Shown here: positions 1 through 41,035 of the stretch, piece after piece | Layout: each line of letters opens with the position of its first letter | Position numbering within the stretch: position 1 is the stretch's first letter | Source: a virus | Taxonomy: Duplodnaviria > Heunggongvirae > Uroviricota > Caudoviricetes | Length of the DNA stretch: 41,035 nt | Reading direction: 5' to 3' (one strand) | Virus record (IMG/VR): IMGVR_UViG_2671181040_000013 | Translations under genes and position numbers: made by a program | Notes under the pieces: model-generated | What the model saw: the letters and a program-made list of their open reading frames with translations, nothing else | Database searches by the model: none | What the model was told of the DNA's origin: nothing

Positions 1-270
<270 letters not shown>

Positions 271-469
271 TTACCGTTAAATCATTTTAAAATCAGTAAG
301 TTGTATCGAGTTTGTATGCTTTACTGTCATTAACTTACTGTATGTTGATCCAGTGTATTTAACCTTGATAAACTCAGTCCAGCAACACAAAACCGCAACA
401 CATTGCATTTTGTCCCGTAGAAAAGACTTGTATGTGTGAGCTTGTTTTCTGCGCCTACGCAGATAAGGA

Positions 470-1873
470 TTGAGAATGCCGCGCACTGTAACACATAATC
501 CGGATAGCCCCAATAATGACGATGTTTTAGCCGCTTCTGAAAAATGGGACGCCTGTAAACCCCCCTATACTAGCGCACACATGAAAATCTGTGTTGCTGC
601 CGCCAAAATCATCCTCGCTGCTTCCGGCGTGGCTCGCCGTTCCAAATACGAAAAAGAGAACTATCTCCGTATCGATTTCAGCAAAGCCGGTAAGGTTACA
701 TTTTACGCCGAGTTTCCAAAAAAGATGGGCCTCAAAGGTAAAAAGCTCGGCGAGTGGCCGGAGCTCGCTATCCAGCTGGCGCGCGAAAAAGCGCTAGGTA
801 TGGCTGACGGTGGCCTGCGGGCAGAGTCCGTACATGCAGCGCTGGAAATGTACCGGGATGACCTCAAAGCCAAAGTCGCCCGGCAGAAGCTGAGCCCGGA
901 CAGTTTCACAACCTACGGGGTGCGTATCGACCGGATTAAAGCAACGTTCGGCGAGCGCGAGGTGTTCAGCGACGTAACATACAATCGGCTGGTGGAAGTG
1001 CTGGACGAGTGGATCGCTACTCGCTCGAACAATAACGCCCTGGAGTTGTTTGCCGAGCTCCGTCGGTTCTGGAAGTTCTGCGCACCTACTCTTTGCAACG
1101 GCCGCAATGTTGCCGCCAGTCTGCCAGATGATTATGTTTCCTCCCGCGTACAGAAACCTACCCCCACACGGCTTTTTACCGATATTGAATCAATCGCCCG
1201 GCTCTGGCTCAATGTTGCCGCCTGCACCTCTGTACACCAGAAGAATGCTGTTCGCTTCATGATCATCACTGGTGTTCGTCCGATTAATGTCCATAACCTA
1301 CGCTGGGACTACGTTCACGAGGAGGCTGGTGAAATTGTTTATCCGGAAGGGGTTATCGGCATGCGAGGGGCTATGAAAACACAAAAGGCTTTTCGCCTGC
1401 CGATAACCCCTGAGATCCGGCGGATTATCGACGAGCAGAAAGCCTGGCGTGATTCAGTTCCTGAGTGCAACAGGGATTATGTATTTTTGCAGCCACGTGA
1501 TCCAATGCAGCCATTTTCAAAACGATCACTGGATAAGCTGGTGAAAACATACAGCCCGGACGGGGCTGTAAAAGGAATAAAACATGATGGGACTGTTAAA
1601 GGGAAAGACGGTGCATTTAATACGATGTGCCGTAAATTCCTTAAGAGCAATGTTATTGCCTTGATGAAGGAAAGAGGCTATTCCCGATCAGACCGAAGGG
1701 AAATCAGCCTCCTTTGCCTTCACCACTCCAGCAAGTCAGATGACCCGATGGCAGAACATTACGACTTTTCTGATGAGATTTTACAGGAAGAGATTGCGTT
1801 GAAGCGCGAAGCTTTCGAGGCTCACGAGCGGAGCATACTTGCGCAGGTGGCATTGCTACGGCGGCGAGGTTAA
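470..1873 (+). CDS. int: Tyrosine-type site-specific integrase
   Basis: 467-aa ORF next to the host junction; C-terminal region has recombinase-like Arg/Lys/His and terminal Tyr (EHYDF); convergent with the excisionase-like gene. Exact start uncertain. Confidence 0.8.
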   Translation: MRMPRTVTHNPDSPNNDDVLAASEKWDACKPPYTSAHMKICVAAAKIILAASGVARRSKYEKENYLRIDFSKAGKVTFYAEFPKKMGLKGKKLGEWPELAIQLAREKALGMADGGLRAESVHAALEMYRDDLKAKVARQKLSPDSFTTYGVRIDRIKATFGEREVFSDVTYNRLVEVLDEWIATRSNNNALELFAELRRFWKFCAPTLCNGRNVAASLPDDYVSSRVQKPTPTRLFTDIESIARLWLNVAACTSVHQKNAVRFMIITGVRPINVHNLRWDYVHEEAGEIVYPEGVIGMRGAMKTQKAFRLPITPEIRRIIDEQKAWRDSVPECNRDYVFLQPRDPMQPFSKRSLDKLVKTYSPDGAVKGIKHDGTVKGKDGAFNTMCRKFLKSNVIALMKERGYSRSDRREISLLCLHHSSKSDDPMAEHYDFSDEILQEEIALKREAFEAHERSILAQVALLRRRG

Positions 1874-2070
1874 TACTGGCTGCGACATTTTTGAATAAAA
1901 GCGTCGATATTTCGGCGCTCATAACGAACTACTTTTGCACTGAAACGAATTGGTGCCAGGATAGCCCGATGACGATGCTTAATATTCCACTCACATAGCG
2001 TTTTCTGTGTAATACCTAACTTTTGGCATACTTCATCCGGGGTGAGTAAATCGTCGGGTTTCTCGCTCAT
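1870..2070 (-). CDS. xis: AlpA/Xis-like DNA-binding protein (putative excisionase)
   Basis: 66-aa basic protein with HTH-like segment (LTPDEVCQKLGITQKTLCEW); adjacent to int; 4-bp overlap with upstream helicase gene. Confidence 0.6.
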   Translation of the reverse strand: MSEKPDDLLTPDEVCQKLGITQKTLCEWNIKHRHRAILAPIRFSAKVVRYERRNIDAFIQKCRSQY

Positions 2071-3464
2071 GCTATACCTCTCTTTTTCATGGCATCGAGC
2101 AGGATGTCCTGCACTGTTCGTTTTGAGTTGCGCCGCTCCATCACCATTTCGTCCATAGTGTCGGCAGCAATAATGTGGTGAATAAATACCGGACGATTGT
2201 GTCCGGCCTGTATCTGTCTGGTTGGGCCGATACGTTCAATAATTTGCTGATATTGCTCCAGGTCCCACCAGTGTGAGAAAAATACCAGTATATTTCCGCC
2301 GTCCTGCATGTTCAGGCCGTGGCCCGCGCTGGCTGGGTGTGCAAAGAGAACAGGAATCTTTCCGGAATTCCAGTCGCGCAGTGTCTGTGGATCCTGGTCG
2401 AGGTGACGACCGCGAGGGAATGCTTTAAGCAAGCGTTCAAGATCGTGTTTCCAGTGATAAGCAACCAGCACAGGTGCGCCAGCTGCTTCGGTCAGTATGC
2501 TGTCCAGCGCCTGTAGTTTGGTGTCATGCAGTTCTGACCAACTTCCGGTGTCATCTGTGTATACTGCGCCGCTGGCGATTTGCAGACACTTCAGTGTCTT
2601 TGCCGCGGCGTTCGGTGCTTCGATGCCTTCGCCATTCAGCTCGAGGAACATTTCCTTTTCCATTTCACGATACTGCTGACGGGCCTTCGGTGGCATATCC
2701 ACGCGGATTACGTTATGGATGGGGTCTTTGATATCGAACCAGTCGGCCGCATCCAGCGAGAGGGTTACATCGGCTAACGCTCGCTGTATTTCACCCTGTG
2801 AGTGAGCAAAAGGCTCCAGTTTGGTCCAGCTCAGCCCCGGAAACTGTATCGAGTTGAACCAGCGTGAGGTAAACGCGCCGTAAGTGCGCCCGAGACGTTG
2901 CCCCTGGTCCACAAACCACGATTGTCCCCACAAATCTACCAGGCCGTTCGGTGCTGGCGTACCGGTGAGATTTATCCAGCGCCGGACATACTTATGCGCC
3001 ACTTTGCCCAGCGCCGCCGCGCGCTTACCACCACCTCGCAGCCGGAAGGATTTTAGCCGGGTGCTTTCATCTGGAATGACAATACCGAACGGCCATCGTT
3101 CTCCCAATTCTTCAACCAGCCAGACAAGGTTATCGTAGTTGATGGTGAACACGCTTGCGTTGCTGTTCGCCAGCGCCGTAGAGCGCGCTTTGGCATTACC
3201 AACAATCGGCTGCACCTCGATATTGCGCAAATGCCCCCACTTCACTGCTTCATCCGGCCAGGTGTTTGCTGCAACACGTAGCGGCGCGAGGACCAGTGCG
3301 GGGCGTGTTTCTGCCCCTGCCATAAAAAGATCTTCCAGCGCAGTGAGCGTTGCCACGGTTTTACCCATTCCCATACCTGCCCAGATGTTGCAGCGCATAA
3401 TGTCGATTTGATGATTGATGATGAGATCTTGGTAGGGGTGAGGTGAAAATATAGCATAGTCCAT
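2067..3464 (-). CDS. SNF2/DEAD-like superfamily-2 helicase
   Basis: Walker A GMGMGKT and DExx box (IPDESTR) visible in the 465-aa translation. Confidence 0.8.
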   Translation of the reverse strand: MDYAIFSPHPYQDLIINHQIDIMRCNIWAGMGMGKTVATLTALEDLFMAGAETRPALVLAPLRVAANTWPDEAVKWGHLRNIEVQPIVGNAKARSTALANSNASVFTINYDNLVWLVEELGERWPFGIVIPDESTRLKSFRLRGGGKRAAALGKVAHKYVRRWINLTGTPAPNGLVDLWGQSWFVDQGQRLGRTYGAFTSRWFNSIQFPGLSWTKLEPFAHSQGEIQRALADVTLSLDAADWFDIKDPIHNVIRVDMPPKARQQYREMEKEMFLELNGEGIEAPNAAAKTLKCLQIASGAVYTDDTGSWSELHDTKLQALDSILTEAAGAPVLVAYHWKHDLERLLKAFPRGRHLDQDPQTLRDWNSGKIPVLFAHPASAGHGLNMQDGGNILVFFSHWWDLEQYQQIIERIGPTRQIQAGHNRPVFIHHIIAADTMDEMVMERRNSKRTVQDILLDAMKKRGIA

Positions 3465-3531
3465 GGTATTGTATCTCCATGAATGAACTTATGTAGTAAT
3501 AGCTTAATTATTTATTTCGAAAGGAACAGTT

Positions 3532-4410
3532 ATGACCTCAGCTTATACAGATGTCCAGCAAGAAGAAAATATTACTGATAAATTAGTTGTTAAATATGAT
3601 GGTCCCGCACTAGCAGATCATAAAATAGATTTGGATGTTTTAACTGAGTCATTGAATGGACTAAACAACTTGCTTAAAGAAGTTAATTTGGTTGTCAATG
3701 GCACTAGTGAGTGTATTAATGTTGAGGTTGAGCCTTTTAAGGAAGGCTCATTTGAGTATTTGATTGATGTTATTCAAAATCCACTTGACCATTTGAATAT
3801 ATTAAGCATTATTGGGCTTGGAGGTACAACTGCACTCGCAGCAGGAAATACTCTCATTGACTTAATTCGTCAGATCAATGGTAGGCAAATAAAACGGTTG
3901 ACTTTAACAGCGGAAGGAGACTGTAAAATAGTTATGGATGATGGTGAGGAAATTATAGCCCCGTCATATTTCCGGCCTTTACTTGCCTCACCAAGCATAC
4001 GCAAATCCTTATCGAAGTTAATTCATAATCCTTTGCAAAAGGAAGGATACGAATCGCTTAAAATTTCAACTCAACAGGGGGTTGAGCTGATTAAGGTGCA
4101 CGAAGATAATATTGAACCGTTCAGATATAGGCGCGTTCCTGTAGTGCAGTCCTTGTCTGAAAGGGTGATTGAAGAGGCTCTAATCACATTTTTGACTATT
4201 CATAAGGATAAAAACACAGGCTGGCGAGTCAACTATGGCGATGACACAATCAGCGTGTCTATAGAAGATACTGAGTTCTTACAACGTGTTAGTACGGGAA
4301 GAGAACCTGGTGTTTTTAGTGATGCTTACTGCGTTGATTTGCTCGTCCGTGAGAACTTGAATTCGCTGGACAAAACGTACATAGTTGTTAAAGTACACGG
4401 CATCTTATAG
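3532..4410 (+). CDS. Hypothetical 292-aa soluble protein, first gene of accessory cassette
   Basis: ATG preceded by AAAGGAA; AT-rich by eye; opposite strand to flanking replication genes; no recognisable motif. Confidence 0.7.
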   Translation: MTSAYTDVQQEENITDKLVVKYDGPALADHKIDLDVLTESLNGLNNLLKEVNLVVNGTSECINVEVEPFKEGSFEYLIDVIQNPLDHLNILSIIGLGGTTALAAGNTLIDLIRQINGRQIKRLTLTAEGDCKIVMDDGEEIIAPSYFRPLLASPSIRKSLSKLIHNPLQKEGYESLKISTQQGVELIKVHEDNIEPFRYRRVPVVQSLSERVIEEALITFLTIHKDKNTGWRVNYGDDTISVSIEDTEFLQRVSTGREPGVFSDAYCVDLLVRENLNSLDKTYIVVKVHGIL

Positions 4411-4433
4411 TAGATTCACATGGGGAGGGGGCT

Positions 4434-4682
4434 ATGATTGCTTTTGCTTTTTGGCTGGCTTTTTTTAGCCTGCTTCCCGTACTATATTGGGTTCTTAAGA
4501 TGGGGTTTGACCGGTTACGCTTTGCGCTTATGCCTAAACATCATCTTGTTCTTGAATGTGTTGACTCAGAAGGAGTTGTCCGTCGCGATGTCGTTGATGT
4601 CTCTTCTGATGATGAATTTTACAAAATTGCAATGAATGCCATTCGTGCTGGAAGATCAGTCAAAGGAGGGACGTTTGAGTAG
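4434..4682 (+). CDS. Hypothetical 82-aa protein with one N-terminal transmembrane helix, second gene of cassette
   Basis: GGAGG 6 nt upstream of ATG 4434; hydrophobic N-terminus (IAFAFWLAFFSLLPVLYWVL) then charged soluble tail. Confidence 0.55.
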   Translation: MIAFAFWLAFFSLLPVLYWVLKMGFDRLRFALMPKHHLVLECVDSEGVVRRDVVDVSSDDEFYKIAMNAIRAGRSVKGGTFE

Positions 4683-5205
4683 CGCTTCTAAACCTGATAG
4701 CTACGAAAAAGTCCCTCTGATTTCTAATGTTGCTGCTGGTGGCATCACTGGTTTTTTAACATTACTGGTGTCCTCGTGGGACGGTCGTTTTCCGTATATT
4801 GGTTCTGATTTAAATACAATAAAGCCATTTCTTTTATTAATGCTTCCCAGTTGCGCTATGTTTCTGGCGCATTGGATAAAGTCGATTGGGTTTAAATGGT
4901 CCTTAGGTAGCGTTAATCGACAGTTATTAAGCATTAATAAGAAGAAAGAAAAAGAACTTCGCCGTGATATTGAAAAGTACAAAAATGTTATTTCTAATGA
5001 AAAGATAGAGGACTTTAAAAGTCAACTTGAACAAGTATTACAAGATCGTCATGATATTATTTCTAATAATTACGCACAGAAACTAAGAGAAAGAAATTAT
5101 ACGCAAGAAAAATATCATGAGCATAAACAAACCGCTGCAAATGATAATATTGAGCTGCAAAGCATACTGGAGAATCAGAAGTTCAATCAAAAAGGCATTG
5201 ACTAA
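4636..5205 (+). CDS. Hypothetical membrane protein (two predicted TM helices plus charged coiled-coil C-terminus), third gene of cassette
   Basis: ORF frame open from ATG 4636; more likely start is TTG 4675 preceded by AGGAGG (4664-4669), overlapping the stop of the previous gene; TM segments VAAGGITGFLTLLVSSW and FLLLMLPSCAMFLAHWI. Confidence 0.6.
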   Translation: MPFVLEDQSKEGRLSSASKPDSYEKVPLISNVAAGGITGFLTLLVSSWDGRFPYIGSDLNTIKPFLLLMLPSCAMFLAHWIKSIGFKWSLGSVNRQLLSINKKKEKELRRDIEKYKNVISNEKIEDFKSQLEQVLQDRHDIISNNYAQKLRERNYTQEKYHEHKQTAANDNIELQSILENQKFNQKGID

Positions 5206-5209
5206 ATTT

Positions 5210-5479
5210 TTATAATATCCTCTCTAGGTTCTTGCTATCCAGCACCACTACGGTAAAGCCCAGTTTTCGCAGACGTTCATGTTCGCGCAATTGGTCAGGC
5301 CGTGGTGGCTTGCCGGGAGATTTACATTCAACGAAAACGATACGACCACCTGGTAGCAGGACAATGCGATCCGGTACCGAGCGGTGACCGGGAGATACAA
5401 ACTTAAAGGCCACTCCGCCAGCTTTTTTCACTTCAGCGACGAGGTGCTTTTCGATAAGGCTTTCACGTTCATAGGCCAT
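5210..5479 (-). CDS. VRR-NUC domain nuclease
   Basis: About 89 aa with acidic/Lys residues in a PD-(D/E)XK-like arrangement (VPDRIVLL...VFVECKSPG); typical size and context; start chosen at MAYERES. Confidence 0.7.
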   Translation of the reverse strand: MAYERESLIEKHLVAEVKKAGGVAFKFVSPGHRSVPDRIVLLPGGRIVFVECKSPGKPPRPDQLREHERLRKLGFTVVVLDSKNLERIL

Positions 5480-5768
5480 CTGAATCCCACTCTTCAAAAA
5501 GCACATTCAATTCCAGTTTCTCTGCCAACGCGTTTTCTGCACGTGCGCCAGCAGAGTACTCCCACTCTTTGAGCATATAAATCGTATCGGCACAGCGAAG
5601 CATTGCGAGGCAGATGTCCATATACTGAGCCTGTGTCAAACCATTGGGTAAAGTTGCGGGGTTAAGCACAACATATCCCTTGTCCGTTAGCCTCTTTGCT
5701 GCGGAATGAAAAGCCGGGCGGTTAAATTGCTCGTAACCGCTCATCGGCCCGGCAACGTAAACGATCAT
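5469..5768 (-). CDS. DUF4406-like / nucleoside 2-deoxyribosyltransferase-like protein
   Basis: N-terminus MIVYVAGPMSG characteristic of this family as I recall; in replication module. Confidence 0.6.
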   Translation of the reverse strand: MIVYVAGPMSGYEQFNRPAFHSAAKRLTDKGYVVLNPATLPNGLTQAQYMDICLAMLRCADTIYMLKEWEYSAGARAENALAEKLELNVLFEEWDSDGL

Positions 5769-5980
5769 TCTTCGACCGCCTTACGCTTTTCACGCATATT
5801 CTGCATCAGGCAAAAATCAGATCTGCGTTCACTCCATTCCTGATTCAGTTCGTGATGTGATTCGCGGTTGGCTTTTGCCCAGACCTTCGCTGCCCGGTCA
5901 TATTCGCCGGATTGTTCAAGTCGCAAAGCCTCCCTTGCAGCCCTGTAATAAAGTGGATTGTCCCGGTATTTAAATGACAT
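5765..5980 (-). CDS. Hypothetical 71-aa protein
   Basis: ORF with AAGGAT RBS, overlapping neighbours in operon fashion. Confidence 0.5.
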   Translation of the reverse strand: MSFKYRDNPLYYRAAREALRLEQSGEYDRAAKVWAKANRESHHELNQEWSERRSDFCLMQNMREKRKAVEE

Positions 5981-5985
5981 AGGAG

Positions 5986-8049
5986 TTAATCCTTACGGTA
6001 GTGGTACGCCTCAAAACCGCCAGCGTTCAGTGGGATATCGGGCGCCCATTCGGGGTCAGTGGAGAGAAGCGCGGAAAGCGCTTTATCGTTGAAATCTTCT
6101 GTGTCAGGTGCTTCGGTGATCACCTCGTCGTGTACCGTCAGCACAATGCTGTAACCGGCATCTTCGATAAGCGGCATGTTTCCGGCCAGAATGTCGCGGG
6201 CGGCCGCCTGGGTGATGTTCTCCACCAGCTTTCCGCCGTAGGTTTTGAGTCGTTGCCATTTACGCGAATAAGAGTTAACCCCCATGTAGGTGATATTCCC
6301 TTTTTCGATAACCGGAGACGGGTAGCATACAGCGCGTCCGGATGGTAGCTGTATGCGCAGCCACGCGCCATCGCGGCGGATTTTAAGATAACCGCAATAC
6401 AATGTTTTTTGCGGTGTGGCGATTGCAGTGCGGACGGTGCGCTCCAGTTCGTACCAGAAATCACAGGTCGCGGGATGCGCCCGGCGCCAGAGACGTTTAA
6501 GTGAGTCGCAGGCGATAAATACCCGTTCAGAAAGCCCGTAGGTTGACTTGCGTTTAACCGATTCGTCGTACCAGCTTTTTGCCTCGCGGATAACATCGCG
6601 GGGAATGTTTGGTAGTGCGGCGTTCGCCAGCTCGTCGAGATCGAGACCGTAAACCAGTGCAAAAGTGATGAAGGCCGACACACCACCACCATAACCCAGA
6701 CCGAGTTCCATGACTTTACCGATCTGACGCATGTGTTTATCAACATCATCTGGTGCAATATCGAAAGCTTTTGCATACGCCAGTTTATATAAGTCCGGAC
6801 CCGTTCCGGCGTCGTACTCTCTGAATGCATTCAGTTTCCATTCTTCTCCCGCCAGCCATGCCAGCATACGGCCTTCAATGTTCGACAAGTCACTTACCAC
6901 CAGCTTTTTGCCTGTTGGCGCGATAATGCAGCCACGTAACGCTGAACTGGTTAGTTCCATGATATTGTCAAACAGCAGGTCTGCACATCCGGCTTTCAGT
7001 GCTTCGATGCCTTCGTCTATTTGTTCCTGTTTTAGTGAAGGGCGGGGAAGGTTCTGGGGCTGGAATAGCCGTCCGGCCCAACGACCGGTACGTGACGCCC
7101 CGCAGAACTGTAGCGTACCGCGTAAGCGCCCGTCGTGGCTTACGCCTTTCATCAGTGCCTTGTATTTACTGGTGCTGGTAGTACTGGCCTGCAGGCGGAT
7201 AGCCAGCAGTTCTTTCACGGCAGATGGTAAATCGGGGTCGGCAATACGACGTTCCAGAGTACTGCGTTGCATGTCCGGTAGCTCCACACCGTAGGATTCA
7301 ACAATGTGCTTAATCAACGCGTCCCGTTGTGTGGCTGCCTGCACTTCGCCATCAGTCATTTCCTGTGTACGCTTTGCCAGGCGCTTTTGCTCCTGGTCTA
7401 CCGCTTCGATCGCAGCGCGCGCGAGTTGCATGTCCATGCAGACGCCCCGGTCGTTGATCTGCTGATCACGATGCCAGAGCGCCAGCTCTGTCCCCTGATA
7501 ATTCCACTTCGGCAGACGTTTATAGACTTCGCGCATTGCCTCGATATCCAGTCCGGCGTAAGCAACAAAGCGCCGCCATTCTTCCGGGTGGGTTTTACTG
7601 GTGGCCCGACGCAGTTTGCTGTTTTTTGGGCGTGGCTTACAGAACAGCTGGATCAGCGCTTTACCTTCTTTGTCCTTCGCTTTGTCTTGCGGGACGCCTA
7701 GTACTTCGCAGAGTTCCCCCAGAGACCCCGGGAGACCGTGCGCCAGCGCCTGCACCATCGTGTCGCGCCAACGTTCGACTGGCGGTGCCAGTCGCGGCAT
7801 TGCATAACGCAGGACGGTGCGGTCGAAGTGAGAGTTATGAAAATAAAGCAGGGTTTCAGGGGCTGCGATTGCTTCGTATAAGCCGTGTGGAATACCACTA
7901 CCGGCAGTGATATCCCACACGTTTACGGGCCCGTCGTTGATAGCCCATGCGAACAGCATCACTTCAACGCCTTCGGCATACGCATGGGTACCGTTCGTAA
8001 TAGGGATTTCGCAATAGGTTTCTAGGTCACCCCATAGTATATTGGACAT
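5986..8049 (-). CDS. Family A DNA polymerase with 3'-5' exonuclease domain
   Basis: Exo motif DLETY near N-terminus; polymerase motifs ([25 protein letters not shown]) in the 687-aa translation. Confidence 0.9.
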
Positions 8050-8105
8050 AAAATAACCTTGTGTGATATATGGTTATGTAGGTGTAAATAAACAAGGAGA
8101 CGGCG

Positions 8106-8375
8106 GTGTTTAGCTTTGGTATCGGAATACTTTCATTGATAGGTATTATTGCTTTCCCCATTCTTTATATTTTAGGGAGAATAGTTCGGGCTGGTGGCGC
8201 ATGGCTCGAACGTGAAGAAGGTCCTAAGGATCGTGTTCTTCCCAAAATTATAATTTTTGCGCTTATTGGGTTCTTTCTTGGGTGTTTGGCTCAGCCTGTA
8301 TGGGACAGCATTTCGGCATGTAGAGACTATGGCAATCCAATAGGGAAATGTCTTTTTAAATTCAATGAATTTTAA
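8106..8375 (+). CDS. Small (89 aa) two-TM membrane protein, accessory gene
   Basis: GTG start with AAGGAGA RBS; two hydrophobic helices; AT-rich; opposite orientation to flanking early genes; hairpin 8392-8427 downstream. Confidence 0.55.
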   Translation: MFSFGIGILSLIGIIAFPILYILGRIVRAGGAWLEREEGPKDRVLPKIIIFALIGFFLGCLAQPVWDSISACRDYGNPIGKCLFKFNEF

Positions 8376-8442
8376 TTTTTAGTATTGCGGTAGGCTGGTT
8401 TGGATAACTATTTTCTTAAGCCAGCCTTTGTTATAAGAAATA

Positions 8443-9081
8443 TTAAGCATCTACCCCTTCGTCAGAAGGGAGGCCGATCATTTCGTTGAGAGTTTCGCGT
8501 CGTATAGCTGGCGGAAGCGGAGCAGATGGTGCATCGGCTGGCAGAAGTTCTTTAGCTTCAGGCCACTCTTCCAGCAGGCGCTTAACTGTGCGCACTTTAC
8601 TGAGTGCAGCGCTGACATTCTGTCGAATGTCTGACTCATCGCTCTGTATCTGCTCATAAAGTGCATCAAACCCGTAAAACTCTGTAACTAGAGGGTCATT
8701 TGCCAGAAGGGTAAATTCCCCCGGCGCGATTTTGTGAATATGGTCTGGTGACCCTGATTCATATCCTCGATAGTTACCGTTGAAATAGACGGTAACCCGA
8801 GAACCTGCCAGATTCAGACACATGTAACACTCTTTCCTGATAATATTATTGGCGGTTTTTAATGCTTCGGGGACTTTTGATACCAGTATTTCTATTTTTT
8901 TTATAATTTTTAATATTTCAGCTTCTTTCTCTACGCCCCCGATAGCTGCAAGCCGAACACGTTCGGCCCATTCAACACGAGCAGCTCGTAGTGCTGATTT
9001 ACGTTTGGGGATACCCGCTTTCTCAAGTGCGTTATTGATGATTTGAGTTTTAAGGTGATTAGTTAATACGGGCTGTGACAT
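8443..9081 (-). CDS. Hypothetical phage protein (about 212 aa)
   Basis: Long ORF in early operon; start chosen at MSQPVLT with GAGGG RBS. Confidence 0.6.
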   Translation of the reverse strand: MSQPVLTNHLKTQIINNALEKAGIPKRKSALRAARVEWAERVRLAAIGGVEKEAEILKIIKKIEILVSKVPEALKTANNIIRKECYMCLNLAGSRVTVYFNGNYRGYESGSPDHIHKIAPGEFTLLANDPLVTEFYGFDALYEQIQSDESDIRQNVSAALSKVRTVKRLLEEWPEAKELLPADAPSAPLPPAIRRETLNEMIGLPSDEGVDA

Positions 9082-9132
9082 TATTCTTTCCCTCATGAGA
9101 TCCCCCAGCATGTAGCTGGGGGATGAATATTT

Positions 9133-9681
9133 TTAAATTAGTGCTTCAGCATCAGCACCTTCGCTGATATCGTCGAAATCGTCAGCGCTTGCCACTCCGC
9201 CGCCAGCGAATGCATCGCCGTCTCGCAGGAACTGGACTCCGCCGAGTGAGGCATTAATGCGTTTACCGAAATTATTGTCCTGTGCCCAGATATCGATAAC
9301 GGCGTTTACATAGCACCCTGCATAGGGACGTCCGTCAGCCTGAATAAGTGGCGAACGATCGCGATCAAGAACAGCTGGGCGCGCTTTGTTAGCAGCATTC
9401 AGGAAGAAATTACCGGGGAAGCCTTCATACTCTGCTTTTTCATCACCATCATGCAGGCACAGATTGAGTTTTTTCTCCAGCTGGTTATAAATGGGCTCCC
9501 ACTTCTCTCCCCATTTTTCCTTCGCTACCTGCTTCATAGCTTTACGGATTTCTTCCAGTTGTGGGTGTTTGGGAGACATTAAAAATACTGCGGAGAAACG
9601 CGGATCGCCTTCGCCGTTTACAGTTTTAGCTTCAAACAGAGACGGGAAGGCCAGACGAACATTGTTCAGCTTCAGTTTCAT
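9133..9681 (-). CDS. Phage ssDNA-binding-like protein (DUF2815-like)
   Basis: N-terminus MKLKLNNVRLAFPSLFE and acidic C-terminal tail DDFDDISEGADAEALI. Confidence 0.7.
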   Translation of the reverse strand: MKLKLNNVRLAFPSLFEAKTVNGEGDPRFSAVFLMSPKHPQLEEIRKAMKQVAKEKWGEKWEPIYNQLEKKLNLCLHDGDEKAEYEGFPGNFFLNAANKARPAVLDRDRSPLIQADGRPYAGCYVNAVIDIWAQDNNFGKRINASLGGVQFLRDGDAFAGGGVASADDFDDISEGADAEALI

Positions 9682-9696
9682 GGGGATTTCCTTAAA

Positions 9697-10998
9697 TCAG
9701 ATGAGGTCTGCGGTTAGCGTATCGTCGGATACGTCGTCGAAATCATTTACAGGGTTGATATTGAGTGCGGGGCGTGGGTCTGACTCGGGAACGACGGTGG
9801 GTTTACCATCAGCTCGTGTTATCAGTGCCTCGACTTTTGACCAACGGCGCGGACTGGCCTTTTTGATAAGTTTTTCGGCTTTTGTGGGACTAATAAGTTT
9901 AAAGTCGAATACTTCTTCAGTTTTGTACCTGAACTGGTCCTTCAGAAGTGCGCGAGCTGCCACTTCGTCACTCCAGGCCCGGTTACCTTGTTTTCCTGTT
10001 ACCAGTTTAAACCCCGGTACCGGATGTCCGGCATTGAGTTCATTGTGAACCCGGTCCCGTACTGCCTTTAGCCAGGATTCAATAAAGTCGGCCTGGCTAT
10101 AGATCTCTGCAAGCTGCTCAATGGTTAACAGAGGTACACGTGCGCTGGCATTGGTGATTATTTCGCTGACAGGCTTTGTCAGATCTTCAAAATCGCTGGC
10201 CGCTGTTTGTAAATGCTGCATTTTCTGGGCAGTGCAAATAGCTTTTGCTTTACAGAAGCGGCACTGTTTTTCTCCAGGTATGAAGTTTTCCAGCGGTAGT
10301 GTCTCAATGCCTTCGCATTCAGCAATATTGAGAACAAGGATCGCACTGGTTGCGGCCTCCAGTGCCCGTTCTCCGAAAGACTGAAGTTCCTGTACGGTTA
10401 ACGACCATTCTGAAACGTGGTTGAGCCTTGGTTGGTGAATAAATAATCTTACAGTTTCAAAGTCATACAGCATGCTGAATTGTTCAAGCGCACCCAGAGC
10501 ATACAGTTGTAGTTGCTCATTTTGTTCTGCATCAATGCGGACGCCTTTGCCATATTTCAGGTCGTGGATTTGTAATTCGTTACCAGCGATGATTATGCCG
10601 TCGGCAGTTCCGAAAGATTCTTCCACACCCGTTATATGTGAGAAATCAACACGTTGTTCAACCAATAGTTCATTATTCTTTGCAAGAGTCCAGACCGTAT
10701 CAACATACCGGCCGACGGCTTCGACCATTTCATCATCCACCTGTGGGCCAGATTTATCATCAGGATTTTCGCGAAGGGGGTATGAGCCGAGAAACATAGA
10801 AACATTGCATCCGGCGTAGTGTTCCGGGTGGCTTTGCCTGTTTCGTAGAACTTTTTCAGCAAGCGCGTGCGCTGCAGTGCCCTCGATTGCAAAAGTTGTT
10901 TCTTTATCCGGTTGTGTGGCCTCCAGCGCCAGACTTCCTGGGCAGCGCATCCATCGATGCGCTGATGATGGAGAAAGTTGTGCGTGAACGTCTGGCAT
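9697..10998 (-). CDS. PD-(D/E)XK / Cas4-like nuclease (DUF2800-like) with C-terminal Cys cluster
   Basis: [14 protein letters not shown] motif near N-terminus, [10 protein letters not shown] cluster, acidic C-terminal tail. Confidence 0.75.
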
Positions 10999-11000
10999 GA

Positions 11001-11903
11001 TTAACCCTCCAGTGCTTTTTCAGCTAGGGTGATTACTTCAGCGAGATTTTCATCCGTTACTTCACCAAGTTTCCTGGCTCCCTGTTTTTCCAGAATTGCA
11101 ATAGCTTCTGCCCGGTAGCCCCCTTTTGCTAACTGGAGGATCAACCCTTCAGCTTGTTTGCGTAGTGCCGCGAAATCAATTGTATGGTCATCTTTGGCGT
11201 CATTATTCTGGCTGGAATTTGCTGCGTCTCTGCGTGCAAATTCTTCCTGCAGCTGAAGGTACTCAACACGGTTGATCTCGATATGGCCTTTTTTCAGCAT
11301 CTCGTTCAACTTGCGTAAGGTGTGGAGTTCACTGGCTGCTGTGCCGGATACATTTTTGACGTAAAACGGCCCCGTGCGTTCTCCATCCTTGTTACTGGCC
11401 TTTTTCGGCTTAACTTCATCACGCCCATCCGCAGGTGCATCAAGTAGCTGCTCGGCAAAAGCACGTCGCTCGCCGATGGTTGGCAGGTCGTCCCAGAACT
11501 TAAGGATGTTACGGGACAGGTCCAGGAGAGCAGGTTTAAGCAGCGCCCTGGCTCGTTTGACGCCCTGCAATGCGCTGTCGAGAGCATCAATCTGAACTAC
11601 TCGTTTATCGCCTTCAGCATCACGGTAGGCAACAGCACGTTGCAGCATGTCTTCTGTGATAGGGGTGGCTACCGGGTAGAAACCAGCCAGTGCGATAACG
11701 TCGCTGAACTCCAGATCATCCAGTGTCATTGCCGCTGACATATTTTCAGTTTCAGTTGCTGTATCCCGACATTCCTGCACTCGTGAAATCGTGTCAGGAT
11801 GCATAACAATGCCTGATGCCATTGTGCGGATAAGACGTTCAAGCAGCGCATTATGTTGTGCCAGAAGTTGATTATTAAGTTCTAGACTGGTTTCTAAACT
11901 CAT
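11001..11903 (-). CDS. Hypothetical phage early protein (300 aa)
   Basis: Long ORF overlapping neighbours by 4 bp in operon. Confidence 0.6.
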
Positions 11904-12049
11904 ACTGTGGTCCTCGCTACAAGGAGAATGAAAGTGATGATCAGACCGAGCGCAGTGGCAACGGCCAGACCGGTCATCAAATCGAAGTTTTTACGGCGAT
12001 AACGGAGAACATCGCGCCCCGTCAGTCGATGGATGTGTTCAGGTTTCAT
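11900..12049 (-). CDS. Small membrane protein (about 49 aa)
   Basis: Start at MKPEH with AAGGAA RBS; C-terminal hydrophobic helix; ATGA overlap with downstream gene. Confidence 0.4.
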   Translation of the reverse strand: MKPEHIHRLTGRDVLRYRRKNFDLMTGLAVATALGLIITFILLVARTTV

Positions 12050-12108
12050 CGGTTGTATTCCTTTTTTCATATCGGGGAGCACGCTGTTGCGAGTGCGCTT
12101 TCAGACAT

Positions 12109-12134
12109 AAAAAAGCCCGTCACGTGAGGCGGGC
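12109..12134 (-). terminator. Candidate intrinsic terminator inside the leftward early operon
   Basis: On the minus strand, GC stem GCCCG...CGGGC followed by a run of six U, between the first early gene and the rest of the operon. Confidence 0.45.
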
Positions 12135-12165
12135 AAAGACTACACACAGCAATTACATGGATGAT

Positions 12166-12360
12166 TCAGTTGGTATTGTGCGTACGTGGTACCACAAGGT
12201 TGAAGCGGACACGCCAGTGCGTTGCAATGGTATGCAGGAAAGCACCACATCCAGGGCAGTGCTCATAACATTCGTTGATTTGGTATTGTTTTGGCTTTGG
12301 TGTCTGAAGCTGTGTTTGGCAAGCAAGGCATTCACCTTTGAGCGGTTTATACGTTTTCAC
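12166..12360 (-). CDS. Small Cys-rich zinc-ribbon-like protein (64 aa), first gene of leftward operon
   Basis: GTG start with GAGGAA RBS; CxxC ... CxxxCxxC spacing; basic. Confidence 0.5.
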   Translation of the reverse strand: MKTYKPLKGECLACQTQLQTPKPKQYQINECYEHCPGCGAFLHTIATHWRVRFNLVVPRTHNTN

Positions 12361-12667
12361 GCCGTTTCCTCATTCAGTTCACTTTGGTGGTTCGGCGGCT
12401 TCGACTTGTATCAGTAGACAGTGCTTCGCCAGTGGATTAGTAAAAGGCCAGAAGCCTTTGATTAATTCACTGCTCGCCCCATCGTCGGGGCGTTTCAATT
12501 TGCGTGACTTATCAGCTCGTCGCGGTGTTGTCCTCTACGCTTACCGTACGCATACGGACTCGGCGCTTACCTCGATCCCATCGGGTGCCATTTCATTTTG
12601 CCAGGAGTACTGCGGCTTACCTGTCACGCGGTTCAGTTTGTTAAAGAGCGATTACTTATTGCGATTA

Positions 12668-12702
12668 AAAATACAAGCAAACCTGTAAATGCGTCAACAG
12701 GT
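12668..12702 (-). promoter_or_regulatory. Candidate leftward early promoter/operator (PL/OL-like)
   Basis: Minus-strand TTGACG -35-like hexamer; inverted repeat ACCTGT-N10-ACAGGT (12681-12702); 17-mer TACAAGCAAACCTGTAA (12672-12688) repeated at 13502-13518. Confidence 0.4.
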
Positions 12703-12750
12703 ATTTTGGTAAAAAATGCATTATTAACCTAATTACTTGTTTTCACAGGT

Positions 12751-12777
12751 AATAAAAAAGAGGGCCTAAGCCCTCTT
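12751..12777 (-). terminator. Intrinsic terminator downstream of the repressor gene (potentially bidirectional)
   Basis: Stem AAGAGGGC/GCCCTCTT with CTAA loop, flanked by an A-run on one side and T-rich tract on the other. Confidence 0.6.
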
Positions 12778-12798
12778 TGTTTAGTAGTCAGGATGCGA

Positions 12799-13428
12799 TT
12801 ATCTTTTTCTGCGGAATATGCGATGTTCTACCATTGTCCCTATGATCTTAATTGGTTTTTCCCAGGAGCGACAAATAGGGTAATCACTATTCAATGGAAC
12901 AAGTTCAAAGTCTTCCTCACCCTTAGCGCCAATCCCTATCGGGCGGTATTTTTTGAACGTTGCTTCGTGGCTACCGTTACATGCCGCAACGAATTCACCA
13001 GGAGTAGGGTATACGTCAGTGTCAATTATAACGATGTCCCCCTCTTTAAATTCAGGTTCCATTGAATCCCCACGTATACGTAGCGCAAATGAACTTTCTG
13101 ATAGCTCAGCCGTGGTGAGAATGTATTCGAAATCACCTTCTTCACGAAGTAGTTCAGCGCTTGTGAAAGCCCCTGCTTGTACGTAGCTTAGAACAGGCAC
13201 CCTTCGGGCTCCGTAGTTGAAATCTGTAACAACATCGCCCCCAAGAAGTAGCCATTTAGGATCGCATTCAAGAGCTGACGCTAAAGCAAGAAGATTGCGT
13301 GGTTTAAGTGTTTTCCCATTCTCTATAGCTTCAATCGACTGCTGGCTAATGCCCGCTCGTTTCGCAACTTCGACCTGAGTTAAGTTTAGTTCTGTTCTGC
13401 GTTTTTTAGCTCGGTTGGCAAGATTCAT
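12799..13428 (-). CDS. CI-like repressor (HTH plus S24/LexA-type autopeptidase domain)
   Basis: N-terminal HTH (LTQVEVAKRAGISQQSIEAIENG); C-terminal S24 motifs (GDSM ... K); AAGGAG RBS before ATG at 13428. Confidence 0.85.
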   Translation of the reverse strand: MNLANRAKKRRTELNLTQVEVAKRAGISQQSIEAIENGKTLKPRNLLALASALECDPKWLLLGGDVVTDFNYGARRVPVLSYVQAGAFTSAELLREEGDFEYILTTAELSESSFALRIRGDSMEPEFKEGDIVIIDTDVYPTPGEFVAACNGSHEATFKKYRPIGIGAKGEEDFELVPLNSDYPICRSWEKPIKIIGTMVEHRIFRRKR

Positions 13429-13453
13429 GTTGACTCCTTTTCTGTCATTGATG

Positions 13454-13518
13454 ATTACAGATACCTCTGTATTTGACAAACAAGGTTGCCTGTGAGGTAA
13501 TTACAAGTAAACCTGTAA
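13454..13518. promoter_or_regulatory. Divergent PRM/PR-like promoters with operator repeats
   Basis: Rightward TTGACA (13472-13477) -N17- GGTAAT (13495-13500); leftward -35 TTGTTT and -10 TGTAAT on the minus strand (plus coordinates 13478-13483 and 13454-13459); 17-mer TACAAGTAAACCTGTAA at 13502-13518. Confidence 0.5.
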
Positions 13519-13535
13519 TAATGAGGGCTTACTCA

Positions 13536-13760
13536 ATGACCAGTTCTACCCTTGCTTCACGTATAAAGGAGCGCCGCAAAGCTTTAGGTATAACCCAAAC
13601 TTCATTGGCTGAAAGTGTTGGCATGCGTCAGCAGTCTGTTCAATACCTTGAGTCCGGACGCGCCACCCGTACCGGTTTCATCCTTGAATTGGCAAAAGTT
13701 CTGAAATGCGATCCTGACTGGCTATTAAACGGCGAAAATTCAGAGCAGCAAAAGGTGTAA
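13536..13760 (+). CDS. Cro-like HTH regulator
   Basis: 74-aa protein with HTH (ITQTSLAESVGMRQQSVQYLESG), divergent from the repressor; GAGGG RBS. Confidence 0.7.
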   Translation: MTSSTLASRIKERRKALGITQTSLAESVGMRQQSVQYLESGRATRTGFILELAKVLKCDPDWLLNGENSEQQKV

Positions 13761-13763
13761 CCC

Positions 13764-16028
13764 ATGTCTGATAACAAACCATGGGGAGCTACGCCCGATG
13801 AATGGTTCCACTTCGATCTGGTGTTGGGGATGACAGACAGGCTTTTACCTGTGGTGTCCAATCCCTGTGCAGAACTGTCGCCTAATAGCAAGCTGTCTCA
13901 TAATTTCGGCAAAACACCCAGTCGCTACAATGGCCAACGTAAGGTTGTTGGTATCCCCGACTGGGCTAACTATGTTGTTACGGAAAACGATTTTGCCCGG
14001 TGGTCGAACGAACCCGATTACGGTATTTGCGTTCGTACTGGCGACGGGGTGGTGGCTCTGGACTGCGATATCAATGACGCCGGGATGCAGGAGATCGTAC
14101 GCAATATTATCCTGTCATGCCTGGGGGAACTTCCGCCACGTCGCTGGCGGGCTGACAGTCATAAATGCCTGTACCTGATTGCTGTTGATGGCGACTACCG
14201 TAAACGTGGTCACCGCCTGGAAGGCGAAAATAAACAAATAGAGCTGCTCGCTAAGGGCCAGCAGTTTGTGGCTTGTGGTACCCATCCGGCAGGCGAACGT
14301 ATTCAGTGGGACTGCGGTTTGCCCGGCGAACCTCTGAAAATTACATCTGAACAGCTCGAAAGCCTGTGGCAGCGCCTGGCGGATAACTTACCCGTGAAAG
14401 ACAGCTATACCGCAGGTGCGGGACGTCAGCGTGACCTTTCCTGTGTCGATCCTTCCGCGACAGATGATGTCGCCGACTGGCTTGACGCGAACGGGTGGAC
14501 TCTGTCGGTCAGCTCTGATGGTTCCCGCAATCTGAAACCGTTTCGGGATGAGTCAGAATACAGCAACGGTTGCAGCGAAACATCCATTAAGTATTTCCCA
14601 AAAGGGACGGGGGGATTTGAACAGGGACATTTTAAAAGCATGCACAACACCGATGCGGGGCTTACTGATGCCGACTGGCTGGAAGGCTACGGCTATACGC
14701 AATCTCTGTTCGAAGATCTCACGGTGGCTGAAGATGGCGATAAGCCTGAATTTACCGATATTAATACAGATATGACAGCCCATTTTCTGGAACGCTTTAT
14801 CTACGTCATCGAGGGTGACCAGGTATGTGATCTTAGCCGACCGCCATATCAGTGTATGATGGATATGAAGTCGTTCAAAAACCTGATGGCGCCTTACCAG
14901 TTCCCGCCAGAAGGGAAAGGACAACCAATTCCCGCAACCAAACGGTGGATAGAGCATCGGCATAAAAAGATTGCTGAGACGACAGGCTATAAGCCCGGTG
15001 CGGGACGTATTATCGAGCGTTTCGACGGGCGGTTTGAGATAAACGAATTTTATATGCCTGAGCATCCACGTACAGCGGATACAAGTAAGGTGTCCACGTT
15101 CCTTAATCATATGGCGTATCTGGTACCTGATGCCTGGCAGCGCGAGTTTTTCATCGCCCGTCTGGGGTGGATGGTTCAGCGTCCGGAGCGTCGATGCCCG
15201 ATTTCTATTCTGCATGTGGCTACCGCACATGGTACGGGCAGAGGATGGGTCAGCCAGTTAATGGAGCGCGTGCTTGGTCCGTGGAACTGTGCTCGTACTC
15301 GCATGAAGATCCTGTGCGATAACCAGTTCCATGACTATCTGTACAATACGCTTCTATGCACCATTGACGAGGTGCGCGAAAACGATAAGCGGTATGAGGT
15401 GAACGATAAGATCCGCGATGTGCTGACAGAACCACGGTTTGAAGTGAACCGCAAATATGGCAGCAAAAAAACGATGGATATATACACCGGCTTTCTGTTC
15501 TACACCAACCACTTTGATGCGCTGGCGCTGCCAGAGGAAGACAGACGTATCGCTGTGCTTGGTGGCCCTGACTTCGCCGCAACTGAAGAGCATTACGCCA
15601 GCCTGTACGGTGCGCTAAGCGACAGCGACTTTATCGCCCAGGTGTACTGGTATCTGATGGGCGTTGACCTGTCTCGCTTTAACTGGCAGCGCGCCCCCGA
15701 GACGAAAGAACGCCTTCTGATGATTGAAAGCAATAAGAGCGATGTGGAGGCTGCTCTTATTGAAATCCTGGATAATCCGCCTGTGCCAGCAATGACTTAT
15801 CAACAAATTGTTAACGCAATACTGGCAGAAGCAGGAATGGATGTAGAAATTAACCAGAAGCACATAACAAAGCTATTGCGAGAAAAAACAAAAAGGCAGC
15901 CAACAGATTTAGTAAAAATTGACGGAATGGGTTATCGCTTCTGGATACTTGCAAAAAATTGCGACTTCAATAATGAGGAATTGCGCGAAATATATAAAAC
16001 TTGCGAAATTTTGCAATCTGGATTGTAA
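13764..16028 (+). CDS. Phage DNA primase (prim-pol-like N-terminal domain, primase/helicase-like C-terminal region)
   Basis: 754-aa ORF after cro; acidic DxD-type motif (VALDCDINDAG); position and size typical of phage primases. Confidence 0.7.
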   Translation: MSDNKPWGATPDEWFHFDLVLGMTDRLLPVVSNPCAELSPNSKLSHNFGKTPSRYNGQRKVVGIPDWANYVVTENDFARWSNEPDYGICVRTGDGVVALDCDINDAGMQEIVRNIILSCLGELPPRRWRADSHKCLYLIAVDGDYRKRGHRLEGENKQIELLAKGQQFVACGTHPAGERIQWDCGLPGEPLKITSEQLESLWQRLADNLPVKDSYTAGAGRQRDLSCVDPSATDDVADWLDANGWTLSVSSDGSRNLKPFRDESEYSNGCSETSIKYFPKGTGGFEQGHFKSMHNTDAGLTDADWLEGYGYTQSLFEDLTVAEDGDKPEFTDINTDMTAHFLERFIYVIEGDQVCDLSRPPYQCMMDMKSFKNLMAPYQFPPEGKGQPIPATKRWIEHRHKKIAETTGYKPGAGRIIERFDGRFEINEFYMPEHPRTADTSKVSTFLNHMAYLVPDAWQREFFIARLGWMVQRPERRCPISILHVATAHGTGRGWVSQLMERVLGPWNCARTRMKILCDNQFHDYLYNTLLCTIDEVRENDKRYEVNDKIRDVLTEPRFEVNRKYGSKKTMDIYTGFLFYTNHFDALALPEEDRRIAVLGGPDFAATEEHYASLYGALSDSDFIAQVYWYLMGVDLSRFNWQRAPETKERLLMIESNKSDVEAALIEILDNPPVPAMTYQQIVNAILAEAGMDVEINQKHITKLLREKTKRQPTDLVKIDGMGYRFWILAKNCDFNNEELREIYKTCEILQSGL

Positions 16029-16031
16029 GAA

Positions 16032-16293
16032 GGTAACAGTAAGGTAACAGTAAAACGACTAACTGTTACCTTGAAAATATAAATAAATTCATATGGATAA
16101 CTAAAAAAGGTAACAGGTAACAGTAGTATTTAATTTATATATGCGAGACTTTATATTATACGTGCTATACCTGCACATATGTATATAGAACTAAAAGCAA
16201 CTGTTACCTGTTACCCAAAACGGGGTTAAGCCTTATGTGGCGCGCCCTACAGGAGGTAACAGTTAGCTATTTATCTGTTACCTTACTGTTACC
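16032..16293. repeat. Iteron array: 10 copies of GGTAACAG/CTGTTACC around an AT-rich core (candidate origin)
   Basis: GGTAACAG at 16032, 16043, 16109, 16116, 16255; CTGTTACC at 16063, 16201, 16208, 16275, 16286; AT-rich stretch 16124-16200. Confidence 0.6.
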
Positions 16294-16344
16294 TCAACAA
16301 TAAACTTGCAGAAAACTGCAAATAGCTAAGTGGAGTAAACAAAC

Positions 16345-16764
16345 ATGCAAAAAATACAAGTTTCAAAAATGATAGAAAATGAAACAGCGGAACCGGGAGA
16401 AGCATCCACGGCCATACGTTCAGTGGAAGCCGAGACAACCCGAAGGTTTTGGGTCGTAGAGCCCATTATTGACAGGGATCAGACTCCCGCAGGTGAGGTT
16501 TTTTGGTTCCGCAGGGTGATTGCCTGGGCTGTTGTTCTTGAGCAACTGGAGGGTTTCTCACCGGTTTCTGCGGTACGTCCGCTTGCTCTGGATAGCGATC
16601 TGGGTCAACTGGAGGTTTCCCACGGCAACGTTGTTGAGCTGGAAGATATTCCAAAGGGCGCGACACACACTTCCCCGGAGAAAATAGCATCTCGCAAACT
16701 GCCTGATGGGTTAGAGATGTCGTTAGACCTTGTGGTAAACGAGTTCTTCTTCCCTGTTGGGTGA
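16345..16764 (+). CDS. Hypothetical acidic protein (139 aa)
   Basis: ORF with GGAG RBS between iteron region and Q-like gene. Confidence 0.55.
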   Translation: MQKIQVSKMIENETAEPGEASTAIRSVEAETTRRFWVVEPIIDRDQTPAGEVFWFRRVIAWAVVLEQLEGFSPVSAVRPLALDSDLGQLEVSHGNVVELEDIPKGATHTSPEKIASRKLPDGLEMSLDLVVNEFFFPVG

Positions 16765-16812
16765 TAATCTTAGAAAAGTTTTTCCGTAACAAAACGTAGA
16801 GAGCAGATAACT

Positions 16813-17235
16813 ATGCGCAGAGATATGCAACTTGTTCTGGAGCGGTGGGGGCGATGGGCCGCGAGCGAGGAATACTGTTCAATGGTTGACTGGCCTTCGA
16901 TGTCGGTGATGCCTCAACGCGTAACCGCCAGCGGCAAACCCGGTTGCTCCGACGAGGACGGAGCCGCAATTGACACCTGCATCGCCCACATGAGCATGGT
17001 GTGTCCGCATGACGACTTGCTGGTTCTTGGCCTACGTTTCATCGGCGGCTTTTCTACGCGCTCAATCGCTGAATCTGTGAATCGTAGCCACCTTAGCGTC
17101 AGAACATCGCTTAGAGCGTCAGAGGCATTTCTTGAGGGAGCGCTGGTGCTCCAGGGAATTCGACTGGATATGGACCCTGAAGTTGCTTTACCTGAAAAGG
17201 TTGTGTGCGCACAAAAACATGTGCTATGGTTGTAG
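16813..17235 (+). CDS. Q-like late antitermination protein
   Basis: N-terminus MRRDMQLVLERWGRWAA resembles lambdoid Q-family proteins as I remember them; Cys/His-rich centre; located just upstream of lysis genes. Confidence 0.6.
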   Translation: MRRDMQLVLERWGRWAASEEYCSMVDWPSMSVMPQRVTASGKPGCSDEDGAAIDTCIAHMSMVCPHDDLLVLGLRFIGGFSTRSIAESVNRSHLSVRTSLRASEAFLEGALVLQGIRLDMDPEVALPEKVVCAQKHVLWL

Positions 17236-17264
17236 CATCTAGAATTGTATTCTACGTTCTGAAA

Positions 17265-17291
17265 GGCTCCGCTAACCCCGGAGCCTTTTTT
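17265..17291 (+). terminator. Intrinsic terminator just downstream of Q
   Basis: GGCTCCG-CTAACCC-CGGAGCC followed by TTTTTT. Confidence 0.5.
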
Positions 17292-17521
17292 CTTACCCCA
17301 TTCTGGGGAAAAGCTAATAAAACAGGGTTTTCGTCGCGAAAAAACGCTATGCAGTTTTTGCCCTTTTTTATGCACCTTTTATTCACTCGAATTTCGTCAT
17401 TCTGGACCACTTAAGTTGATTAAATAGGCCTTTCATCGCAAATCTATTGCGAGCGGTGATCGTGTGGTTCCTATAACGTACATTATGTTAAATAACCTCC
17501 TTTTTTAACAAATTTAACAAG

Positions 17522-17545
17522 GTTCGCTATGGCGAACTTTTTTTG
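17522..17545 (+). terminator. Intrinsic terminator upstream of lysis genes (tR'-like candidate)
   Basis: GTTCGC-TATG-GCGAAC stem-loop followed by eight T. Confidence 0.55.
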
Positions 17546-17645
17546 TATTCAGGGCCCACCGAAGGACGGCTCATAACCCAATCCTACGGGCGTATACGCA
17601 GGGCCCGCCTTTCAACAACACCCCGTAATGGCGGAGGTGGGAAGT

Positions 17646-17987
17646 ATGAAAATGCACAATGCTCCTCATTCCTGGCCTGACTTACTGGAACTCTTACAAA
17701 GTTGGTGGCGTGGAGACACACCGCTGGGCGCAGTGATTATGTCGATCGTTATGGCTGGTTTGCGCATCGCCTATTTTGGCGGTGGTGGTGGCTGGAAGCG
17801 AAAAACGCTCGAGATTTTGCTATGTGGTGCTCTGACGCTGACCTTTGCATCCGCTCTTGAGTATGTCGGATGGCCTAAATCGCTTTCTGTTGCCATTGGT
17901 GGTGGCGTGGGGCTGATCGGTGTCGATGCTATTCGTGGGGCTGCAATGCGAGTAATCGGTAACAAATTTGGTAGATCGAAGGAGTAA
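17646..17987 (+). CDS. Holin with dual-start (MKM) motif
   Basis: GGAGG RBS; N-terminus MKMHN; hydrophobic segments; immediately upstream of endolysin. Confidence 0.7.
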   Translation: MKMHNAPHSWPDLLELLQSWWRGDTPLGAVIMSIVMAGLRIAYFGGGGGWKRKTLEILLCGALTLTFASALEYVGWPKSLSVAIGGGVGLIGVDAIRGAAMRVIGNKFGRSKE

Positions 17988-17990
17988 TTT

Positions 17991-18467
17991 ATGCAGGCAC
18001 TAAATTCACAGCGTAAAGCTTTCCTGGATATGGTGGCATGGTCAGAAGGAACGGATAACGGGCGACAACCGACACGTAACCACGGTTATGATGTTATTGT
18101 TGGTGGCGAACTGTTCACTGATTACTCCGATCACCCCCGCAAACTTGTCACGCTAAACCCCAAACTCAAATCAACAGCCGCCGGACGTTACCAGCTTCTT
18201 TCACGCTGGTGGGATGCTTACCGTAAACAGCTTGGCCTGAAAGATTTTTCGCCAGAAAGTCAGGACGCTGTGGCGCTGCAGCAGATTAAAGAGCGTGGCG
18301 CTTTACCGATGATTGACCGTGGCGATATTCGTCAGGCAATCGACCGTTGCAGCAATATCTGGGCGTCGTTACCTGGTGCAGGTTACGGTCAGTATGAACA
18401 TAAAATCGGTGACCTGATTGCCCGATTTAAAAAAGCTGGCGGAACGGTCAGAGAGATTGAGGTATGA
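17991..18467 (+). CDS. R: Endolysin, lambda R-type lytic transglycosylase
   Basis: Translation ([46 protein letters not shown]...) nearly matches lambda R as I recall it. Confidence 0.9.
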
Positions 18468-18925
18468 GCAGAGTCACCGCGATTATCTCCGCTTTGGTTA
18501 TCTGCATCATCGTCTGCCTGTCATGGGCTGTTAATCATTACCGTGATAACGCCATTACCTACAAAGCCCAGCGCGACAAAAATGCCAGAGAACTGAAGCT
18601 GGCGAACGCGGCAATTACTGACATGCAGCAGCGCCAGCGTGATGCTGATGCACTCGATGCTAAATACACCGGAGAACTAGCTGATGCGAAAAAGCAGCTT
18701 GATGATCTGCAGCGTTGTGTTCGCACTGGCAAGTGTGGGCTGCACTTCAATGCCCGATGTCCAGCGAGCGGAAAGACCGGCACCGGCAGCTTGGGCGATG
18801 CTTCCAGCCCCGGACTTACTGACTCCGCTGAACGGGATTATTTCACCCTCAGAGAGCGAATCGTCACAGTGACGAAGCAGGTCGGCTACTTGCAGGACTA
18901 CATCAAAGAGCAGTGTTCAAATTAG
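18464..18925 (+). CDS. Rz: i-spanin Rz
   Basis: N-terminus [55 protein letters not shown] matches lambda Rz from memory. Confidence 0.9.
18684..18872 (+). CDS. Rz1: o-spanin Rz1 lipoprotein, embedded in +1 frame within Rz
   Basis: 62-aa ORF fully inside Rz; lipobox-like SVGC; proline-rich; C-terminal [11 protein letters not shown] as in lambda Rz1. Confidence 0.8.
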
Positions 18926-18983
18926 TGTTAATGAAGAATTTTAAGGGTAATATTATCTCTATTTCTCAGGATGGAGGTAATTT

Positions 18984-19391
18984 ATGCAGACCGATCTGGA
19001 ATACTTGAAGGGAATGTTAGGGGTCTTTATTAAGGCTGGCGGACCATTGATATCAGCTAATGACCTTAAAAAAGCTGGATACGAAATAAGCAGCGATAAA
19101 GGACTCTTTCATTACTACCAATTGATTGAGAGAGGTTATATCAGTAACCATTTTCTAGAAATAGGCGATCCTAAGAAATTAGGACTTACTATTGGGCTTA
19201 ATGAAATCCGTGAATGGCCAGCCAATGTAAGACTCACGTCATCAGGCCAAGAGTTTGCAGAAACCCTTCAACAAAAGGATGTTTTTGAGAAGCTAAAAAC
19301 AATTAGCGATCAACCATTATCGGTATTGAAAGATGTTGGTGTAGAGCTTCTAAAATCCTACGCAAAAAAGAAATTTGGTCTTTCAGATTAA
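18984..19391 (+). CDS. Hypothetical 135-aa protein, accessory gene after lysis cassette
   Basis: Strong GGAGG RBS; AT-rich; occupies the lysis-terminase position where lambda carries bor. Confidence 0.65.
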   Translation: MQTDLEYLKGMLGVFIKAGGPLISANDLKKAGYEISSDKGLFHYYQLIERGYISNHFLEIGDPKKLGLTIGLNEIREWPANVRLTSSGQEFAETLQQKDVFEKLKTISDQPLSVLKDVGVELLKSYAKKKFGLSD

Positions 19392-19771
19392 CTGCCTATG
19401 GGCGGTTTTTATTGCCATTACGATGATTCTCCCCATTGTGATGGCAGTATCCCCTACAGAGGATAATTAACCATATATCCCCACAAGCAGATAAAGAGGC
19501 TCTCAATGTCCGACATCTACCAAACCCAAACAGGCGAAACCTTTACGGGCAAGACGTCACGACGTCAGCCTGAGCTGGTTAATGGCTTTATGCAGCTGGC
19601 TACCGAGACGGGCGAGTAAATAACTCCATTAGGAGAATGTGGAACCATTACACTTTGAGCCGTTAACTGATATTGATAAAGGTAAATAATATCCTGGTTA
19701 AGGTTTTCTAATAGCCAGCCATTTGCAAAATCACAGTTACAGCAGCAGCGAAAGCTGCATATGAGTTATAT

Positions 19772-19981
19772 TTAGACTGTAACCGCGCAGTTAAGAAAAA
19801 TTCGTGAAGATCTACATTTTTTTTTGGGATCATCAAATGTAATTGCTACAACGGTGCTTCTACCTGTTTTGACTTTGGCTGTTGCTGATTTGATCCATAA
19901 CCCAGCCGATAAAAACCCAAAGAAAATCGATAGTGCATGATGGTCAATTAACCAGTTTTTAATTAGTAATAAATCACTCAT
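19772..19981 (-). CDS. Small (about 69 aa) single-TM membrane protein, accessory gene
   Basis: Minus-strand ORF in AT-rich DNA just upstream of terS; hydrophobic helix ALSIFFGFLSAGLWI; start chosen at MSDLLL, weak RBS. Confidence 0.45.
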   Translation of the reverse strand: MSDLLLIKNWLIDHHALSIFFGFLSAGLWIKSATAKVKTGRSTVVAITFDDPKKKCRSSRIFLNCAVTV

Positions 19982-20005
19982 TTTCAATCCAATTGAGACT
20001 TTGTC

Positions 20006-20557
20006 ATGGCACTCACCGACAAACAAGAGATGTTCTGTCGCGAGTACCTCATCGATTTAAACGCCACGCAAGCGGCTATTCGGGCGGGGTACAGCGCAAA
20101 GACAGCTAACCGTACCGCATCCGAAAACCTGTCAAAACCTGACATCAAGTTAAGAATCGCCGAACTGAAAGCGCAACGCAATGATCTTGTTGGTATTAAT
20201 GCAGAATATGTACTTAATCGCCTTATTGAAATCGACCAGATGGATGTGCTTGACATTCTCCTGCAAAACGGTGAGCTAAAACCCATTAAAGACTGGCCTA
20301 AGGTATGGCGCACAACGTTATCAGGAATGGATGTCGTGGAGATGGCATCCGCAGATAGCGCCGCACTTCTGAAGAAAATCAAATGGCCTGATAAGGTTAA
20401 AAACCTTGAGTTGCTCGGGCGTCATGTTTCTGTTCAGGCGTTTAAAGACAATGTCAAAAATGAAGTGACTGGTGCTGACGGAGGACCAGTCAGAACAGAA
20501 ATTACCAACTTAACGCCGGAGCAGGTTACAGAAGCGTATAAAAAAATGATGGGCTAA
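20006..20557 (+). CDS. terS: Terminase small subunit
   Basis: N-terminus [30 protein letters not shown] typical of small terminase; immediately upstream of large terminase. Confidence 0.8.
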
Positions 20558-20559
20558 GT

Positions 20560-22182
20560 ATGCCGTTACCATTTCCCTTCGATTTTAAACATCCTGATTA
20601 CCAGATGGTTTTTGAATGGCGGATGGAACGCCTACAGCGCATTCGCCAGAATCCTGAAATATTGCCCGTATTGAAGCAGTTTTACCGTACCAACCCAGCT
20701 CAGTTCATCATCGACTGGGGCATGACAACAGACCCGCGTAATATTGATTATGGCCTGCCGGTGACCATTCCGTTTTTACTCTTCCCTAAGCAGGAGGAGT
20801 GGATCCACTGGATTATGGAACGCTGGAGCAATCGGGAGAATGGTATTACCGAAAAATCCCGTGAAATGGGGCTCAGTTGGACCGCGATCGGACTGGCCTG
20901 CTCGCTTTGTCTCTTCAACAAAGAAATGGTTATCGGTTTTGGCTCCCGTAAAGAGGAATACGTCGACAGCACTGGTGACCCGAAAGCATTGTTCTGGAAG
21001 GCGCGCAAGTTCGTGGAAACGCTACCTGTAGAGTTTCGCGGTTCGTGGAGTGAGAAGAAGCACGCGCCATATATGCGTGTTGAGTTTCCTGAAACTGGTG
21101 CCGTTATCAAAGGCGAGGCTGGCGATAATATTGGTCGTGGTGACCGTACCACGCTTTATCTGGTTGATGAGGCTGCATTCCTTCAGCGTCCTCTGCTGAT
21201 TGATGCGGCGTTGTCACAAACGACGCGTTGCCGTATCGACCTGAGTTCAGTTAACGGCATGGCGAACCCGTTCGCTCAGAAGCGTCATGGCGGGAAGATA
21301 CCGGTATTCACATTCCACTGGCGGGATGATCCTCGCAAGGATGAAGAGTGGTATCGCAGGGAATGCGAGAAAATCGATAATCCGGTGGTGGTGGCACAGG
21401 AACTTGATCTGAACTACAGCGCATCAGCGGAAGGCGTCCTGATTCCATCCGAATGGGTACAGGCTGCCGTTGATGCGCATATCAAACTGGGTATCCAGCC
21501 AACAGGCAAACGACTTGGCGCGATGGATGTCGCCGACGAAGGCAGGGACAAAAATGCCTTTTCCACCCGTCATGGCTTCCTCCTGGAAAATGTGCGGGAA
21601 TGGTCCGGTGTGGGCAGCGACATTTATCAGTCCGTCGAGAAGGTTTTCGGCTTTTGCGAACAGGATAACCTCGAAGAGTTTCGCTTTGACGAGGACGGGC
21701 TGGGCGCTGGCGTTCGCGGCGATGCACGCGCTATCAACGAACTGCGTAACGCTGCGCGTCGACCGTCAATACTCGCCACACCGTTTCGAGGTAGTGGCGC
21801 GGTATTTGATCCGGATGATGAAGCTGTTCGCGGGGACAACGGGCAAGCCGCACGTCTGAACAAGGACTTCTTCGCTAACGCCAAAGCCCAAAGCTGGTGG
21901 CGGTTACGTAAACTTTTTCAGAATACCTGGCGCGCCGTGGTTGAAGGTATGGCTTACAACCCGGACGAAATCATCTCAATCAGCAGTAGCATGGCACTCA
22001 AAGATAAACTCATCATCGAGCTTTCGCAGCCGACCTATTCCATTAATGGTGTGGGAAAAATCGTTATTGATAAACAGCCTGATGGGACCCGGTCGCCAAA
22101 TCTTGCCGACTCGGTGATGATCAACTATGCCCCAATGAATTCAGCCCTGAACATCTGGGAGTTGCTAGGGAGACAGGCCTGA
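20560..22182 (+). CDS. terL: Terminase large subunit
   Basis: 540 aa; Walker B-like LYLVDEAAF; position between terS and portal. Confidence 0.85.
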
Positions 22183-23648
22183 TGGCACGAAACAAACAAG
22201 CCCTGCGGCGAACTGCGCAGGCCACAGCTGATGGTTATGAGAATTTTATCGCCCGCGTAGGGATGCAGACACCTAACCAGCACTCAGCATCCACCTACCG
22301 GGCTAATTTCACCAGTCGTAACCGCATGCTGGTGGAATGGTCCTATCGTTCTTCCTGGATCATCGGCGAAGCAGTCGATGCTATCCCGGATGATATGACC
22401 CGCAAAGGCATTCGCATCACTTCGGAAATTGATGCAAAAGATCGTGGCATTCTCGAATCACAACTGGATGAGTTGCAAATCTGGGATGCGCTGAATGACG
22501 TGCTGAAATGGTCGCGCCTCTACGGCGGCGCGGTGGGTTTCATCATGATTGAGGGGCAGGCACCAATGACCCCGCTGCGACCCGAAACCATCGGTAAGGG
22601 CAAGTTTAAGGGGATTCTCCCGCTCGACCGCTGGATGATTGACCCGGTACTGACCCGCCGCATTAAAGATATGGGGCCGGACCTGGGTAAACCTGAGTTT
22701 TATGATGTGGTGACCACAGCAACGGGAATTCCTGCCTGGCGCATTCATCACAGTCGCCTGATTCGCTTTGATGGCGTCACGCTGCCATTTCAGCAGAAGA
22801 TGACCGAGAACGAATGGGGAATGTCGGTTGTAGAGCGTATCTGGGATCGTCTTACCGCGTTCGACAGCGCTACTGTCGGCGCGGCGCAGCTGGTCTACAA
22901 AGCGCATTTGCGTACCTACAGCGTGGAGAAGCTACGCGAGCTTATCGCACTTGGTGGTCCTGCGTATGAAGCGTTGCTGAAGAATATCGACCTGATTCGA
23001 CAGTTCCAGAGCAATGAAGGCATGACGCTCATGGACTCGCGGGATAAGTTTGAAACGCATCAGTACAGCTTCAGTGGTCTGGATGACATCCTATCACAGT
23101 TTGCAGAACAGATTAGTGGCGCTGTTGGTATCCCACTGGTGCGGTTGTTCGGACAGTCCCCGAAAGGATTTTCTACCGGTGATGCAGACCTTGCCAACTA
23201 TTACGACCGCATCAGTTCGTTGCAGGAGAGACGTTTACGTCTTCCGGTGCGGCGGATACTGGACATCATGCATCGTTCGGAACTTGGCAAGCCGCTCCCG
23301 GATGATTTCACGTTTGAGTTTAACCCGCTCTGGCAAATGTCTGATGTCGATCGCTCAACGGTGGCGTTAAATACCACCAACGCAATCAGTACAGCGCTGG
23401 GTGATGGTCTGATGACACTGAAAGCTGCTATGACTGATTTGCGCGAAAATTCTGACGTAACCGGCATCGGGGCATCCATTACCGACGAGGACATCGAGAA
23501 TGCCGAAGACGAAGCGCCGCCCGGCATCGGCGAACCTGATGACGAACCGCAGGAACCGTCAGGCGGAAATCCGCTATCGAACCAGCCTACGCAGGATAGC
23601 GCGGGCGGTCGGAGACATCGTAAATGGTCACTACGATGGTTCAAATGA
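22182..23648 (+). CDS. Portal protein
   Basis: 488 aa following terL with overlapping stop/start (TGATG); acidic C-terminal tail. Confidence 0.8.
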   Translation: MARNKQALRRTAQATADGYENFIARVGMQTPNQHSASTYRANFTSRNRMLVEWSYRSSWIIGEAVDAIPDDMTRKGIRITSEIDAKDRGILESQLDELQIWDALNDVLKWSRLYGGAVGFIMIEGQAPMTPLRPETIGKGKFKGILPLDRWMIDPVLTRRIKDMGPDLGKPEFYDVVTTATGIPAWRIHHSRLIRFDGVTLPFQQKMTENEWGMSVVERIWDRLTAFDSATVGAAQLVYKAHLRTYSVEKLRELIALGGPAYEALLKNIDLIRQFQSNEGMTLMDSRDKFETHQYSFSGLDDILSQFAEQISGAVGIPLVRLFGQSPKGFSTGDADLANYYDRISSLQERRLRLPVRRILDIMHRSELGKPLPDDFTFEFNPLWQMSDVDRSTVALNTTNAISTALGDGLMTLKAAMTDLRENSDVTGIGASITDEDIENAEDEAPPGIGEPDDEPQEPSGGNPLSNQPTQDSAGGRRHRKWSLRWFK

Positions 23649-24273
23649 CAGTATCACGGAAATTATTGCGGCGCTGGAGCGCTACAGTGAAATCATCACC
23701 CCCTGGGCGACAAAGGTCGCGGAAAACTTTACCGCCGATATTGTGCGCAAGAATGATGAGCAGTGGCGTAAACACAGCAAAACCATCAGCCGTGAGCTAC
23801 GCAATCTGGTAAACAGTGCCCCTCCAGGCCAGGTGATGAAATCCATCGTCGCTGAACAGGTCAAGTACATCAAATCGCTACCCCTCGAGGCGGCTGACAG
23901 GGTGTACGACATCCAGAATCGGGCGACAGAAGCTGTTGTGACCGGTGGGAGAGCAGAACATTTTGCTAAAGAAATAGCCGCATCGGGTGATATAGCAAAG
24001 TCCAGAGCTGACCTGATTGCCCGTACTGAACTTGGACGTGCAACCGGCGCGCTGGATCAGGCGCGTGCGCTGTCAATTGGTTCGAATGGTTATATCTGGC
24101 GTACAGCCGAAGATGGTGACGTCAGGCATTCTCATCGGGAAATGGAAGGTAAATTTGTCGAATGGGGCAAACCTCCAACGCTTGATGGCATGACCGGTCA
24201 CGCTGGCGAGCTCCCGAATTGTCGCTGTTATAAAGAAATCGTTTTTCCCACCTCCCATTCTTATCCCGCCTGA
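23500..24273 (+). CDS. Head morphogenesis protein (Mu F / SPP1 gp7-like)
   Basis: C-terminal region RTELGRA...DVRHSHREMEGKF...PNCRCY resembles this family; start uncertain (23500 or 23539), overlaps portal 3' end. Confidence 0.7.
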   Translation: MPKTKRRPASANLMTNRRNRQAEIRYRTSLRRIARAVGDIVNGHYDGSNDSITEIIAALERYSEIITPWATKVAENFTADIVRKNDEQWRKHSKTISRELRNLVNSAPPGQVMKSIVAEQVKYIKSLPLEAADRVYDIQNRATEAVVTGGRAEHFAKEIAASGDIAKSRADLIARTELGRATGALDQARALSIGSNGYIWRTAEDGDVRHSHREMEGKFVEWGKPPTLDGMTGHAGELPNCRCYKEIVFPTSHSYPA

Positions 24274-24287
24274 ATCGCAGGTAACAC

Positions 24288-25508
24288 ATGAAATATTTTT
24301 TCAATACCCGGCTGGGGGAAACCCGCTATCAGCTGGCTGACGGCTCGTTGCTGTGCAGAGACGTGCCGATAGGACGAACAGGTAAGCAGCTCTATGGTGC
24401 TGATGACCTGCCAAAACTGAAACCCGATAAGTTCGGTGAAATAGTCGTCACGCGTTCTCCTGAGCAGGTATTCCATCCGGCCACGCTTGCCTCATTCGAA
24501 GGGATGAGCATCACGATTCTGCATCCTGAAGATGAAAACGGGAATGTGCGGCTGGTAAATCCCGAGAACTGGAAAGAGCTTGCTGTCGGGCACCTCCAGA
24601 ATGTCCGGCGCGGGACGGGTGAGCAGTCTGATTTGATGCTGGCTGACCTTATCGTCAAAGACGAAAACGCCATTCAGCTTATCGAAGATGGCCTGCGCGA
24701 AGTGTCGTGCGGCTATGACGCGGAGTACGAGCAGACCGAGCCAGGTAAAGCCGGGCAGGTCGATATTACCGGAAACCATGTGGCTCTTGTCCCTAAAGGC
24801 AGAGCCGGAAATCGTTGTGCAATTGGAGACAGAGACACAATGGCAAATCAAAAGAAAAACTGGTGGAACCGCATGCGTGCGGCCATCAAAACGGGTGACG
24901 CTGACACCATGAACGAACTGGTGGAGTCGGCTCCCGCATCGGTTACAGGAGATGAGGGGGATTTGCCGCAGGGCGTTAATCTCAACATCAACCTGTCCCC
25001 GCAGCAACCACTACCGGACAAAGCACCAGAGATGGGTGGAGGTCCAACCGGCGACAGTGATGATGACCTCAAAACATTACTGAAAGCCCTGCTGGCTAAG
25101 CTGGAAGGAAATGCCACGGGCGATAACGATAATAAGCCTGACGATAATCCGACCGGTGACGGCGAGGACGATGAAGAGGAAACCACGATTACTGGTGACT
25201 CAGCCTGGCGTGCCGAAGTTATCGTTCCGGGTATCGATCTGAGCCGTAAGATGAAACCGACCGAGTTCAAACGCGAGGTTCTGGCTTCCGCAGATAAAAC
25301 GCTGGTTCGCCAGATCGTCGGTGATGCGGATATCCGCAAATTGCCGAAACAATCGGTCGACATGGCGTTTAATGCCGTGTCTGAGATTGCCAAAGGGCGA
25401 AACACCCGCGCCACCACCGGCGATGCACAGCGCCTAAACATGGGCATGACCAGTATCGCTTCCCTGAACAAACAAAACGCTGAATTCTGGGCAAACCGTA
25501 AAGGGTAA
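24288..25508 (+). CDS. Putative scaffolding / prohead protein (DUF2213-like) with acidic low-complexity linker
   Basis: 406 aa upstream of capsid gene; Asp/Glu/Gly-rich segment; position-based call. Confidence 0.5.
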   Translation: MKYFFNTRLGETRYQLADGSLLCRDVPIGRTGKQLYGADDLPKLKPDKFGEIVVTRSPEQVFHPATLASFEGMSITILHPEDENGNVRLVNPENWKELAVGHLQNVRRGTGEQSDLMLADLIVKDENAIQLIEDGLREVSCGYDAEYEQTEPGKAGQVDITGNHVALVPKGRAGNRCAIGDRDTMANQKKNWWNRMRAAIKTGDADTMNELVESAPASVTGDEGDLPQGVNLNINLSPQQPLPDKAPEMGGGPTGDSDDDLKTLLKALLAKLEGNATGDNDNKPDDNPTGDGEDDEEETTITGDSAWRAEVIVPGIDLSRKMKPTEFKREVLASADKTLVRQIVGDADIRKLPKQSVDMAFNAVSEIAKGRNTRATTGDAQRLNMGMTSIASLNKQNAEFWANRKG

Positions 25509-25511
25509 AAA

Positions 25512-26018
25512 ATGAATAATGTATTTCTGTACCGGATGCCTGTTGGCATTGCCGGGGCTGTCTCTCGCCCGCAGGACTTAACCGTCGAACCGGTGGTCCT
25601 TAAATCCGATAACGCCTTCGCTGCCTATGGCCTGGCTGGTAAATACGATGATGACGGTTTTTTCGTGCCGCTGGCAGATGGTGATACCGCAGACAAGGTG
25701 AAGGGGATCTACGTGCGCCCTTATCCGACCACGTCGCAGCCGGACATGGTTCGCCAGGTGGGAACAGGCAAGAACTTCCCGGGCGACGCCATGAAGCGTG
25801 GCTACGTGACTGTTAATCTCGGTTCTGATTTTGATGCCAGCACCATCAAAAAAGGCGACCCGGTATACGTTGTCGTCTCCACTGATGAATCCATCAAAGT
25901 GCCGCTGGGTGGATTCATGTCCACGTCAGTCAGTGGCAAAAATGTGGTGCTGACCAACGCTGAATTCACAGGTGCCGGTGATGCTGACGGCAATGCAGAA
26001 ATTTCCTGGAAGATTTAA
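25512..26018 (+). CDS. Putative head decoration / structural protein
   Basis: 168 aa between scaffold-like and capsid genes; position-based. Confidence 0.45.
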   Translation: MNNVFLYRMPVGIAGAVSRPQDLTVEPVVLKSDNAFAAYGLAGKYDDDGFFVPLADGDTADKVKGIYVRPYPTTSQPDMVRQVGTGKNFPGDAMKRGYVTVNLGSDFDASTIKKGDPVYVVVSTDESIKVPLGGFMSTSVSGKNVVLTNAEFTGAGDADGNAEISWKI

Positions 26019-26029
26019 GGAACAGACGA

Positions 26030-26971
26030 ATGATTACTTTTGATCAGGCAACCGTTGACAGCTCTGGTGCCTTTCTCATCGGGGAGCTGGAGCGACTCGA
26101 CCAGACGCTGAACCTGCCACTGGTGGGGTACACCTGGACCCGCGATATTCAGTTGCGTGAAGATGTCTCTATCGCAGATGACATTTCCAGCTGGACGAAT
26201 ACCAGCTTCGCCGCTGCGGGTACTGGTGCAAATCCGAATGGCAAAAACTGGGTAGGCAAAGACTCAACCGCTATTGCTGGCGTGAACGTGGATACCGGCA
26301 AATCCGGTAACCCGCTGAACCTGTGGGGGATGGAACTTGGCTGGACGGTCATAGAATTGCAGGCTGCTCAGCAGGTCGGCCGCCCGATTGATACGCAGAA
26401 GTATGACGGTATGCAACTGAAATGGCAGATGGATAACGATGAACAGGTATATGTTGGCGATTCCGCATTAAACCTGAAAGGCCTTGTTACCCTGGACGGC
26501 GTGCCTGTCAACAACGCTGCCAAAACGTGGGCAACTTCAACACCGGACGAAATCCGCGCAAGCATTAACCAGGTGCTGTCTGATGCGTGGGCCGCTTCCG
26601 GTTACTCTGTGGTTCCGCGTGATTTGCTGATCCCGCCTGAGCAGTTTGCTCTGTTGTCCAGCATCATCGTTTCATCTGCGGGTAACCAGTCCCTGTTGAC
26701 GTATCTTCAGACCAACACCATCAGCTATCACCAGAACGGTGTTCCGCTGAATATCCGCGCGGTTAAATGGCTGAAAGGCCGTGGTGTGGGGAAAAAGGAT
26801 CGCATGGTTGCGTACACCAACGATAAAAAATACGTCCGCTACCCGCTGGTTCCGCTTCAGAGCGTGCCGGTGCAGTATCGCGGTCTGTATCAGATCGTCA
26901 CTTACTACGGCAAGCTGGGTGCGGTTGAGCCAGTGTATAAAGAAACTCTGTCCTATGTGGACGGTATCTGA
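26030..26971 (+). CDS. Major capsid protein (putative)
   Basis: 313 aa in canonical position after scaffold/decoration genes; call by synteny. Confidence 0.65.
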   Translation: MITFDQATVDSSGAFLIGELERLDQTLNLPLVGYTWTRDIQLREDVSIADDISSWTNTSFAAAGTGANPNGKNWVGKDSTAIAGVNVDTGKSGNPLNLWGMELGWTVIELQAAQQVGRPIDTQKYDGMQLKWQMDNDEQVYVGDSALNLKGLVTLDGVPVNNAAKTWATSTPDEIRASINQVLSDAWAASGYSVVPRDLLIPPEQFALLSSIIVSSAGNQSLLTYLQTNTISYHQNGVPLNIRAVKWLKGRGVGKKDRMVAYTNDKKYVRYPLVPLQSVPVQYRGLYQIVTYYGKLGAVEPVYKETLSYVDGI

Positions 26972-27011
26972 TAACCAGAATGGCCCCGAAAGGGGCCTGA
27001 AGGAAACTGAA

Positions 27012-27380
27012 ATGGCGAAAGAAAAGCTGGTTACCATCCATGTTCACACCCCGTTTACGCTGACGCTCGGCGATCAGTCAAAACAGGAGTTTGGCCGGGG
27101 ACGACATAACGTACCGGAAGAAGTCGCGTCGCACTGGTTCACCCAGGCGCACTCTGAGTTTTCCGAAAGCGTGATTAGCGACACCGATGATCTGCAACCC
27201 ATTATCGACGGCCTGCAAGCGCAGATTGCCGACAAAGATAAGCTGATTGCCGATCTGAAAGATGCATTGCTCAAACTGCAGGAGCAGAACGACAGCCTGC
27301 AGGCGCAAATTACTGCCGCCCGGGCTGGCGGTAATGGGGCTAAAGATGTCAAAGAATCAAAGTCTGCCAGCGGTAAGTGA
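27012..27380 (+). CDS. Hypothetical head-associated protein with coiled-coil C-terminus
   Basis: Start MAKEK with AAGGAA RBS; heptad-like [25 protein letters not shown]. Confidence 0.5.
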
Positions 27381-27753
27381 TTTTCGCCGCGACTTCCCGC
27401 AGTTTGCTGACCCGGCAAAATATCCCGACGCCCAAATCGGGTTCCGTCTGAATCTGGCCGATGAACTGCTGACCGAAAACGTCACCGGCAAAAAGTTGTT
27501 TCCGTACTTTGCCGGGTTGTTCGTTGCGCACTACATGACGCTCTGGGCGGCAGACAGCAGAGCGATGCTGGCTGGTGGTCCGGGCGGTTCAACCAATGGT
27601 GTTCAGTCCTCAAAGTCCGTTGACAAGGTAAGCGTCAGCTATGACACCAGCGCGACGCTGAATCCTGATGCAGGTTTCTGGAATAACACCCGATATGGCG
27701 CTGAATTTTATCAGTTGATCACGATGTTCGGTGCAGGCGGTCGCCAGCTATGA
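27346..27753 (+). CDS. Putative head-tail connector / completion protein
   Basis: ORF overlapping neighbours in late operon; start at MSKNQSLP. Confidence 0.5.
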
Positions 27754-28304
27754 GTTTCAAAAGCGGTGTAACAACGAGGGTGGATAACGCTAAGGCCATT
27801 CTGGATGCGCTCAGGTCGTTAACCAAAAAAGATGTGCTGGTCGGCATCCCTTCGGAAGACAGCGAGCGGGATGATGTTCCGTTTGGTAATGCGGGCATCG
27901 GTTACCTCAACGAATACGGCTCACCAGAGCAGAACATCCCGCCACGACCTCACCTGGTCCCCGGCGTTAAATCGGCAGAAGAGCAGACGGTGCCGCAGCT
28001 TAAAACCGCGGCGCAGGCTGCACTTGATGGTAATGCTGCGGGAGCAGAAAGTGCACTCAACCGTGCCGGAACGCTGGCCGTTAATGGCGTCAGGCGTTAC
28101 ATGACCATTACCGGCTTTACGCCGCTTGCTGACAGTACTGTTGAAGCCCGGGCTCGTCGGGGGCGCAAGGGGGCAACACTGGAACTTGCCCGGCGTGCTG
28201 CTGGCGAATCTCCGGGAACCGAACTGGCGAAACCATTAATTGACACTGGGCAATATCGCAGAGCGATTACCCATGTTGTGAGGGATAAAAATGCCGACTC
28301 TTGA
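27750..28304 (+). CDS. Hypothetical head-tail joining protein
   Basis: 184 aa, ATGA overlap with upstream gene. Confidence 0.55.
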
Positions 28305-28680
28305 TGTAACAGATGTGCTTTTTGACCCCGATTTTTGCGACTTCAATTTGTGGGTAACACGCCGTGTGCAAACGGTGGATGAGGACGGGATCGGCTGCGA
28401 CAGCGAAGTTAAAAAGCAGTTTGCCGGAGTCGTAACTGTTGATCGCTCTCTGGAAAACCGTCGTATGCAGGCCGGGCAGGTAATCAGTGGTGCAATTCTG
28501 ATTGTGACGACTGAGCGACTGACACAGGGACAGACTGGCCGTGATGCCGATATCGTGACGTATCAGGGCCGTGATTATCGTGTGACTTTCGTCGACCCGT
28601 ATACAACGTATGGTGCCGGATTCGTTCAGGCGCATTGTGAGTTGCTGCCGTTTGATGGGGGAATTCCGGTTGAGCAATAA
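28291..28680 (+). CDS. Hypothetical neck / tail completion protein
   Basis: 129 aa, overlapping start within late operon. Confidence 0.55.
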   Translation: MPTLDVTDVLFDPDFCDFNLWVTRRVQTVDEDGIGCDSEVKKQFAGVVTVDRSLENRRMQAGQVISGAILIVTTERLTQGQTGRDADIVTYQGRDYRVTFVDPYTTYGAGFVQAHCELLPFDGGIPVEQ

Positions 28681-29218
28681 CACCAGCACAGAGCGCGGAT
28701 GGCTGATACCAACCAGTGGCGATCCGGATTATGACGAAGCGCTCGACAGGCTGTTAAGCCAGTGGATGCGTAACGTTTCCGGTCTGTCTGCCGGGATGGT
28801 TCGTCCGCGCTGGCAGAAAGAGCAACCGCCACTGCTACCGGCTGAAACGAACTGGTGTGCGTTTGGGGTTATCGGATGGTCAGGTGATGACAGTCCGGCA
28901 TTCACCAGACATACCGATGATGGCTCTCAGCTCTGGCGGCATGAAACGATTGAGTGTATGGCTTCGTTTTATGGTCCGGCGGGGATGGTGTATGCGTCCC
29001 GGTTTCGTGACGGTATATCTGTACCGCAGAACAACGCAGCACTGAATGCGCTGGGGCTGTCTCTTGGCGATTACACAGGTCTGACTCCCTTCCCTGAACT
29101 TATTAATCAGCAATGGGTCCGCCGCTACGATATGACGGTGCGTCTGCGCCGGAAGGTTGTGCGCGAGTACGGTATTAAATCGCTGGTGGAAGCACCAGTC
29201 ATCTTTTTCGGAGATTAA
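28655..29218 (+). CDS. Hypothetical tail-associated protein
   Basis: About 187 aa; start at ATG 28655 overlapping upstream gene. Confidence 0.5.
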   Translation: MGEFRLSNNTSTERGWLIPTSGDPDYDEALDRLLSQWMRNVSGLSAGMVRPRWQKEQPPLLPAETNWCAFGVIGWSGDDSPAFTRHTDDGSQLWRHETIECMASFYGPAGMVYASRFRDGISVPQNNAALNALGLSLGDYTGLTPFPELINQQWVRRYDMTVRLRRKVVREYGIKSLVEAPVIFFGD

Positions 29219-29221
29219 GCT

Positions 29222-30367
29222 ATGGCACAGGGCTTGCCTGTATCAAACGTTGTTAATGTTGATGTGATCATGTCGCCGCGTGCAGCATCAGGGCGAAATT
29301 TTGGTGCATTACTCATTCTCGGCCCGTCCACAATCATTCCGGTAAGTGAGCGCATTCGCCGTTATTCTGCCGCGGAAGATATTGGAAAAGATTTTGGCGT
29401 GGAATCACCAGAATATAAGGCTGCGCAGGTGTTTTTCTCTCAATCACCGAAACCTCAGGAGGTTTTTGTTGGTCGTTGGGTGAAAACGAAGGGAGACAGC
29501 GAACAGGCCACGCCTGAGACGCTGGAGCAGGCTGTGAATGCCATGCTCGATTATACTTCATGGTATGGGCTGGGGATTGCAGACGATGCAGATATTCCGG
29601 ATGCAGACTGGCTGAAAGTGGCTGCGGCGATCGAATCCTCTTCTGTAAGCCGTATTCTGGCGATTACGACAAGCGATGAGAAATGCCTGCAGACTGCATC
29701 CAGCGATGATTTGGCATCAAAACTGAAAACCGCCGGATATTCACGCAGTTTTATTCAGTATTCATCGGGTAATAAATTCGCTGCGTTATCTGCATTTGGC
29801 CGGGCATTCACGGTTAATTTCAATGGCAGTAATACCGCGATTACGCTCAAGTTTAAGCAGGCGCCGGGCGTCGGGTATGAAACACTGACAGTCAGCCAGG
29901 CATCGGCACTTGATGCAAAAAACTGCAATGTATTCGTGTACTACCAGAATGATACGGCTATCCTCCAGCAGGGAGTGATGGCTAACGGCGATTTCTTTGA
30001 TGAACGCCACGGCCTGGACTGGTTACAGAATTATGTGCAGACCAACCTCTATAACCTGCTTTATACCAGCACCACGAAAGTACCCCAGACTGAAGCCGGT
30101 ATTACCAGACTGTTATCAAGTGTTGAAAAATCACTGGATCAGGCCGTTCAGAATGGACTGATTGCTCCGGGCGTATGGAACGGTGGCGACCTGGGTCAGT
30201 TGTCATCAGGTGACACGCTGCCCAAAGGTTATTACGTATACGCCCAGCCACTGGATGAACAGGCACAATCAGAACGTGAAGCCCGTAAGGCTCCGGTGAT
30301 TCAGGCTGCAATAAAACTTGCAGGCGCGGTTCATTACGCTGACGTACAGATTAACGTTGTTCGCTAA
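29222..30367 (+). CDS. Contractile tail sheath protein (DUF3383-like)
   Basis: 381 aa immediately upstream of tube, chaperone and tape measure; size and position typical. Confidence 0.7.
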
Positions 30368-30377
30368 GGGGAAGTGA

Positions 30378-30818
30378 ATGTCTACCTATTCTTTTATGGA
30401 TGTCACTGCGACGCTGACCGGGCCGACCGGTTCGATTGACCTCGGGTACGGTTCGGCAAGTTCTGAAGAGGGGATTGTGGTTGCGATGGGCGGTCCTAAA
30501 AACACCATGACCATCGGTGCTGATGGCGAAGTGATGCACAGTCTCCATGCAGATAAAAGCGGGACGATTACCGTTAACCTTCTGAAGACATCACCGACAA
30601 ATAAAAAATTGTCGCTGGCGTATAACGCACAGAGCCAGTCTTCTGCCACATGGGGGAATAACGTTATCGTGATCCGCAACAAGGTCAGCGGCGACATCAT
30701 CACGGCACGCAGTGTTGCGTTCCAGAAACAACCGGATAACGCCAACGCTAAAACCGGTAATACGATGCCGTGGGTGTTTGACTGCGGCAAGATTGACCAG
30801 GTTCTCGGGGAGTTTTAA
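30378..30818 (+). CDS. Tail tube protein
   Basis: 146 aa between sheath and chaperone genes; synteny. Confidence 0.65.
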   Translation: MSTYSFMDVTATLTGPTGSIDLGYGSASSEEGIVVAMGGPKNTMTIGADGEVMHSLHADKSGTITVNLLKTSPTNKKLSLAYNAQSQSSATWGNNVIVIRNKVSGDIITARSVAFQKQPDNANAKTGNTMPWVFDCGKIDQVLGEF

Positions 30819-30821
30819 TAC

Positions 30822-31274
30822 ATGGAGTTCGAAATCAAAGGTGTGAAATATCGCGTGGCAAAACTCAGCGTTTTTGACCAGCTGAAAGTGACCCGCAAAC
30901 TTCTGCCGGTACTGGCGGGAATGATGTCAGATTTCGGGAGCATTCGCTCCCGTTTGCCTGCTGACGGCAAAATCGACACCGTGAAATTCGAGCAATTAAA
31001 ACCGGTGTTTGAAACCATGCTCCCGCGTATCGCTGAGGAACTGTCTTCCCTGACCGAAGATGACACCGATGCGATTATTCACCCCTGTCTTGCGGTGGTA
31101 TCGCGGCGTCATATGGACGGATGGGTGCCGGTATTTACCCGGGGCGAACTGATGTTTGATGATATTGACCTGCTGGTCATGCTTCATCTGGTGGCGCGGG
31201 TGGTCGCCGATTCGCTGGGAAATTTTTTGCCTACACCCCTTACCAGTACGACGCAGAGCCTGCAACAGGGCTGA
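30822..31274 (+). CDS. Tail assembly chaperone (short product)
   Basis: 150 aa directly upstream of tape measure; slippery run near 3' end. Confidence 0.7.
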   Translation: MEFEIKGVKYRVAKLSVFDQLKVTRKLLPVLAGMMSDFGSIRSRLPADGKIDTVKFEQLKPVFETMLPRIAEELSSLTEDDTDAIIHPCLAVVSRRHMDGWVPVFTRGELMFDDIDLLVMLHLVARVVADSLGNFLPTPLTSTTQSLQQG

Positions 31275-31462
31275 CGTTTAACAGCCTGCCGGACGGGCTG
31301 TCCTACCTTCTCAATCCGGTTGACGCCGGGTTAATTCCCTATACAGCACTTAAAGATGGCTCTGTCGATTTGTACGATATTGCTCTCTTGAATGACCATC
31401 TGGCGGTAAAAGCGGATAACCAGCGGCGCATTGAGAAATGGAGAGAGGATAATGAACGCTGA
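30822..31462 (+). CDS. Tail assembly chaperone frameshifted long product (about 214 aa)
   Basis: The -1 frame from slip site encodes ...KFFAYTPYQYDAEPATGLTFNSLPDGLSYLLNPVDAGLIPYTALKDGSVDLYDIALLNDHLAVKADNQRRIEKWREDNER, ending at 31462. Confidence 0.5.
31220..31229 (+). promoter_or_regulatory. Programmed -1 ribosomal frameshift slippery site (A_AAT_TTT / T_TTT_TTG)
   Basis: AAATTTTTTG in zero frame of chaperone gene; -1 frame stays open to 31462. Confidence 0.55.
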
Positions 31463-33458
31463 AACTATTAAAGATTTCCTCGTCTCGCTTGGCTTCAGTG
31501 TGGATGATGCAGGAGCGAAAAAGTTCGGTTCTGTCCTCGCCGGTACAACTGCAAATGTCATCAAAATGGGACTGGCCGTTGAAGGAGCTGCGCTGTCCGT
31601 GGTGGCCTTCACGGCTAAGATCGCCTCCGGCCTGGATAATCTTTACTGGGCGTCACAGCGCACCGGCGCGACAGTCCAGGGAATTCAGTCTATTGGCTAT
31701 GCGGTTTCGCAGGTTGGCGGCAGTGTGGACGCTGCGCGATCTTCTCTGGAAAGCCTCTCCCGGTTTATTCGTAACAATCCCGGGGCGGAAGGCTTCCTGA
31801 ATCGCCTTGGTGTACAGACCCGTGACGCCAGCGGTAACATGCGCGACATGGCCGCTATCTTTACGGGCGTTGGCCAGAAGCTCAGCAGCATGCCGTATTA
31901 CCGGGCTAACCAGTATGCGCAGATGCTGGGCATTGACGAAAATACCCTGATGGCTATGCGTCGCGGAGTGGGGCAGTTCAGCGCTCAGTATTCAGAAATG
32001 GTGAAAGCGATCGGATTTAATGCCGATCAGGCTGCCTTATCGTCAAACCGGTTTATGACCTCGCTGAAATCGCTCGGTGAAATGGCCGGGATGGCGCGGG
32101 ACAAAATCGGATCGAATCTTGCGGACGGACTGGCGGGGCAGATTGATAACCTGCGCAAAAAGATAATTGAAAATTTTCCCAAAATTGAAGTCACCATCAC
32201 AAAGGTCATAAAGGGGATCCTCTGGCTGGGTGAGATAGTCGGGCGGGTAGCATTTCGGATAGTCGATGGTGTCGGAGATATCATCGAGTGGTGGGGGAAA
32301 CTGGATGCCGAAACGAAAACCCTGATAGAGGTTATCGGCGGTCTGGTTGTCGCCATGCGGATACTTAACTCTACTTTCTGGATGTCACCTATAGGGCTGA
32401 TTACCGGTCTGATCGTGGCTCTCGGTCTCTTGTGGGAAGACTACAAAACATGGAAAGAAGGCGGTAACAGTCTTATCGACTGGGAAAAATGGCAACCGGC
32501 AATAGATAAAGCGAAGGATGCGATCACCTGGCTTCGTGATCACCTTCTGGAACTAAAAGATGGTGTTGGCGGCTGGCAAAATGCACTGGAAATCCTCGGT
32601 ACATTCATCGCGGGTGTCTGGGTATCCAAGGTTCTGGGGGCTTTCGGAAAAATATCAGGTTTACCGGTCCCACCCTGGCTTAAATTGTGGGCGCTTTACG
32701 CGGGCTATATTGTTAGTGACAGAGAAAATATTGCCGATAGCGCAAAATCTTCACTGAGGTATACGAAGCGAATTATCGGCGACACGCTGGCTGCTATTGG
32801 TATAAAAACAGATATCGGACGCAGGGATGTCAGTGAGGTCCGTGAATGGCCTGCGTGGATGGACTGGTTGCACGGGGGACCCGGTAAAGTTATCCGGCAG
32901 GGACAGAGTAACGGTGTAGTGCATGGCTCCAACGTCCAGCCCGACATCCCCGGCGGCGGTACTCTTGCTGATCGCAACAATAACCCCGGGAACATTCGCC
33001 CGGTGAGTGGTAAAGGGTTCCGGTTTTTCGAATCAGCTCTTGAGGGCTGGGAGGCGATGAAAAAACAGCTCATGCGTTACTTTACCGGGAAAACAACCGG
33101 ACGGGCATTACAGACTATTCAGGATATTGTCAGTACCTGGGCCCCGGCAGGTGATAACAACGATCCGAAAAAGTATGCACAGGATGTTGCGAAATGGATG
33201 GGAGTATCACCGAATGCAATATTGAATCTTACAGATCCCCAGACTATGGGAGCATTGATGCAATCAATGGCGCGCAAAGAAGGTTATTCAAACTGGAACA
33301 GCCCGCTGGCGTATCAGGCCGCCGCTGGCAGCCTTAACCAGCAGACTGTTATAAATGTTCATGGAGTTAACAACCCTCAGGAGGCGGCTAATCTGATCGC
33401 TGACAAGCAGGGGGCTGTAAATGCCAGGGCGGTACAGCAATTGAAAGGACCTGCGTAA
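31451..33458 (+). CDS. Tail tape measure protein
   Basis: About 669 aa, Ala/Gly-rich with hydrophobic segments; follows chaperone frameshift; ATG 31451 with GGAGAGAGGA RBS (ORF frame open from TTG 31431). Confidence 0.85.
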
Positions 33459-34108
33459 TGGACTTTTTATCTGTTTTACTGCAGCAGCGAACCCGCTCAA
33501 TAGGAATCATTATTCCTGATGTGGTTATTACCGAAAAGCACACTGACGCCCTGGAAATTACGGAACATCCGGTTGAACAGCCCACGAATGCTGGTGCCAG
33601 TGGTGAGGGCGCTGGTTACATATCAGAACACGCATTCAGGCGCCCTTCTGAGGTTGTGATGGAAACCGGTTTTTCCGGAGGCGGATCGCTGCTTGATTTT
33701 GCCAGTAACCTGACTGCTACCAGTTTACTGGGGCTGAGCCCGAAAGAACTGTATCAGGAACTGCTTAACCTGCAGCGGAATCGTATTCCTTTCGATGTGA
33801 CAACCGGCAAGCGTATTTACAACAATATGTTGATAAAAACGCTGGAGGTCACGACCGATAAGAGTAGTGAAAATGTGCTTCTGGCGACACTTACCCTCAG
33901 GGAAGTAATTATTACCTCCACGCAGTCAGTCAGGGTTGCCCCGAAAAACAATATGACCGAGGGAGTCGGAACGTCTGCTGTGCAGAATACAGGCACCAAA
34001 ACAACGGTGCCGCCGAATAATTCCATTCTGAAATCGCTGCCACAGATGGCGCAAGAAGGTATCTCCACTGTTGATGGGTATTTGAGCAATTTATTTCTGG
34101 GAAGGTGA
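33458..34108 (+). CDS. Tail / baseplate-associated protein
   Basis: 216 aa immediately after tape measure with overlapping stop/start. Confidence 0.55.
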   Translation: MDFLSVLLQQRTRSIGIIIPDVVITEKHTDALEITEHPVEQPTNAGASGEGAGYISEHAFRRPSEVVMETGFSGGGSLLDFASNLTATSLLGLSPKELYQELLNLQRNRIPFDVTTGKRIYNNMLIKTLEVTTDKSSENVLLATLTLREVIITSTQSVRVAPKNNMTEGVGTSAVQNTGTKTTVPPNNSILKSLPQMAQEGISTVDGYLSNLFLGR

Positions 34109-34111
34109 TTC

Positions 34112-34414
34112 ATGAAAGCCGTAGAAATCCCACTGGTTGCTGACAATCAGACTTTTGCCACCACAATTAACGGTTCGGTTTATCACCTGTCTGTCATCTG
34201 GCGAGGAGAGTACTGGGTTCTGGATCTTGCTGACAGCAATGGTTCCGCCATTATATCAGGTATACCGATGATTACGGGGGCTGACCTGCTGGCACAGTAT
34301 CGATATATGGATCTGGGTTTTTCTCTGGTGGTGCTCTGCGACGTGGCAGGGCAGGAGAATCCGACGCAATTCGATCTTGGAACGCTCTCACACCTCTATG
34401 TTTTCACGGAGTAA
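34112..34414 (+). CDS. Small baseplate-associated protein
   Basis: 100-aa ORF in tail operon. Confidence 0.5.
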   Translation: MKAVEIPLVADNQTFATTINGSVYHLSVIWRGEYWVLDLADSNGSAIISGIPMITGADLLAQYRYMDLGFSLVVLCDVAGQENPTQFDLGTLSHLYVFTE

Positions 34415-34416
34415 CA

Positions 34417-35448
34417 ATGTCGAAAAACTGGATGCGTCACTTTGAATTATTGCTTGTTGATGATAAGGGCGACGGGATAAAAATTTCTGAGCTTAAAGTC
34501 ACTTTCAATATTCAGAAAATGCCTGCGACCATATTTAATGGATTCGTTGGAAATTTTAAGGTTTATAACCTGTCTCCTACCACTCAGAACCGGATTATGC
34601 AGAAGGAGTTTTCGCGTATACAGGTTATTGCCGGATACAAGGGGCAACCGGATGCAGCAGGTAATTATCCTGATGAAAACGTTGGCATGATATTCAATGG
34701 AGATATCCGTTTTACTGTCACTGGTAAAGATAATGCCACAGACAGTTGGATCATGTTGCAGTGTATTGACAGCTGGGAAGGTCACCTGAACGCAAGTGTG
34801 AAAACCACAGTGGCTGCTGGCTGGAAGTACAGCGATCTTTTCAGTCTGGGTATGAAATCATTCGAACCATATGGCATCGAATCCGGCGCAGTTCCTGACA
34901 TGCCTGAAACGGTATTTCCCCGGGGGCGCGTTGTTTATCAAAACACATCAAGGTTGATGAATCATATCGCAGGGCAGTGTAAGGCTAACTGGTGGTATGA
35001 AAATAATCTGGTAAATATTGTTCCTGAAGATAAATATATTGGTGTTGCTACGGTGTTGAATGCTAACACCGGGCTTATCGGTATGCCACAGCAGACGATG
35101 GGAGCTGGCGTAAATGTCAGATGTCTGATTAATCCAAATATTAAGCTCGGTGGGCTTATTCGTCTGGATCAGGCATCTGTATACCGTGCCTCTTTGAGTA
35201 ATGACCAGGTAGCGAAATCGCCAGCACGACTGGATGAGTCTGAAAGCGACGGTAATCTCTACGTTAACGGTCTGCCAGGCATGTCACAGCCTGCCAGCAT
35301 TAATACTGACGGTGATTACATTGTGGGCAGCATTGATTATACTGGCGACACCCGAGGGCAGGCGTGGTATATGGACCTGCTTTGCCTGGCTAAAGGTGGC
35401 AAAGAATTGCTTAACTCGAAAGGGATTGATGCGGAGAAATACACATGA
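34417..35448 (+). CDS. Putative baseplate hub protein
   Basis: 343 aa in baseplate region; position-based. Confidence 0.55.
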   Translation: MSKNWMRHFELLLVDDKGDGIKISELKVTFNIQKMPATIFNGFVGNFKVYNLSPTTQNRIMQKEFSRIQVIAGYKGQPDAAGNYPDENVGMIFNGDIRFTVTGKDNATDSWIMLQCIDSWEGHLNASVKTTVAAGWKYSDLFSLGMKSFEPYGIESGAVPDMPETVFPRGRVVYQNTSRLMNHIAGQCKANWWYENNLVNIVPEDKYIGVATVLNANTGLIGMPQQTMGAGVNVRCLINPNIKLGGLIRLDQASVYRASLSNDQVAKSPARLDESESDGNLYVNGLPGMSQPASINTDGDYIVGSIDYTGDTRGQAWYMDLLCLAKGGKELLNSKGIDAEKYT

Positions 35449-35780
35449 AAAGACCATTGTTGACAGTTTTACTTGTCTGTATCTCCTTCATTTCCTTTGC
35501 TGATACCGGTTGCGGACCATTTACGATCAACTGGAAAGCGCAAGACGGACTTGCAAGGATTAATGGACAGAAACCGGAGACACAGAAAATCATCTTTCTC
35601 AAACAGGAAGGTGATTATGACAATGTGAACATCCAATGGATGATTCCGGGTAATGGGCGTTGGTTAGGGATGGATTTTGTGGCCAGAAATGGCAAGCCGA
35701 TCCTCAACGTTGAAGTTATCCGCAAAAATATGGACGAGCCTCGGGAGTTCTGGACGTATGATTGCCGGAAGGTGAAGTGA
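35445..35780 (+). CDS. Secreted 111-aa protein with signal peptide, accessory gene inside baseplate operon
   Basis: N-terminus MKRPLLTVLLVCISFISFA; two Cys (possible disulfide); ATGA overlap with upstream gene. Confidence 0.6.
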   Translation: MKRPLLTVLLVCISFISFADTGCGPFTINWKAQDGLARINGQKPETQKIIFLKQEGDYDNVNIQWMIPGNGRWLGMDFVARNGKPILNVEVIRKNMDEPREFWTYDCRKVK

Positions 35781-35855
35781 ATTACATTGGCGTCCAGCTT
35801 CTGCAGAACAGCATGGATGCGCCGAAAATCATCGGTTCCTTTCCATGCAAAAAGA

Positions 35856-35883
35856 TTGTTGATTAATCACTCGTAATTATAAT
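35856..35883 (+). promoter_or_regulatory. Sigma70-like promoter for the 35920 accessory gene
   Basis: TTGTTG (35856-35861), 16-nt spacer, perfect TATAAT (35878-35883). Confidence 0.5.
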
Positions 35884-35919
35884 GTGATACTTCTACTTTC
35901 ACGATAAGGAATTTGTCGC

Positions 35920-36159
35920 ATGTTCGGATTTGATAAATTAATAACTCCAAAAATCATCAACGTTCTGTATGGCATCACAATGTTACTTCTGGTTGTTGCC
36001 GCCATTATAACGTTTGTTAATGGGAAGGCTGCTGGCGCTTTAGTGCTTTTGTTATGTGCTGTATTTTGCCGAATATTCTTTGAGTGCATCATGGTTTCAT
36101 TTAAAAACAATGAGTATCTTCGCCGAATAGCTGAAGCGTTAGAAGCAAACAAGCAGTAA
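35920..36159 (+). CDS. Small (79 aa) two-TM membrane protein, accessory gene with own promoter and terminator
   Basis: ATG with AAGGAA RBS; hydrophobic helices; flanked by promoter and terminator. Confidence 0.6.
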   Translation: MFGFDKLITPKIINVLYGITMLLLVVAAIITFVNGKAAGALVLLLCAVFCRIFFECIMVSFKNNEYLRRIAEALEANKQ

Positions 36160-36177
36160 TGAAACTTCAATAATGAA

Positions 36178-36199
36178 CCCGCCACCCGGCGGGTTTTTT
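36178..36199 (+). terminator. Intrinsic terminator
   Basis: CCCGCC-ACCC-GGCGGG followed by TTTTTT. Confidence 0.7.
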
Positions 36200-36218
36200 A
36201 CTTTCTGGAGACATATGA

Positions 36219-36971
36219 ATGCCCGTTTCTTTAAGCGCTCAACTTGGTAGCAAAGAACAGGCCGATGTAAGACTTGCTGGCTCTGTCATGTCGGCGCTGC
36301 GTGTTTCTATGCCCGGCATCGTCCAGTCATTTGATCCGGACACTGTAACAGTGGTTGTTCAACCTGCGATTAAAGGCTATGAGCCGGACTCAAATGGAAT
36401 CAACCAGTCGACGACATTACCCCTGCTGGTGGATGTACCAGTGGTATTCCCGCGCGGCGGAGGCTGTACGTTGACTTTTCCGGTAAAAGCCGGGGATGAG
36501 TGTCTTGTCGTTTTTGCCGATCGTTGTATTGATTTCTGGTGGCAGAGTGGCGGGATACAGGAGCCGGTCGATGACAGAATGCATGATTTATCGGATGCGT
36601 TTTGTATTGTCGGTCCCCAGTCGCAGGCGAGGAAGATTAGCGGTATTAATACCAGTGCCACACAGTTGCGTAGTGACGACGGCAGCACCTATTTTGAGCT
36701 TAATCCTGACACCAGGAAAATTAAAATTGTCGCTCCGGGTGGTCTTGATGTGGTTGCCCCTCTGGCTGATTTTTCTGAGAAAGTAACCATTCATGGCCTG
36801 TTAACCTGGATGGGTGGCATGGTGGGGTCTGTTGTTTCTGGTGTGGCTTCAAAAATCACTGGTGCTGTTGAGTTCTTGGGGAGCGTTAAGGCTAACGGCA
36901 AGCCAATCGATGATACGCACACTCATGGCGGTGTTCAGCGCGGTGGAAGCAGTACCGACGGGGTAAACTGA
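36219..36971 (+). CDS. Baseplate spike / gpV-like protein
   Basis: 250 aa; GGAG RBS; position before gp25-like and J-like baseplate genes. Confidence 0.55.
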   Translation: MPVSLSAQLGSKEQADVRLAGSVMSALRVSMPGIVQSFDPDTVTVVVQPAIKGYEPDSNGINQSTTLPLLVDVPVVFPRGGGCTLTFPVKAGDECLVVFADRCIDFWWQSGGIQEPVDDRMHDLSDAFCIVGPQSQARKISGINTSATQLRSDDGSTYFELNPDTRKIKIVAPGGLDVVAPLADFSEKVTIHGLLTWMGGMVGSVVSGVASKITGAVEFLGSVKANGKPIDDTHTHGGVQRGGSSTDGVN

Positions 36972-37324
36972 TGCGATACAGACGTGAAGACGCCGATGGC
37001 GATTACACCTTTGGCAGCGGTGATGACACCTGGCTGATTAACTCGCCTGAGGCCGTGGCGCAGGCTGTGAAAACGCGATTCGAATTGTGGTATGGGCAAT
37101 GGTTTCTCGATACCACCGAAGGGACTCCGTGGATCCGGTCTGTGCTCGGTAAGCAGAAGCCGGAAACCTACAACCTGGCGATCCGTAAGCGCATCCTCGA
37201 AACTCGGGGCGTTAAATCAATCCTCTCTTTCAATACGACGGTGGATACCACGACCCGACGTGTCATGTTTTCCGCTGAAATCGACACTCTTTATGGAATA
37301 ACGACTGTTACATCGGAGGCGTAA
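36971..37324 (+). CDS. Baseplate wedge protein (gpW / gp25-like)
   Basis: 117 aa immediately upstream of J-like gene; synteny. Confidence 0.55.
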   Translation: MRYRREDADGDYTFGSGDDTWLINSPEAVAQAVKTRFELWYGQWFLDTTEGTPWIRSVLGKQKPETYNLAIRKRILETRGVKSILSFNTTVDTTTRRVMFSAEIDTLYGITTVTSEA

Positions 37325-38523
37325 TGGCTCTGAACCTTGATTCTCTCGGTTTATCTGCAAAGGTAACCGCAGAGGGGATCAGTGCGCCTGATTATCAGAC
37401 GATACTCAGCACCCTGATTAGCTATTTTCAGCAGATTTATGGCAGTGATGCCTACCTCGAACCGGACAGCAAAGACGGCCAGATGGTGGCTCTGATGGCA
37501 CTGGCGATTCATGATGCCAATAATACGGCGATAACTGTCTACAACTGTTTTTCACCGGCAACCGGCTATGGGGCTGCACTGACCAGTAACGTGAAAATAA
37601 ATGGTATTTCACGTAAAGGCGCGACGAACTCTACGGTTGATTTGCTTCTTACAGGAACTGCCGGAACAACCATCATTAATGGCAGCGTGAAAGACAGTAA
37701 TAATGTGATATGGCGTTTGCCTGCTTCAGTGGTGGTCGGCGTGGATGGTACAGTGATGGCGACCGCAACATGTTCCGTCAGTGGTGCAGTGGCGGCGCTG
37801 GCTGGAACAATCACTGAAATTAATACGCCAACCCGTGGCTGGGTTTCGGTAACTAATCCTGCTGCGGCTACTGTTGGCTCTCCGGCAGAAACTGATGCGG
37901 AGTTACGTATCCGTCAGTCGCAAAGTGTTGCGTTGCCATCAATAACCCCATTTGAAGCACTGGATGGTGCTGTTTCTAATGTTACCGGTGTAACCCGCCA
38001 CAAACTCTATGAAAATGATACTGGTTCGGAGGACGGTAACGGGTTACCGCCACACTCTGTTGCTGTGATTGTGGATGGCGGTGATGTGACGGATATTGCT
38101 CAGGCTATCAGAGGGAATAAAGGTCAGGGGACAGCCACTCACGGTACAACATCCGTTACGATTCCGGATAAATACGGCAATCCCCATGTAATCAAGTTCT
38201 CGCGTTCCAGTGATGTACCTGTTTATGCCCGGATCAAATTACAAGTTTTTACGGGTTATACCTCACAGATAGGGCAGCAGATCCAGCAGGCTATTTCCGA
38301 CTATATCAATAGTCTGATGATTGGTGATTCGGTCCTTTTAAGTCGCATTTACTCACCGGCGAATCTTGGCGTGGTGAGTGGCGGGAATGCACGCTATTAC
38401 GATATTCAGGAACTGACGATTGGGAAATCCCCGGGGGCTTTGTCGTCATCAAACATTGATATCAGATACAACGAATCTGTGTCCTGTACCCCGGAAAATA
38501 TCGTTATAACGGTGGAGTCATGA
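37324..38523 (+). CDS. Baseplate J-like protein
   Basis: 399 aa; size and position typical for baseplate J family. Confidence 0.7.
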   Translation: MALNLDSLGLSAKVTAEGISAPDYQTILSTLISYFQQIYGSDAYLEPDSKDGQMVALMALAIHDANNTAITVYNCFSPATGYGAALTSNVKINGISRKGATNSTVDLLLTGTAGTTIINGSVKDSNNVIWRLPASVVVGVDGTVMATATCSVSGAVAALAGTITEINTPTRGWVSVTNPAAATVGSPAETDAELRIRQSQSVALPSITPFEALDGAVSNVTGVTRHKLYENDTGSEDGNGLPPHSVAVIVDGGDVTDIAQAIRGNKGQGTATHGTTSVTIPDKYGNPHVIKFSRSSDVPVYARIKLQVFTGYTSQIGQQIQQAISDYINSLMIGDSVLLSRIYSPANLGVVSGGNARYYDIQELTIGKSPGALSSSNIDIRYNESVSCTPENIVITVES

Positions 38524-39200
38524 GCAAATACACCGAACTAATCACGAACTACCACGCCACCAAACCTAAATTTCTTGCGCATGTTGATCTGATGACCCGG
38601 CCACTTATTGATGTTGCGGCTGCCACCAGAGGGCTGATTACTGCATTTGATATTGACTCTGCGGTTGGTGTGCAACTTGACATTCTTGGATTGTGGATCG
38701 GACGTAGCCGTGTTGTCAGCCAGCCTATCTCAGGTGTCTATTTCAGCTGGGATACCGACGGGCTTGGATATGATCAGGGGATATGGCAGGGACCATACGA
38801 TCCTGATTCAGGATACATGTATCTCAGCGATGAAACTTATCGTGTCATTCTTAAAGCGAAGATTGCGATTAATAACTGGGACGGACGGAATGATTCGCTT
38901 CCGGCAATTCTTGACGCGGCAACAGCAGGATCCGGGCTGCGAATGCAGATAGTCGATAACCAGGACATGACGATATCGGTCTGGGTCTTTCCTGATACTG
39001 ATATTTCAGATGTATCGCGTGAGTTAATTGCGGCAATTAAACAGGGGTATCTCACAGTAAAAGCCGCCGGGGTATGGGCGGGGGGCATTGAAACACCTTC
39101 GGTGGAAACTCCATCGGAAGGCTCTAAATTTTTTGGTTTTGATATGGATAACGAATTCATCAGTGGTTTTGATGTAGGGGCATGGGGAGTATTACTCTGA
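38520..39200 (+). CDS. Baseplate / tail protein (gpI-like)
   Basis: 226 aa between J-like and fibre genes. Confidence 0.55.
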
Positions 39201-40018
39201 TGGCGAAAAATGACTTTAAAGCGTTTGCAACTGATCGAAATGCCAATGTTATGTCGCAGGAGGAATGGGAAGCGTTGCCTGCGCTTTTATCCGGATTTAC
39301 AGCAGGGAAAGCATCCAGTGCGCAAGTCAATAAGGTTATTCGGCAGGCCAGCTTTATTGCTGCAGCTCTGGCCCAGTTTGTAAGTGATAAAACGCAACGG
39401 GATGTGCTTGATAATGGTGATCTTCCCGGTTTTGTTGAATTGCTGGGATCGGGGTTTGCTGTTGAATACCTGAGCCGCAAGAATCCGTTTGGTGATATCA
39501 AATCGGATGGCACAGTACCAACGGCTCTCGAAAATCTTGGTTTGGGAGAAGGCTCTGCATTACCTGTTGGTGTGCCTGTTCCGTGGCCCTCCGCAACCCC
39601 GCCAACGGGCTGGCTGAAATGCAACGGCGCTGCCTTTGATAAGGTGAAATATCCCCATCTTGCTACAGCATATCCATCAGGGAAACTACCTGATCTCCGT
39701 GGTGAGTTTATTCGTGGATGGGATGACGGGCGTGGTATTGATGCAGGACGTGCTTTATTGAGCATTCAGACTGGGATGCTGGAAAAACACCGCCATATTG
39801 TTGTTGCCAACGATGGGTATGATTCAAAAGAGGAATGGGAACTGGCGACAATCTTCAGAAGAGCATATACGCAAGGCCGGGGGCTTGATGCTACCGATGC
39901 CGGAGGAACCCTGATTCCATCACCAACGCTACATACACGAGGGAGTATTGGTAACACAGGTGGGAGCGAAACCCGTCCACGAAATATTGCATTTAACTAT
40001 ATCGTGAGAGCTGCATAA
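39200..40018 (+). CDS. Tail fibre protein with collar-like C-terminal domain
   Basis: 272 aa; segment [38 protein letters not shown] resembles phage tail-collar domains. Confidence 0.75.
39525..39550. promoter_or_regulatory. Candidate Gin/Hin-family recombination site (invertible-segment boundary) inside fibre gene
   Basis: 26-bp imperfect palindrome CTCTCGAAAATC-TT-GGTTTGGGAGAA with AAA(T/C)C-NN-GGTTT core reminiscent of gix/hix sites (from memory). Confidence 0.3.
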
Positions 40019-40620
40019 TGGATAAAGCCGTATTAAATAGCGAACTTATTGCCACGAAGGCGGGGAATATTACCGTCTATAACTATGATGGTGAAACACG
40101 GGAATATATTTCCACTTCAAATGAATATCTTGCCGTTGGTGTCGGTATCCCGGCATATTCCTGTTTAGATGCTCCTGGCACATATAAGGCTGGTTATGCA
40201 ATCTGCCGTTCAGTAGATTTAAACTCATGGGAATATATGCCAGACCATCGCGGTGAAATTATCTATAGCACCGAAACAGGAGAAGCAAAAGAAATCACAG
40301 CTCCGGGTGATTACCCTGAAAATACAACCACTATCGTCCCGTTAACGCCATATGATAAATGGGATGGTGAGAAATGGGTGACAGATTCTGAGGCACAACA
40401 CGGTGCCGCAGTAGAAGCGGCAGAAGCACAGCGCCAGTCACTGATTGATGCAGCAATGGCTTCCATTAGTCTGATTCAGCTGAAATTACAGGCCGGGCGG
40501 AAACTGGCGCAGGCAGAAACAACCCGGCTTAACGCTGTGCTGGATTACATTGACGCGGTGACGGCAACAAATACCAGCACCGCGCCTGATGTCATCTGGC
40601 CTGAGCTGCCGGAGGCGTAG
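40018..40620 (+). CDS. Tail fibre assembly protein (Tfa)
   Basis: 200 aa directly after fibre gene; C-terminal TSTAPDVIWPELP motif shared with convergent paralogue. Confidence 0.75.
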   Translation: MDKAVLNSELIATKAGNITVYNYDGETREYISTSNEYLAVGVGIPAYSCLDAPGTYKAGYAICRSVDLNSWEYMPDHRGEIIYSTETGEAKEITAPGDYPENTTTIVPLTPYDKWDGEKWVTDSEAQHGAAVEAAEAQRQSLIDAAMASISLIQLKLQAGRKLAQAETTRLNAVLDYIDAVTATNTSTAPDVIWPELPEA

Positions 40621-41035
40621 GCCATTCAATATCGGGTGCTGTTGACGTATCAACACGCATCAGCAGCACACGGTATTTCTTCCATTGGGTGAGAGTTGAA
40701 GTTTCTTCATCAGTTGCGATACCAGCATCAACAGCATCCTGACGCCAGGATATTTCACTGTCAGCTTTTGCACGAAATGTGGCTTTCATGTTTTCTGCAT
40801 CTGATATTTTCTGTTCTGGTGAAAGCGGAGGCTCATCAACCCATGCAAGGGCCCCTGAAACCATTCCCAGCATTTTGCCTGTCGGCTTATTTCCTCCATT
40901 AAATCTGACAACATCCTCATCGCTGATTTCAATACCATCCTGCGGCCATGTCCCCTCCTTGATATAACTTTCATATAGCGCTGCGTTGTAGATTGCATTT
41001 TCGGACGGACTGTAAACACTTTTAACTTTATTCAT
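40592..41035 (-). CDS. Second tail fibre assembly protein (Tfa'), convergent
   Basis: 147 aa on minus strand; C-terminus TSTAPDIEWPTPP; 3' ends of the two Tfa genes overlap by about 29 bp. Confidence 0.7.
   Translation of the reverse strand: MNKVKSVYSPSENAIYNAALYESYIKEGTWPQDGIEISDEDVVRFNGGNKPTGKMLGMVSGALAWVDEPPLSPEQKISDAENMKATFRAKADSEISWRQDAVDAGIATDEETSTLTQWKKYRVLLMRVDTSTAPDIEWPTPPAAQAR

Follow-up and report, generated by a model that had tools for sequence, protein, structure and literature searches.

Why does an Escherichia coli prophage carry three genes antisense between its helicase and VRR-NUC genes, and what do their products do? The genes, here called A, B and C, were noticed by a first-pass annotation of the window, that is, the whole 41,035-nucleotide stretch of DNA analysed here. 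They were then described as an AT-rich cassette, consistent with horizontal acquisition, and as a candidate for an undescribed defence or exclusion system. Here we follow up this proposal by comparing the genes, their neighbourhoods and their relatives with known systems.

Results

The three co-directional open reading frames were found again, all on the plus strand and translationally linked (Table 1). The strong Shine-Dalgarno sequences ahead of B and C are both present, the one of C (AGGAGG) lying 5 nt before its TTG. To judge from the sequence comparisons, TTG 4675 is a better start for C than ATG 4636, since it is used by PGAP, since the match of the 189-aa form to PHROG 15878 covers its residues 14-189 and since C of the relatives begins 4-20 nt within the end of B. 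The resulting overlap of 8 nt between B and C suggests translational coupling. A and B are separated by 9-48 nt in all loci of relatives. The earlier view of the cassette as one operon is supported.

Table 1. Position of the cassette genes, their spacers and the hotspot borders in the window.
Feature	Position	Strand	Description
Helicase gene (SNF2/DEAD)	2067-3464	-	Helicase domains by family scan
Left hotspot edge	3437..3464	-	Sister-prophage homology stops within the first helicase codons; blastn breakpoints 3434-3450 against L002-L006
Helicase-A spacer	3465..3531	+	67 bp, AT-rich, between the divergent helicase start and A; AAGGA ribosome-binding site 6 nt before ATG
Gene A	3532..4410	+	292 aa, soluble; no TM segment by hydropathy
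A-B spacer	4411..4433	+	Contains GGAGG Shine-Dalgarno ahead of 4434
Gene B	4434..4682	+	82 aa; single N-terminal TM helix, residues 1-26, by hydropathy
Gene C	4675..5205	+	176 aa from TTG 4675; alternative ATG 4636 gives 189 aa
Right hotspot edge	5206..5232	-	blastn breakpoints 5207-5232 against related prophages

The spacer ahead of A would be the promoter region of the cassette; a scan of it for the sigma-70 consensus gave no match. Downstream of C, the scan of the window returned no terminator-like site, and the stop codons of C (5205) and of the convergent VRR-NUC gene (5210) leave 4 nt between them, without a terminator. Promoter and terminator counts for the cassette stayed at the level expected from shuffles, with nothing convincing among them. 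The sequence upstream of the cassette was not conserved between contexts.

The AT-richness noted earlier proved to be real and extreme. The GC content of the cassette is 0.379, whereas the window averages 0.494 (sd 0.034); it is the lowest-GC 1.7-kb stretch of the 41-kb window, and only 0.06% of windows are equally low. GC3 was 0.31-0.35 in the cassette genes but reached 0.58 in the helicase gene and 0.57 in the polymerase gene. Across contexts, cassette GC stayed steady at 0.37-0.40, whereas flank GC ranged from 0.44 to 0.575. Homology with related prophages is lost at about 3437-3450 and about 5207-5232, in agreement with the ends that the first-pass annotation had given, and the view of the cassette as horizontally exchanged is supported. 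When compared to 85-92% identical alleles, A, B and C had dN/dS values of 0.06, 0.12 and 0.06, respectively, and all three are under strong purifying selection.

The prophage location of the cassette was confirmed, and comparison with related prophages identified the helicase/VRR-NUC junction as a cargo-swapping hotspot. Of 143 complete E. coli genomes with a match to the sequence flanking the hotspot, only 17 carry the cassette; in a count over 5,426 E. coli genomes, 19 had it. BstA (PADLOC 1.4e-115) occupies this slot in the sister E. coli prophage L003, and a TIR-like protein does so in another sister prophage. Prophages with this hotspot integrate at yfhL, and the cargo of the slot comprises BstA, TIR-like and uncharacterised genes.

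Protein A belongs to a family that has been named more than once. It passes NCBIfam NF053583 (LAPAL_fam) with 193.7 bits (E 4.5e-57, curated cutoff 60) and matches the PADLOC PDC-S42 model PDLC05015 at 6.1e-40 over residues 17-288 of 292. The earlier statement that A has no family motif thus does not hold, and the proposed PADLOC check found A to be a PADLOC candidate already. Protein gp29 of mycobacteriophage MichelleMyBell passes NF053583 as well (181.4 bits against the cutoff of 60), and it also matches PDC-S42. Compared directly, A and gp29 aligned with 26% identity over residues 9-288 (BLASTP, E 6e-12); hhalign gave 97.2%, and 98.7% (E 1.6e-16, 265 columns) with a 65-sequence profile from which gp29 was left out. 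On these alignments we consider A a full-length homologue of gp29.

The full name of NF053583 is 'LAPAL motif-containing putative phage structural protein', a name that the newest PGAP applies to the identical gene. The family, PDC-S42 and gp29 included, is very large, with 1,461 clusters at 50% identity. Pfam DUF7946 reached 22.3 bits in A, under its gathering threshold of 27 and in the N-terminal residues 19-81 only; some homologues of A have a precomputed DUF7946 hit. PDC-S42 itself is a guilt-by-embedding candidate (bioRxiv 10.1101/2024.01.29.577857); the supplements of that paper contain no entry for it. We found no mention of PDC-S42, DUF7946, the 'LAPAL motif' or three RefSeq accessions in the literature searched for them, nor a link between PDC-S42 and gp29 in the accessible literature.

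As stated before, A has no catalytic motif, and a search of solved structures by sequence with the A family gave no match. In the AF2 model (pLDDT 89.9) the C-terminal ~85 residues are predicted as an OB fold, and the residues invariant in the family, W231, D246 and F249, lie within this domain. Foldseek of A against viral models retrieved uncharacterised proteins, OB domains of DNA ligase and LEF-3, and a protein of the cluster N phage Pipsqueaks.

Hydropathy reproduced the earlier assignment of TM segments, none in A, one in B and two in C. The ~56-aa tail of B, probably cytoplasmic according to the positive-inside rule, is conserved in the alignment of B relatives with the motif VDVSSD-EFY-AM-AIRAG. 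C forms a two-TM hairpin (residues 13-34 and 46-71) followed by a proline-free tail of 105 aa, 35% of it charged. The former description of this tail as a coiled coil could not be upheld: in a crude heptad test the period-3.5 power was not significant (p = 0.24). B and C match phrog_15510 and phrog_15878, respectively, both PHROGs without assigned function, while Pfam, NCBIfam and PADLOC scans of the two proteins returned noise only. Their comparison with Pfam and PHROG holin families gave no match, and the likeness of C to class II holins is one of topology only (two TM helices and a charged C-terminal tail). A holin gene of the prophage itself lies elsewhere, at 17628-17987. The homologue search for B yielded at least 5 close clusters, the word index limiting a query of 82 aa. 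C homologues were found only in Enterobacterales, with A and B upstream in every context examined. The term 'undescribed' fails for A but stands for its partners: as far as the family searches go, B and C are the new part of a cassette whose A family is already known.

The linkage of the three genes is strict. Among the fetched loci with A at least 33% identical, B-like and C-like genes follow A directly in 37 of 37. The hosts are Escherichia, Klebsiella, Serratia, Pantoea, Aeromonas, Vibrio and Photobacterium, and the carriers are tailed prophages, PM2-like prophages and islands. The trio is placed after int in lambdoid prophages and, in Serratia, immediately 3' of an S24 cI-like repressor, a place that corresponds to that of rexAB. 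In Pantoea it lies within a myovirus baseplate module, in a Mu-like phage within the head module, in Vibrio in a prophage of the tailless PM2-like type, and in Aeromonas on a non-phage mobilisable island, adjoining type I RM, Fic and Mrr_N genes. Distant single-gene relatives of A, which occur without any membrane partner, lie directly after S24 repressors or 4 nt downstream of an MmeI RM gene. In one locus (L017) C is naturally truncated next to an IS66 insertion, with A intact. The cassette is thus mobile among defence and moron sites.

Discussion

We read the cassette, with moderate confidence, as an anti-phage defence or exclusion operon of the prophage that represents the MichelleMyBell gp29-gp30 type in Gammaproteobacteria, in a variant with three proteins. 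Rather than an entirely new system, it is probably a known kind of defence in a new, three-protein form, whose proteobacterial relationship to gp29-gp30 had not been recognised before; its likeliest function would be abortive-infection or exclusion defence with an output at the membrane. The comparative evidence is all in favour of the defence or exclusion role suggested earlier: the slot shared with BstA and TIR-like cargo, and the sites next to int, cI-like repressors and type I RM genes. The homology of A to gp29, the strict synteny, the steady low GC, the purifying selection and the sites of the single-gene relatives also speak for this reading. We counted against it the word 'structural' in the NCBI family name and the failure to detect a promoter or terminator of the cassette in the window.

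In such a system A would be the cytoplasmic core, acting as sensor, effector or both, with a conserved C-terminal domain of predicted OB fold that bears the invariant residues. B, a single-pass protein with a cytoplasmic tail, and C, a two-TM hairpin of holin-like topology with a long, charged cytoplasmic tail, would be its obligate membrane partners. In the lysogen, the operon would be expressed independently of, and antisense to, the early replication operon of the prophage. Infection by another phage would be sensed through A. The output would then occur at the membrane, by permeabilisation or depolarisation through C or by release of a toxic activity of A, and infection would be aborted. 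During the lytic cycle of the prophage itself, the cassette may be silenced by transcription that crosses it from the minus-strand operon. B and C are dissimilar to gp30, so that the way in which the partners work together may not be that of MichelleMyBell. Furthermore, gp29 is called the toxic component in the secondary literature, which speaks against a simple model of soluble sensor and membrane effector.

A more specific version, which we regard as possible but rather unlikely, is that the three proteins form an immune module of their own, coupled to the membrane. The OB fold of A would detect a product of phage replication, either ssDNA or a phage SSB- or recombinase-type protein, and would switch on a holin-like pore made of C, with B as membrane adaptor. 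If true, this would explain how the 1,461-cluster family, PDC-S42 and gp29 included, works, and would provide a model of it that is tractable in E. coli.

We consider it unlikely that the cassette acts by superinfection exclusion at the envelope rather than by abortive infection, in the manner of P22 SieA, T4 Imm/Sp or mycobacteriophage Charlie gp32, with A organising B and C so that incoming phages are stopped at DNA entry or at an early envelope step. In favour of this are the small size and inner-membrane nature of B and C, the carriage of the cassette by a prophage and its occurrence at moron sites, and an exclusion-type single membrane protein that cluster N mycobacteriophages also have (PMC9262239). 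The homologous MichelleMyBell system, however, is described as abortive-infection-like, adsorption and injection proceeding (PMC6426606). Moreover, what is conserved throughout the family is the soluble protein A, which in distant relatives has no membrane partner.

We also doubt, somewhat more strongly, that the cassette is a toxin-antidote module stabilising the prophage or island, with a toxic A neutralised or sequestered at the membrane by B and C and an anti-phage effect that is secondary. The description of gp29 as toxic without the membrane protein gp30 (PMC11856565) would agree with this, and A-B-C linkage and B-C translational coupling would fit stoichiometric control, as would carriage by many kinds of mobile element the module as such. 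Yet the cassette is rare in E. coli, and at the hotspot it is readily replaced by other cargo, where an effective addiction module predicts otherwise; the natural truncation of C next to an IS66 insertion is tolerated while A stays intact. Since many toxin-antitoxin modules are Abi defences themselves, this explanation overlaps with the main one.

Morons at such sites often encode host-fitness factors, and a host-directed role of the cassette in envelope stress tolerance, colonisation or serum resistance would suit the type of site. We nevertheless deem it very unlikely in view of the homology of A to a defence gene, the RM genes and repressors that adjoin relatives of the cassette, and the slot shared with BstA and TIR cargo.

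A role of A in phage structure or morphogenesis, with B and C as virion-assembly or lysis-related membrane accessories, is suggested by the name of NF053583, by the location within baseplate and head blocks in Pantoea and the Mu-like phage and by the resemblance of C to class II holins, but appears highly improbable to us: few flank-matching genomes have the cassette, which is antisense, within a replication module and compositionally foreign in the window; the trio is found in lambdoid, myovirus-type and Mu-like prophages and in a tailless virus of the PM2-like type, between which no virion parts are shared, and it occurs on a non-phage island; no Pfam holin family matches B or C; and gp29 sits in the cluster N central region, whose genes are reported to be lysogenically expressed and defence-conferring (PMC6426596).

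The cassette brings three labels, PDC-S42, the 'structural protein' of NF053583 and the experimentally reported gp29-gp30 defence, together in one family. It extends the gp29 family to Gammaproteobacteria, where DefenseFinder-based surveys report absence; the gp29-gp30 system was reported as detected only in Actinobacteria (PMC10482375). The two putatively obligate membrane partners are absent from current detection models, so that the system is missed or scored as a single gene. The E. coli version offers a tractable test case for the A family, and the uncharacterised cargo of the helicase/VRR-NUC slot in yfhL prophages yields further defence candidates.

Comparison with known systems

BstA, a validated prophage abortive-infection (Abi) protein, resembles the cassette as prophage-encoded defence cargo in exactly the same slot, in L003. 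It is an unrelated single protein, however, and none of A, B and C matches the BstA model.

With RexAB, Sbash gp30/gp31 and CarolAnn gp44/gp43 the cassette shares the combination of a soluble protein and one or more membrane proteins from a prophage, and the Serratia trio also shares the rexAB location directly 3' of a cI-like repressor. For RexAB-type systems an abortive output at the membrane was proposed (PMC6426596), as we propose for the cassette as well. Four TM helices are present in RexB and in Sbash gp31, against one in B and two in C. A RexA-like A (DUF4747) was rejected: up to E 1 there was no match to Pfam DUF4747, and hhalign of the A family against lambda RexA gave a probability of 0.2%. 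So was a RexB-like, four-TM C, given its two hydrophobic segments, the one of B and no similarity between C and RexB. RexAB thus remains the analogy that it had been called at the outset.

A fits the PDC-S42 model over its full length, and relatives of A adjoin type I and MmeI RM genes, the sort of neighbourhood from which PDCs are nominated. By definition PDC-S42 is a candidate of one gene, whereas A is accompanied, here and in each relative of at least 33% identity, by two membrane-protein genes for which PADLOC has no model.

The closest comparison is with MichelleMyBell gp29-gp30, a defence reportedly described by Dedrick et al. in 2017 and named MMB_gp29_gp30 in DefenseFinder. The MichelleMyBell prophage defends against Tweety by 4-5 logs in a manner described as abortive-infection-like (PMC8549241, PMC6426606). 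That system has two genes and is reported from Actinobacteria; the E. coli cassette has three and is gammaproteobacterial. The gp30 protein, of 67 aa, has two hydrophobic segments, and its gene begins within the end of gp29. Neither B, with one TM and a 56-aa tail, nor C, with two TM and a 105-aa tail, showed detectable similarity to it. A partner of the gp30 family next to A was therefore rejected, one or more small TM proteins downstream being all that is common. Besides the whole-length homology of A to gp29 and their membership of the same curated HMM families, what unites the two systems is a prophage-borne gene for a soluble protein of ~300 aa, followed directly by that of a small membrane protein.

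Results

The window represents a prophage of E. coli, inserted beside yfhL; it was 100% identical to DNA of strain CREC-544, and IMG/VR contig UViG_2695420539_000015 is the same DNA. Its early operon runs on the minus strand and comprises genes for a DNA polymerase, an ANR regulator, DUF4406, VRR-NUC, an SNF2/DEAD helicase and an HTH protein. The cassette lies between VRR-NUC and helicase on the opposite strand. Its three plus-strand genes, A, B and C, were found where the first-pass annotation had placed them, as were the proposed ribosome-binding sites, GGAGG before B and AGGAGG before C (see table). For C, we retained the TTG rather than the ATG at 4636, because PGAP chose it, the PHROG profile is confined to that part and C overlaps the end of B in all relatives, by 4-20 nt. 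The reported AT-richness was also borne out: nowhere in the 41-kb window does GC over 1.7 kb fall lower than in the cassette (0.379; window mean 0.494, sd 0.034), and its GC3 is 0.31-0.35 compared to about 0.57 in the flanks. Since dN/dS against alleles of 85-92% identity was 0.06-0.12 for all three genes, they are genuine constrained genes. The coiled coil assigned to the tail of C was not confirmed, its heptad periodicity being non-significant. Consensus scanning found no promoter for the cassette. The convergent stops of C and VRR-NUC are 4 nt apart and terminator-less, so that early lytic transcription necessarily passes antisense through the cassette.

Features of the window and of the compared loci (TM, transmembrane segment)
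Sequence	Feature	Coordinates (strand)	Description
Window	A	3532-4410 (+)	292 aa; no hydrophobic segment (hydropathy)
Window	B	4434-4682 (+)	82 aa; single N-terminal TM (hydropathy)
Window	C	4675-5205 (+)	176 aa from TTG; two TM and 105-aa proline-free tail, 35% charged
Window	Second variable slot	~5980-5986	empty; ANR regulator/DNA polymerase junction
Window	Hydrophobic protein	8106-8375 (+)	89 aa; antisense between DNA polymerase and Nmad5-family genes; in low-GC patch (0.39)
Window	Low-GC island	15601-16550	minimum 0.347; spans Prim-Pol/DUF5906 3' end
Window	ORF in this island	16345-16764	139 aa; upstream of antiterminator Q
Window	Low-GC island	18851-19550	minimum 0.382
Window	ORF in this island	18984-19391	135 aa; right after holin-Rz lysis genes
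L002	Helicase/VRR-NUC slot cargo	1698-2408	236 aa; no assigned function
L003 (E. coli CAU16175)	Helicase/VRR-NUC slot cargo	1766-2698	310-aa BstA; PADLOC 1.4e-115
L004	Helicase/VRR-NUC slot cargo	1728-2348	206 aa; no assigned function
L004	Second slot cargo	3261-4022	253-aa TIR-domain protein; PADLOC PDC-S35 6.8e-109; Pfam CAP12-PCTIR_TIR 2.9e-31
L005	Second slot cargo	3372-4133	same protein and matches as in L004
L017 (E. coli O157:H16 Res13-Lact-PEA12-26)	Shortened C	8142-8423	93 aa; TM hairpin only; A and B intact
L021 (Vibrio phage 10N.286.45.F8_PE001, PQ189332)	A-B-C	1276-2880	adjoins integrase
L022 (MichelleMyBell)	gp29	4383-5315	310 aa
L047	Predicted lipoprotein	6182-6610	142 aa; in place of B and C

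That the helicase/VRR-NUC junction might be a variable hotspot was confirmed by comparison with related prophages. Sister prophages with a helicase-side flank 95-98% identical to the window hold other cargo there, homology ending at ~3437-3450 and ~5207-5232. This cargo includes BstA, a validated abortive-infection gene, a 305-aa protein with a TIR-effector-like match, Rha and Arc regulators and the 236- and 206-aa proteins, which are candidate defence genes. The flanking sequence was matched by 143 of 5,426 complete E. coli genomes, only 17 of which have the cassette; counting all alleles, it occurs in 19 of the 5,426 and is rare in E. coli. Two prophages at greater nucleotide distance, L033 (91% identity) and L034 (84%), have it in the same place with uniform divergence, indicating that it is old in one sub-lineage and was swapped by flank recombination in others. 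The TIR-domain protein of the second slot is present only in some relatives.

The 89-aa hydrophobic protein had no family match; a related prophage (L006) holds an unrelated 199-aa protein there, and the place may therefore be a third cargo slot. The ORFs in the two low-GC islands had no Pfam match and are at typical moron positions.

Protein A could be assigned to a family. The PADLOC candidate PDC-S42 matched it from end to end (6e-40). It scored 193.7 bits with NCBIfam NF053583 ('LAPAL motif-containing putative phage structural protein'), whose curated cutoff is 60, and also matched phrog_3243, a PHROG of no known function; a match to Pfam DUF7946 was weak and under threshold. In E. coli JNEC-KY208, the newest PGAP gives gene A the NF053583 name. 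The lead to gp29 of mycobacteriophage MichelleMyBell (KF986246) was a tblastn match in a 14-kb PM2-like (Vinavirales) Vibrio prophage, where the depositor's note reads 'MMB_gp29_gp30__gp29'. A and gp29 aligned over the whole length (BLASTP E 6e-12, 26% identity; hhalign 97.2%), and a 65-sequence profile of A from which gp29 was left out aligned with gp29 over 265 columns (hhalign 98.7%, E 1.6e-16). As gp29 itself passes NF053583 (181 bits) and matches PDC-S42 (1.6e-16), the three are one family, and the descriptions 'undescribed' and 'no family motif' no longer apply to A. The family counts 1,461 clusters (50% identity, E up to 1e-3), nearly all of them proteins of 275-320 aa that match throughout. 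The AlphaFold model of A (65-sequence alignment; pLDDT 89.9, pTM 0.78) has a C-terminal OB fold of ~85 residues, within which lie W231, D246 and F249, the family's only invariant residues. No catalytic motif is present in A. Residues 88-112, around conserved G95, are moderately hydrophobic, Gly/Ala-rich and modelled with lower confidence.

B and C showed no similarity to gp30 and no match to any family of known function. B-like and C-like genes nevertheless followed A in 37/37 fetched loci with an A homologue at least 33% identical. The B-like gene (78-89 aa, N-terminal TM) starts 9-48 nt beyond A; the C-like gene (157-176 aa) overlaps its end and encodes two TM in most loci and a tail of ~100 aa, 31-41% charged. 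Homologues of C were Enterobacterales proteins only, with A and B upstream in every context examined. The contexts are unrelated to one another: the helicase/VRR-NUC slot in E. coli prophages, immediately 3' of int in lambdoid prophages of Klebsiella, E. coli and Citrobacter, immediately 3' of an S24 cI-like repressor on the same strand (the rexAB position) in Serratia, within a myovirus baseplate block in Pantoea, within a Mu-like head block, in a mobilisable island of Aeromonas, with type I RM, Fic and Mrr_N genes alongside, and in Photobacterium. Its presence in the 14-kb PM2-like temperate Vibrio phage (L021; Vinavirales, Varidnaviria) shows that the cassette crosses between virus realms; it also reaches non-viral islands. 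Cassette GC stays at 0.37-0.40 while that of the flanks varies from 0.44 to 0.575.

Where relatives of A are no more than 28% identical, B and C are absent; these relatives lie immediately after S24 repressors or 4 nt downstream of an RM gene of MmeI type. In one high-GC locus (L047), the A homologue right after the S24 repressor is followed by the predicted lipoprotein, whose signal peptide has a Cys lipobox-like 'TTGC'; it may exemplify a third class among the family's envelope partners. In L017, IS66-family genes lie just 3' of the shortened C. Nature may thereby have provided a case that bears on the need for the C tail and on the tolerance of A when C is incomplete.

Discussion

The three genes of the cassette form a mobile operon under constraint; it is located at defence and moron sites, and its core protein is homologous to a defence protein. 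We infer a role in prophage-encoded defence, of the abortive-infection or exclusion class. The first-pass annotation had pointed to a real feature and was probably right on its function, but the cassette is not an unrecognised kind of system. At the inner membrane, A would act together with B and C, whose tails are by the positive-inside rule probably cytoplasmic. The OB domain of A would bind the trigger, and the output would be either membrane damage via holin-like C or a toxic activity of A that is set free. More speculatively, the antisense early transcript might keep the cassette silent while the prophage itself grows lytically.

Superinfection exclusion at the envelope level is a possible alternative, although MichelleMyBell defence is described as Abi-like and the membrane partners are missing from distant A relatives. 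A pure addiction module is possible as well and overlaps with abortive infection or exclusion, but it fits poorly with the rarity and easy replacement of the cassette and with the tolerated natural truncation of C beside IS66. That A is a structural protein, as its NCBI name has it, is unlikely for a gene of variable presence, placed antisense and compositionally foreign, with carriers that include tailed and tailless viruses and a non-phage island; the data suggest that this label misleads and that RefSeq will propagate it. A moron with a host-fitness function is a further but unlikely possibility.

According to PMC8549241, PMC6426606 and PMC11856565, the MichelleMyBell prophage reduces plating of Tweety by four to five logs in an abortive-infection-like manner, through toxic gp29 and membrane protein gp30, and is countered by Tweety gp54. 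gp30 is a 67-aa protein with two hydrophobic stretches, and its gene begins within the end of gp29. One survey describes DefenseFinder gp29-gp30 as 'a predicted (p)ppGpp synthetase' (PMC10482375). MichelleMyBell gp29 had no RelA/SpoT-type Pfam match, and the description suits another protein, Phrann gp29 (PMC9262239); the literature appears to conflate the two systems.

One validated system is now joined to three database labels, and the range of the gp29 type is widened from Actinobacteria to Gammaproteobacteria. Two obligate membrane partners, omitted by current detectors, are defined, and the cassette is directly testable in E. coli. Membership in RexAB was ruled out (A against RexA, hhalign 0.2%; no DUF4747 match for A; nothing for C against RexB). 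In architecture and, in Serratia, in position, the cassette resembles RexAB, Sbash gp30/31 and CarolAnn gp44/43. Because a gp30 homologue is absent, it falls outside the two-gene MMB gp29-gp30 definition, whereas through A it is a member of the gp29/PDC-S42/NF053583 family; its new part is the partners B and C.

Follow-up and report, generated by a model that had tools for sequence, protein, structure and literature searches.

At a cargo hotspot between the DNA polymerase and single-stranded DNA-binding protein (SSB) genes of an E. coli prophage lies a small gene that belongs to an unnamed protein family. From its setting we infer a moron that would be expressed in lysogeny and whose putative product, at the inner membrane, may exclude superinfecting phages; we give this reading a probability of roughly 0.4. 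The gene occupies the block 8050-8442 of the window, that is, of the whole stretch of 41,035 nucleotides that was analysed, and the element that carries it is a temperate E. coli prophage of the myovirus type, integrated beside yfhL. In a near-identical prophage, CREC-544, genes for a lambda-family holin, a GH24 lysozyme and LysC are annotated.

A small gene antisense to the replication operon

The coding sequence spans positions 8106-8375 on the plus strand and encodes 89 amino acids between a GTG start and a TAA stop; it was found both by ORF calling and in RefSeq (WP_000490740.1), and the ORF listing places the upstream in-frame stop at 8085. A Shine-Dalgarno sequence, AAGGAG (8094-8099, within AAGGAGA 8094-8100), can be read 6 nt before the GTG. 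These elements had been described in an earlier, sequence-only reading of the same DNA, and all were recovered at the positions given there. The neighbours are all encoded on the minus strand, as that reading had also said: the gene stands head-to-head with a family A DNA polymerase gene (5986-8049; ORF, RefSeq) and tail-to-tail, hence convergent, with an Nmad5-family gene (8443-9111, RefSeq start 9081; Pfam PF18757, 2.6e-56). Beyond the latter come a gene for a DUF2815/Enc34-type ssDNA-binding protein (9133-9681, minus strand; Pfam PF10991, 7.6e-44) and a DUF2800 gene (9697-10998, minus strand; ORF, RefSeq, Pfam). The gene had been placed between the DNA polymerase and "downstream" early genes. 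The junction stands, but the word downstream does not, since the operon order on the minus strand puts the polymerase downstream of the other neighbours. A link to the anti-Tmn gene, by way of the Nmad5 neighbour, was considered and rejected, anti-Tmn being a soluble alpha/beta protein; it occurs almost entirely in Dhillonvirus, plus one occurrence in Skarprettervirus.

The gene is AT-rich compared with its surroundings, in agreement with the earlier claim: its GC content is 0.396 versus 0.497 in the flanking 3 kb on either side (about 40% against about 50-58% across the flanks), and GC ranges from 0.385 to 0.43 across 8000-8499 as compared with 0.52 to 0.615 within the polymerase gene. A search for inverted and flanking repeats found no transposon-like or att-like repeats around the cassette.

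The gene is followed by a terminator-like stem-loop at 8387-8434, detected as an inverted repeat (I14) and by strand-specific RNA folding. Its core arms lie at 8392-8401 and 8418-8427, the limits of the long hairpin that the sequence-only reading had pointed out, and a U-rich tail, TTGTTAT, occupies 8428-8434. Folded as plus-strand RNA, the hairpin reaches -20.3 kcal/mol (z = -3.0; none of 200 shuffles equal) and is followed by UUUGUUAU; as minus-strand RNA it reaches only -10.6 kcal/mol (z = -1.7), and a U tract is missing. The site is absent from the output of a terminator scan, which is limited to loops of 3-8 nt. We predict that the stem-loop terminates the transcript of the small gene, and that minus-strand transcripts read through to the polymerase gene.

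A candidate promoter was picked out by eye on the plus strand at 8043-8072. It would consist of a -35-like TGGACA (8043-8048) overlapping the polymerase start codon, an 18-nt spacer, and a -10-like TATATG (8067-8072) preceded by TG at 8064-8065; TGnTATATGGTTA of this candidate promoter is also present in one of the junction variants described below (L003). The polymerase ribosome-binding site, CCTT at 8057-8060 (AAGG on the minus strand), likewise falls within the edge of the cassette. A consensus scan of both strands of 7800-8700 returned no sigma-70-like site, and the candidate promoter fails that scan. This result would suit a chance ORF in an AT-rich spacer rather than a functional gene, as would the length of the ORF, which is only modestly unusual: ORFs of at least 89 codons arose in 66 of 5000 dinucleotide shuffles of 8050-8442. 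The E. coli copies bring no help on this point, because they are so nearly identical (see below) that a dN/dS test is impossible. The decisive evidence comes from more distant relatives.

An unnamed family of two-helix membrane proteins

A word-indexed homologue search recovered only near-identical E. coli copies, or eight proteins when a profile was used, and a single-protein scan of a one-genome-per-species collection found no relatives. The family was revealed only by an exhaustive HMMER scan of 1.84 billion proteins, which gave 121 representatives at E <= 1e-3, 37 of them at E <= 1e-10. All 121 align end to end with the 89-aa protein, with coinciding N-termini and identities that go down to about 30%. 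Among the 122 aligned sequences, 98 are 80-100 aa long and 113 contain both cysteines of a near-invariant C-x9-C pair. Conserved columns are G7, Y21, R28, A32-W33, P40-K/R-D/E-R43-V44, G55, G59, Q63, C72, G76 and C82, and the 89-aa protein carries every one of them (alignment A1). The family can thus be profiled as proteins of about 85-95 aa with two transmembrane (TM) helices, a cytoplasmic loop motif AW..R...PK[DE]RV, G55, G59, Q63 and the C72-x9-C82 pair, its strongest conservation being in the cytoplasmic loop and not in the periplasmic tail. The alignment has no conserved stretch of 7-10 columns. Longer members were considered as informative fusions but rejected, as their extensions contain no Pfam domain and resemble mis-called starts.

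The family is conserved but unnamed: neither Pfam nor NCBIfam nor PADLOC has a model for it, and it has no structural match. When the query and 60 relatives were scanned against Pfam, PHROGs, PADLOC and NCBIfam, no family was assigned, known exclusion, toxin and defence families included, and only noise-level matches to TM segments appeared. Two of the 60 relatives matched phrog_8574, of unknown function; in PADLOC-DB v2 the query had no match and one of the 60 relatives a marginal one (0.0034). A tblastn search of 50,697 phage genomes with the 89-aa protein detected no homologue, and one of plasmids gave a single match, in Sulfuricurvum; the phage search with divergent family members found one Pseudomonas phage.

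The two hydrophobic helices claimed in the sequence-only reading are borne out. Kyte-Doolittle 19-mer maxima reach 2.44 and 2.40, with hydrophobic segments at residues ~3-24 and 46-65, and a confident AlphaFold2 model (pLDDT 87.8) has helices at residues 8-34, 44-74 and 79-86. The protein is predicted to adopt an N-out/C-out topology, in which residues 25-47 form a cytoplasmic loop and the C-terminal tail, with the cysteines, is periplasmic. Indeed, the median number of K/R residues over the 122 sequences is 5 in the loop versus 2 in the tail, a bias that places the Cys pair in the periplasm. The two helices, this positive-inside bias and the helical hairpin of the model thus predict an inner-membrane location. 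A C72-C82 disulfide would probably staple the short periplasmic C-terminal helix to the end of TM2. When the model was compared with BFVD and PDB by Foldseek, no match reached E <= 0.001 (best E = 1.3). Sequence profile matches in PDB were to transporter TM segments at E ~0.07 and were set aside as spurious.

Judged from sequence, the small ORF is a genuine gene, and it is the conservation of the family that decides this. The full-length alignment of so many diverged representatives, with their shared Gly and Cys positions and coinciding N-termini, the confident model, and an arrangement of Shine-Dalgarno site and terminator-like hairpin that is kept across three genera effectively refute a chance ORF. 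Moreover, the sequence-only reading had itself named failure of the ORF to be conserved as coding in related prophages as evidence that would count against it; homologues were found at the same site in Serratia and Providencia/Proteus prophages.

A cargo hotspot at the polymerase/SSB junction

The 8050-8442 block was found in 32 of 5426 complete E. coli genomes, always in single copy and at least 99.2% identical. Considering only the 158 E. coli genomes with a matching prophage region, 126 do not have the gene. RefSeq annotates the ORF in 31 of the 32 carriers. The cassette is present, for example, in UPEC F11, NCTC9022 and CREC-544. The copies differ at three sites in 393 bp; the 270-bp ORF itself shows a single substitution (A71V) and what is probably an assembly indel.

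Cargo is concentrated at the polymerase/SSB junction, a hotspot with sharp edges. BLAST comparison with six junction variants showed that homology ends exactly at the polymerase ATG (8049) on the left and at the DUF2815 stop (9132/9133) on the right. The variable junction thus extends over 8050-9132 between these two conserved flanking genes, and here it contains the small gene and, as a second cargo gene missing from most variants, Nmad5. In one variant, a module comprising the Shine-Dalgarno site, the ORF and the hairpin (8077-8466) has been swapped alone. Mutually exclusive cargos found elsewhere at the junction are AT-rich genes for proteins of 178-209 aa with 3-4 TM segments, encoded on the same strand (phrog_10579 and others), as well as a 229-aa protein and BRO-N. 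PADLOC matched none of the E. coli junction cargos. Common ancestry of the alternative cargos with the 89-aa protein was rejected (hhalign probability 0.14%).

Hotspots for defence and accessory genes have been described in temperate phages and satellites, for example P2/P4-type elements. The junction resembles these in its fixed position between core genes, its sharp breakpoints and its mutually exclusive AT-rich cargos, and also in that a Providencia cargo includes a SIR2/PDC-S25 candidate. It differs in its backbone and junction (polymerase A and Enc34-type SSB), and in that its cargos are mostly small or medium-sized membrane proteins and not recognised defence systems.

The same junction harbours family members in other genera. 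In Serratia and Providencia/Proteus prophages, whose polymerases are 73-75% identical to that of the E. coli prophage, family members 46-49% and 35% identical to the 89-aa protein, respectively, occupy the same position in the same orientation. These homologues have their own Shine-Dalgarno sites (TAGGAG in Serratia, TAAGGAG in Providencia) and terminator-like hairpins 3' of the gene, and they also deviate in composition: GC is 0.43 in the Serratia gene versus 0.545 in the flanks and 0.62 in the polymerase gene, and 0.34 in the Providencia gene versus 0.40 and 0.46. At the Providencia junction, the family member adjoins the SIR2 protein, which matches the PADLOC candidate system PDC-S25 at 2.8e-158.

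That family members are found beside the polymerase start codon in prophages of Escherichia, Serratia and Providencia/Proteus, and that the alternative E. coli cargos are nearly all on the plus strand and mostly membrane proteins, would also suit a role intrinsic to phage replication. The protein might anchor the replisome to the membrane, like phi29 p16.7, or the gene might act as a transcriptional roadblock, with a divergent promoter at the polymerase start and convergent transcription, that silences the polymerase in lysogeny. We hold such a role to be very unlikely. The gene is dispensable and replaceable, being absent from most of the E. coli genomes with the region, and some variants carry a non-membrane protein instead, or BRO-N on the minus strand. 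Moreover, family members at lysis, terminase or portal sites have no polymerase nearby, and homologues that share the junction show no closer similarity among themselves than with members located at other sites.

Possible roles of the protein

Approximately 13 contexts were examined, most of them in phages, prophages or islands that bear an integrase, and in these neither a toxin nor an exporter gene is close by. In a Pantoea lambdoid prophage, the member lies on the opposite strand between the lysis and terminase genes; in Pseudomonas phage Pacha_bin_1 it adjoins the endolysin gene, again on the opposite strand; in a lambda-like phage it lies between the terminase and portal genes. One member adjoins an integrase gene and AbiTii, and another is within an integrase/primase island. 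The Sulfuricurvum member is carried by a non-mobilizable plasmid and has no phage genes in its vicinity, and in two contexts type I secretion system (T1SS)-type export genes (ABC/MFP) stand directly upstream of the member. A YciI-family gene is found downstream of the member in two unrelated contexts, one of which is the Sulfuricurvum plasmid, and we judged this to be coincidental. None of the neighbours is found in every context, and this suggests that the gene functions on its own.

The two members that adjoin lysis cassettes, and the small size and two TM helices of the protein, might indicate a membrane-damaging effector, toxin- or holin-like, that would depolarise the membrane (an Abi executioner, an addiction factor or a lysis-timing factor), restrained by antisense transcription of the operon. 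The minus-strand hairpin being weak, read-through RNA of the operon would indeed be fully complementary to the mRNA of the small gene. Nevertheless, we consider this quite unlikely. Type I toxins are mostly under ~60 aa, with a single TM helix and a dedicated antisense antitoxin RNA; the 89-aa, two-helix protein exceeds that size, no Rfam family, antitoxin sRNAs included, was found in 7800-8700 at E <= 1, and neither Pfam nor NCBIfam revealed a toxin match that would relate it to Hok, Ldr, TisB, ShoB or Ibs. Class II holins also have two TM helices but are N-in/C-in, unlike the predicted N-out/C-out protein, which matches no holin family in Pfam or PHROG. Its gene is in the replication operon and not in a lysis cassette, the members that do adjoin one are on the opposite strand, and the holin, lysozyme and LysC genes annotated in CREC-544 lie elsewhere in that prophage. 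There is also no sensor partner conserved alongside. Finally, the motifs conserved outside the membrane on either face, the Cys pair among them, suggest specific binding interactions and not generic membrane damage. The toxin-like alternative is thus the weaker half of the sequence-only reading, which had suggested a superinfection-exclusion or toxin-like factor.

The export-gene contexts raise another explanation, namely that the protein protects the envelope or modulates the host and is not directed at phages. It could be an orphan immunity protein that protects the cell from a bacteriocin or microcin acting on membranes, bacteriocin immunity genes being usually positioned downstream of export genes. 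Alternatively, it could regulate an inner-membrane transporter or sensor of the host through its disulfide-bonded tail, as MgrB does with PhoQ. MgrB, a chromosomal feedback regulator of PhoPQ, has one TM helix and a short periplasmic tail with two conserved cysteines. The analogy is functional only: both are small inner-membrane proteins whose periplasmic tail has two cysteines about ten residues apart, but there is no homology, and the present protein differs in its two TM helices, its conserved cytoplasmic loop and its carriage by mobile elements. The conservation of both the periplasmic Cys pair and the cytoplasmic loop would fit a conserved host partner, and the plasmid-borne Sulfuricurvum member, away from phage genes, would fit as well. 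Against this stand the majority of contexts, which are phage, prophage or integrase islands free of toxin and exporter genes, the failure to identify a bacteriocin gene beside any family member, and the lack of similarity to immunity families in Pfam or NCBIfam. We therefore regard such a role as unlikely.

We return to the lysogenic moron with a superinfection-exclusion product. Morons, in the sense of Hendrix and Juhala, are extra DNA of deviating base composition with its own promoter and its own terminator, expressed from the repressed prophage (PMC3594210). The small-gene block is extra DNA relative to close relatives, is compositionally deviant and has, in silico only, its own terminator; to these the candidate promoter would add transcription from the repressed prophage. 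The 8050-8442 region would thus be an autonomous, horizontally exchangeable transcription unit lying antisense within the replication operon, and its product a single-gene envelope shield in the inner membrane that stops genome entry of superinfecting phages. To this end it might bind to the tail or the tape-measure channel of the incoming phage or, alternatively, mask an inner-membrane factor that the phage uses, and the variable segment between the two cysteines could be the specificity determinant. Exclusion fits the context, that is, a cargo hotspot with membrane proteins and a SIR2 candidate, and family members at moron positions elsewhere. However, the T1SS/ABC and plasmid contexts suit other envelope-protection roles equally well, and conservation centred on the loop is unexpected for a purely periplasm-facing blocker.

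Known exclusion proteins offer analogies and no homologue: neither sequence nor fold relates the 89-aa protein to T4 Imm (Imm_superinfect, PF14373), P22 SieA, HK97 gp15, Cor or Llp. T4 Imm is a small protein of similar size, but T4 is a lytic phage and the present gene is prophage cargo. Imm and SieA are described as membrane proteins that stop the entry of superinfecting-phage DNA (PMC11436027, PMC10883804); neither the query nor any of the 60 scanned relatives matches their Pfam families. HK97 gp15 is expressed from the prophage and is described as blocking genome entry while leaving the outer-membrane receptor untouched (PMC3594210). The proposed exclusion protein would resemble gp15 as a single small inner-membrane protein, encoded by a compositionally deviant insertion in a phage operon and missing from close relatives. 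Pfam, PHROG and the tblastn search of the phage genomes detected no sequence relationship between the two, the present gene lies on the opposite strand of the replication operon and not in the tail operon, and its product is a two-helix protein whose periplasmic Cys pair is conserved.

More doubtfully, the members may together form a new, widely scattered family of single-gene inner-membrane proteins, devoted to exclusion or to envelope immunity in general, in Proteobacterial phages, plasmids and islands. In such a family, the disulfide-stapled periplasmic tail would set specificity and the mechanism would also need the cytoplasmic PK[DE]RV loop. The polymerase/SSB junction would be a dedicated slot where, under diversifying selection, one membrane shield or defence gene (SIR2/PDC-S25) is exchanged for another, and the antisense orientation of the cargo could also act as a brake on polymerase expression in lysogeny.

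That prophage morons can provide phage resistance through small membrane proteins is recognised, but such morons are thinly characterised and only a handful have been studied. The present gene is easy to handle, being a single gene of 270 bp, the C72/C82 pair and the PKDRV loop are clear mutational targets, and the hotspot supplies natural allelic replacements that can be compared against one another. Should the gene be without effect on phages, it would be an ordinary hypothetical moron. If phage exclusion is true, the family would be a new entry for defence catalogues, the polymerase/SSB junction of a common Enterobacterales prophage lineage would be worth mining for more systems, and the finding would bear on the host range of phage therapy in the carrier E. 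coli lineages, UPEC included.

Genomic setting and signals of the small gene

The window is a prophage of E. coli; over its first 12 kb it is 99.4% identical to a prophage located beside yfhL in strain CREC-544. A replication and recombination operon runs along the - strand and includes genes for DUF2800 (9697-10998), a DUF2815/Enc34-type SSB (9133-9681), Nmad5 (8443-9111; RefSeq start 9081) and a family A DNA polymerase (pol, 5986-8049), together with ANR, DUF4406 and VRR-NUC genes. The interval from the pol start codon to the Nmad5 stop (8050-8442) holds a small ORF on the + strand.

The sequence-only reading had described this ORF as an 89-aa, GTG-initiated frame behind AAGGAGA, with two hydrophobic helices, in AT-rich DNA opposite the operon and followed by a long hairpin (8392-8427). 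All of these features were recovered. The ORF spans 89 codons (8106-8375), with an in-frame stop at 8085 and the Shine-Dalgarno AAGGAG (8094-8099) 6 nt 5' of the GTG. Its product is hydrophobic at about residues 3-24 and 46-65 (19-mer Kyte-Doolittle maxima 2.44 and 2.40), and GC is 0.385-0.43 against 0.52-0.615 in pol. The terminator-like inverted repeat 3' of the ORF (arms 8392-8401 and 8418-8427) folds at -20.3 kcal/mol as + strand RNA (z = -3.0) and is then followed by UUUGUUAU, whereas the - strand RNA reaches just -10.6 kcal/mol and lacks a U tract; thus, the hairpin could terminate the transcript of the small gene yet let operon read-through pass towards pol. Scanning 7800-8700 revealed no sigma-70 consensus promoter. 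The near miss TGGACA (8043-8048), 18-nt spacer, TG, TATATG overlaps the pol start, is partly common to one variant and, by inference only, is a candidate promoter of the small gene.

Relative to the CREC-544 prophage the window is mosaic, with no match at about 12162-12475, near the immunity region, and at about 18442-20006, a classical moron site flanked by the lysis genes and the small terminase, where CREC-544 carries a 151-aa opposite-strand gene absent from the window. VRR-NUC and the DEAD-box helicase flank a second AT-rich opposite-strand island (3532-5205, +), in which GC falls to 0.31; the first of its three genes (292 aa) matches the PADLOC candidate defence system PDC-S42 (6e-40) and the other two have no family. 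The 4Fe-4S ferredoxin gene yfhL, near acpS and pdxJ, abuts the E. coli prophage (window 1-261), and a Providencia stuartii prophage (locus L025) adjoins the same Fer4/acpS/pdxJ neighbourhood (L025 3055-3852), which suggests that genera of Enterobacterales have kept a common integration site.

A membrane protein family without a name

ORF length alone was weak evidence of coding, since 66 of 5000 dinucleotide shuffles contained a frame at least as long. Only 3 positions of 393 bp vary among the 32 E. coli copies (pol: 0.041 per site), a near identity that makes dN/dS uninformative, and a word-indexed protein search returned nothing beyond clones of the query. When 1.84 billion representatives were scanned exhaustively with HMMER, 121 proteins passed E <= 1e-3 and 37 passed E <= 1e-10; nearly all have 80-100 aa and align end to end, with N-termini that line up with the GTG at 8106. 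Conserved positions are F4, G7, Y21, R28, A32-W33, P40-[KR]-[DE]-R43-V44, Q63, C72, G76 and C82; G55 and G59 occur in 120 of the 122 aligned sequences, and both cysteines in 113. The frame is thus conserved as coding, including in related prophages of Serratia and Providencia/Proteus at the same junction. From these alignments we conclude that the small ORF is a real gene; that it arose by chance is extremely improbable.

The median K/R count is 5 in the inter-helix loop and 2 in the C-terminal tail. Under the positive-inside rule this predicts a cytoplasmic loop and two periplasmic termini, which would put the C-x9-C pair in the compartment of disulfide formation. AlphaFold2 with the family alignment gave helices at 8-34, 44-74 and 79-86 (pLDDT 87.8). 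The segment between the cysteines is variable (entropy 2.92 bits, against 2.2-2.4 in helices and loop).

Pfam, NCBIfam, PHROGs and PADLOC gave no family for the query or 60 relatives, except that two members matched phrog_8574, of unknown function. Nothing above noise came from PDB sequence profiles or from Foldseek searches of PDB and BFVD, and retrievable source names were 'hypothetical protein' or evidently spurious automatic labels. By these searches the family is undescribed and has no name. Named hosts are E. coli, Serratia, Pantoea, Providencia, Proteus, Polaromonas, Roseateles, Sulfuricurvum and a Pseudomonas phage.

No constant neighbour was seen across the contexts examined. In a Pantoea lambdoid prophage the member lies on the opposite strand, with lysis genes on one side and terminase genes on the other; in Pseudomonas phage Pacha_bin_1 it is again on the opposite strand, adjacent to the endolysin. 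Further members are placed between the terminase and portal genes of a lambda-like phage, next to an integrase plus AbiTii, in an integrase/primase island, on a Sulfuricurvum plasmid and, in two cases, downstream of ABC/MFP exporters. A convergent YciI-family gene just downstream of the member, both in Serratia, where it belongs to the host flank (L016 9541-9837), and on the Sulfuricurvum plasmid (L022 6375-6662), is probably a coincidence.

The pol/DUF2815 junction as a cargo slot

A 1.6-kb query spanning the junction matched 158 of 5426 complete E. coli genomes, only 32 of which carry this cassette. Homology to other variants runs precisely up to the pol ATG (8049) on one side and the DUF2815 stop (9132/9133) on the other, and each cassette supplies the pol ribosome-binding site. 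Alternative cargos are a 229-aa soluble protein plus Nmad5, a BRO-N gene on the - strand, and unrelated + strand genes, AT-rich (GC 0.28-0.32), whose products have 178-209 aa and 3-4 TM segments (phrog_10579 and another). These products, encoded in E. coli prophage variants (L002 4497-5126, L004 977-1576, L006 1008-1637, L007 997-1533) in the orientation of the small gene, may be functional analogues of its protein. The Nmad5-containing variant differs from the window in 8077-8466 only, so the SD-ORF-hairpin unit, as judged from these sequences, exchanges on its own. The small gene is dispensable, which makes a replication-linked or transcription-interference role improbable.

Nmad5 (8443-9111, -) is itself cargo: among the junction variants, only the two that cover 72-100% of the query have it, and in some strains (UPEC 26-1, A34) the gene is split or carries a frameshift. 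In Dhillonvirus, a single nmad5 mutation leaves infection unsensed by the Tmn defence system (PMC11846954). Just inside the right-hand cargo boundary, the short spacer that separates Nmad5 from the DUF2815 stop contains a perfect 10-bp inverted repeat, ATCCCCCAGC / GCTGGGGGAT (5-nt loop, 9100-9124), before the Nmad5 start; this repeat may serve as an attenuator or as a landmark of recombination.

The same junction holds family members in Serratia nevei prophage remnants (46-49% identical; polymerase 73%) and in Providencia/Proteus prophages of the Fer4/acpS/pdxJ neighbourhood (35%; polymerase 75%). These are likewise divergent from pol, AT-rich relative to their flanks, and equipped with their own SD and terminator-like hairpin. 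They are no closer to each other than to members at other sites, so that fast-diverging vertical descent and repeated capture both fit. In Providencia stuartii the member adjoins a 500-aa SIR2 protein (L025 7293-8795) matching PADLOC candidate PDC-S25 at 2.8e-158; the same prophage encodes a RelA/SpoT-domain protein (L025 10958-12016; PDC-S33, 1.6e-89).

A moron with a possible role in exclusion

Following the definition of a moron in PMC3594210, the unit is extra DNA with deviant GC and its own predicted terminator; the reading as a moron for a small membrane protein holds, which supports the earlier interpretation in part. By analogy, superinfection exclusion is plausible: the 89-aa inner-membrane protein would block superinfecting phage at the DNA-entry step, as HK97 gp15, a small inner-membrane moron product, does (PMC3594210), and as is described for T4 Imm and P22 SieA in PMC11436027 and PMC10883804. 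We put this reading at about 0.4, favouring it because of the hotspot diversity, the co-location with a SIR2 defence candidate, the opposite-strand placement in several phages and the variable inter-cysteine segment. The exporter contexts and the strongly conserved cytoplasmic loop suggest instead an envelope-immunity or host-modulating small protein unrelated to phage, which we consider unlikely. Somewhat less likely still is a membrane-damaging toxin or holin-like effector, given the size of 89 aa, the conserved motifs on both membrane sides, the annotated lysis cassette of the CREC-544 prophage and the failure to find antitoxin RNAs in 7800-8700.

If it acts in exclusion, the protein would work most like HK97 gp15 and T4 Imm; homology to these or any other named family was tested and not found, so it is not a member of them. 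The small gene is a prophage moron for a small membrane protein in an undescribed family. The existence of such a moron will not surprise a specialist; its value lies in a clean candidate for cheap testing, and in the cargo slot now delineated at the pol/DUF2815 junction of a common Enterobacterales prophage lineage.

Follow-up and report, generated by a model that had tools for sequence, protein, structure and literature searches.

The early left operon of this phage raises the question of how its replication genes are transcribed when an intrinsic terminator stands between them and their promoter, and which element of the operon would carry the polymerase past it. On the minus strand of the window, by which we mean the whole stretch of 41,035 nucleotides that was analysed, a repressor-controlled promoter is followed by an untranslated leader of ~300 nt (from an inferred start at ~12660 to the GTG at 12360), a 64-aa ORF, an intrinsic terminator and then the replication genes (Table 1). 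Promoter, leader, ORF and terminator had been located by an earlier note on this DNA, and all four proved to be correctly placed on this strand. The leftward early operon that it described also held up and is lambda-PL-like, with a repressor gene and its own terminator ahead of the operator-controlled promoter, the leader, the small first gene, the terminator and the replication genes. What had escaped that note is that an exact boxA lies at 12650-12638, that the leader is conserved and that the terminator module is homologous to RprA. The explanation that we favour, with slightly more belief than doubt, is one in which the leader RNA acts as the antiterminator, the zinc-ribbon protein encoded by the 64-aa ORF is cargo, and the terminator forms an RprA-like 3' end of the transcript.

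Table 1. Features of the early left operon and its surroundings in the window.
Feature	Position	Strand	Basis or remark
CI-like repressor, 209 aa (HTH_3 + Peptidase_S24)	12799..13428	-	Pfam PF01381 9.6e-15, PF00717 2.4e-18
Intrinsic terminator of the repressor transcript	12750..12778	-	9-bp stem and T-run; -15.4 kcal/mol, z -3.7
PL-like early promoter	12668..12697	-	TTGACG 12697-12692, 18-nt spacer, TATTTT 12673-12668; inferred start ~12660
Operator TACAGGTTTGCTTGTA, 16-bp near-palindrome	12672..12687	.	overlaps the -10 element
boxA CGCUCUUUAACAA	12638..12650	-	about +11 of the transcript
Conserved non-coding leader RNA core, 179 nt	12472..12650	-	sequence conservation and proposed fold
Leader helices	long-range 12629-12623 with 12508-12502; hairpins 12622-12603, 12588-12562, 12557-12544, 12492-12475	-	proposed structure
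Small hairpin AAAGGCUUCUGGCCUUU followed by UUUUAC, weak terminator-like element	12442..12459	-	-6.9 kcal/mol
64-aa zinc-ribbon-like ORF, GTG start	12166..12360	-	GAGGA 7 nt upstream
RprA-homologous module CUGAAUCAUCC...AUUGCUGUGUGUAGUCUUUGCC	12109..12169	-	core 12153-12132, hairpin 12134-12115, U6 12114-12109
First gene past the terminator, 49 aa: basic N-terminus and transmembrane helix	11900..12049	-	phrog_11981, 1.5e-36

The window has a lambdoid-type layout, with the integrase at 470-1873 and Q at 16813-17235, and belongs to a temperate E. coli-type phage, a lambdoid-style phage of Enterobacteriaceae with a PL-type early left operon. The repressor gene is co-directional with the early operon, and in E. 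coli prophages PGAP names its product a LexA family protein. By itself, the match to a promoter is unremarkable (9/12 positions). The operator has an exact second copy at 13517-13502 and a third copy with two mismatches at 13494-13479, both in the cI/cro intergenic region; seven operator matches were found against 2.1 expected, and none of 100 shuffles reached seven. Because the operator overlaps the -10 element and recurs between cI and cro, we conclude that the early promoter is operator-controlled. In sister phages the position of the promoter is kept, and the sequence of the operator varies with the type of repressor.

That the replication genes need read-through of the terminator, as the earlier note had suggested, is borne out by what lies behind it. 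The next gene starts 60 nt past the T-run (within ~15 nt in some sisters), and since no promoter-like site was found between 12109 and 12049 to separate the terminator from this gene, the genes downstream depend on transcripts that pass the hairpin. The next gene heads a series of replication and recombination genes, encoding a 300-aa protein, a DUF2800 nuclease, an Enc34-type SSB, Nmad5 and PolA (Pfam for the downstream genes). The terminator hairpin with its T6 has a folding energy of -9.8 kcal/mol, and 5 of 200 shuffles folded as well; a C.A mismatch widens its loop, so that a simple terminator scanner missed it. In sisters the same stem is a perfect 7 bp with energies of -14.9 to -15.7 kcal/mol. 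The terminator may simply leak, the window's variant being a weak one.

Which element would bring the polymerase past it? The earlier note had put forward the zinc-ribbon protein as a candidate regulator, and in such a model the protein would be N-like, acting on the leader RNA or on the polymerase so that transcription passes the terminator that follows the protein's own gene. Like lambda N, it is small, basic and the first to be translated between a boxA leader and a terminator. Its ORF has five Cys (CxxC ... C ... CxxC), which are invariant down to 73% identity, a net basic charge and a dN/dS of 0.15-0.43 in frame (1.25 and 0.43 in the other frames), and it is probably a real gene under apparent purifying selection. 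Weak sub-threshold Pfam matches to zinc-ribbon families would also fit an N-like protein. No family was assigned to it at cut-off by Pfam, PHROG or PADLOC, which counts against such a role, as does an AlphaFold model too poor for use (pLDDT 62.7). A homologue search found only three clusters in 5.8 billion proteins, and PGAP leaves the ORF without annotation in E. coli prophage records. The ORF is the only one with a coding signal between leader and terminator, yet it lacks an arginine-rich motif, while more distant sisters have genuine N homologues that can be recognised as such. Moreover, most phages with the same leader and terminator do without this gene: the slot between the two holds no ORF at all in 29 of the fetched loci and unrelated ORFs in others. 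The zinc-ribbon gene, which only a subset of sister phages have, is one of at least 10 alternative cassettes, and it accompanies put-type as well as boxA-type leaders. HK022 put works without a phage protein. The claim that the protein is the regulator was not supported, since the majority of the phages that share this leader and this terminator do not have the gene, since at least 10 cassettes are swapped in its slot and since it also stands beside put. Judged by these comparisons of loci, the gene is swappable accessory cargo outside the control circuit, and we consider it very improbable that its product acts as N does.

The leader offers a better candidate. Its boxA, CGCTCTTTAACAA, is the sole exact copy in the window and stands near the start of the early transcript, as in lambda N/nut control. 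Of 80 sister loci, which are those of phages with related repressors, ~38 keep it exactly, ~170 nt past the stop of the repressor gene. The repressors of the boxA-bearing loci are 56-100% identical, and boxA is exact even at a repressor identity of 56-63%. Compared with the rrn boxA, UGCUCUUUAACAA, the window's boxA matches at 12/13 positions (13/13 in sisters L037, L046 and L111), so by sequence it is a putative rrn-type site for NusB/NusE. Lambda's own boxA is weaker against the rrn consensus, and it is this consensus, not the weak lambda version, that the window's boxA fits. No second, nutR-like boxA was found in the rightward operon of the window.

In other sisters the position of the leader is occupied by known antitermination devices. 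A homologue of HK022 putL lies there in 25 of the 80 sister loci, and in E. coli 97-3250 and an Enterobacter bugandensis prophage besides, with a 14-nt exact block and compensatory stem changes; these include sisters with the same downstream modules, in which a genuine putL homologue stands exactly at the site of the window's leader. More distant sisters have boxA-boxB and an N-like arginine-rich ORF (e.g. MNAQEKRRAARAEKQSAWKQANPLLVG), and the boxB hairpins are clear in L056, L072, L082, L085, L066, L068 and L077. Put and boxA are mutually exclusive in the sister loci, bar one hybrid (L017). From its position, its exact boxA and its mutually exclusive replacement by putL or by nutL with N, we conclude that the leader RNA is the likely control element. 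Antitermination-type control, the other half of the earlier proposal, is thus very plausible, with a perfect boxA first and putL or nutL and N in its place in sisters; only the zinc-ribbon protein falls away as its agent.

The comparison with lambda is instructive for what is shared and what is not. The order of parts in the window (cI, terminator, leftward promoter, boxA leader, small gene, terminator, early genes) is that of lambda PL-nutL-N-tL1. Behind the window's boxA, however, we found no boxB hairpin (5-bp stem, GNRA-like pentaloop), and there is no arginine-rich N ORF, the first gene being swappable cargo. True N homologues with boxA-boxB sites occur in this place in the more distant sisters.

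Conservation in the leader extends well beyond boxA. Viral contigs yielded 60 different versions of the 179-nt core, ~80-100% identical, and its conservation exceeds that of the promoter. In the proposed structure 94-96% of cells are paired, compared with 24-44% when the 3' partners were slid; one of the alignments, A2, was fitted to the model and is made noisier by three weak rows. In the hairpin at 12588-12562, 6 of 7 pairs show compensatory changes, within a narrow family (mostly 93-100% identical) in which most of the covariation comes from one diverged subtype and represents few independent events. A second pattern, designed for more diverged leaders in viral contigs, added only three near-identical copies. 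Our covariance model of the leader (R1) found one copy per phage among the sequences fetched, and Rfam gave no match to the leader at gathering or permissive thresholds. As for overall stability, the 563-nt transcript as a whole does not fold better than its shuffles do (z +1.3), and the leader's first 143 nt fold less stably than theirs (z +1.8). Small peptides encoded in the leader were considered and rejected: reading frames are not kept between the two leader types, which differ by 1-2-nt indels, and the arginine-rich frame has a stop in the window. The small terminator-like hairpin downstream of the core is part of a 42-nt module that is also found behind put-type leaders and occurs separately in L014, L015, L030, L051 and L081.

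How closely does this RNA resemble put? Both are cis-placed non-coding elements directly downstream of the early promoter, PL in HK022, and put occupies the leader's place in sisters. The hairpin at 12588-12562 resembles put stem II in its lower helix, AA-containing 3' bulge at 12568-12567, middle helix, single purine bulge, short upper helix and G-rich loop, and the type-B leader has the string AGGA-N5-GGCAAU in common with put. This motif-level resemblance of one leader hairpin is only a lead. By blastn, the leader has no similarity to the HK022 nun-PL-cI region, and a put model (R2) had no match in 12400-12700 at E <= 10, the model being of low sensitivity (81 bits on putL of HK022 itself, 13 bits on the known homologue putR). 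The two RNAs also differ in design: put is ~70 nt long with two stem-loops, whereas the leader core has 179 nt and a different overall fold; putL as we read it lacks a boxA, which the leader has; and HK022 carries both putL and putR, whereas the leader occurs once per genome.

Could boxA do the work without the rest of the leader? Complexes of the rrn type that assemble on boxA suppress Rho-dependent terminators and not intrinsic ones, which they are not known to overcome. Since such complexes spare intrinsic terminators, boxA alone may not explain read-through of the hairpin. An explanation built on boxA alone would therefore have it recruit NusB/E, NusA, NusG and SuhB solely against Rho in the long untranslated leader, as happens in rRNA operons and CRISPR arrays; the hairpins would be incidental or serve RNA stability or processing, and a leaky terminator would let a fixed fraction of transcripts reach the replication genes. 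The near-perfect boxA (12 or 13 of 13 positions), the 300-900 nt of untranslated RNA in the leaders of most sisters, the weak terminator of the window (-9.8 kcal/mol) and the poorly structured first 143 nt of the leader all agree with it. So does the documented protection of non-coding transcripts against Rho by boxA (PMC7665894, PMC5725501). The boxA of rrn operons and CRISPR arrays shares with that of the window its near-consensus sequence and its place close to the start of a long transcript that is not translated (PMC7665894, PMC5725501). The window's boxA differs in belonging to a phage early operon and in having a structured RNA that is conserved, and then an intrinsic terminator, behind it. 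What a Nus-only explanation leaves unexplained is that the ~170 nt past boxA outdo the promoter in conservation and show compensatory pair changes. Moreover, put and N/nut, the alternatives in the same place, both beat intrinsic terminators too, and sisters with the boxA leader have strong terminators (-14.9 to -15.7 kcal/mol). We consider protection against Rho as the sole function unlikely, and continue with the leader RNA as an antiterminator in its own right.

The terminator is real and lies on the minus strand, as the earlier note had it, but is more than a plain terminator: it closes the 3' end of a module that shows homology to the final ~47-65 nt of RprA. The Rfam model of RprA (RF00034) gave 50.5 bits (E 3.3e-5), under the gathering score of 70, in an alignment that covers the 3' half only. 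Window and sisters scored 49.5-59.7 bits, compared with 101.5 bits for the genuine Citrobacter rprA in the same search. Compared with the annotated rprA of 5,300 E. coli genomes, the module is 87% identical over 46 nt. All parts of the RprA 3' end are there, from the small stem-loop and the U-rich linker to the terminator hairpin and its U tail: behind 24 identical nt (AAUUGCUGUGUGUAGUCUUUGCCC) stands a compensated terminator hairpin, whose loop motif is also that of RprA (CUCCCA in sisters), and then a U-run, U6 in the window. The window does not reach the full RprA model of three stem-loops. It lacks the 5' stem-loop, the Rcs-dependent promoter and AACGAAUU, which is part of the rpoS-pairing region, and of the seed at nt 31-58, which RprA uses on rpoS, hdeD and narP, the greater part is missing. 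In place of the seed region (nt ~31-58; rpoS, csgD, hdeD, narP) the window has coding sequence and CUGAAUCAUCC; only CCCCUGA(G/A)U is kept of it in some sisters, in which the likeness reaches back to RprA nt 41 (CCCCUGAGU, RprA nt 41-49). RprA is a free-standing gene, whereas the module is the 3' end of a phage early mRNA.

Within the module, a 22-nt core is 94-100% conserved in 52 distinct versions from 143 loci, with compensatory changes in the stem. Conservation further upstream is only 35-67%, and the stem interior and loop vary with compensation. The conserved stretch starts at most 1 nt from the 5' end of RprAproc. This processed form comprises the final 47 nt of RprA; in vivo it is found alongside the full-length RNA, and it retains the ability to repress narP (PMC9262595). 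These comparisons make the module a candidate phage-made RprA-like small RNA. It could also be a terminator and nothing else, captured once from host rprA or shared by ancestry, with its conservation reflecting recent mosaic spread. Such a history would suit a module that scores under the Rfam threshold, misses the main RprA seed, is restricted to close relatives and is dispensable in sister L046, which lacks it altogether; besides, any small RNA from a repressor-controlled promoter would appear only after induction. A hairpin and a U-run would suffice for termination, yet the 22 nt before and into the hairpin are conserved across all those versions, while the stem interior and loop are free to vary with compensation and the sequence upstream is not kept. 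The conserved block also coincides with the stable processed form of RprA (PMC9262595). We regard a mere terminator as possible, though clearly less than probable, and retain the RprA-like small RNA in our scheme.

We also looked for other roles and origins of the module. A cis target of the conserved core was sought in the PL transcript, where the best duplex (-23.1 kcal/mol) was no better than those of shuffled seeds (mean -24.2). The idea of an attachment site was rejected: the RprA-like piece lies 10 kb from the integrase and within the early operon, and the prophages inspected are not at rprA. Among species-representative genomes, the matches of a 25-mer scan were confined to the hosts' own rprA genes in Citrobacter youngae and Leclercia, and a protein scan gave no match. 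A precedent among the phage small RNAs that arise by early termination is StxS, made from PR' and a Q-controlled terminator (PMC7547250). Like the RNA that we propose here, StxS is a regulatory RNA that arises as a by-product of a terminator under antitermination (PMC7547250); it has no homology to a host small RNA, whereas the RNA of the window would come from a PL-like promoter and copies part of one.

We propose the following course of events. In the lysogen, the S24 repressor bound to the operator over the -10 element would keep the promoter off, as the shared operators suggest. Upon induction, transcription would start at ~12660 and yield first the near-consensus rrn-type boxA (~+11) and then a multi-hairpin RNA of ~170 nt closed by the long-range helix. 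In the operon, this leader would serve for antitermination: NusB/S10 and other Nus factors of the host would be loaded at boxA, and the folded RNA would stay with the polymerase in cis, conferring resistance to Rho across the untranslated leader. The polymerase modified in this way would at least partly resist the intrinsic terminator, and a phage protein would be unnecessary. The zinc-ribbon gene would be an accessory early gene in a swappable slot between leader and terminator. The terminator could have two jobs, one being to attenuate transcription into the replication genes, and the other to end an RNA that, over its final ~50-65 nt, reproduces the 3' fragment of RprA, a form that is stable and active. 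What is copied there, a small stem-loop with a U-rich stretch and then the terminator hairpin with its U tail, would make up an Hfq-type module. Terminated transcripts, perhaps cut by RNase E at the conserved AUU, could give an RprA-like small RNA at induction or infection.

A bolder and doubtful extension is that the early transcript is two RNAs in one. Its 5' ~190 nt might be a third, hitherto undescribed kind of lambdoid early antiterminator, protein-free, that combines a boxA of rrn strength with a polymerase-binding hairpin like put stem II, and its 3' end a mimic of RprAproc that engages Hfq and part of the RprA regulon at prophage induction. The RprA regulon is concerned with Rcs envelope stress, biofilm and nitrate respiration.

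We would like to point out that these elements are not confined to one phage. Some 2-3% of complete E. coli genomes have phage-type copies: of 5,426 genomes, 104 carry the leader and ~151 the RprA-like module, and the carriers include O26 and O111 EHEC strains. In the records inspected, no annotated feature falls on the leader or the RprA-like module, and neither RNA has a match in Rfam above threshold. A phage-borne homologue of RprA is not described in the papers on RprA that our searches listed. N-independent antitermination by a phage boxA was not found in the literature covered, which did not extend to King et al. 2011, reportedly a study of new put-like RNAs.

For early antitermination, lambdoid phages have two known solutions, the N protein with its nut sites and the put RNA of HK022, and the leader described here, if it acts as we propose, would possibly be a third. 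The natural mosaics, in which put, N/nut and the boxA leader are swapped before the same terminator, offer a comparative system for the minimal antiterminator RNA and could reveal how Nus factors cooperate with a polymerase-binding RNA. Small-RNA modules can apparently be borrowed by phages from their hosts, to judge by an early terminator that is a copy of the stable 3' half of a small RNA of the core genome. It is conceivable that the RprA-like module provides a handle for Hfq, mimics part of a seed or acts as a competitor; if so, an RprA-like RNA would tie prophage induction to the envelope-stress regulation of the host.

The phage is temperate, with a genome of 41 kb and a lambdoid regulatory layout, whose features are collected in the table; lysis and structural genes are also found in the window. 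Its near relatives include the Escherichia phages vB_EcoM-606R2, -689R2 and -611R5 as well as prophages in E. coli, where 164 complete genomes out of 5,426 (∼3%) have a match to some stretch within 12050-12760.

Coordinates of the early operon and of other regulatory and replication features
Feature	Coordinates	Strand	Remarks
Integrase	470-1873		
SNF2 helicase gene	3464-2067		End of long leftward operon
Intrinsic terminator	Hairpin 12134-12115, T6 12114-12109	minus	-9.8 kcal/mol
64-aa ORF, start GTG	12360	minus	∼300 nt from inferred transcript start (∼12660)
boxA CGCTCTTTAACAA	12650-12638	minus	∼+11 of transcript; sole exact copy in window
Early promoter	12697-12668	minus	TTGACG, 18-nt spacer, TATTTT; weak match by itself
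Repressor terminator	12778-12757	minus	-15.4 kcal/mol, strong; ends repressor gene
CI-like S24 repressor	13428-12799	minus	
Cro-like HTH gene	13536-13760		Divergent from repressor
Prim-Pol/DUF5906 primase	13764-16028		
Q antiterminator	16813-17235		

The layout proposed in the earlier note, a promoter/operator followed by a leader of ∼300 nt, a 64-aa ORF and a terminator, is borne out on the minus strand, on which all features of the operon are read. The -10 element of the early promoter is overlapped by the near-palindrome TACAGGTTTGCTTGTA (12687-12672), which recurs between cI and cro as an exact copy (13517-13502) and as a copy with two mismatches (13494-13479). In total, the window holds 7 matches to this operator against 2.1 expected, and 0 shuffles reached 7. 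Because of this recurrence between cI and cro, we conclude that the early promoter is controlled by the repressor and is the equivalent of lambda PL. No promoter-like site was found between the intrinsic terminator and the next gene, which starts at 12049, so that the suspected need for terminator read-through is upheld, and expression of the replication genes behind it is predicted to depend on such read-through. These genes (5986-11903) encode a DUF2800 PD-(D/E)XK nuclease, an Enc34-type SSB, the nucleotide-modification-associated Nmad5 and a family-A DNA polymerase (PolA), a module that may be read as pointing to modified DNA. In the rightward operon (13429-13760 plus 13764), where the primase gene starts within 4 nt of the end of cro, we found no second boxA or leader copy and no equivalent of nutR or putR; early antitermination, if any, would therefore be confined to the leftward operon.

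The boxA near the start of the leftward transcript matches the rrn boxA, UGCUCUUUAACAA, at 12 of 13 positions, and includes the lambda boxA core. Sister loci were collected as 80 viral contigs fetched via the repressor protein (56-100% identity) and a further 74 fetched via a DNA pattern. Among the 80 repressor-related loci, ∼38 have the same boxA ∼170 nt past the repressor stop. Promoter/operator sequences (TACAACTCAAATTGTA, ACAGTTTTATCTGT and others) change among the sisters according to repressor type, and the 179 nt transcribed after the promoter are conserved above that level, with 60 distinct versions that are mostly 93-100% identical and one subtype at ∼80% identity. Since reading frames are broken between subtypes by 1-2-nt indels, the leader is evidently non-coding; an arginine-rich frame is open in some sisters and closed in the window.

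We propose that the leader folds into a long-range helix (12629-12623/12508-12502) around three hairpins, with a fourth hairpin after the helix. This fold is 94% paired; sliding the 3' partners brings the figure down to 24-44%. Double changes occur at 15 pairs, and the hairpin 12588-12562 carries compensatory changes at 6 of its 7 pairs, counts that reflect few independent events, an alignment fitted to the model and noise from three weak rows. Single events consistent with the fold are U:A to C:G in the hairpin 12622-12603, C:G to U:A in locus L149 and A:U to G:C in locus L121. A covariance model of the leader finds one copy per phage and has no match in put-type loci, N-type loci or HK022, and a search of the leader against Rfam also gave no match. 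The leader is present in 104 of 5,426 complete E. coli genomes and has no match on E. coli plasmids; in the 8 E. coli records listed, no annotated feature lies under the match. The leader hairpin 12475-12492 (CGCCCC...GGGGCG) reads on the plus strand as a terminator, followed by TTTCAATTTG; reverse-strand cassettes of sister phages adjoin it directly, and it may serve as their terminator. In a prophage of E. coli 89-3156 (∼4290-4330 of locus L001), a variant leader tail has an ORF of three codons (AUG CAC AAG UAA) preceded by a strong GGAGGA Shine-Dalgarno sequence.

The strongest argument for the function of the leader is that known antitermination devices take its place in related phages. 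We took putL of HK022 from the phage record, whose numbering agrees with the cryo-EM study (PMC9378689), and found a clear homologue in 25 of the 80 sister loci, exactly at the position of boxA and leader in the window; E. coli 97-3250 and an Enterobacter bugandensis prophage also have one there. More distant sisters show the lambda arrangement: a boxA variant and a boxB hairpin (e.g. GCGCUGAAAAAGCGC), together with an N homologue whose N-terminus is arginine-rich (MNAQEKRRAARAEKQSAWKQANPLLVG; likewise in loci L066, L068, L070 and L077). Put-type and boxA-type phages have in common the cassettes, the RprA-like terminator and the genes for 49-aa and 300-aa proteins. As the same position holds putL or N/nut in sisters that share the downstream modules, the boxA leader fills the position reserved for the antiterminator in a modular early operon. 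It may act in the manner of put, in that of rrn boxA, or as the site of another factor. Put and boxA exclude each other in the sister loci with the single exception of locus L017, where an HK022-type put stem I leads straight into boxA (CCGCTCTTTAACAA), which stands in for put stem II (3771-3830); it looks like a natural recombinant of the two module types.

The hairpin 12588-12562 resembles put stem II in its build: three helices (lower, middle and short upper) are separated first by an AA-containing 3' bulge and then by a single-purine bulge, and a G-rich loop closes the top. Moreover, the string AGGA-N5-GGCAAU is common to put and the type-B leader. In put, GGCAA is part of the polymerase-binding interface, and A64G inactivates put (PMC9378689). 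The string occurs in 40 put copies and 5 type-B leaders and, elsewhere in the 3 Mb, at no more than 2 independent sites, for a pattern picked after the data were seen and with ∼12 chance matches expected over the whole set. Since the pattern is post hoc and a covariance model of put has no match in the leader, we count the likeness as a lead, a resemblance to put and not family membership.

The zinc-ribbon ORF has a good ribosome-binding site, a dN/dS of 0.15-0.43 in frame versus 1.25 and 0.43 out of frame, and five Cys that are invariant down to 73% identity, and on these signs it is best read as a real gene. PGAP leaves it uncalled, its product matches no described family, a search of 5.8 billion proteins gave no more than three clusters for it, and its structure prediction is too poor for use. 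The interval between leader and RprA-like module (12166-12472) is a hot spot for gene cassettes, with at least ten unrelated inserts across sister phages. These include ORFs of 39, 52/72, 54, 56, 58, 62-68 ('MNTYEL...'), 68 ('MRIKESD...'), 69 and 170-175 aa and, on the reverse strand, ORFs of 174 or 189 aa. The 170-175-aa ORF reads MITVKRAEYLSALTCAGVK..., the 58-aa ORF of locus L142 is a second Cys-rich one, and the 189-aa ORF has no Pfam or PADLOC match. The slot is empty (about 50-60 nt) in 29 loci, and three cassettes, that of the zinc-ribbon among them, occur with put-type and boxA-type leaders alike. The earlier note had named the zinc-ribbon protein as candidate regulator; a protein on which read-through depends would not be this dispensable, which makes it highly improbable that the zinc-ribbon protein is the antiterminator, and we file the gene as early accessory cargo.

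The intrinsic terminator belongs to a module that resembles the host small RNA RprA. In an Rfam search, 12214-12105 aligned to RprA with 50.5 bits (E 3.3e-5; threshold 70), with only the 3' half aligning well, and by blastn 12154-12109 is 87% identical over 46 nt to rprA as annotated in ∼5,300 E. coli genomes. About 151 E. coli genomes carry a phage-type copy additional to host rprA. The host gene reads ...CCCCUGAGUGAAACAACGAAUUGCUGUGUGUAGUCUUUGCCCAUCUCCCACGAUGGGCU8 and the window CUGAAUCAUCCAUGUAAUUGCUGUGUGUAGUCUUUGCCCGCCUCACGUGACGGGCU6; many sisters read CCCCUGA(G/A)UCAUCC-AUUGCUGUGUGUAGUCUUUGCCCGCCUCCCAUGACGGGC, so that in these the similarity begins at RprA nt 41 and also enters the terminator loop. 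Of RprA, the 5' stem-loop is absent from the module, as is most of the seed (nt 31-58), and phage copies score 49.5-59.7 bits versus 101.5 bits for a genuine Citrobacter rprA; the module is a homologue of part of RprA, not a family member. Locus L046 is without the module, and the copy in L020 is diverged. Erwinia phages KF806588 (Ea9-2), KX098389-91 and PV037720 match ∼46 nt of it at 83%, within a gene labelled 'hypothetical protein', the exact 24-nt core occurs in Escherichia phages PQ299149 (LLS), PP925821 (Eeyore) and PP925827 (Flotzy), and 29 of 5,612 matching places in E. coli are on plasmids. A reading of the module as attachment site was rejected.

Could the RprA-like piece be merely a terminator? 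Among the 52 distinct versions that 143 loci yield, conservation is 94-100% at each position of the core AUUGCUGUGUGUAGUCUUUGCC, 35-67% in the region upstream, 46-83% in the stem interior and loop and 94-98% in the U-run, with compensatory stem variants (GCCCGUC/GACGGGC, GCCUGUC/GACAGGC, GCCCCUC/GAGGGGC, GCCCGC/GCGGGC). A mere terminator does not need the 22-nt core, and the conserved block starts ≤1 nt from where RprAproc begins; RprAproc consists of the final 47 nt of RprA and is an RNase E product that co-exists with full-length RprA and still represses narP (PMC9262595, PMC6202311). We consider a mere terminator rather unlikely. Within the phage's own early transcript, no partner for the core was better than chance.

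Terminator strength varies within the family: the window stem has a C.A mismatch (-9.8 kcal/mol), and the 7-bp stem is free of mismatches in several sisters (-14.9 to -15.7 kcal/mol; E. coli rprA, -12.8 kcal/mol). That boxA gives only rrn-type protection from Rho and the terminator is leaky is an unlikely alternative, independent of the question of a mere terminator. We favour a leader that would make RNA polymerase resistant to termination, by way of Nus factors at boxA and a cis-acting RNA; terminated transcripts would yield an Hfq-binding RprA-like RNA. Rfam, the annotation of the inspected records and the searchable literature gave no description of either leader or module; King et al. 2011, reportedly on new put-like RNAs, is the likeliest overlap with the leader, so that a prior description of it is possible. 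The leader would be a variant among cis antitermination leaders, and the RprA-like module a variant among terminator-derived phage small RNAs.

Follow-up and report, generated by a model that had tools for sequence, protein, structure and literature searches.

A candidate iteron origin downstream of the primase gene in an Escherichia coli prophage and its probable recognition by the primase C-terminal tail

Positions 16029-16296 of the window, by which we mean the entire 41,035-bp stretch of DNA analysed here, very probably constitute a prophage replication origin of the theta type that is read by the primase encoded immediately upstream, and replication from it is probably bidirectional. The window is a complete, integrated temperate phage of E. 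coli of the myovirus type. We infer origin activity and primase binding from the layout of an octamer array next to the primase gene and from the way in which octamers and primase vary together among related loci. The origin would be an uncharacterised example of an expected kind and introduces no new principle. The result indicates where a poorly annotated replication module probably has its origin and which part of it determines specificity; the module is carried by at least one Stx2b-converting prophage, and the prophage family for which an origin can now be annotated includes Stx2b phages.

The coordinates of the array and of the genes around it are collected in Table 1. Genes for holin, endolysin and Rz come after the antiterminator gene Q and are followed by that for the terminase small subunit (TerS), and on the left arm are genes for a family-A DNA polymerase (PolA), an Enc34-type ssDNA-binding protein (SSB), a DUF2800 PD-(D/E)XK nuclease, a SNF2-type helicase and an integrase. 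Since a promoter and terminator scan detected no plus-strand terminator-like site between the primase gene and Q, early transcription probably crosses the array. The scan covered 15700-17400 and gave neither a plus-strand promoter-like (sigma-70-like) site nor a terminator-like site in the array; its only matches were a minus-strand promoter-like site in the 3' end of the primase gene and a minus-strand hairpin at 16304-16323. At gathering thresholds, Rfam matched no RNA family anywhere in the window.

Table 1. Array elements, primase segments and neighbouring genes in the window
Feature	Coordinates	Strand	Remarks
CI-like repressor	12799-13479	-	S24/HTH; likely ATG near 13428
Cro-like HTH protein	13537-13760		ATG at 13537
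Putative initiator gene	13764-16028	+	754 aa; Prim-Pol, DUF5906/NrS-1-like SF3 helicase core, C-terminal winged helix
Winged-helix domain	15741-16025	+	aa 660-754; modelled
Putative specificity patch	15870-15971	+	aa 703-736; H3 C-terminal half, following loop, wing tip G721-M-G-Y-R725-F-W727
Left outer iteron block	16032-16070		GGTAACAG at 16032(+) and 16043(+); CTGTTACC at 16063 (minus-strand copy); offsets +4, +15, -35 from stop kept in 31 loci
Left spacer	16071-16108		87% A+T
Left inner iteron pair	16109-16123	+	GGTAACAGGTAACAG; copies share one overlapping base
AT-rich core, presumed DNA unwinding element	16124-16200		74% A+T; dyad centre 16162.5
Right inner iteron pair	16201-16215	-	CTGTTACCTGTTACC; mirrors 16109-16123
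Right spacer	16216-16254		44% A+T only; partly conserved GCCTTAYGTGGCGCGC block
Right outer iteron block	16255-16293		GGTAACAG at 16255(+); CTGTTACC at 16275 and 16286 (minus-strand copies)
orf139	16345-16764		139-aa ORF, family-less
Antiterminator Q	16813-17235		
Terminase small subunit (TerS)	20006-20557		

The array fills an intergenic gap, 16029-16344, which extends exactly from the stop codon of the 754-residue ORF to the next ORF, and the first octamer begins 4 bp past the stop codon. The octamer GGTAACAG/CTGTTACC has 12 exact matches in the window, where 0.95 ± 0.99 are expected, and none of 100 dinucleotide-preserving shuffles of the window reached 12 copies. Ten of the 12 lie inside 16032-16293 (262 bp), five per strand, with plus-strand copies starting at 16032, 16043, 16109, 16116 and 16255 and minus-strand copies at 16063, 16201, 16208, 16275 and 16286. 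The other two copies (9996 and 32463) are isolated singletons, a number expected by chance, and no second octamer cluster was found across the 41-kb window even at one mismatch. A preliminary description of this DNA had reported ten octamers, five per orientation, within about 260 bp downstream of the primase gene and around an AT-rich core, and the counts, the coordinates and the core were all borne out. From left to right the octamers run + + - + +, then the 77-bp AT-rich core, then - - + - -, with start-to-start gaps of 11, 20, 46, 7, 85, 7, 47, 20 and 11 bp. This layout is a near-perfect dyad with the best centre at 16162.5. A repeat finder detected nested inverted repeats, pairing 16031-16071 with 16254-16294 (arms of 41 nt, 88% complementary) and 16109-16135 with 16189-16215, and as single-stranded DNA the array region folds with z = -9.1 compared with shuffles.

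The A+T content of the core is 74% compared with 51% for the window, and 166 of 40,959 segments of 77 bp are equally AT-rich. Within the core, TTATATATGCGAGA (16135-16148) and TATGTATATAG (16178-16188) are kept in all iteron types. Repeated candidate initiator sites are found beside an AT-rich element, as in iteron-type theta origins. The right spacer is the single clear break in the dyad symmetry, and its GC-rich composition counts against reading the region as an origin. A DnaA-box-like TTATCCATA with an 8/9 match is present on the minus strand in the left spacer (16092-16100); it is not conserved in relatives, and the alignment of related origins supported no conserved DnaA or IHF sites.

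The 754-residue protein contains a PF09250 Prim-Pol domain (aa 75-185) and a PF19263 (DUF5906) domain (aa 488-595) and falls in PHROG 1156 'DNA primase'; databases label it only 'DUF5906 domain-containing protein' or 'hypothetical protein'. In a profile search against the PDB, the NrS-1 helicase (6k9c, E = 5e-19) was the sole solved structure matched. An AEP primase and an SF3-class helicase core are thus joined in one protein, as in PriRep5 of SaPI5; in SaPI-type initiators at large the two may be fused or encoded side by side. In the Walker A motif, Arg493 (AHGTGRGW) occupies the place of the catalytic Lys453 of NrS-1 (GKQGTGKG). This arginine (GTGRG) is present in 53 of the 53 DUF5906-type homologues inspected, and the arginine-finger pair DRR is conserved among them. 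Considering that the Walker A lysine is replaced by arginine in all 53 homologues, the helicase/NTPase activity is uncertain. SaPI Reps bind and melt their own origins without ATP (PMC9371898), so the opening of the origin need not hinge on Arg493.

For the C-terminal region, we used an AlphaFold2 model of residues 581-754, which was built from a 32-sequence alignment and has a pLDDT of about 90 over residues 660-754. The modelled elements are H1 (660-670), a strand (676-678), H2 (679-690), H3 (698-709, the recognition helix), a beta-hairpin wing (717-728) and a C-terminal helix (737-753). The model supports assignment of residues 660-754 to the winged-helix fold class, and a C-terminal winged helix is also a feature of SaPI-type initiators. 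Structural comparison of this domain gave generic winged-helix matches only, with no specific match to a known origin-binding domain, that of P4 alpha included.

We searched complete E. coli genomes by megablast with a 551-bp query spanning the origin (15900-16450). The region was found in 45 of 5,426 genomes, at 95-99% identity in six and at about 75% in 39. Four phage isolates (vB_EcoM-606R2 and relatives) have it too, with the gene labelled as hypothetical, and the module occurs in Salmonella, Citrobacter, Serratia, Erwinia and Xenorhabdus. We then compared 31 loci with a full-length homologue, taken from genomes and viral contigs and representing E. coli, Salmonella, Serratia and further genera, with sampled protein identities of 41-100%. 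In the diverged copies, the gap measures 315-317 bp and the architecture is unchanged, and all ten sites are altered to GGTGGCAG or GGTGAC(G/A)(G/C). The offsets of the sites from the stop codon, with the sign marking the strand, are constant in the left half throughout the 31 loci (+4, +15, -35, +81, +88) and vary by a few positions to the right of the core (-173..177, -180..184, +227..231, -247..251, -258..262). All ten sites are intact in most of the 31 loci; in six, only 8-9 sites match the type word exactly.

Five iteron words occur in these loci, namely GGTAACAG, GGTGGCAG, GGTGACGG, GGTGACAG and GGTGTCAG. The ten sites of a locus switch together, and the positions GGT..C.G are invariant across the five words. 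When the window was aligned with the Serratia loci, whose primase is 68% identical, the octamer columns were identical throughout (78/78), in contrast with 57-59% of the other intergenic columns (Fisher p about 1e-14). Other pairs of loci of the same type likewise conserve the octamers and not the rest. Considering that the octamers are conserved while their flanks diverge, they are selected elements under purifying selection.

Variation in the primase is concentrated at its C-terminus. Six E. coli prophage primases with three iteron types are about 99% identical over residues 1-702, and 21 of the 28 variable columns in this comparison fall in the last 52 residues (aa 703-754; Fisher p = 4e-21), the differences being almost confined to residues 703-746. 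On the model, the variable residues map onto the C-terminal half of H3, the loop after it and the tip of the wing. Residues 722-724 exhibit the highest entropy of the domain (2.3-2.9 bits) in an alignment of 21 sequences with identities down to 41%, and they are flanked by the invariant G721, R725 and W727. At the nucleotide level, the window matches the related loci L015 and L016 at 97-100% identity between 13000 and about 15860, and at 70-80% over about 15870-16300. The drop at about 15870 therefore marks a mosaic breakpoint inside the primase gene.

The residues after Gly721 sort with the iteron word in 31 of 31 loci, with no exceptions and across at least 11 primase-backbone clusters. The wing G[MI]GYRFW is found with TAACAG, G[ML]TVRMW and GDTLRFW with TGGCAG, GFVYRIW with TGACGG, GIAQRFW with TGACAG, and G[CFS]T[NQ]RFW with TGTCAG. 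When proteins were clustered at 95% identity or above, one cluster of primase bodies paired with three iteron types. One Cro cluster and one repressor cluster were each found with three iteron types, and one cluster of the downstream ORF (D) and one of Q (D) with two each; several clusters of Q, Cro, the repressor and the downstream ORF also shared a single iteron type. Having been found with more than one iteron type apiece, Cro, the repressor, the downstream ORF and Q are excluded as readers of the array.

The preliminary description had proposed a candidate origin with primase-bound iterons, and the proposal gains support from the ten sites changing together and tracking only the last ~50 residues of the primase. 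These comparisons support the view that this tail reads the octamers and that the specificities of tail and iterons are matched; cognate pairing of C-terminal domain and iterons, as in SaPI-type systems, is seen here in comparative evidence only. The tail and the array are adjacent, and their perfect association is partly what inheritance as one block would give by itself. The functional case therefore rests on three points: ten sites change in concert, the octamers are selectively conserved, and the protein varies at its DNA-reading elements. Taken together, the winged-helix tail and the origin appear to form one exchangeable specificity cassette, which would give distinct initiator/origin pairs among related phages, and the putative specificity patch is also the left edge of this 'winged-helix tail + ori' cassette.

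Based on the co-variation and the structure model, the winged helix would read GGTAACAG through the end of H3 and the wing tip (aa 703-728). Five mirror-ordered sites on each side may place two oligomers, probably hexamers, face to face across the 77-bp core, as the dyad arrangement suggests, together with the analogy to SaPI Rep and other SF3 initiators. The core would then melt and the Prim-Pol domain would prime, after which the phage family-A polymerase and SSB, or host enzymes, would elongate. The analogues behind these post-binding steps are SaPI Rep, P4 alpha, pRN1 ORF904 and the SF3 initiators of eukaryotic viruses. More speculatively, rightward transcription from the Cro promoter through the origin toward Q may aid opening, as it does at the lambda origin.

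Two further ideas are put forward together, and only tentatively, as we regard them as possible but rather doubtful. The wing-tip residues 722-724 and their neighbours in H3 and the loop may act as a portable code for octamer bases 4, 5 and 7, and occupancy by the initiator could couple the onset of late transcription, including that of Stx2b in toxin-carrying relatives, to replication. Such a coupling is conceivable, as transcription from the early promoter can reach Q only through the origin. The loci provide a testable residue-to-base correspondence for a winged-helix initiator, together with natural specificity variants. If the wing tip does act as such a code, this family and the VapE-type family described below would amount to a natural set of initiator/origin pairs for Enterobacterales, at least a dozen, that are mutually orthogonal and independent of the host initiator, and such pairs could be re-targeted by swapping a tail of ~50 residues.

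We weighed several other explanations of the array. It could be bound by the primase and yet not be the start site, serving instead as an auxiliary cis element like P4 crr, in copy control or handcuffing, or as a protein roadblock that holds back read-through of early-operon transcription into Q. In P4, it is indeed crr and not ori that follows alpha directly, and here transcription from the early promoter can reach Q only across the array, meeting no plus-strand terminator-like site on the way. We nevertheless consider this explanation unlikely, given that the one-mismatch search left the array with no partner 'ori' in the window and that the array encloses an AT-rich core, conserved independently of iteron type, that is typical of an unwinding element. 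The same layout was shown to be the origin itself in SaPIs (PMC9371898), and a role as a roadblock could coexist with origin function. It is more improbable still that the long imperfect palindrome matters as a stem-loop or cruciform, as has been suggested for the origins of pRN1 and BIP-1, with octamers that are merely parts of the stem and are not read base by base. A constraint on structure alone would permit any compensatory change, but only five words were seen. The ten sites of a locus carry the same word, even where they are direct repeats that form no base pairs together, such as 16032/16043; every word goes with a single wing motif; and the spacers within the palindrome arms diverge freely. 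These observations outweigh the folding of the region, which is far better than that of shuffles, and the precedent of a stem-loop origin documented 3' of the gene for an AEP+SF3+winged-helix protein (PMC4234260).

Operators present a different case. A transcription regulator (Q, Cro, CI or the downstream-ORF product) would then bind the octamers and control late or delayed-early genes, and the position of the array upstream of orf139 and Q, as well as its repeated inverted sites, is what operators would typically show. However, Q cluster D, downstream-ORF cluster D and the Cro/repressor clusters A and F each occur with two or three iteron types and one type occurs with many clusters, and no plus-strand sigma-70-like promoter was detected in the array region, which makes this explanation highly improbable. 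Sites for a late-gene regulator, the alternative raised in the preliminary description, are disfavoured in the same way, as one Q cluster is found with two iteron types and one type with several Q clusters. The array as a set of CI/Cro operators was rejected: the operators of this phage, at 13452-13521, are of the TACAG-N6-CTGTA type and unrelated to the octamers, and immunity regions swap independently of iteron type. Finally, repeat arrays can act as binding sites for TerS or ParB, and the array might be a packaging (pac) site for the terminase small subunit or a partition site. We hold this to be extremely improbable; the terminase genes are 3.7 kb away, the ORFs that were inspected included no partition genes, an integrase is encoded by the phage, and iteron specificity follows the primase tail. 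A replication origin read by the primase remains the preferred reading of 16029-16296.

A sister family of primases has a similar arrangement. These proteins (722-739 aa) have a Prim-Pol N-terminus that is about 60% identical, joined to a VapE (PF05272) core, and inverted iteron blocks lie around a core immediately downstream of the gene. Their words include GGTTGAGTA, GTGGTTAC, GTGGTAAC, GGTGGTTCC, TTGGTACAG and GGTTGTCT, each matched by a C-terminal 'GKxxx[VI][WF]' hairpin of its own. When viral contigs were scanned for GGTAACAGGTAACAG, most matches were single chance ones, and a few low-GC contigs had real arrays beside unrelated D5-type helicases or integrases. The same scan revealed no enterobacterial satellite with these iterons but without the primase. 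In one unrelated low-GC viral contig, L130, arrays of GGTAACAG surround an AT-rich core directly behind a D5_N-DUF5906-Pox_D5 helicase gene.

We found no description of an origin of this type in the literature, where papers on Eru types give gene content only. Among known systems, the SaPI Rep/PriRep origin is, by analogy, the closest functional match. Such origins are reportedly treated by Ubeda et al. in 2007. In SaPIs, the C-terminal winged helix of Rep/PriRep binds 6-12 iterons immediately downstream of rep, a central AT-rich region divides the iterons into two groups of opposite orientation, and Pri and Rep are fused in SaPI5 (Qiao et al. 2022, PMC9371898). The window resembles this system in its AEP primase (fused in PriRep5 of SaPI5), its SF3-class, self-loading type of helicase and its modelled C-terminal winged helix, as well as in ten octamers, five on each side, mirrored around an AT-rich centre downstream of the gene; allelic Rep/ori specificities exist in SaPIs as well. 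It differs in that SaPI iterons are penta- or hexamers, whereas those of the window are octamers in a fixed and nearly perfect 5+5 dyad, and in that SaPIs are satellites, whereas the window is a complete Enterobacterales prophage with genes for PolA, SSB and a nuclease as well. Neither phmmer nor the profile search against all PDB chains detected homology to SaPI Rep; NrS-1 was the only match, although the 2026 PDB copy is expected to contain the Rep1 and PriRep5 structures of PMC9371898.

The comparison with P4 had been drawn in the preliminary description, and the P4 octamer given there, TGTTCACC, is correct, being annotated as 'ori type 1 repeat' in the P4 record. P4 alpha also combines a primase, a PF19263 (DUF5906) core and a C-terminal winged-helix domain in a single polypeptide, and its winged helix binds 8-bp iterons present in both orientations, with ten octamers (crr) directly downstream of alpha and six more at ori. 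In contrast with the PF09250 protein of the window, the primase of alpha is of the Zn-ribbon and Toprim (DnaG) type (PF08273 + PF13362), and alpha has D5_N and Pox_D5 (the winged helix of the PDB 1ka8 type), for which the window protein gave no match. P4 has a bipartite origin, in which about 4.7 kb separate ori from crr, whereas the window has a single cluster. Direct homology to P4 alpha was not detected by BLASTP (E = 0.35), by phmmer or by the profile search, and PF19263, present in both, is the sole link. The likeness to P4 alpha is mainly one of analogy, with a PF19263 core in common, a different class of primase and no detectable Pox_D5 in the window protein.

The order Prim-Pol, SF3 helicase and winged helix is also that of pRN1 ORF904 and of the protein of Bordetella phage BIP-1/BPP-1. 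In pRN1 and BIP-1, the origin lies 3' of the gene, is essential and forms a large palindrome or stem-loop (PMC4234260). Those origins are described as lacking iterons, whereas the palindrome of the window is composed of ten candidate sequence-specific sites. In lambdoid phages (lambda, 434, phi80, P22), the DNA-binding part of O and the iterons co-vary as a cassette among mosaic phages. In lambda, the iterons are internal to the O gene, and the N-terminal domain of O reads them; O itself is non-enzymatic and recruits host DnaB via P. The window is like lambda in that an AT-rich region adjoins the iterons and early rightward transcription probably crosses the origin, and unlike it in that the putative initiator carries its own primase and a helicase-like core and that the iterons are intergenic. 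O/ori specificity has also been described for Stx phages (PMC7466680). The 'Eru10' replication type of Stx phages was defined by gene content, with neither an iteron nor an origin mentioned (Fagerlund et al. 2022, PMC8951638). Its order cI-cro-PF09250 protein-Q-stx, a likeness known from gene order, is seen in L004, a Stx2b prophage whose module has GGTGACGG iterons. By these comparisons, the design of SaPIs and P4, in which a self-loading primase-helicase is paired with an iteron origin 3' of its gene, would extend to complete temperate phages of Gram-negative hosts.

Within the probable replication origin, composition of the right spacer is the sole marked asymmetry in an otherwise dyad-symmetric arrangement. 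While the left spacer, its mirror image, is 87% A+T, the right one is 44% A+T and holds a partly conserved GCCTTAYGTGGCGCGC block. The left spacer contains a DnaA-box-like sequence, TTATCCATA, which agrees at 8/9 positions with the DnaA-box consensus TTATCCACA. When related origins were aligned, this TTATCCATA sequence proved not to be conserved.

The iteron array is flanked on either side by a 16-bp palindrome-like word, TTGCR-N6-YGCRA, present in three copies. Two fall in the primase gene, within its final 80 bp; the third lies 13 bp downstream of the last iteron. Across the whole window, where 1.25 strand-matches would be expected, the pattern, which was set post hoc from these copies, gave 7, at 5 sites. 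Based on the alignment, the downstream copy is partially conserved among relatives in the form AAC-TTG...CAAATA. The word bears no relation to the CI/Cro operators. The probable CI/Cro operators are TACAGATACCTCTGTA and TTACAAGTAAACCTGTAA, two TACAG-N6-CTGTA palindromes in the gap between the repressor and cro genes.

The slot between the origin and the antiterminator gene Q is variable, being occupied in relatives by unrelated ORFs of 56-140 aa; in the window it holds a 139-aa ORF to which no Pfam or PHROG family could be assigned. The window's replication module, with a GGTGACGG-type origin, is also present in the Stx2b-converting prophage L004, probably of the 'Eru10' type of Stx phages, where the origin is separated from stxA2b by no more than a small ORF, Q and a tRNA-Arg gene. 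Genes for replication and DNA metabolism encoded by the phage itself form a module in the left arm, on the minus strand (2067-10998); its members, from the SNF2-type helicase to the DUF2800 nuclease, are listed in the table. The presence of Nmad5 and DUF4406 in this module hints at modification of DNA bases.

Positions of features in the window and in the compared loci
Feature	Position	Strand	Context
Integrase	window 470-1873	plus	
SNF2-type helicase	window 2067-3464	minus	
DUF4406	window 5469-5768	minus	
Family-A DNA polymerase	window 5986-8049	minus	
Nmad5 nucleotide-modification-associated protein	window 8443-9111	minus	
Enc34-type ssDNA-binding protein	window 9133-9681	minus	
DUF2800 PD-(D/E)XK nuclease	window 9697-10998	minus	
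Probable operator TACAGATACCTCTGTA	window 13452-13470		
Probable operator TTACAAGTAAACCTGTAA	window 13496-13521		
Walker A motif AHGTGRGW	window 15225-15248		aa 488-495 of primase-helicase
TTGCR-N6-YGCRA, three copies	window 15949-15964, 16001-16016, 16306-16321		
DnaA-box-like TTATCCATA	window 16092-16100	minus	
Right spacer	window 16216-16254		GC-rich
139-aa ORF	window 16345-16764		
Prophage L004	4233105-4239437		E. coli CFIAFB20190157 chromosome
GGTAACAG array	L097 9208-9325		between integrase and HTH repressor genes
GGTAACAG array	L120 10943-11134		low-GC viral contig
GGTAACAG array	L130 10880-11114		directly 3' of D5_N-DUF5906-Pox_D5 helicase gene
GGTAACAG array	L137 4370-4491		between integrase and HTH repressor genes
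L038 iteron array	31-260 past stop codon		

Unrelated low-GC viral contigs also contain the octamer GGTAACAG, arranged as inverted blocks on both sides of an AT-rich core, which may reflect either convergent use of the word or a common winged-helix type. Sister replication proteins of 722-739 aa that combine Prim-Pol with VapE (PF05272), found at loci L010-L012 and L038-L090, have their own inverted iteron arrays directly 3' of the gene (e.g. L038, L048 and L055). Their iterons comprise at least 8 different words, each co-varying with a C-terminal 'GKxxx[VI][WF]' hairpin.

[quoted passage not shown] The DRR arginine-finger pair (aa 593-595) is conserved. The VapE-type sister family presents the canonical GCGKS.

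Follow-up and report, generated by a model that had tools for sequence, protein, structure and literature searches.

The gene that lies between the lysis genes and the terminase genes of this prophage is a dispensable and horizontally exchanged cassette. The cassette consists of a ribosome-binding site, an open reading frame (ORF) of 135 amino acids, and an intrinsic terminator, and it occupies the slot between the spanins and the terminases, which is a recognised cargo slot of lambdoid phages. We found it in a stretch of 41,035 nucleotides (IMG/VR record IMGVR_UViG_2671181040_000013; hereafter, the window), which is a lambdoid, Q-regulated prophage of E. coli. The initial annotation of the window had described an accessory gene at this position. 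The family membership of its protein, the winged-helix fold, the coupling to a terminator, and the family-wide preference for the slot go beyond that annotation. As for function, our best explanation, to which we give somewhat less than an even chance, is that the ORF encodes a binding-only accessory protein for conflicts between phages or between a phage and its host, and that this protein is expressed late, probably with additional expression that does not depend on Q.

The features of the junction and of the genes around it, with their positions in the window, are:

16813–17235, plus strand: Q antiterminator (Pfam Phage_antitermQ, 1.8e-30)
17519–17540, plus strand: tR'-like terminator site, which precedes the holin gene
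17628–17987: holin (Pfam Phage_holin_3_1)
17991–18467: lysozyme, upstream of Rz
18464–18925, plus strand: Rz i-spanin (Pfam Phage_lysis, 3.3e-37; PHROG 13, 1.9e-70)
18684–18872: Rz1 ORF, embedded in Rz; with Rz, the last of the lysis genes
18926–19388, plus strand: swap unit (cargo cassette), comprising a 58-nt AT-rich leader and the ORF, from blastn comparisons to sister E. coli prophages
18973–18977, plus strand: Shine-Dalgarno sequence GGAGG, 6 nt before the ATG, from inspection of the sequence
18984–19391, plus strand: coding sequence for the 135-aa protein, with an ATG start (PHROG 585; a divergent DUF2513 protein with a predicted winged helix)
19390–19415, plus strand: intrinsic-terminator-like hairpin AACTGCC-TATG-GGCGGTT (19390–19407) and then the T-run TTTTATTG; it overlaps the stop codon
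19410–19449, no strand assigned: second hairpin or inverted repeat, directly after the terminator, with a 16-bp stem, UAUUGCCAUUACGAUG...CAUUGUGAUGGCAGUA
20006–20557, plus strand: small terminase subunit, terS (Pfam Terminase_2, 7e-40; PHROG 51)
20560–22182: large terminase subunit, terL, after terS
22182–23648: portal, after terL

Since the Q gene and the tR'-like terminator lie upstream of the holin gene, the ORF is contained in a Q-dependent late operon. If this operon works as in lambda, then Q-modified RNA polymerase would read through from the lysis genes and transcribe the ORF late. A scan of the whole window with Rfam found no RNA family. Downstream of the ORF, the window also has a convergent gene for a small membrane protein, on the minus strand.

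The initial annotation had proposed an AT-rich gene with a GGAGG ribosome-binding site, whose product would be a soluble protein of 135 amino acids without a recognised catalytic motif, and each of these points held up. The start codon lies 58 nt beyond the end of Rz, and an AGGAGG- or GGAG-type ribosome-binding site is retained in most of the homologous loci. The GC content of the ORF is 0.38 (0.33 at third codon positions, or GC3), as compared to 0.493 for the whole window. GC content is 0.38–0.40 across positions 18850–19450, versus 0.50–0.56 in the flanks within Rz and terL. Rz and terL have GC/GC3 of 0.53/0.59 and 0.52/0.57, and the flanking genes overall have GC of 0.46–0.53 and GC3 of 0.46–0.59, so the composition of the ORF is distinct. 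The protein contains no cysteine, and its most hydrophobic stretch of 19 residues has a Kyte-Doolittle score of just 1.04. It has neither a transmembrane-like segment nor a hydrophobic N-terminus.

The ORF is a real gene under strong purifying selection. When compared to homologues that are 87–90% identical at the protein level, its dN/dS is 0.04–0.09 (dS is 0.8–1.6 and dN is 0.05–0.09), and synonymous sites are nearly saturated. When compared to a homologue with 57% identity, dN/dS is 0.13. One might still suspect that the ORF is spurious or is decaying and functionless: the small ORFs beside it have degraded (the minus-strand gene is frameshifted and orf37 is truncated), and no function is on record for the protein. 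However, besides the low dN/dS at saturated synonymous sites, the full length is retained in 44 close clusters of homologues, stand-alone proteins of about 130–150 amino acids that align to nearly the whole query make up most of 104 representative clusters, the ribosome-binding site is conserved, and the AlphaFold2 model is confident. We give almost no credence to a functionless ORF, which the selection analysis refutes.

The protein belongs to a divergent branch of the DUF2513 family. Over residues 1–133, it matches PHROG 585 (E = 1.1e-26, 94.6 bits, positions 1–127 of the 128 in the profile). Its similarity to Pfam's model of DUF2513 (PF10711) is limited to residues 36–110 and scores 15.4 bits (E = 0.025), which is below the curated gathering cut-off of 29.6 bits. 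The link to DUF2513 comes from the protein's relatives. An exhaustive search with phmmer against 1.84 billion representatives found the 104 clusters mentioned above. Among these relatives, 59 of 77 have a PF10711 match with E ≤ 0.01 (down to 9e-15), and a search with a profile of the family recovers proteins with precomputed assignments to PF10711, with E values as low as 6e-47. The protein thus represents a sub-branch of DUF2513, from Enterobacterales, that is not captured by the PF10711 model. We file it under PHROG 585 and, via transitive homology, in the DUF2513 superfamily. As to its distribution, a word-indexed search of 5.8 billion proteins found the 44 close clusters, and all of the named ones are from Enterobacterales (Escherichia, Citrobacter, Klebsiella, Pectobacterium, Hafnia, Serratia, Pantoea, and Enterobacter). 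Some sources already label members of these 44 clusters as DUF2513.

The window protein resembles other members of DUF2513 and PHROG 585 in more than its stand-alone length (about 130–145 amino acids). It shares an N-terminal winged helix-turn-helix (wHTH) with the motifs FH...L..G and RLT..G, and a basic KKK patch in the helix at the C-terminus. In a full-length alignment of 90 sequences, H43, G67, R83, L84, G88, and F91 are invariant, and D4, Y7, G32, F42, L47, T85, and K129 are nearly invariant. Sequence searches of the protein against Pfam, NCBIfam, PADLOC, and the PDB found nothing beyond the sub-threshold similarity to DUF2513, and a search of the PDB with a 77-sequence profile returned only a MarR chain (E = 0.58). 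Overall, we found no homology to lysis, structural, defence, or enzymatic families. In particular, the protein is not detectably related to a known lysis accessory or structural protein, which is the outcome that the initial annotation had named as speaking against its proposal. A search of one literature library found no paper that mentions DUF2513 or PF10711.

Structure prediction, which the initial annotation had suggested as a check, yielded a winged helix and a confident AlphaFold model. With 33 close homologues as input, the winged helix (residues 1–96) was confident and the C-terminus was poorly defined (pLDDT of 83). With 90 diverse homologues, the entire chain was confident (pLDDT of 95.6 and pTM of 0.88). 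The predicted helices are at residues 5–17, 25–30, 38–50, 86–96, 98–105, and 112–130, and a predicted four-stranded wing is at 53–55, 68–70, 75–77, and 81–84. In other words, the model can be split into a wHTH domain (residues 1–96) and C-terminal helices (98–130), and the predicted fold is compact, a winged helix similar to those of MarR and PadR to which three C-terminal helices are added. The closest folds to the model are MarR, PadR, TubR, and F93. The protein differs in several ways from the proteins with which it shares the winged helix-turn-helix fold (PadR, LmrR, and MarR, as well as TubR and STIV F93). It does not match the MarR or PadR profiles of Pfam or NCBIfam, even at E ≤ 1; its wing is longer, with four strands; and its predicted surface is acidic to neutral, with a recognition helix without basic residues. 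At the level of the model, the winged-helix fold is established, but the fold does not imply that the protein binds DNA.

We also considered two potential roles for the C-terminal helix and rejected both of them. It could be an amphipathic helix that targets the protein to the membrane, but its hydrophobic moment does not exceed a modest 0.48. Or it could form a dimer interface, but the deeper AlphaFold2 model packs it confidently inside the monomer, so the C-terminal helices need not form such an interface.

The gene is exchanged for other genes in closely related prophages. Three sister prophages from E. coli (L006, L007, and L008) have related lysis genes, and their terS and terL are 94–97% identical to those of the window. 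As measured by blastn, similarity to the sisters ends at positions 18691–18906 of the window and restarts at 19389 (L007), 19448 (L008), or 19475 (L006). In the slot, L008 has a Rha-family regulator, L007 has a KilA-N protein and a PP2C fragment, and L006 has small ORFs and a DUF2441 gene on the minus strand. Because sister prophages with nearly identical terminases carry other genes in the slot, the ORF is dispensable cargo, which bears out its description as an accessory gene at the junction of Rz and the terminase. The exchange also means that the protein cannot be required by these modules for lysis or packaging.

Among 5,426 complete genomes of E. coli, 10 contain the complete 2.1-kb junction, and 18 contain the ORF or a relative that is detectable by blastn. 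These 18 comprise 12 chromosomes and 6 plasmids. The plasmids are about 46–52 kb and carry holin, endolysin, and terminase genes as well as a protein that is annotated as DUF2513 domain-containing. A scan of GTDB species representatives, which was pattern-limited and used a narrow alignment, found 6 loci. Just 4 of 50,697 phage records in GenBank encode a detectable relative, and none of these is a recognisable virulent phage. For example, phage Chlobot has an integrase, and the Klebsiella phage records bear the names of the strains that they came from, which points to an origin as prophages. Among the elements that we examined, the gene was seen only in temperate ones.

To describe where the gene is found across the family, we used 59 phage loci with homologues (56 from IMG/VR and 3 GenBank phage records). 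A Phage_lysis-type Rz lies within 1.2 kb upstream in 33 of the 59 loci, and another 8 loci have a DUF2514-type or PHROG 312 spanin upstream. More broadly, the genes upstream of the homologues encode spanins, lysozymes, and holins. Downstream, the small terminase subunits in 31 representative loci are of the types Terminase_2 (10), Terminase_4 (3), Nu1 (2), and DUF2280 (3), the large subunits are of the types GpA, Terminase_6N, TerL_ATPase, and Terminase_3, and HNH endonucleases are just downstream in 5 cases. At least five terminase families are represented. Relatives with just 31–33% identity hold the same address in three prophages: a lambda-like prophage whose genes run Q, holin, lysozyme, Rz, a 75-aa ORF, DUF2513, and Nu1/GpA; a Pectobacteriaceae prophage; and a prophage with a P22-type portal. 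In two loci (L054 and L068, the latter being the P22-portal prophage), the gene is preceded by terS (PHROG 370) and followed by terL, and both of these relatives also match PHROG 585. We clustered all of the neighbouring genes across the loci and found no partner gene that co-varies with the homologues; Rz is the sole common neighbour. One protein with similarity to the Acb2/Tad1 hairpin was noticed among the upstream neighbours and was not re-found among the immediate neighbours. Some relatives are located elsewhere: one adjoins xis/int in phage Chlobot, others follow DnaB in a nin-like region of Serratia prophages, one is in an array of small cassette-like ORFs beside a reverse transcriptase in Vibrio crassostreae, and one is in a chromosome with a SMODS gene nearby.

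A role in lysis or packaging would explain the position: the protein might be a cytoplasmic regulator of the timing of lysis, or it might help packaging by binding to cos or pac. The gene follows a spanin in at least 41 of the 59 loci and is 0–3 genes away from terS or terL, and in L054 and L068 it even lies between them. Also, winged-helix domains are known in small terminase subunits. However, the sister prophages have related lysis genes and nearly the same terminases and do without the gene. The terminases that accompany the gene come from five or more unrelated families, and the holins, endolysins, and spanins are of several types, which implies no specific partner. Furthermore, some relatives are beside xis/int, in the nin-like region, or in non-phage islands, and the protein does not match terS or lysis families. 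Given these observations, we view a role in lysis or packaging as very unlikely. Another candidate was that the protein is itself terS. We rejected this because the protein does not match any Pfam or PHROG family for terS, the window has a separate terS of the Terminase_2 type, and in L054 and L068 a terS from PHROG 370 precedes the gene.

The gene is often followed closely by a terminator. Of 32 distinct homologous loci, 24 have a terminator-like hairpin no more than 90 nt after the stop codon, as compared to 32 of 584 other ORFs (which were crude ORF calls from the same loci). Across the homologous loci, these terminators have at least 6 unrelated stem sequences. In the window, the RNA from 19380 to 19460, which includes both hairpins, has a folding energy of -30.7 kcal/mol (z = -5.9). 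The inverted repeat at 19410–19449 is also present in many homologous loci and in L006 and L007, which do not have the gene, so this repeat is an element of the backbone and is not specific to the cargo. Both the window's terminator and the repeat are found behind a different cargo in L007, so part of the association with terminators could be due to the backbone. Within an operon that is antiterminated by Q, a terminator acts only on polymerase that is not antiterminated. By the classical logic of morons, a terminator that is kept directly behind the gene suggests that the ORF is probably also transcribed independently of Q.

We looked for a promoter that might drive such transcription. No consensus-like promoter was scored in the window's leader, and its -10-like TAATAT/TATTAT is not retained in the homologues with 87–90% identity. 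Across the loci, a site like a sigma-70 promoter was found upstream of 3 of 30 homologues and of 55 of 551 other ORFs, using a scan that weak promoters would escape. As promoters are not enriched, expression in the lysogen lacks support.

In lambda, the gene directly after Rz/Rz1 is bor, on the opposite strand to the late operon. The initial annotation had pointed to bor and had considered the window's gene to be unrelated to it. The shared position was confirmed, and BLASTP gave no alignment to Bor at E ≤ 100. So the two genes occupy the same slot without a sequence relation. In contrast to bor, the window's gene is co-oriented with the late operon, and its product appears to be cytoplasmic instead of a lipoprotein. 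Like other morons in the late operons of lambdoid phages (bor, lom, and HK97 gp15), the gene comes and goes among similar phages, is foreign in composition, and, in the window, is followed by its own terminator; unlike for those morons, no promoter was recognised. Among the traits that Hendrix and Juhala ascribed to morons, we observed presence or absence with shared flanks, a terminator downstream, and distinct composition. Overall, the gene is moron-like in three of four testable features, the fourth feature being a promoter directly upstream.

Another useful comparison is to the Tab/anti-Tab moron of the Pseudomonas phage JBD26, which comprises small conflict genes between terS and terL (PMC10884400). 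There, a plus-strand gene is transcribed as part of the late operon, and its minus-strand neighbour has its own promoter (PMC10884400). The window is similar in that it has a small accessory gene next to the terminases in a temperate phage and a convergent gene for a small membrane protein downstream on the minus strand. A sequence relationship to the window protein is not expected. Also, in the window's relatives the presence of the minus-strand neighbour does not track that of the DUF2513 gene. We considered a two-gene system like Tab/anti-Tab, but the minus-strand gene is also found beside other cargos, in L007 and L008, so such a system is not supported.

Among the relatives, the only hints of function come from fused proteins. 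In P0094, the full module (corresponding to residues 3–131 of the query) is N-terminal to a TIR domain of the CAP12/Pycsar type, and the TIR part matches PDC-S35 and PycTIR from PADLOC. Another relative, P0120, has a weakly AbiTi-like C-terminus. In fusions of this kind, the non-catalytic domain normally supplies recognition. These fusions are rare (2 of the 104 representatives, counting TIR and AbiTi-like together). The window protein resembles the TIR-effector defence proteins (CAP12/PycTIR and PDC-S35) by way of the DUF2513-like module in P0094, but it has no effector domain. When compared to PADLOC-DB v2, neither the protein nor its two small neighbours had a match at E ≤ 1, and none of the stand-alone relatives that we scanned had a match. 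The TIR fusion is a speculative lead.

If our best explanation is correct, then the protein would act not by catalysis but by stoichiometric binding of a target, either a protein or a nucleic acid, from a competing phage or from the host. Its role could be exclusion, defence, or counter-defence, and would be neither lysis nor packaging. The evidence for this explanation is the purifying selection, the fold, the absence of the gene from the sister prophages, the preference for the slot, the terminator, and the occurrence in temperate elements only. It is also favoured by the membership in PHROG 585 and DUF2513, the lack of matches to enzymes, defence proteins, or structural proteins, the foreign composition, the upstream Q gene and tR'-like terminator, the TIR and AbiTi-like fusions, and the JBD26 genes as a precedent for conflict genes in this region of a late operon. 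On the other side, there is no co-varying partner gene, promoters are not enriched, the backbone could account for part of the association with terminators, PADLOC gave no match, the fusions are just 2 of the 104 representatives, and the winged helix could equally mean that the protein is an ordinary DNA-binding regulator.

A regulator of this kind might be similar to antirepressors: a PadR/MarR-like dimer would bind to a specific operator of the phage, of a co-resident prophage, or of the host. This is possible but doubtful, and the same holds for the corollary that the protein is a functional analogue of Rha and of the KilA-N DNA-binding proteins, which are found in the slot of the sister prophages. 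The resemblance to MarR, PadR, TubR, and F93, the invariant 'RLTxxG' motif of the wing, and the presence of Rha and KilA-N proteins among the other cargos of the slot all fit with a regulator. However, the family is acidic to neutral: the median pI is 5.4, the pI of the window protein is 6.7, and the net charge of its wHTH core is -2. In the putative recognition helix (residues 38–50), F42, H43, and L47 are conserved, but there are almost no conserved basic or polar residues to read DNA, and the basic patch that is conserved lies at the C-terminal KKK instead. The PadR and MarR profiles are not matched, we found no palindrome whose presence tracks that of the gene (loci without the gene share the inverted repeat that lies nearby), and the confident placement of the C-terminal helices within the monomer means that a dimer interface is not required. 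Alternatively, the gene might be a moron for lysogenic conversion or defence, with its own weak promoter (in the 58-nt leader or at the 3' end of Rz) and its own terminator, so that it would be expressed in the lysogen and would exclude superinfecting phages or abort their infections. In favour of this, the coupling to terminators is tight (24/32 versus 32/584), the composition is AT-rich and foreign, and the gene is patchily distributed (18/5,426 E. coli genomes and 6 GTDB-representative loci from the pattern-limited scan) and confined to temperate elements. P0094, in which a TIR effector is fused to the module, and the relatives in the Vibrio array of small ORFs by a reverse transcriptase and near the SMODS gene, would also fit. 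But we found no promoter-like site in the leader and no enrichment of promoters across the family, the -10-like TAATAT/TATTAT is lost even in close homologues, and the protein has neither a PADLOC match nor an effector domain. We think that a defence gene of the lysogen is rather unlikely.

A more specific proposal, and one that we consider improbable, builds on the fusions: the DUF2513-like module would be a recognition domain for a cue of infection, such as a phage protein, an immune signal, or a nucleotide signal. In other proteins, this module would be wired to TIR or AbiTi-like effectors, and the free-standing copy that temperate phages carry at the end of the lysis cassette would be a decoy or sponge, or else a sensor without an effector, that blocks a rival phage or a defence of the host.

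Overall, this is an ordinary prophage cargo gene, and what is regular about it is its fixed address across unrelated terminases and its coupling to terminators. A family that is uncharacterised, PHROG 585/DUF2513, recurs in the slot between spanins and terminases across phages with unrelated terminases, and this recurrence opens a DUF to specific and inexpensive experiments. If the protein is an ordinary regulator, then the outcome would be a better annotation for a common prophage slot. The rare TIR fusion hints at a role in recognition, and if the module is indeed a recognition domain, then it would represent a new family of conflict proteins that work by binding alone and keep a constant place in the genomes of lambdoid phages.

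The slot between Rz and terS is a hypervariable cargo site, rich in proteins with DNA-binding domains. In three sister E. coli prophages that have terS/terL in common with the window (L006, L007 and L008), this slot holds, respectively, a minus-strand DUF2441 gene, a KilA-N protein with a PP2C-phosphatase fragment, and a Rha-family regulator.

In two P22-portal-type prophages, whose terS belongs to PHROG 370 (289 aa), the DUF2513-like gene is inserted between terS and terL (L054, 6001-6408; L068, 6001-6435). In L054, a terminator-like hairpin lies behind it. Tab/anti-Tab of JBD26 is also reported to lie between terS and terL (PMC10884400). In Yersinia phage vB_YpM_39, which encodes a homologue that is 56% identical to the window's protein, the gene lies 3' of the lysis genes and a tRNA and just 5' of a series of genes with ParB/Srx domains and of the terminase. 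The 48.7-kb E. coli plasmid pGMI14-004_3 has the same gene arrangement; its 135-aa protein is annotated as DUF2513 domain-containing, and an MT-A70 methyltransferase is also encoded upstream. The DUF2513-like gene is present on six plasmids from E. coli, with sizes of about 46-52 kb. In a contig from Vibrio crassostreae (L074, 5254-9094), a canonical DUF2513 gene lies within an array of small same-strand ORFs, which adjoins a reverse transcriptase gene. The sizes of these ORFs repeat (198, 136, 198, 82, 136 and 237 aa), and the layout is reminiscent of a defence island or of integron cassettes.

Fusions of the complete DUF2513-like module are rare. One 278-aa relative (P0094, at 355-1191 of L067) joins it to a C-terminal TIR domain of the CAP12/Pycsar type. 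Three others (P0120, P0199 and P0207; 254-255 aa) are longer by about 120 aa, and this added part is weakly AbiTi-like (match at 2.6e-4). P0199 is encoded next to an integrase-like gene.

Behind the terminator that follows the DUF2513-like ORF, we noted these features:

19410-19449: long inverted repeat or hairpin (stem of 16 bp), directly 3' of the terminator
19506-19619, plus strand: 37-aa ORF, matching only the first 41 of the 66 positions of PHROG 6581
19708-20026, minus strand: convergent gene of PHROG 14357, frameshifted in the window

Folded jointly, the terminator and the hairpin at 19410-19449 give z = -5.9. Many related loci keep this hairpin, among them sister prophages without the DUF2513-like gene. 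Possibilities for the repeat are a recombination junction, a protein-binding site, or a second RNA structure. Because counterparts of the 37-aa ORF in other loci have 67-72 aa, the window's version looks truncated.

The product of the PHROG 14357 gene looks like a small membrane protein, with two hydrophobic stretches as judged by eye. The window's frameshift arises at a run of nine Ts (19817-19825). The E. coli 12089 prophage (99% identical) has eight Ts there and an intact CDS of 90 aa (WP_001281633.1), and the window's frameshift could reflect slippage or a sequencing error.

Further upstream, the window contains:

470-1873: integrase-like ORF
2067-3464, minus strand: SNF2-type helicase
5986-8049, minus strand: family A DNA polymerase
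8443-9111, minus strand: Nmad5 (2.6e-56)
9697-10998, minus strand: DUF2800 PD-(D/E)XK nuclease
13764-16028, plus strand: Prim-Pol/DUF5906 protein
17519-17540, plus strand: tR'-like intrinsic terminator (9-bp stem and T-run), between Q and the holin gene

The position of the tR'-like terminator is consistent with Q-dependent control of the late operon, as in lambda. The early region (2067-16028) carries an unusual set of replication and nucleotide-modification genes. E. coli 12089 carries a sister prophage whose early region is Rac-like and completely different, so the window's phage is mosaic.

Follow-up and report, generated by a model that had tools for sequence, protein, structure and literature searches.

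Two small genes are located between the baseplate hub gene and the baseplate spike gene of an E. coli prophage, and the question that they raise is whether they encode parts of the virion or belong to an accessory unit with its own expression signals. The prophage is contained in a window of 41,035 nucleotides (the whole stretch of DNA that was analysed) and comes from a temperate, Q-antiterminated enterobacterial myovirus lineage with an E217/Pam3-type baseplate. At least 568 relatives of this lineage are present in IMG/VR, and the region is matched by about 4% of the complete E. coli genomes. In E. coli R1 (NZ_CP031706), a copy of the 774-bp stretch 35445-36218 is 99.9% identical. A first-pass annotation described the two genes as an accessory pair, consisting of a secreted protein (here called ORF111) and a small membrane protein, the latter with its own promoter and terminator. 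With a probability of roughly 0.5, we consider positions 35315-36199 to be a self-contained accessory transcription unit inside the late tail operon, both proteins of which would most likely exclude superinfecting phages at the envelope. The narrower statement, that the region 35445-36199 is accessory and not structural, is supported. The positions of the features are given in Table 1.

Table 1. Features of the hub-spike interval and the antiterminator gene in the window.
Feature	Position	Strand	Evidence or details
Q-type antiterminator gene	16813-17235	+	PF06530 Phage_antitermQ, E 1.8e-30; upstream of holin and Rz genes
Baseplate hub gene, 343 aa	34417-35448	+	PF22759 E217_GP41; phrog_196 "baseplate hub", E 5e-80
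Candidate sigma-70 promoter, ATTACA-N17-TATACT	35315-35343	+	within hub coding sequence, about 100 nt 5' of ORF111
ORF111, predicted exported small beta-barrel protein	35445-35780	+	phrog_3443, E 3.5e-42; signal peptide statistics; synteny
Predicted signal peptide of ORF111	35445-35501	+	
Non-coding relic, 3' end of a displaced ORF111 allele	35783-35857	+	tblastn
Candidate DUF4282 promoter, TTGTTG-N16-TATAAT	35856-35883	+	-35 at 35856-35861, -10 at 35878-35883
DUF4282 gene, 79-aa predicted helical-hairpin inner-membrane protein, hotspot cargo	35920-36159	+	PF14110; phrog_12129; AF2 hairpin
Intrinsic terminator, 3' border of the cargo hotspot	36175-36199	+	scan; fold; conserved in lineage
Ribosome-binding GGAG of the spike gene	36207-36210	+	
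Baseplate spike gene, 250 aa	36219-36971	+	PF18352, E 1e-44; Apex motif

The start codon of ORF111 overlaps the hub stop codon by ATGA and is preceded by a GGAG sequence 9 nt upstream, and the signal peptide and translational coupling described in the first-pass annotation are both present. Sec-type cleavage is predicted between MKRPLLTVLLVCISFISFA and DTGC, which would leave a mature part of about 92 amino acids with two conserved cysteines. An AXA-like cleavage site is present in 68/68 aligned homologs (position -1 is A, S or G, and position -3 is mostly A or S), and these proteins have on average 1.6 K/R among their first seven residues and exactly two cysteines in each predicted mature part. 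As the n-region is basic, the h-region lacks charges, the residues at -3 and -1 are small and the mature part could form a disulfide, ORF111 is predicted to be exported by the Sec pathway and cleaved by signal peptidase I. The structure of the secreted protein, the prediction of which had been proposed as a check in the first-pass annotation, was modelled by AlphaFold2 (AF2) as an eight-strand barrel (pLDDT 88), resembling small barrels that bind ligands, among them avidin and calycin-like proteins. In the periplasm, ORF111 may thus form an eight-strand beta-barrel with a disulfide bond.

The family to which ORF111 belongs is very small, as clustering of 1.84 billion proteins at 50% identity gives it 54 clusters, and every named one of its 84 homologous clusters is from Enterobacterales. 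The allele in the window has no match to the NCBIfam models at E <= 0.01, and the E9 allele, which is 65% identical to it, is named "STY1065/STY2022 family phage-derived protein" in RefSeq. A literature search on STY1065/STY2022 returned nothing relevant, and the paper on phage SEN34 contains no virion proteomics. Neither ORF111 nor the DUF4282 protein had a match in PADLOC or in a sequence search of the PDB.

ORF111 is located directly downstream of the hub gene in about 88% of the relatives (about 70/80 IMG/VR loci), and the synteny extends down to 28% identity in the phages SEN34 and Mulock. It is missing in about 10 of the 80 IMG/VR relatives, and all seven of these that were inspected have non-homologous signal-peptide proteins or lipoproteins at the site. 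A lipoprotein-fused version of ORF111 was also found at the same post-hub position. ORF111 is thus a lineage-conserved post-hub occupant rather than cargo or an insertion, which differs from the pair embedded in the operon of the first-pass annotation; the DUF4282 gene, with its low GC content and absence from most collinear relatives, is true cargo. Since those of the remaining relatives that were inspected have unrelated exported proteins or lipoproteins at the post-hub position, ORF111 is not considered to be part of the baseplate. A virion baseplate component is expected to be cytoplasmic and universal in the lineage, whereas ORF111 is predicted to be exported and is not found in all relatives. 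An interpretation of ORF111 as a conserved core gene, possibly structural, was dropped when the IMG/VR census revealed the non-homologous exported replacements.

ORF111 shows signs of allele turnover. An allele swap with sharp borders was identified, in which ORF111 is 65% identical as compared to at least 98% for the flanking genes, and Serratia aquatilis contains at least seven tandem ORF111 paralogs. Immediately downstream of ORF111 in the window is a non-coding stretch (..VQLLQNSMDAPKIIGSFPCKK), which matches the ORF111 homolog of vB_EcoM-611R5, a heteroimmune relative with the same tail, in a tblastn search (84% over 25 amino acids, E 4.6e-11), and this relic accompanies the DUF4282 module in E. 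coli prophages. The relic is not mentioned in the first-pass annotation. The segment 35777-35866 was at one stage taken to be a third small gene, because it has a GTGA overlap and differs from strain ERP001 at third positions; it is the 3' end relic of another ORF111 allele. The allele swap, the displaced relic and the tandem paralogs may be read as signs of an evolutionary arms race.

The protein encoded by the second gene matches PF14110 with 42.2 bits (cut-off 27), residues 2-71 aligning to profile positions 2-85 of 86, and the domain is present in all but one of the 87 clusters homologous to it. The two transmembrane segments of the first-pass annotation were recovered as two hydrophobic helices both by hydropathy and by AF2 (residues 10-33 and 37-78, pLDDT 87). 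Three motifs are invariant, ITP, R51/E55 and FKNNEYLRRI, with R51 and E55 placed within the second helix. The protein is likely to be a two-helix inner-membrane hairpin, of which the conserved N- and C-terminal motifs would face the cytoplasm. An AAGGA sequence is located 8 nt upstream of the ATG start codon, and an open reading frame on the reverse strand (35877-36185) only shadows the DUF4282 frame. A full-text literature search on DUF4282 found no paper.

The DUF4282 gene was present in 9/80 IMG/VR loci and 2/21 species-level loci, the others having other cargo or an empty slot. It occupies the same hub-spike slot in Pectobacterium and Erwinia, and it directly follows the tape-measure gene both in siphovirus prophages of Klebsiella and in the Edwardsiella phage GF-2. 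In each of these contexts a CCCGC hairpin comes next, and then a T-run and GGAG(G). These placements mark DUF4282 as a mobile module linked to tail genes. Chromosomal copies exist as well: in Franconibacter the gene occupies a fixed site with no phage genes, and in Pantoea it lies near gtrABC. On this distribution, the accessory pair of the first-pass annotation is not a functional pair, as ORF111 occurs without DUF4282 in most relatives, and DUF4282 occurs without ORF111 in the siphovirus prophages, in GF-2 and on chromosomes.

The GC content is 0.361 in the leader and DUF4282 gene, as compared to 0.45 in the hub gene, 0.51 in the spike gene and 0.493 in the whole window. Upstream of the gene is a promoter-like site with a position weight matrix (PWM) score of 10.8, in the top 2.4% of the 160-nt windows of the sequence analysed, but it was not called by the consensus scan. 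The site was previously described as near-consensus; it is present and its -10 hexamer is perfect, but the description is overstated because the -35 hexamer matches at just 3/6 positions, and the promoter match is moderate. A TTG..TAnnAT arrangement at an equal distance from the start codon is present in five of the seven unrelated DUF4282 contexts, and no promoter of its own was recognisable for the genes in Pectobacterium and Erwinia. Being missing in collinear relatives, low in GC, and flanked by a plausible promoter and a downstream terminator, the gene would fit the Hendrix/Juhala definition of a moron, and its expression apart from late transcription is plausible.

The terminator consists of nine pairs according to the scan, and its 7-bp G+C-rich core with the following T6 folds at -13.4 kcal/mol. 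The strong hairpin and T-run noted in the first-pass annotation are thus present, but they probably do not belong to the DUF4282 gene. In 23/23 aligned loci from other species, the element AACCCGC-loop-GCGGGTTTTTT, usually followed by ATTGCCYGGAG, is located directly upstream of the spike gene, irrespective of whether the slot contains any cargo, which places it far beyond chance. The interpretation of the terminator as the moron's own was dropped, since it precedes the spike gene in every relative examined, even with an empty slot. A Q-type antiterminator gene, not included in the first-pass annotation, is also present in the window, and with it late transcription would be able to continue beyond the terminator.

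The order plug, hub, ORF111, variable slot and spike is kept in 20 species-level loci and in about 70/80 IMG/VR loci. The slot varies in length from 61 to 2418 bp and has at least 12 different contents, while its flanks are conserved at the DNA level. It is empty in one locus (L030), contains PD-Lambda-1 in two (L032 and L036, E 5e-83) and PDC-S42 in another (L034, E 2e-36); further contents include a ClpP-like gene, Arc together with an antirepressor of the P22 Ant type, and numerous unknown genes. With conserved flanks, variable content and recognised defence genes, the interval from ORF111 to the terminator qualifies as a phage-borne defence and accessory hotspot. In this prophage, the slot is occupied by a low-GC module, in which the DUF4282 gene is preceded by another promoter-like site and by what is left of an older ORF111 allele.

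Another candidate promoter, also absent from the first-pass annotation, is located inside the hub gene. It was found by the consensus scan and has a PWM score of 11.5, above the 99th percentile of the background. The two codons under its -10 hexamer encode Tyr-Thr, and in 21 loci the Tyr codon is TAT in 21/21 and the Thr codon is ACT in 19/20, while over the rest of the hub TAT is at 55% and ACT at 20%. The synonymous sites are thus frozen at the hexamer. Among 71 distinct IMG/VR sequences, the hexamer is TATACT in 66, TATCAT in four and TATAAT in one, so that whenever the amino acid is altered, the hexamer still has a -10-like form. The constraint on TATACT could also reflect another function of the DNA or RNA. 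An Rfam search of positions 35000-36600 gave no match.

These elements suggest a fixed frame, composed of a sigma-70-type promoter within the final 130 nt of the hub, a post-hub position for an exported protein, and the conserved terminator. From this anatomy we infer promoter activity and expression in the lysogen, where transcription by unmodified RNA polymerase would begin at the embedded promoter or promoters, cover ORF111 and the cargo, and end at the terminator. During lytic growth, the Q-modified polymerase would pass through it.

[quoted passage not shown] HK97 gp15 is a membrane moron adjoining the tape-measure gene that blocks DNA entry (PMC3594210), and T4 Imm, which is also a small membrane protein, binds the tape-measure protein and thereby stops translocation of the genome (bioRxiv 10.64898/2026.03.06.709160). 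Like HK97 gp15 (Juhala et al. 2000; Cumby et al. 2012; PMC3594210), DUF4282, as a putative small inner-membrane protein, is encoded by a gene inserted in the tail operon of a Q-antiterminated temperate phage, next to tail-tip or tape-measure genes. The gene has a low GC content and a promoter-like site of its own, a terminator separates it from the tail gene that follows, and it has uncharacterised chromosomal homologs. The two loci differ in that the terminator is here conserved in the backbone, the structural gene upstream contains a candidate promoter, and the site is a hotspot for many cargoes, as compared to a single insertion in HK97. No relationship in sequence was detected, the hhalign probabilities being 0.3% for DUF4282 against HK97 gp15/YebO and 0.2% against T4 Imm, and a tblastn search of phage records gave no HK97-like match.

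DUF4282 and ORF111, as predicted genes, also resemble the combination of T4 Imm and Sp in pairing an inner-membrane with a periplasmic protein. T4 Sp (Spackle) is exported to the periplasm and acts on the tail-tip lysozyme. Other exported superinfection-exclusion proteins are P1 Sim, Ltp of the Streptococcus phage TP-J34, T5 Llp and Cor, some of which are encoded next to tail or receptor-binding genes. ORF111 is similar to these in being a phage-encoded protein with a predicted signal peptide (or lipoprotein) that would work outside the cytoplasm, but no match in sequence or fold was found. As a small, eight-strand beta-barrel of about 90 residues with a predicted conserved disulfide, it is also reminiscent of the PliC/MliC lysozyme inhibitors, and the endolysin-like domain at the end of the tape-measure protein of the phage would be a possible target. 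ORF111 showed neither a family-profile match nor a specific fold match to PliC/MliC. A role as inhibitor of the muralytic domain is weakened by the lack of co-variation between the ORF111 allele and the type of muralytic domain in the tape-measure protein.

Anti-phage hotspots have reportedly been found in P2-like phages and P4-like satellites. The slot resembles these in having conserved flanks and highly variable cargo with defence systems (here PD-Lambda-1 and PDC-S42), and cassettes are probably exchanged by recombination in the flanks. It differs in belonging to an E217/Pam3-type lineage, in its location between hub and spike, in having a promoter-bearing gene end and a terminator as flanks, and in the constant gene for an exported protein. 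Morons and defence hotspots are already known; what appears to be added here is a hotspot with its own fixed expression hardware, that is, a candidate promoter under synonymous-site constraint in a structural gene, a conserved terminator, and a mandatory position for an exported protein. If confirmed, the site would provide a simple rule for mining enterobacterial prophages for accessory and anti-phage genes expressed in the lysogen, and a tractable case of promoter evolution within a coding sequence, while the DUF4282 and ORF111 families would be uncharacterised candidates for envelope-level phage exclusion. As the cargo includes recognised defence genes, its unknown members are promising candidates for further defence genes.

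A broader and more tentative proposal is that the post-hub exported proteins and DUF4282 represent two new classes of exclusion factors directed against the tail tip, displayed by a lineage-conserved "expression socket". The exported class would include the ORF111 family, its lipoprotein-fused forms and the non-homologous replacements, while DUF4282 would be an inner-membrane channel blocker of the gp15/Imm type, common to myoviruses and siphoviruses. The promoter hidden in the hub gene and the resident terminator would turn any insert into a moron that is expressed in the lysogen and insulated from the late operon, and the ORF111 arrays and relics would be the traces of an arms race, with periplasmic blockers on one side and the spikes or tape-measure proteins of rival phages on the other.

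Four other explanations of the locus were considered, of which lysogenic conversion of the host's envelope physiology fares best, although it is unlikely. DUF4282 would then be a small membrane regulator, comparable to the many small proteins of the inner membrane that modulate transporters or sensor kinases, and ORF111 a periplasmic binding or protective protein from which the lysogen benefits under stress, consistent with the chromosomal DUF4282 genes in Franconibacter and Pantoea, with the fact that the best-conserved parts of DUF4282 are cytoplasmic rather than periplasmic motifs, and with the similarity of ORF111 to ligand-binding barrels. HK97 gp15 likewise descends from a host family, YebO (PMC3594210). 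However, in three tail types that are not related to one another, DUF4282 repeatedly adjoins the tape-measure or hub gene, recognised anti-phage genes are among the contents of the same slot, and the allele turnover, relics and tandem arrays of ORF111 point to conflict rather than housekeeping.

The overlap of ORF111 with the stop codon of the hub gene means that the protein is certainly produced late in infection as well, and a purely lytic-cycle role is possible. The late-made proteins could, for example, keep progeny or secondary virions from injecting into cells that are already infected or lysing, or they could adjust lysis, and expression in the lysogen would then not matter. T5 Llp, T4 Imm and T4 Sp are produced during lytic infection, which favours this explanation, as do the guarantee of late expression by the ATGA overlap and the Q-dependent operon and the promoterless DUF4282 genes in Pectobacterium and Erwinia. 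We nevertheless regard it as quite unlikely, since it leaves unexplained both the strong terminator conserved right downstream of the cassette and the synonymous-site constraint on the upstream -10 hexamer, and since defence cargo of the same slot, such as PD-Lambda-1, is normally expressed from the prophage.

DUF4282 could instead be a membrane-damaging abortive-infection effector or a holin-like toxin and not act on DNA entry. Conserved charged residues in the second helix of a small hairpin, here R51 and E55, are typical of oligomerising pore formers, and the gene is located in a hotspot with defence genes, but it is accompanied by no gene for a partner sensor or antitoxin, has no PADLOC match, and would hardly be toxic if constitutively transcribed from a sigma-70 promoter; we consider this explanation improbable.

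That both proteins have a conserved role in the structure or assembly of the baseplate is scarcely credible, for although ORF111 follows the hub gene in most relatives, including the distant SEN34 and Mulock, all its members have a predicted cleavable signal peptide and the conserved cysteine pair, a lipoprotein version exists, some relatives have swapped it for non-homologous exported proteins, and most relatives lack DUF4282. The first-pass annotation had named conserved structural baseplate components as the outcome that would speak against an accessory role. This outcome is not observed, as ORF111 is predicted to be exported and its place is taken by non-homologous exported proteins in about 12% of the relatives, judging from the seven inspected.

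The window covers nearly all of a temperate myovirus prophage of the E. coli type (see table). The elements that the first-pass annotation had listed between the hub and spike genes are all present and its observation is confirmed, while its interpretation, an accessory pair expressed in the lysogen, is partly supported and considerably refined. The site is a hotspot for morons and defence genes that comes with predicted expression signals of its own and an obligatory exported-protein position. Moron and defence hotspots are already known; what would set this one apart are the resident signals and the obligatory position. The cassette architecture is well supported in silico, and expression and function are predicted. 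No published work was found on the two families of the pair, DUF4282 and ORF111.

Features of the prophage, with coordinates in the window
Feature	Coordinates	Strand	Remarks
Integrase	470-1873		left end
SNF2-type helicase ORF	2067-3464	-	
292-aa ORF	3532-4410	+	DUF7946, 22.3 bits (below cut-off of 27)
Replication module			left end to early region
Nmad5, Enc34-type, DUF2800 and polymerase ORFs	8443-9111, 9133-9681, 9697-10998, 5986-8049	-	
PrimPol			early region
CI-like S24 repressor	12799-13479	-	
Q-type antiterminator	16813-17235		PF06530, E 1.8e-30; holin and Rz genes next
Small-terminase gene	20006-20557		PF03592
Large ORFs after small terminase			where terminase large subunit and portal are expected; putative, by position
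Tail module			contractile, E217/Pam3 type
Tape-measure protein	31431-33458		
Endolysin-like domain	32850-33455		within tape-measure protein
Dit-like protein	33458-34108		
Plug	34112-34414		
Hub	34417-35448		
Candidate promoter	35315-35343		ATTACA-N17-TATACT, within hub
ORF111	35445-35780	+	
ORF111-allele relic	35783-35857		
Mobile unit	35792-36210		
Promoter-like site	35856-35883		TTGTTG-N16-TATAAT
DUF4282 gene	35920-36159	+	
Terminator	36175-36199		
Spike	36219-36971		
Sheath initiator	36971-37324		
Baseplate J	37324-38523		
Tail-fibre gene	39182-40018		
Tail-fibre assembly gene	40018-40620		
Inverted tail-fibre assembly gene	40592-41035	-	

ORF111, which encodes a 111-aa protein predicted to be exported, starts as claimed within an ATGA overlap with the hub stop codon, and its N-terminus is indeed a typical Sec signal peptide. 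All 68 aligned homologues share a cleavage site of the AXA type, and each has exactly two cysteines in its mature part. The family comprises 84 clusters at 90% identity, with all named organisms in the Enterobacterales, and 54 clusters at 50% identity among 1.84 billion proteins; ORF111 matches phrog_3443, and one allele is named “STY1065/STY2022 family” in RefSeq. The gene is located directly 3' of the hub in all 20 species-level loci with a hub gene and in some 70 of the 80 loci from IMG/VR, and the homologues in Mulock and SEN34 (28-29% identity) likewise directly follow the hub. In one lineage, the post-hub position is filled by a 292-aa lipoprotein that ends in an ORF111 domain, and loci without ORF111 contain either an 80-84-aa Cys/Thr-rich signal-peptide protein or lipoproteins of 233-242 aa. 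As these replacements are all predicted to be exported, the constant feature of the position is a predicted exported protein rather than one particular fold. A structural role for ORF111 is made very unlikely by the universal export signals, the lipoprotein-fused form at the same position and the replacement by non-homologous exported proteins. In the 292-aa lipoprotein (L045:6001-6879; L-numbers denote the hub-spike loci of relatives), the ORF111 domain is the C-terminal 95 residues. The 80-84-aa protein is present in L060, L069, L070, L093, and L111 (about 4022-4276) and is built of Cys/Thr-rich repeats (CTTTNTGTTYC..), and secreted proteins of 113 aa and 136 aa are often encoded after it in the slot. 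The post-hub lipoproteins of L109 and L122 (about 4050-4800; 233 and 242 aa) do not match the ORF111 family.

A consensus scan identified ATTACA-N17-TATACT inside the hub gene, about 100 nt upstream of ORF111. By PWM, the highest-scoring site ahead of ORF111 is at this position in 15/15 loci tested, with scores from 8.5 to 12.5 (background 99th percentile 11.35). The hexamer TATACT codes for Tyr-Thr of a conserved DYTG motif. In a codon alignment of the hub from 21 diverged loci, the Tyr codon is TAT in 21/21 and the Thr codon is ACT in 19/20, as compared with 19%, 62%, and 43% TAT in three other conserved Tyr columns and 14% ACT in the only other conserved Thr column; the wobble positions adjoining the hexamer vary freely. 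Of 71 distinct IMG/VR sequences, 66 carry the hexamer as TATACT, four as TATCAT, and one as TATAAT, and it remains -10-like where the amino acid changes, while TAT makes up 55% of the Tyr codons and ACT 20% of the Thr codons in the rest of the hub. In 611R5 and Mulock, two phages at a greater distance, the hexamer reads TACACT. Judging from codon usage, the hexamer is under DNA-level constraint of the kind expected of a -10 element, and the site is a candidate promoter. It was absent from the first-pass annotation.

The terminator proposed downstream of the DUF4282 gene is real, with a 7-bp core stem and T6 (-13.4 kcal/mol). The element, AACCCGC-loop-GCGGGTTTTTT, is placed directly before the spike start codon in 23/23 aligned loci, followed in most of them by ATTGCCYGGAG, which holds the spike ribosome-binding site. 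It is kept regardless of the cargo genes, also where there are none, and is a backbone feature bounding the hotspot. Since the distance from the T-run to the spike start codon is too short for a promoter and Q is encoded in the phage, transcripts of the late operon must pass the terminator by antitermination; only unmodified polymerase can be stopped by it.

Between ORF111 and the terminator lies a variable slot. A profile scan with one genome per species gave 21 loci, 20 of which have the order plug, hub, ORF111, slot, and spike; slot length varies between 61 bp (the empty slot of L030) and 2.2 kb. In 80 relatives from IMG/VR, slots measure 64-2418 bp, and DUF4282 is present in nine. With the same flanks, E. 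coli strain ERP001 has a 151-aa reverse-strand gene in place of DUF4282 and phage vB_EcoM-611R5 a forward 170-aa gene. Other cargo includes PD-Lambda-1 (E 5e-83), PDC-S42 (E 2e-36), a ClpP-like protein, an Arc and P22-type antirepressor pair, Mu-F-like membrane proteins, and further signal-peptide proteins, and many cargo genes in the relatives have no family match. This variable content, including PD-Lambda-1 and PDC-S42, identifies the site as an accessory and defence hotspot. The Arc-like repressor and antirepressor (Ant) pair, in Hafnia psychrotolerans (L040:4539-6233), is an immI-like region within a tail operon; in phage GF-2, Arc and Ant genes directly follow the DUF4282 gene. The hub of vB_EcoM-611R5 (L004:2836-3900) is annotated as two CDS (2836-3474 and 3481-3900) although it aligns to the window hub in one piece by tblastn. 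The split may stem from a sequencing frameshift or stop codon or be an artefact of the annotation.

The 79-aa cargo protein of the window belongs to Pfam DUF4282 (42.2 bits versus a cut-off of 27), and its AlphaFold2 model is a helical hairpin (H10-33 and H37-78, pLDDT 87). The invariant residues, ITP in the N-terminal stretch, R51 and E55 in helix 2, and FKNNEYLRRI in the C-terminal helix, are predicted to face the cytoplasm by the positive-inside rule. The promoter-like site upstream of its gene, described as near-consensus, has a perfect -10, but this description is overstated as the -35 matches at 3/6 positions; the site was not called in the consensus scan and ranks in the top 2.4% of the window's 160-nt windows by PWM. 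A TTG..TAnnAT pair with the -35 at -59 to -64 from the start is shared by the window, Klebsiella siphovirus prophages, GF-2, Pantoea, and Franconibacter. The leader and gene have a GC content of 0.361 versus 0.493 for the window. In E. coli, the relic, promoter-like site, DUF4282 gene, and terminator move as one unit, which occurs in prophages with different ORF111 alleles and different spikes. The DUF4282 gene is cargo.

The ORF111 family shows signs of evolutionary conflict, namely allele divergence, a relic, and tandem paralogues. The alleles of the window and E9 are 65% identical, with sharp borders around the divergent segment; identity in the hub, DUF4282, and spike is 98-100%. The relic downstream of ORF111 is not a gene but the displaced 3' end of a different allele, and 25 of its residues align with the C-terminal end of the homologue in 611R5 at 84% identity (E 4.6e-11). 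Serratia aquatilis has at least seven tandem paralogues before the spike, broken by a transposase-like ORF. In this array (L035:1-4850, NZ_CP173186), which resembles arrays of orphan immunity genes, most paralogues have their own intact signal peptide and one is frameshifted or truncated; the interrupting ORF is 402 aa long and on the reverse strand.

The candidate promoter, exported protein, cargo, and terminator would together make up a sigma-70 transcription unit that lies within the Q-dependent late operon. Cargo with no recognisable promoter of its own would be driven from within the hub, as for the 611R5 170-aa gene, which overlaps the ORF111 stop codon, and the DUF4282 genes of Pectobacterium and Erwinia; the E. 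coli DUF4282 module has an extra promoter-like site. DUF4282 recurs beside genes for membrane-penetrating tail parts: in Pectobacterium and Erwinia it again lies in the hub-spike slot, and in Klebsiella siphovirus prophages and Edwardsiella phage GF-2 it directly follows the tape-measure gene. It is also found in chromosomes outside prophages. The nearest functional precedents are HK97 gp15, an inner-membrane moron encoded beside the tape-measure gene that confers a tail-dependent block of DNA entry (PMC3594210), and T4 Imm, which binds the tape-measure protein (bioRxiv 10.64898/2026.03.06.709160). As homology of DUF4282 to gp15 or Imm was not detectable, we suggest by analogy that it may work like them, rather than being a member of either family. 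The simplest explanation of ORF111 is that it would block the incoming tail tip in the periplasm. The rival explanations are conversion of host physiology, a purely lytic-cycle role, an abortive-infection membrane toxin, and, least likely, a structural role.

A possible target of ORF111 as a tail-tip blocker is the endolysin-like domain at the C-terminus of the tape-measure protein (PDB 7q47, E 7e-6), but no correspondence was found between ORF111 alleles and the type of this domain. The domain also matches 9vvp Gp29. Relatives swap it for others (SLT in L045 and GF-2), and the muralytic module is therefore itself mosaic; only the last 40 or so residues of the tape-measure protein are conserved among them.

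The window ends within the tail-fibre segment, which looks like an invertible host-range segment; in relatives, pinE adjoins the corresponding segment. The replication module includes Nmad5 (a nucleotide-modification-associated domain), an Enc34-type ssDNA-binding protein, a DUF2800/PD-(D/E)XK nuclease, and a family A DNA polymerase, a make-up that hints at DNA modification. The 292-aa ORF with the DUF7946 match lies next to the SNF2-type helicase ORF and the integrase. The PDC-S42 candidate defence protein in the Pantoea ananatis slot (L034) also matches DUF7946 below threshold, and these common matches suggest that the prophage has another cargo region at its integrase end.

Follow-up and report, generated by a model that had tools for sequence, protein, structure and literature searches.

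Positions 39537-41035 of the window (the whole 41,035-nt stretch of DNA that was analysed) and the 396 bp that follow them on the source contig very probably constitute a P-type invertible segment of about 1.9 kb, as judged by structure and descent. Segments of this kind, such as the P segment of e14 and the G segment of Mu, switch a prophage between two receptor-binding fibre tips. The segment described here is an additional carrier of this textbook mechanism and not a new system. It is also rather likely that the segment is still switching in the source strain. The invertase and enhancer of the source strain, actual switching and the receptor specificities of the two tips are features that we infer.

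The fibre gene, its chaperone genes and the left crossover site

The prophage is apparently complete and myovirus-like, with a full structural module. A family-A DNA polymerase of its own, a helicase of the Snf2-like type and a baseplate of the DUF2612/Wedge1 type are among its features. The fibre gene comes directly after genes for a DUF2612/Phage_Wedge1 baseplate protein and for Baseplate_J. The first-pass annotation had described a tail-fibre gene, a Tfa gene and a convergent second Tfa gene with overlapping 3' ends at the right end of the window, and all of these were found as open reading frames with Pfam matches exactly where they had been placed. The features of this region are listed below.

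39200-40018, plus strand: tail-fibre ORF, 272 aa (Pfam Collar, E=2.4e-14)
39200..39536, plus strand: Sc, the constant N-terminal part of the fibre, codons 1-112 (from the ORF and its collinearity in relatives)
39525..39550, unstranded: left 26-bp crossover site of the pixL type, CTCTCGAAAATC-TT-GGTTTGGGAGAA
39537..39552, unstranded: inverted-repeat arm TTGGTTTGGGAGAAGG, with its partner CTTCTCCCAAACCAA at the end of the source contig
39539..40018, plus strand: Sv, the variable StfE-like fibre C-terminus now joined to Sc (Pfam Collar, aa 124-171)
40018-40620, plus strand: Tfa, the TfaE-like tail-fibre assembly chaperone for Sv, 200 aa (Caudo_TAP, 6e-30)
40592-41035, minus strand: Tfa', the convergent second chaperone gene, 147 aa (Caudo_TAP, 5e-33)

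Sc lies beyond the invertible segment and is common to both forms of the fibre. Relatives of both orientations are collinear with the window through Sc up to position 39551. The boundary between a constant and a variable part of the fibre, which had been anticipated at the palindrome, is borne out by these collinear flanks and by the orientation breakpoints of the relatives, which fall at the repeats. The Sv allele differs between relatives, with a nucleotide identity of 76-80%. The stop codon of the fibre gene overlaps the start codon of Tfa in the sequence TAATG, and the 3' ends of Tfa and Tfa' share the 29 bp from 40592 to 40620. Tfa' is silent in the orientation of the window and is cognate to the alternative fibre tip. 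In each of the 10 loci inspected, the exact Tfa' protein is encoded beside a gp53-like fibre tip and an invertase.

The left site coincides with fibre codons 109-117, which encode ALENLGLGE, and its central dinucleotide is the TT at 39537-39538. The two half-sites agree at 8 of 12 positions, and the 26-bp imperfect palindrome that had been reported at about codon 109 is present as claimed. The e14 and phage Mu G regions were fetched, and their crossover sites were extracted for comparison. The left crossover site of e14, CTCTCGAAAACCTTGGTTTGGGAGAA, differs from the window site by a single mismatch, a C->T change at position 11 that is synonymous (AAC->AAT, Asn). When the window was searched with the e14 26-mer at up to 3 mismatches, the sole match was the site at 39525-39550, and a match was obtained in 0 of 100 shuffles. 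The inner 16 nt of the window site, TTGGTTTGGGAGAAGG, are identical to the published inverted repeat of the P segment of e14 (PMC12529663).

The convergent chaperone genes might instead be a static product of the shuffling of tail-fibre modules, in which case the palindrome would be a conserved coding motif, NLGLGE, with no role in recombination. The short core AAAYSNNSRTTT (a degenerate 12-nt pattern) is indeed no commoner than chance, with 1 match versus 1.15 expected, so it was given no weight as evidence; the full 26-mer, unlike the core, is beyond chance. The LGLGE junction motif is also conserved in the fibres of several unrelated tail modules. However, the full 26-mer matches a site that was experimentally shown to recombine (PMC12529663), its inverted partner is situated at a distance of 1.9 kb, precisely where an in-frame alternative C-terminus begins, and copies of the same prophage exist in both orientations, with the breakpoints falling at the repeats. 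A static arrangement is thus extremely improbable, and the palindrome is better read as a crossover site.

The T variant of the site is present in 1 of the 19 site copies in the fetched loci, namely the copy on the source contig. Species-representative genomes were scanned for the 27-mer, and only 8 loci (E. coli, Shigella and one metagenome-assembled genome) were obtained, all of them with the C variant. The C->T change at position 11 is expected to be tolerated in recombination because the adjacent position 12 varies between the two functional half-sites of e14 (ACC vs ACG).

The right end of the segment in the source contig and in relatives

The end of the window coincides exactly with the start codon of Tfa', as though the sequence had been cut at the boundary of a gene. 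The source contig, identified through the exact fibre protein (GCA_001285665.1, CXZR01000001.1; 603,327 bp), extends 396 bp past this point. The extension contains a minus-strand ORF for a gp53-like fibre C-terminus (Gp53-like_C domain) that ends 4 nt before Tfa'. The last 15 nt of the contig, CTTCTCCCAAACCAA, are the reverse complement of the TT and inner half-site of the left site. The contig breaks off directly behind the central dinucleotide and shows the right site only to its centre. The central dinucleotides are compatible: TT is found at the left, and the contig end, ...ACC-AA, reads TT on the other strand. The first-pass annotation had predicted an inverted partner site and an alternative fibre C-terminus on the minus strand beyond the window. 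Both were recovered from the source contig, the former as an inner half-site with its central dinucleotide and the latter as the gp53-like ORF.

The window and the extension were searched for further copies of the repeat using the 15-mer with up to 3 mismatches, and none was found besides those at the two ends, except for a near-match with 3 mismatches at position 19528. A multi-inversion system was considered and is ruled out by the presence of only two repeat copies in the window and extension; the system is therefore a two-state one.

An in-silico flip was made by reverse-complementing everything between the two central dinucleotides. The product is an in-frame fibre of 242 aa in which Sc is joined to the gp53-like tip (Pfam Gp53-like_C). 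The sequence of the flipped Sc-S'v junction is GAAAATCTTGGTTTGGGAGAAGCGGCAACG. After the flip, Tfa' is found 4 nt past the stop codon of the alternative fibre and is preceded by a GGGAG Shine-Dalgarno sequence. In an intact system, a contig adjoining CXZR01000001.1 would be expected to begin or end with CGTTTATGAAAATGCAGAAATAACG..., followed by a pinE-like gene.

Relatives were retrieved using the exact Tfa' protein, which provided ten loci. Two of these, L012 and L016, are collinear with the window and the extension at 97.5% identity over 4840 nt. Both continue into the outer half-site as ...AA-CGTTTATGAAAA, and the right site is complete in them and identical to the right site of e14. A 184-aa serine invertase with Resolvase and HTH_7 domains is encoded 52 nt past the site and is 97% identical to e14 PinE. 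The best match among solved structures for the invertase of the relatives is Gin (3UJ3, E=1e-93). The recombinational enhancer is probably conserved in L016, because the region comprising the site and the invertase is 93.7% identical in nucleotide sequence to that of e14. Truncated invertases are found beside the same segment in some other relatives, as a pseudogene in L006 and as a 315-nt remnant in L004.

The sole early match that covered the second chaperone gene was L002 (strain ET896). This locus was rejected as a model of the downstream region; its outer half-sites and recombinase are divergent, and L012 and L016 are the proper models. RefSeq already annotates pinE beside these segments. 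The same P-type cassette is found behind baseplate modules of the DUF2612/Wedge1 type, the Mu gp44-48 type (L003 and L018) and the P2 type (L013).

Orientation across genomes and probable switching in the source strain

The same prophage with the segment inverted was identified in four loci (L010, L011, L015 and L017) and in two complete genomes (L006 and L007). The inverted-segment relatives adjoin the same host genes, pphA-yebW-yebV-rsmF. A pairwise comparison of L016 with L011 shows collinear flanks around a reverse-complemented interior, and at either end the overlap between aligned blocks consists of the 15-20-nt repeats. The junction predicted from the in-silico flip was used as a 1454-nt query and was detected in 4 complete E. 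coli genomes at 100% coverage and 97.5-98.2% identity. Junction-specific queries of 437 nt at a coverage of >=80% gave 47 window-type and 5 flipped junctions in complete E. coli genomes. Both orientations are thus seen across genomes, in the same prophage and at the same chromosomal site.

The flipped relatives are not pure inversions. Their Collar-type Sv allele is about 80% identical to that of the window or falls below detection, and because this allele differs, allele exchange takes place in addition to inversion.

The source contig ends exactly at the point at which an assembly graph would branch into the two orientations. This position fits mixed orientations in the sequenced culture, although it is suggestive only, and the left site is without a matching assembly break. 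A repeated pin region that is shared with another prophage would interrupt the assembly at nearly the same point. The exact Tfa' protein is present in 162 collection blocks, and in 50 of these it is confined to contigs of <2 kb, which is about the size of the segment. This distribution is consistent with either mixed orientations or a repeated pin region. Inversion offers an explanation for the stop of the draft contig and for the restriction of Tfa', in many short-read assemblies, to contigs of <2 kb, and the repeated pin region fits these as well.

The segment could be a locked fossil in the source strain, with the invertase lost or truncated, or with recombination blocked by the C->T change, and only the Collar-type fibre would then be made. 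The truncated invertases that adjoin the same segment in L006 and L004 point in this direction, as does the T variant of the site, which is private to the source contig. In complete genomes, moreover, the window-type orientation outnumbers the flipped one about ninefold. However, the position next to the C->T change is naturally variable in functional e14 half-sites, and the reading frames of the two fibre tips and the two chaperones are all intact. Invertases of the Pin family also act in trans, and PinQ and PinR invert the e14 segment from other prophages (PMC12529663). The tail-fibre end (window 38500-41035) has matches in 2672 of 5426 complete genomes, and a single genome has as many as 9 such places. 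Loss of switching in the source strain is accordingly judged unlikely, and a segment that is still invertible is the preferred reading.

For such a segment, the mechanism of the known systems would apply as follows. In the Hin/Gin/Cin/Pin systems, a Fis-bound recombinational enhancer acts in cis from within the 5' portion of the gene for the invertase. A serine invertase of this group would be expected directly to the right of the segment. Dimers of the invertase (Pin) would bind both of the inverted 26-bp sites, and this enhancer would bring the complex together on supercoiled DNA. Both sites would then be cut through both strands at the central TT/AA dinucleotide by serine-mediated cleavage, and the half-sites would rotate by 180 degrees before religation, which requires the same central dinucleotide in both sites when they are read in the same sense. 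The fibre promoter and the first ~112 codons would stay fixed, and the C-terminus would be exchanged together with its own chaperone. The state in the window would provide a Collar-domain tip with the TfaE-like chaperone, and the flipped state would provide a 242-aa fibre with the gp53-like tip and Tfa'. The expected outcome is a reversible two-way switch of host range, and the induced phage would have a bimodal host range. Inversion of the e14 segment was previously demonstrated by read-pair analysis and PCR (PMC4272514) and, in a separate study, by sequencing and qPCR, in which PinE, PinQ and PinR were all found to act (PMC12529663).

A different role, mainly in defence of the lysogenic host and not in the host range of the phage, might be assigned to the gp53-like tip, which in the orientation of the window would lie beside the invertase. 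In relatives, this tip is fused to a short start-codon stub, MMPFARYFCIFINVGLGE..., as in e14 StfE2. The invertase-proximal ORF is 143 aa in L016, which is collinear with the window, and 137 aa in L001; in both, it starts at an ATG of its own, located in the spacer that separates the invertase gene from the site, and its C-terminal domain is gp53-like. The StfE2 protein of e14, a chimera with the same arrangement of stub and gp53-like domain, is reported to block adsorption of T2 (PMC12529663). However, BLASTP detected no similarity between the gp53-like tip and the C-terminus of e14 StfP, and in the source strain the stub would fall beyond the end of the contig. The prophage also has a full structural module, unlike the e14 remnant, and fibre switching in the virion is the straightforward reading. 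A role mainly in host defence is therefore considered quite unlikely. There is likewise only a slim chance that the lysogen would make, from the invertase-proximal gp53-like ORF on its stub, a small protein like StfE2 that masks receptors of the outer membrane. If it were, a single flip would alter both the host range of the virion and the resistance of the lysogen to other phages. The same sites are found in several prophages per genome, and one enzyme of the Pin family acting in trans could then switch all of them together.

Under the preferred reading, in which the tip of the virion fibre is switched, the right end of the prophage should be annotated as a fibre gene with two alternative C-termini, and the second Tfa gene belongs to the hidden one. 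The host range of the induced phage may be bimodal. The occurrence of the P-type cassette behind three unrelated baseplate modules illustrates the transfer of tips between phages at the conserved crossover/LGLGE junction, and this spread over baseplate types fits the known mosaic exchange of fibre tips.

Comparison with known invertible segments

The first-pass annotation had compared the arrangement with the Mu G-type and P1 C-type invertible segments. The invertible arrangement was upheld, but the closest known relative is the P segment of e14 with its Pin invertase, as indicated by the site, by TfaE and by the 29-bp overlap. This segment (stfP-tfaP-tfaE-stfE-pinE) resides in a cryptic prophage of E. 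coli K-12. Its left site is the same as that of the window but for one base, and the 16-nt repeat is identical. The Tfa protein of the window is 89% identical to e14 TfaE, and the Collar tip is 58% identical to the product of e14 stfE. The junction region of e14 StfP is 90% identical to the last ~30 aa of Sc, whereas outside these ~30 aa the constant part of the e14 fibre differs from that of the window. The chaperone genes of e14 have the same 29-bp convergent overlap. The segment is ~1.9 kb in the window prophage and 1797 bp in e14 (PMC12529663). Compared with the K-12 reference, the segment stands in the "inverted" orientation in the window.

The two elements differ in other respects. The e14 element is a lambdoid remnant, whereas the window prophage is a different, apparently complete element. 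The gp53-like tip gave no similarity to the C-terminus of e14 StfP by BLASTP, and Tfa' is 39% identical to e14 TfaP in the C-terminal half only.

The G segment of Mu (S/U - U'/S', Gin) and the C segment of P1 (Cin) follow the same logic but are more distant. They share with the window prophage and its relatives a constant fibre N-terminus, two inverted 26-bp sites, two cassettes of tip plus chaperone that meet tail to tail, and a serine invertase next to the segment. The Mu site, TTATCCAAAACC-TC-GGTTTACAGGAA, has the core AAACC-NN-GGTTT in common with the window-type site, but the central dinucleotide and the outer positions differ. The Mu segment is ~3 kb, with a fibre of 504 aa and chaperone genes that do not overlap, and only 71% nucleotide identity is found in the invertase region. 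Direct kinship with the Mu G segment was considered and rejected, given the lack of nucleotide similarity and the different sites, and Mu is regarded as an analogue. Pin and Gin are each able to act on the segment of the other (PMC12529663).

A three-repeat locus of a P2-like prophage (PMC4272514) and the plasmid shufflons likewise swap the C-termini of surface-binding proteins by site-specific inversion. The window and its extension differ from such multi-site systems in having two copies of the repeat and two states. The shufflons use a tyrosine recombinase, whereas the relatives of the window carry a serine invertase.

Segment boundary and crossover sites

The 3′ limit of the window (41033-41035) coincides exactly with the start codon of the minus-strand Tfa′ chaperone gene and looks like a cut made at a gene boundary. 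The 603-kb source contig stops 396 nt past the window (L005 7836-8232), within the partner crossover site, whose central dinucleotide makes up the last two bases. In other assemblies, the second chaperone is held solely on contigs shorter than 2 kb in 50 of 162 blocks. Short-read assemblies typically show this pattern, a contig stop at the partner site together with a chaperone on such short contigs, where a segment is invertible or repeated.

The left crossover site of the window carries a synonymous C to T change at 39535, beside the cleavage core, which converts AAAACC to AAAATC. This change is private to the window, as C is present in the other 18 of the 19 site copies from the fetched loci. 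An exact 27-nt E. coli-type crossover site was also found at positions 154-180 of a 5.8-kb contig (L027, JAEWTL010000032.1). The contig belongs to a metagenome-assembled genome with the label "Bacillota bacterium", into which a fragment of an enterobacterial prophage has probably been mis-binned.

Cassette partners and a divergent recombinase

One cassette of fibre tip and chaperone, with the adjoining Pin-type invertase, follows baseplate modules of three unrelated kinds. In L010-L018 the cassette includes the second chaperone as the exact 147-aa protein, and the constant parts of the fibre ahead of the cassette range from ~100 to ~350 aa.

Baseplate modules preceding the cassette
Mu gp44-48-type: L003 and L018
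P2-type (Tail_P2_I and Phage_tail_fib): L013
DUF2612/Wedge1-type: within L010-L017

The locus from strain ET896 (L002) has the same prophage type and inner half-sites as the window, with different outer half-sites (TTCTCACATACC and TTATAAAAAAGG). The recombinase region is only 66% identical in nucleotide sequence to the Pin region, and the enzyme seems to represent a second lineage of invertases that serves this cassette.

Features of L002
7117-7145, crossover site
8945-8973, crossover site
9031-9579, divergent serine recombinase

A probable accessory slot and a replication module

Within the baseplate module, window positions 35445-36185 are occupied by other genes in L001, L004, and L006. 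Because of this difference in gene content, the interval looks like a moron (accessory-gene) slot. A Pfam search with the 111-aa ORF gave no match. Helicase and polymerase-like genes are found in the left part of the window (2067-8049), so the prophage brings a replication module of its own, an unusual trait among E. coli temperate myoviruses.

Genes of the baseplate-module slot and the left part of the window
2067-3464 (-), Snf2-like helicase
3532-4410, LAPAL-motif protein
5986-8049 (-), family-A DNA polymerase-like protein
35445-35780, ORF of 111 aa with a signal-peptide/lipoprotein-like N-terminus
35920-36159, DUF4282 membrane protein

The invertase-proximal reading frame

In the relatives, whichever fibre tip lies adjacent to the invertase is fused to a short conserved stub, M(M)PFARYFCIFINVGLGE..., that supplies an ATG. 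With this start, the "off" copy forms a complete ORF, 137-179 aa long.

Stub-tip ORFs
L016, 3565-3996
L001, 8535-8948 (-)
e14 (L009), 5120-5656 (-)

This stub-plus-tip ORF corresponds to the StfE/StfE2 arrangement of e14, which has been tied to a block of T2 adsorption (PMC12529663).
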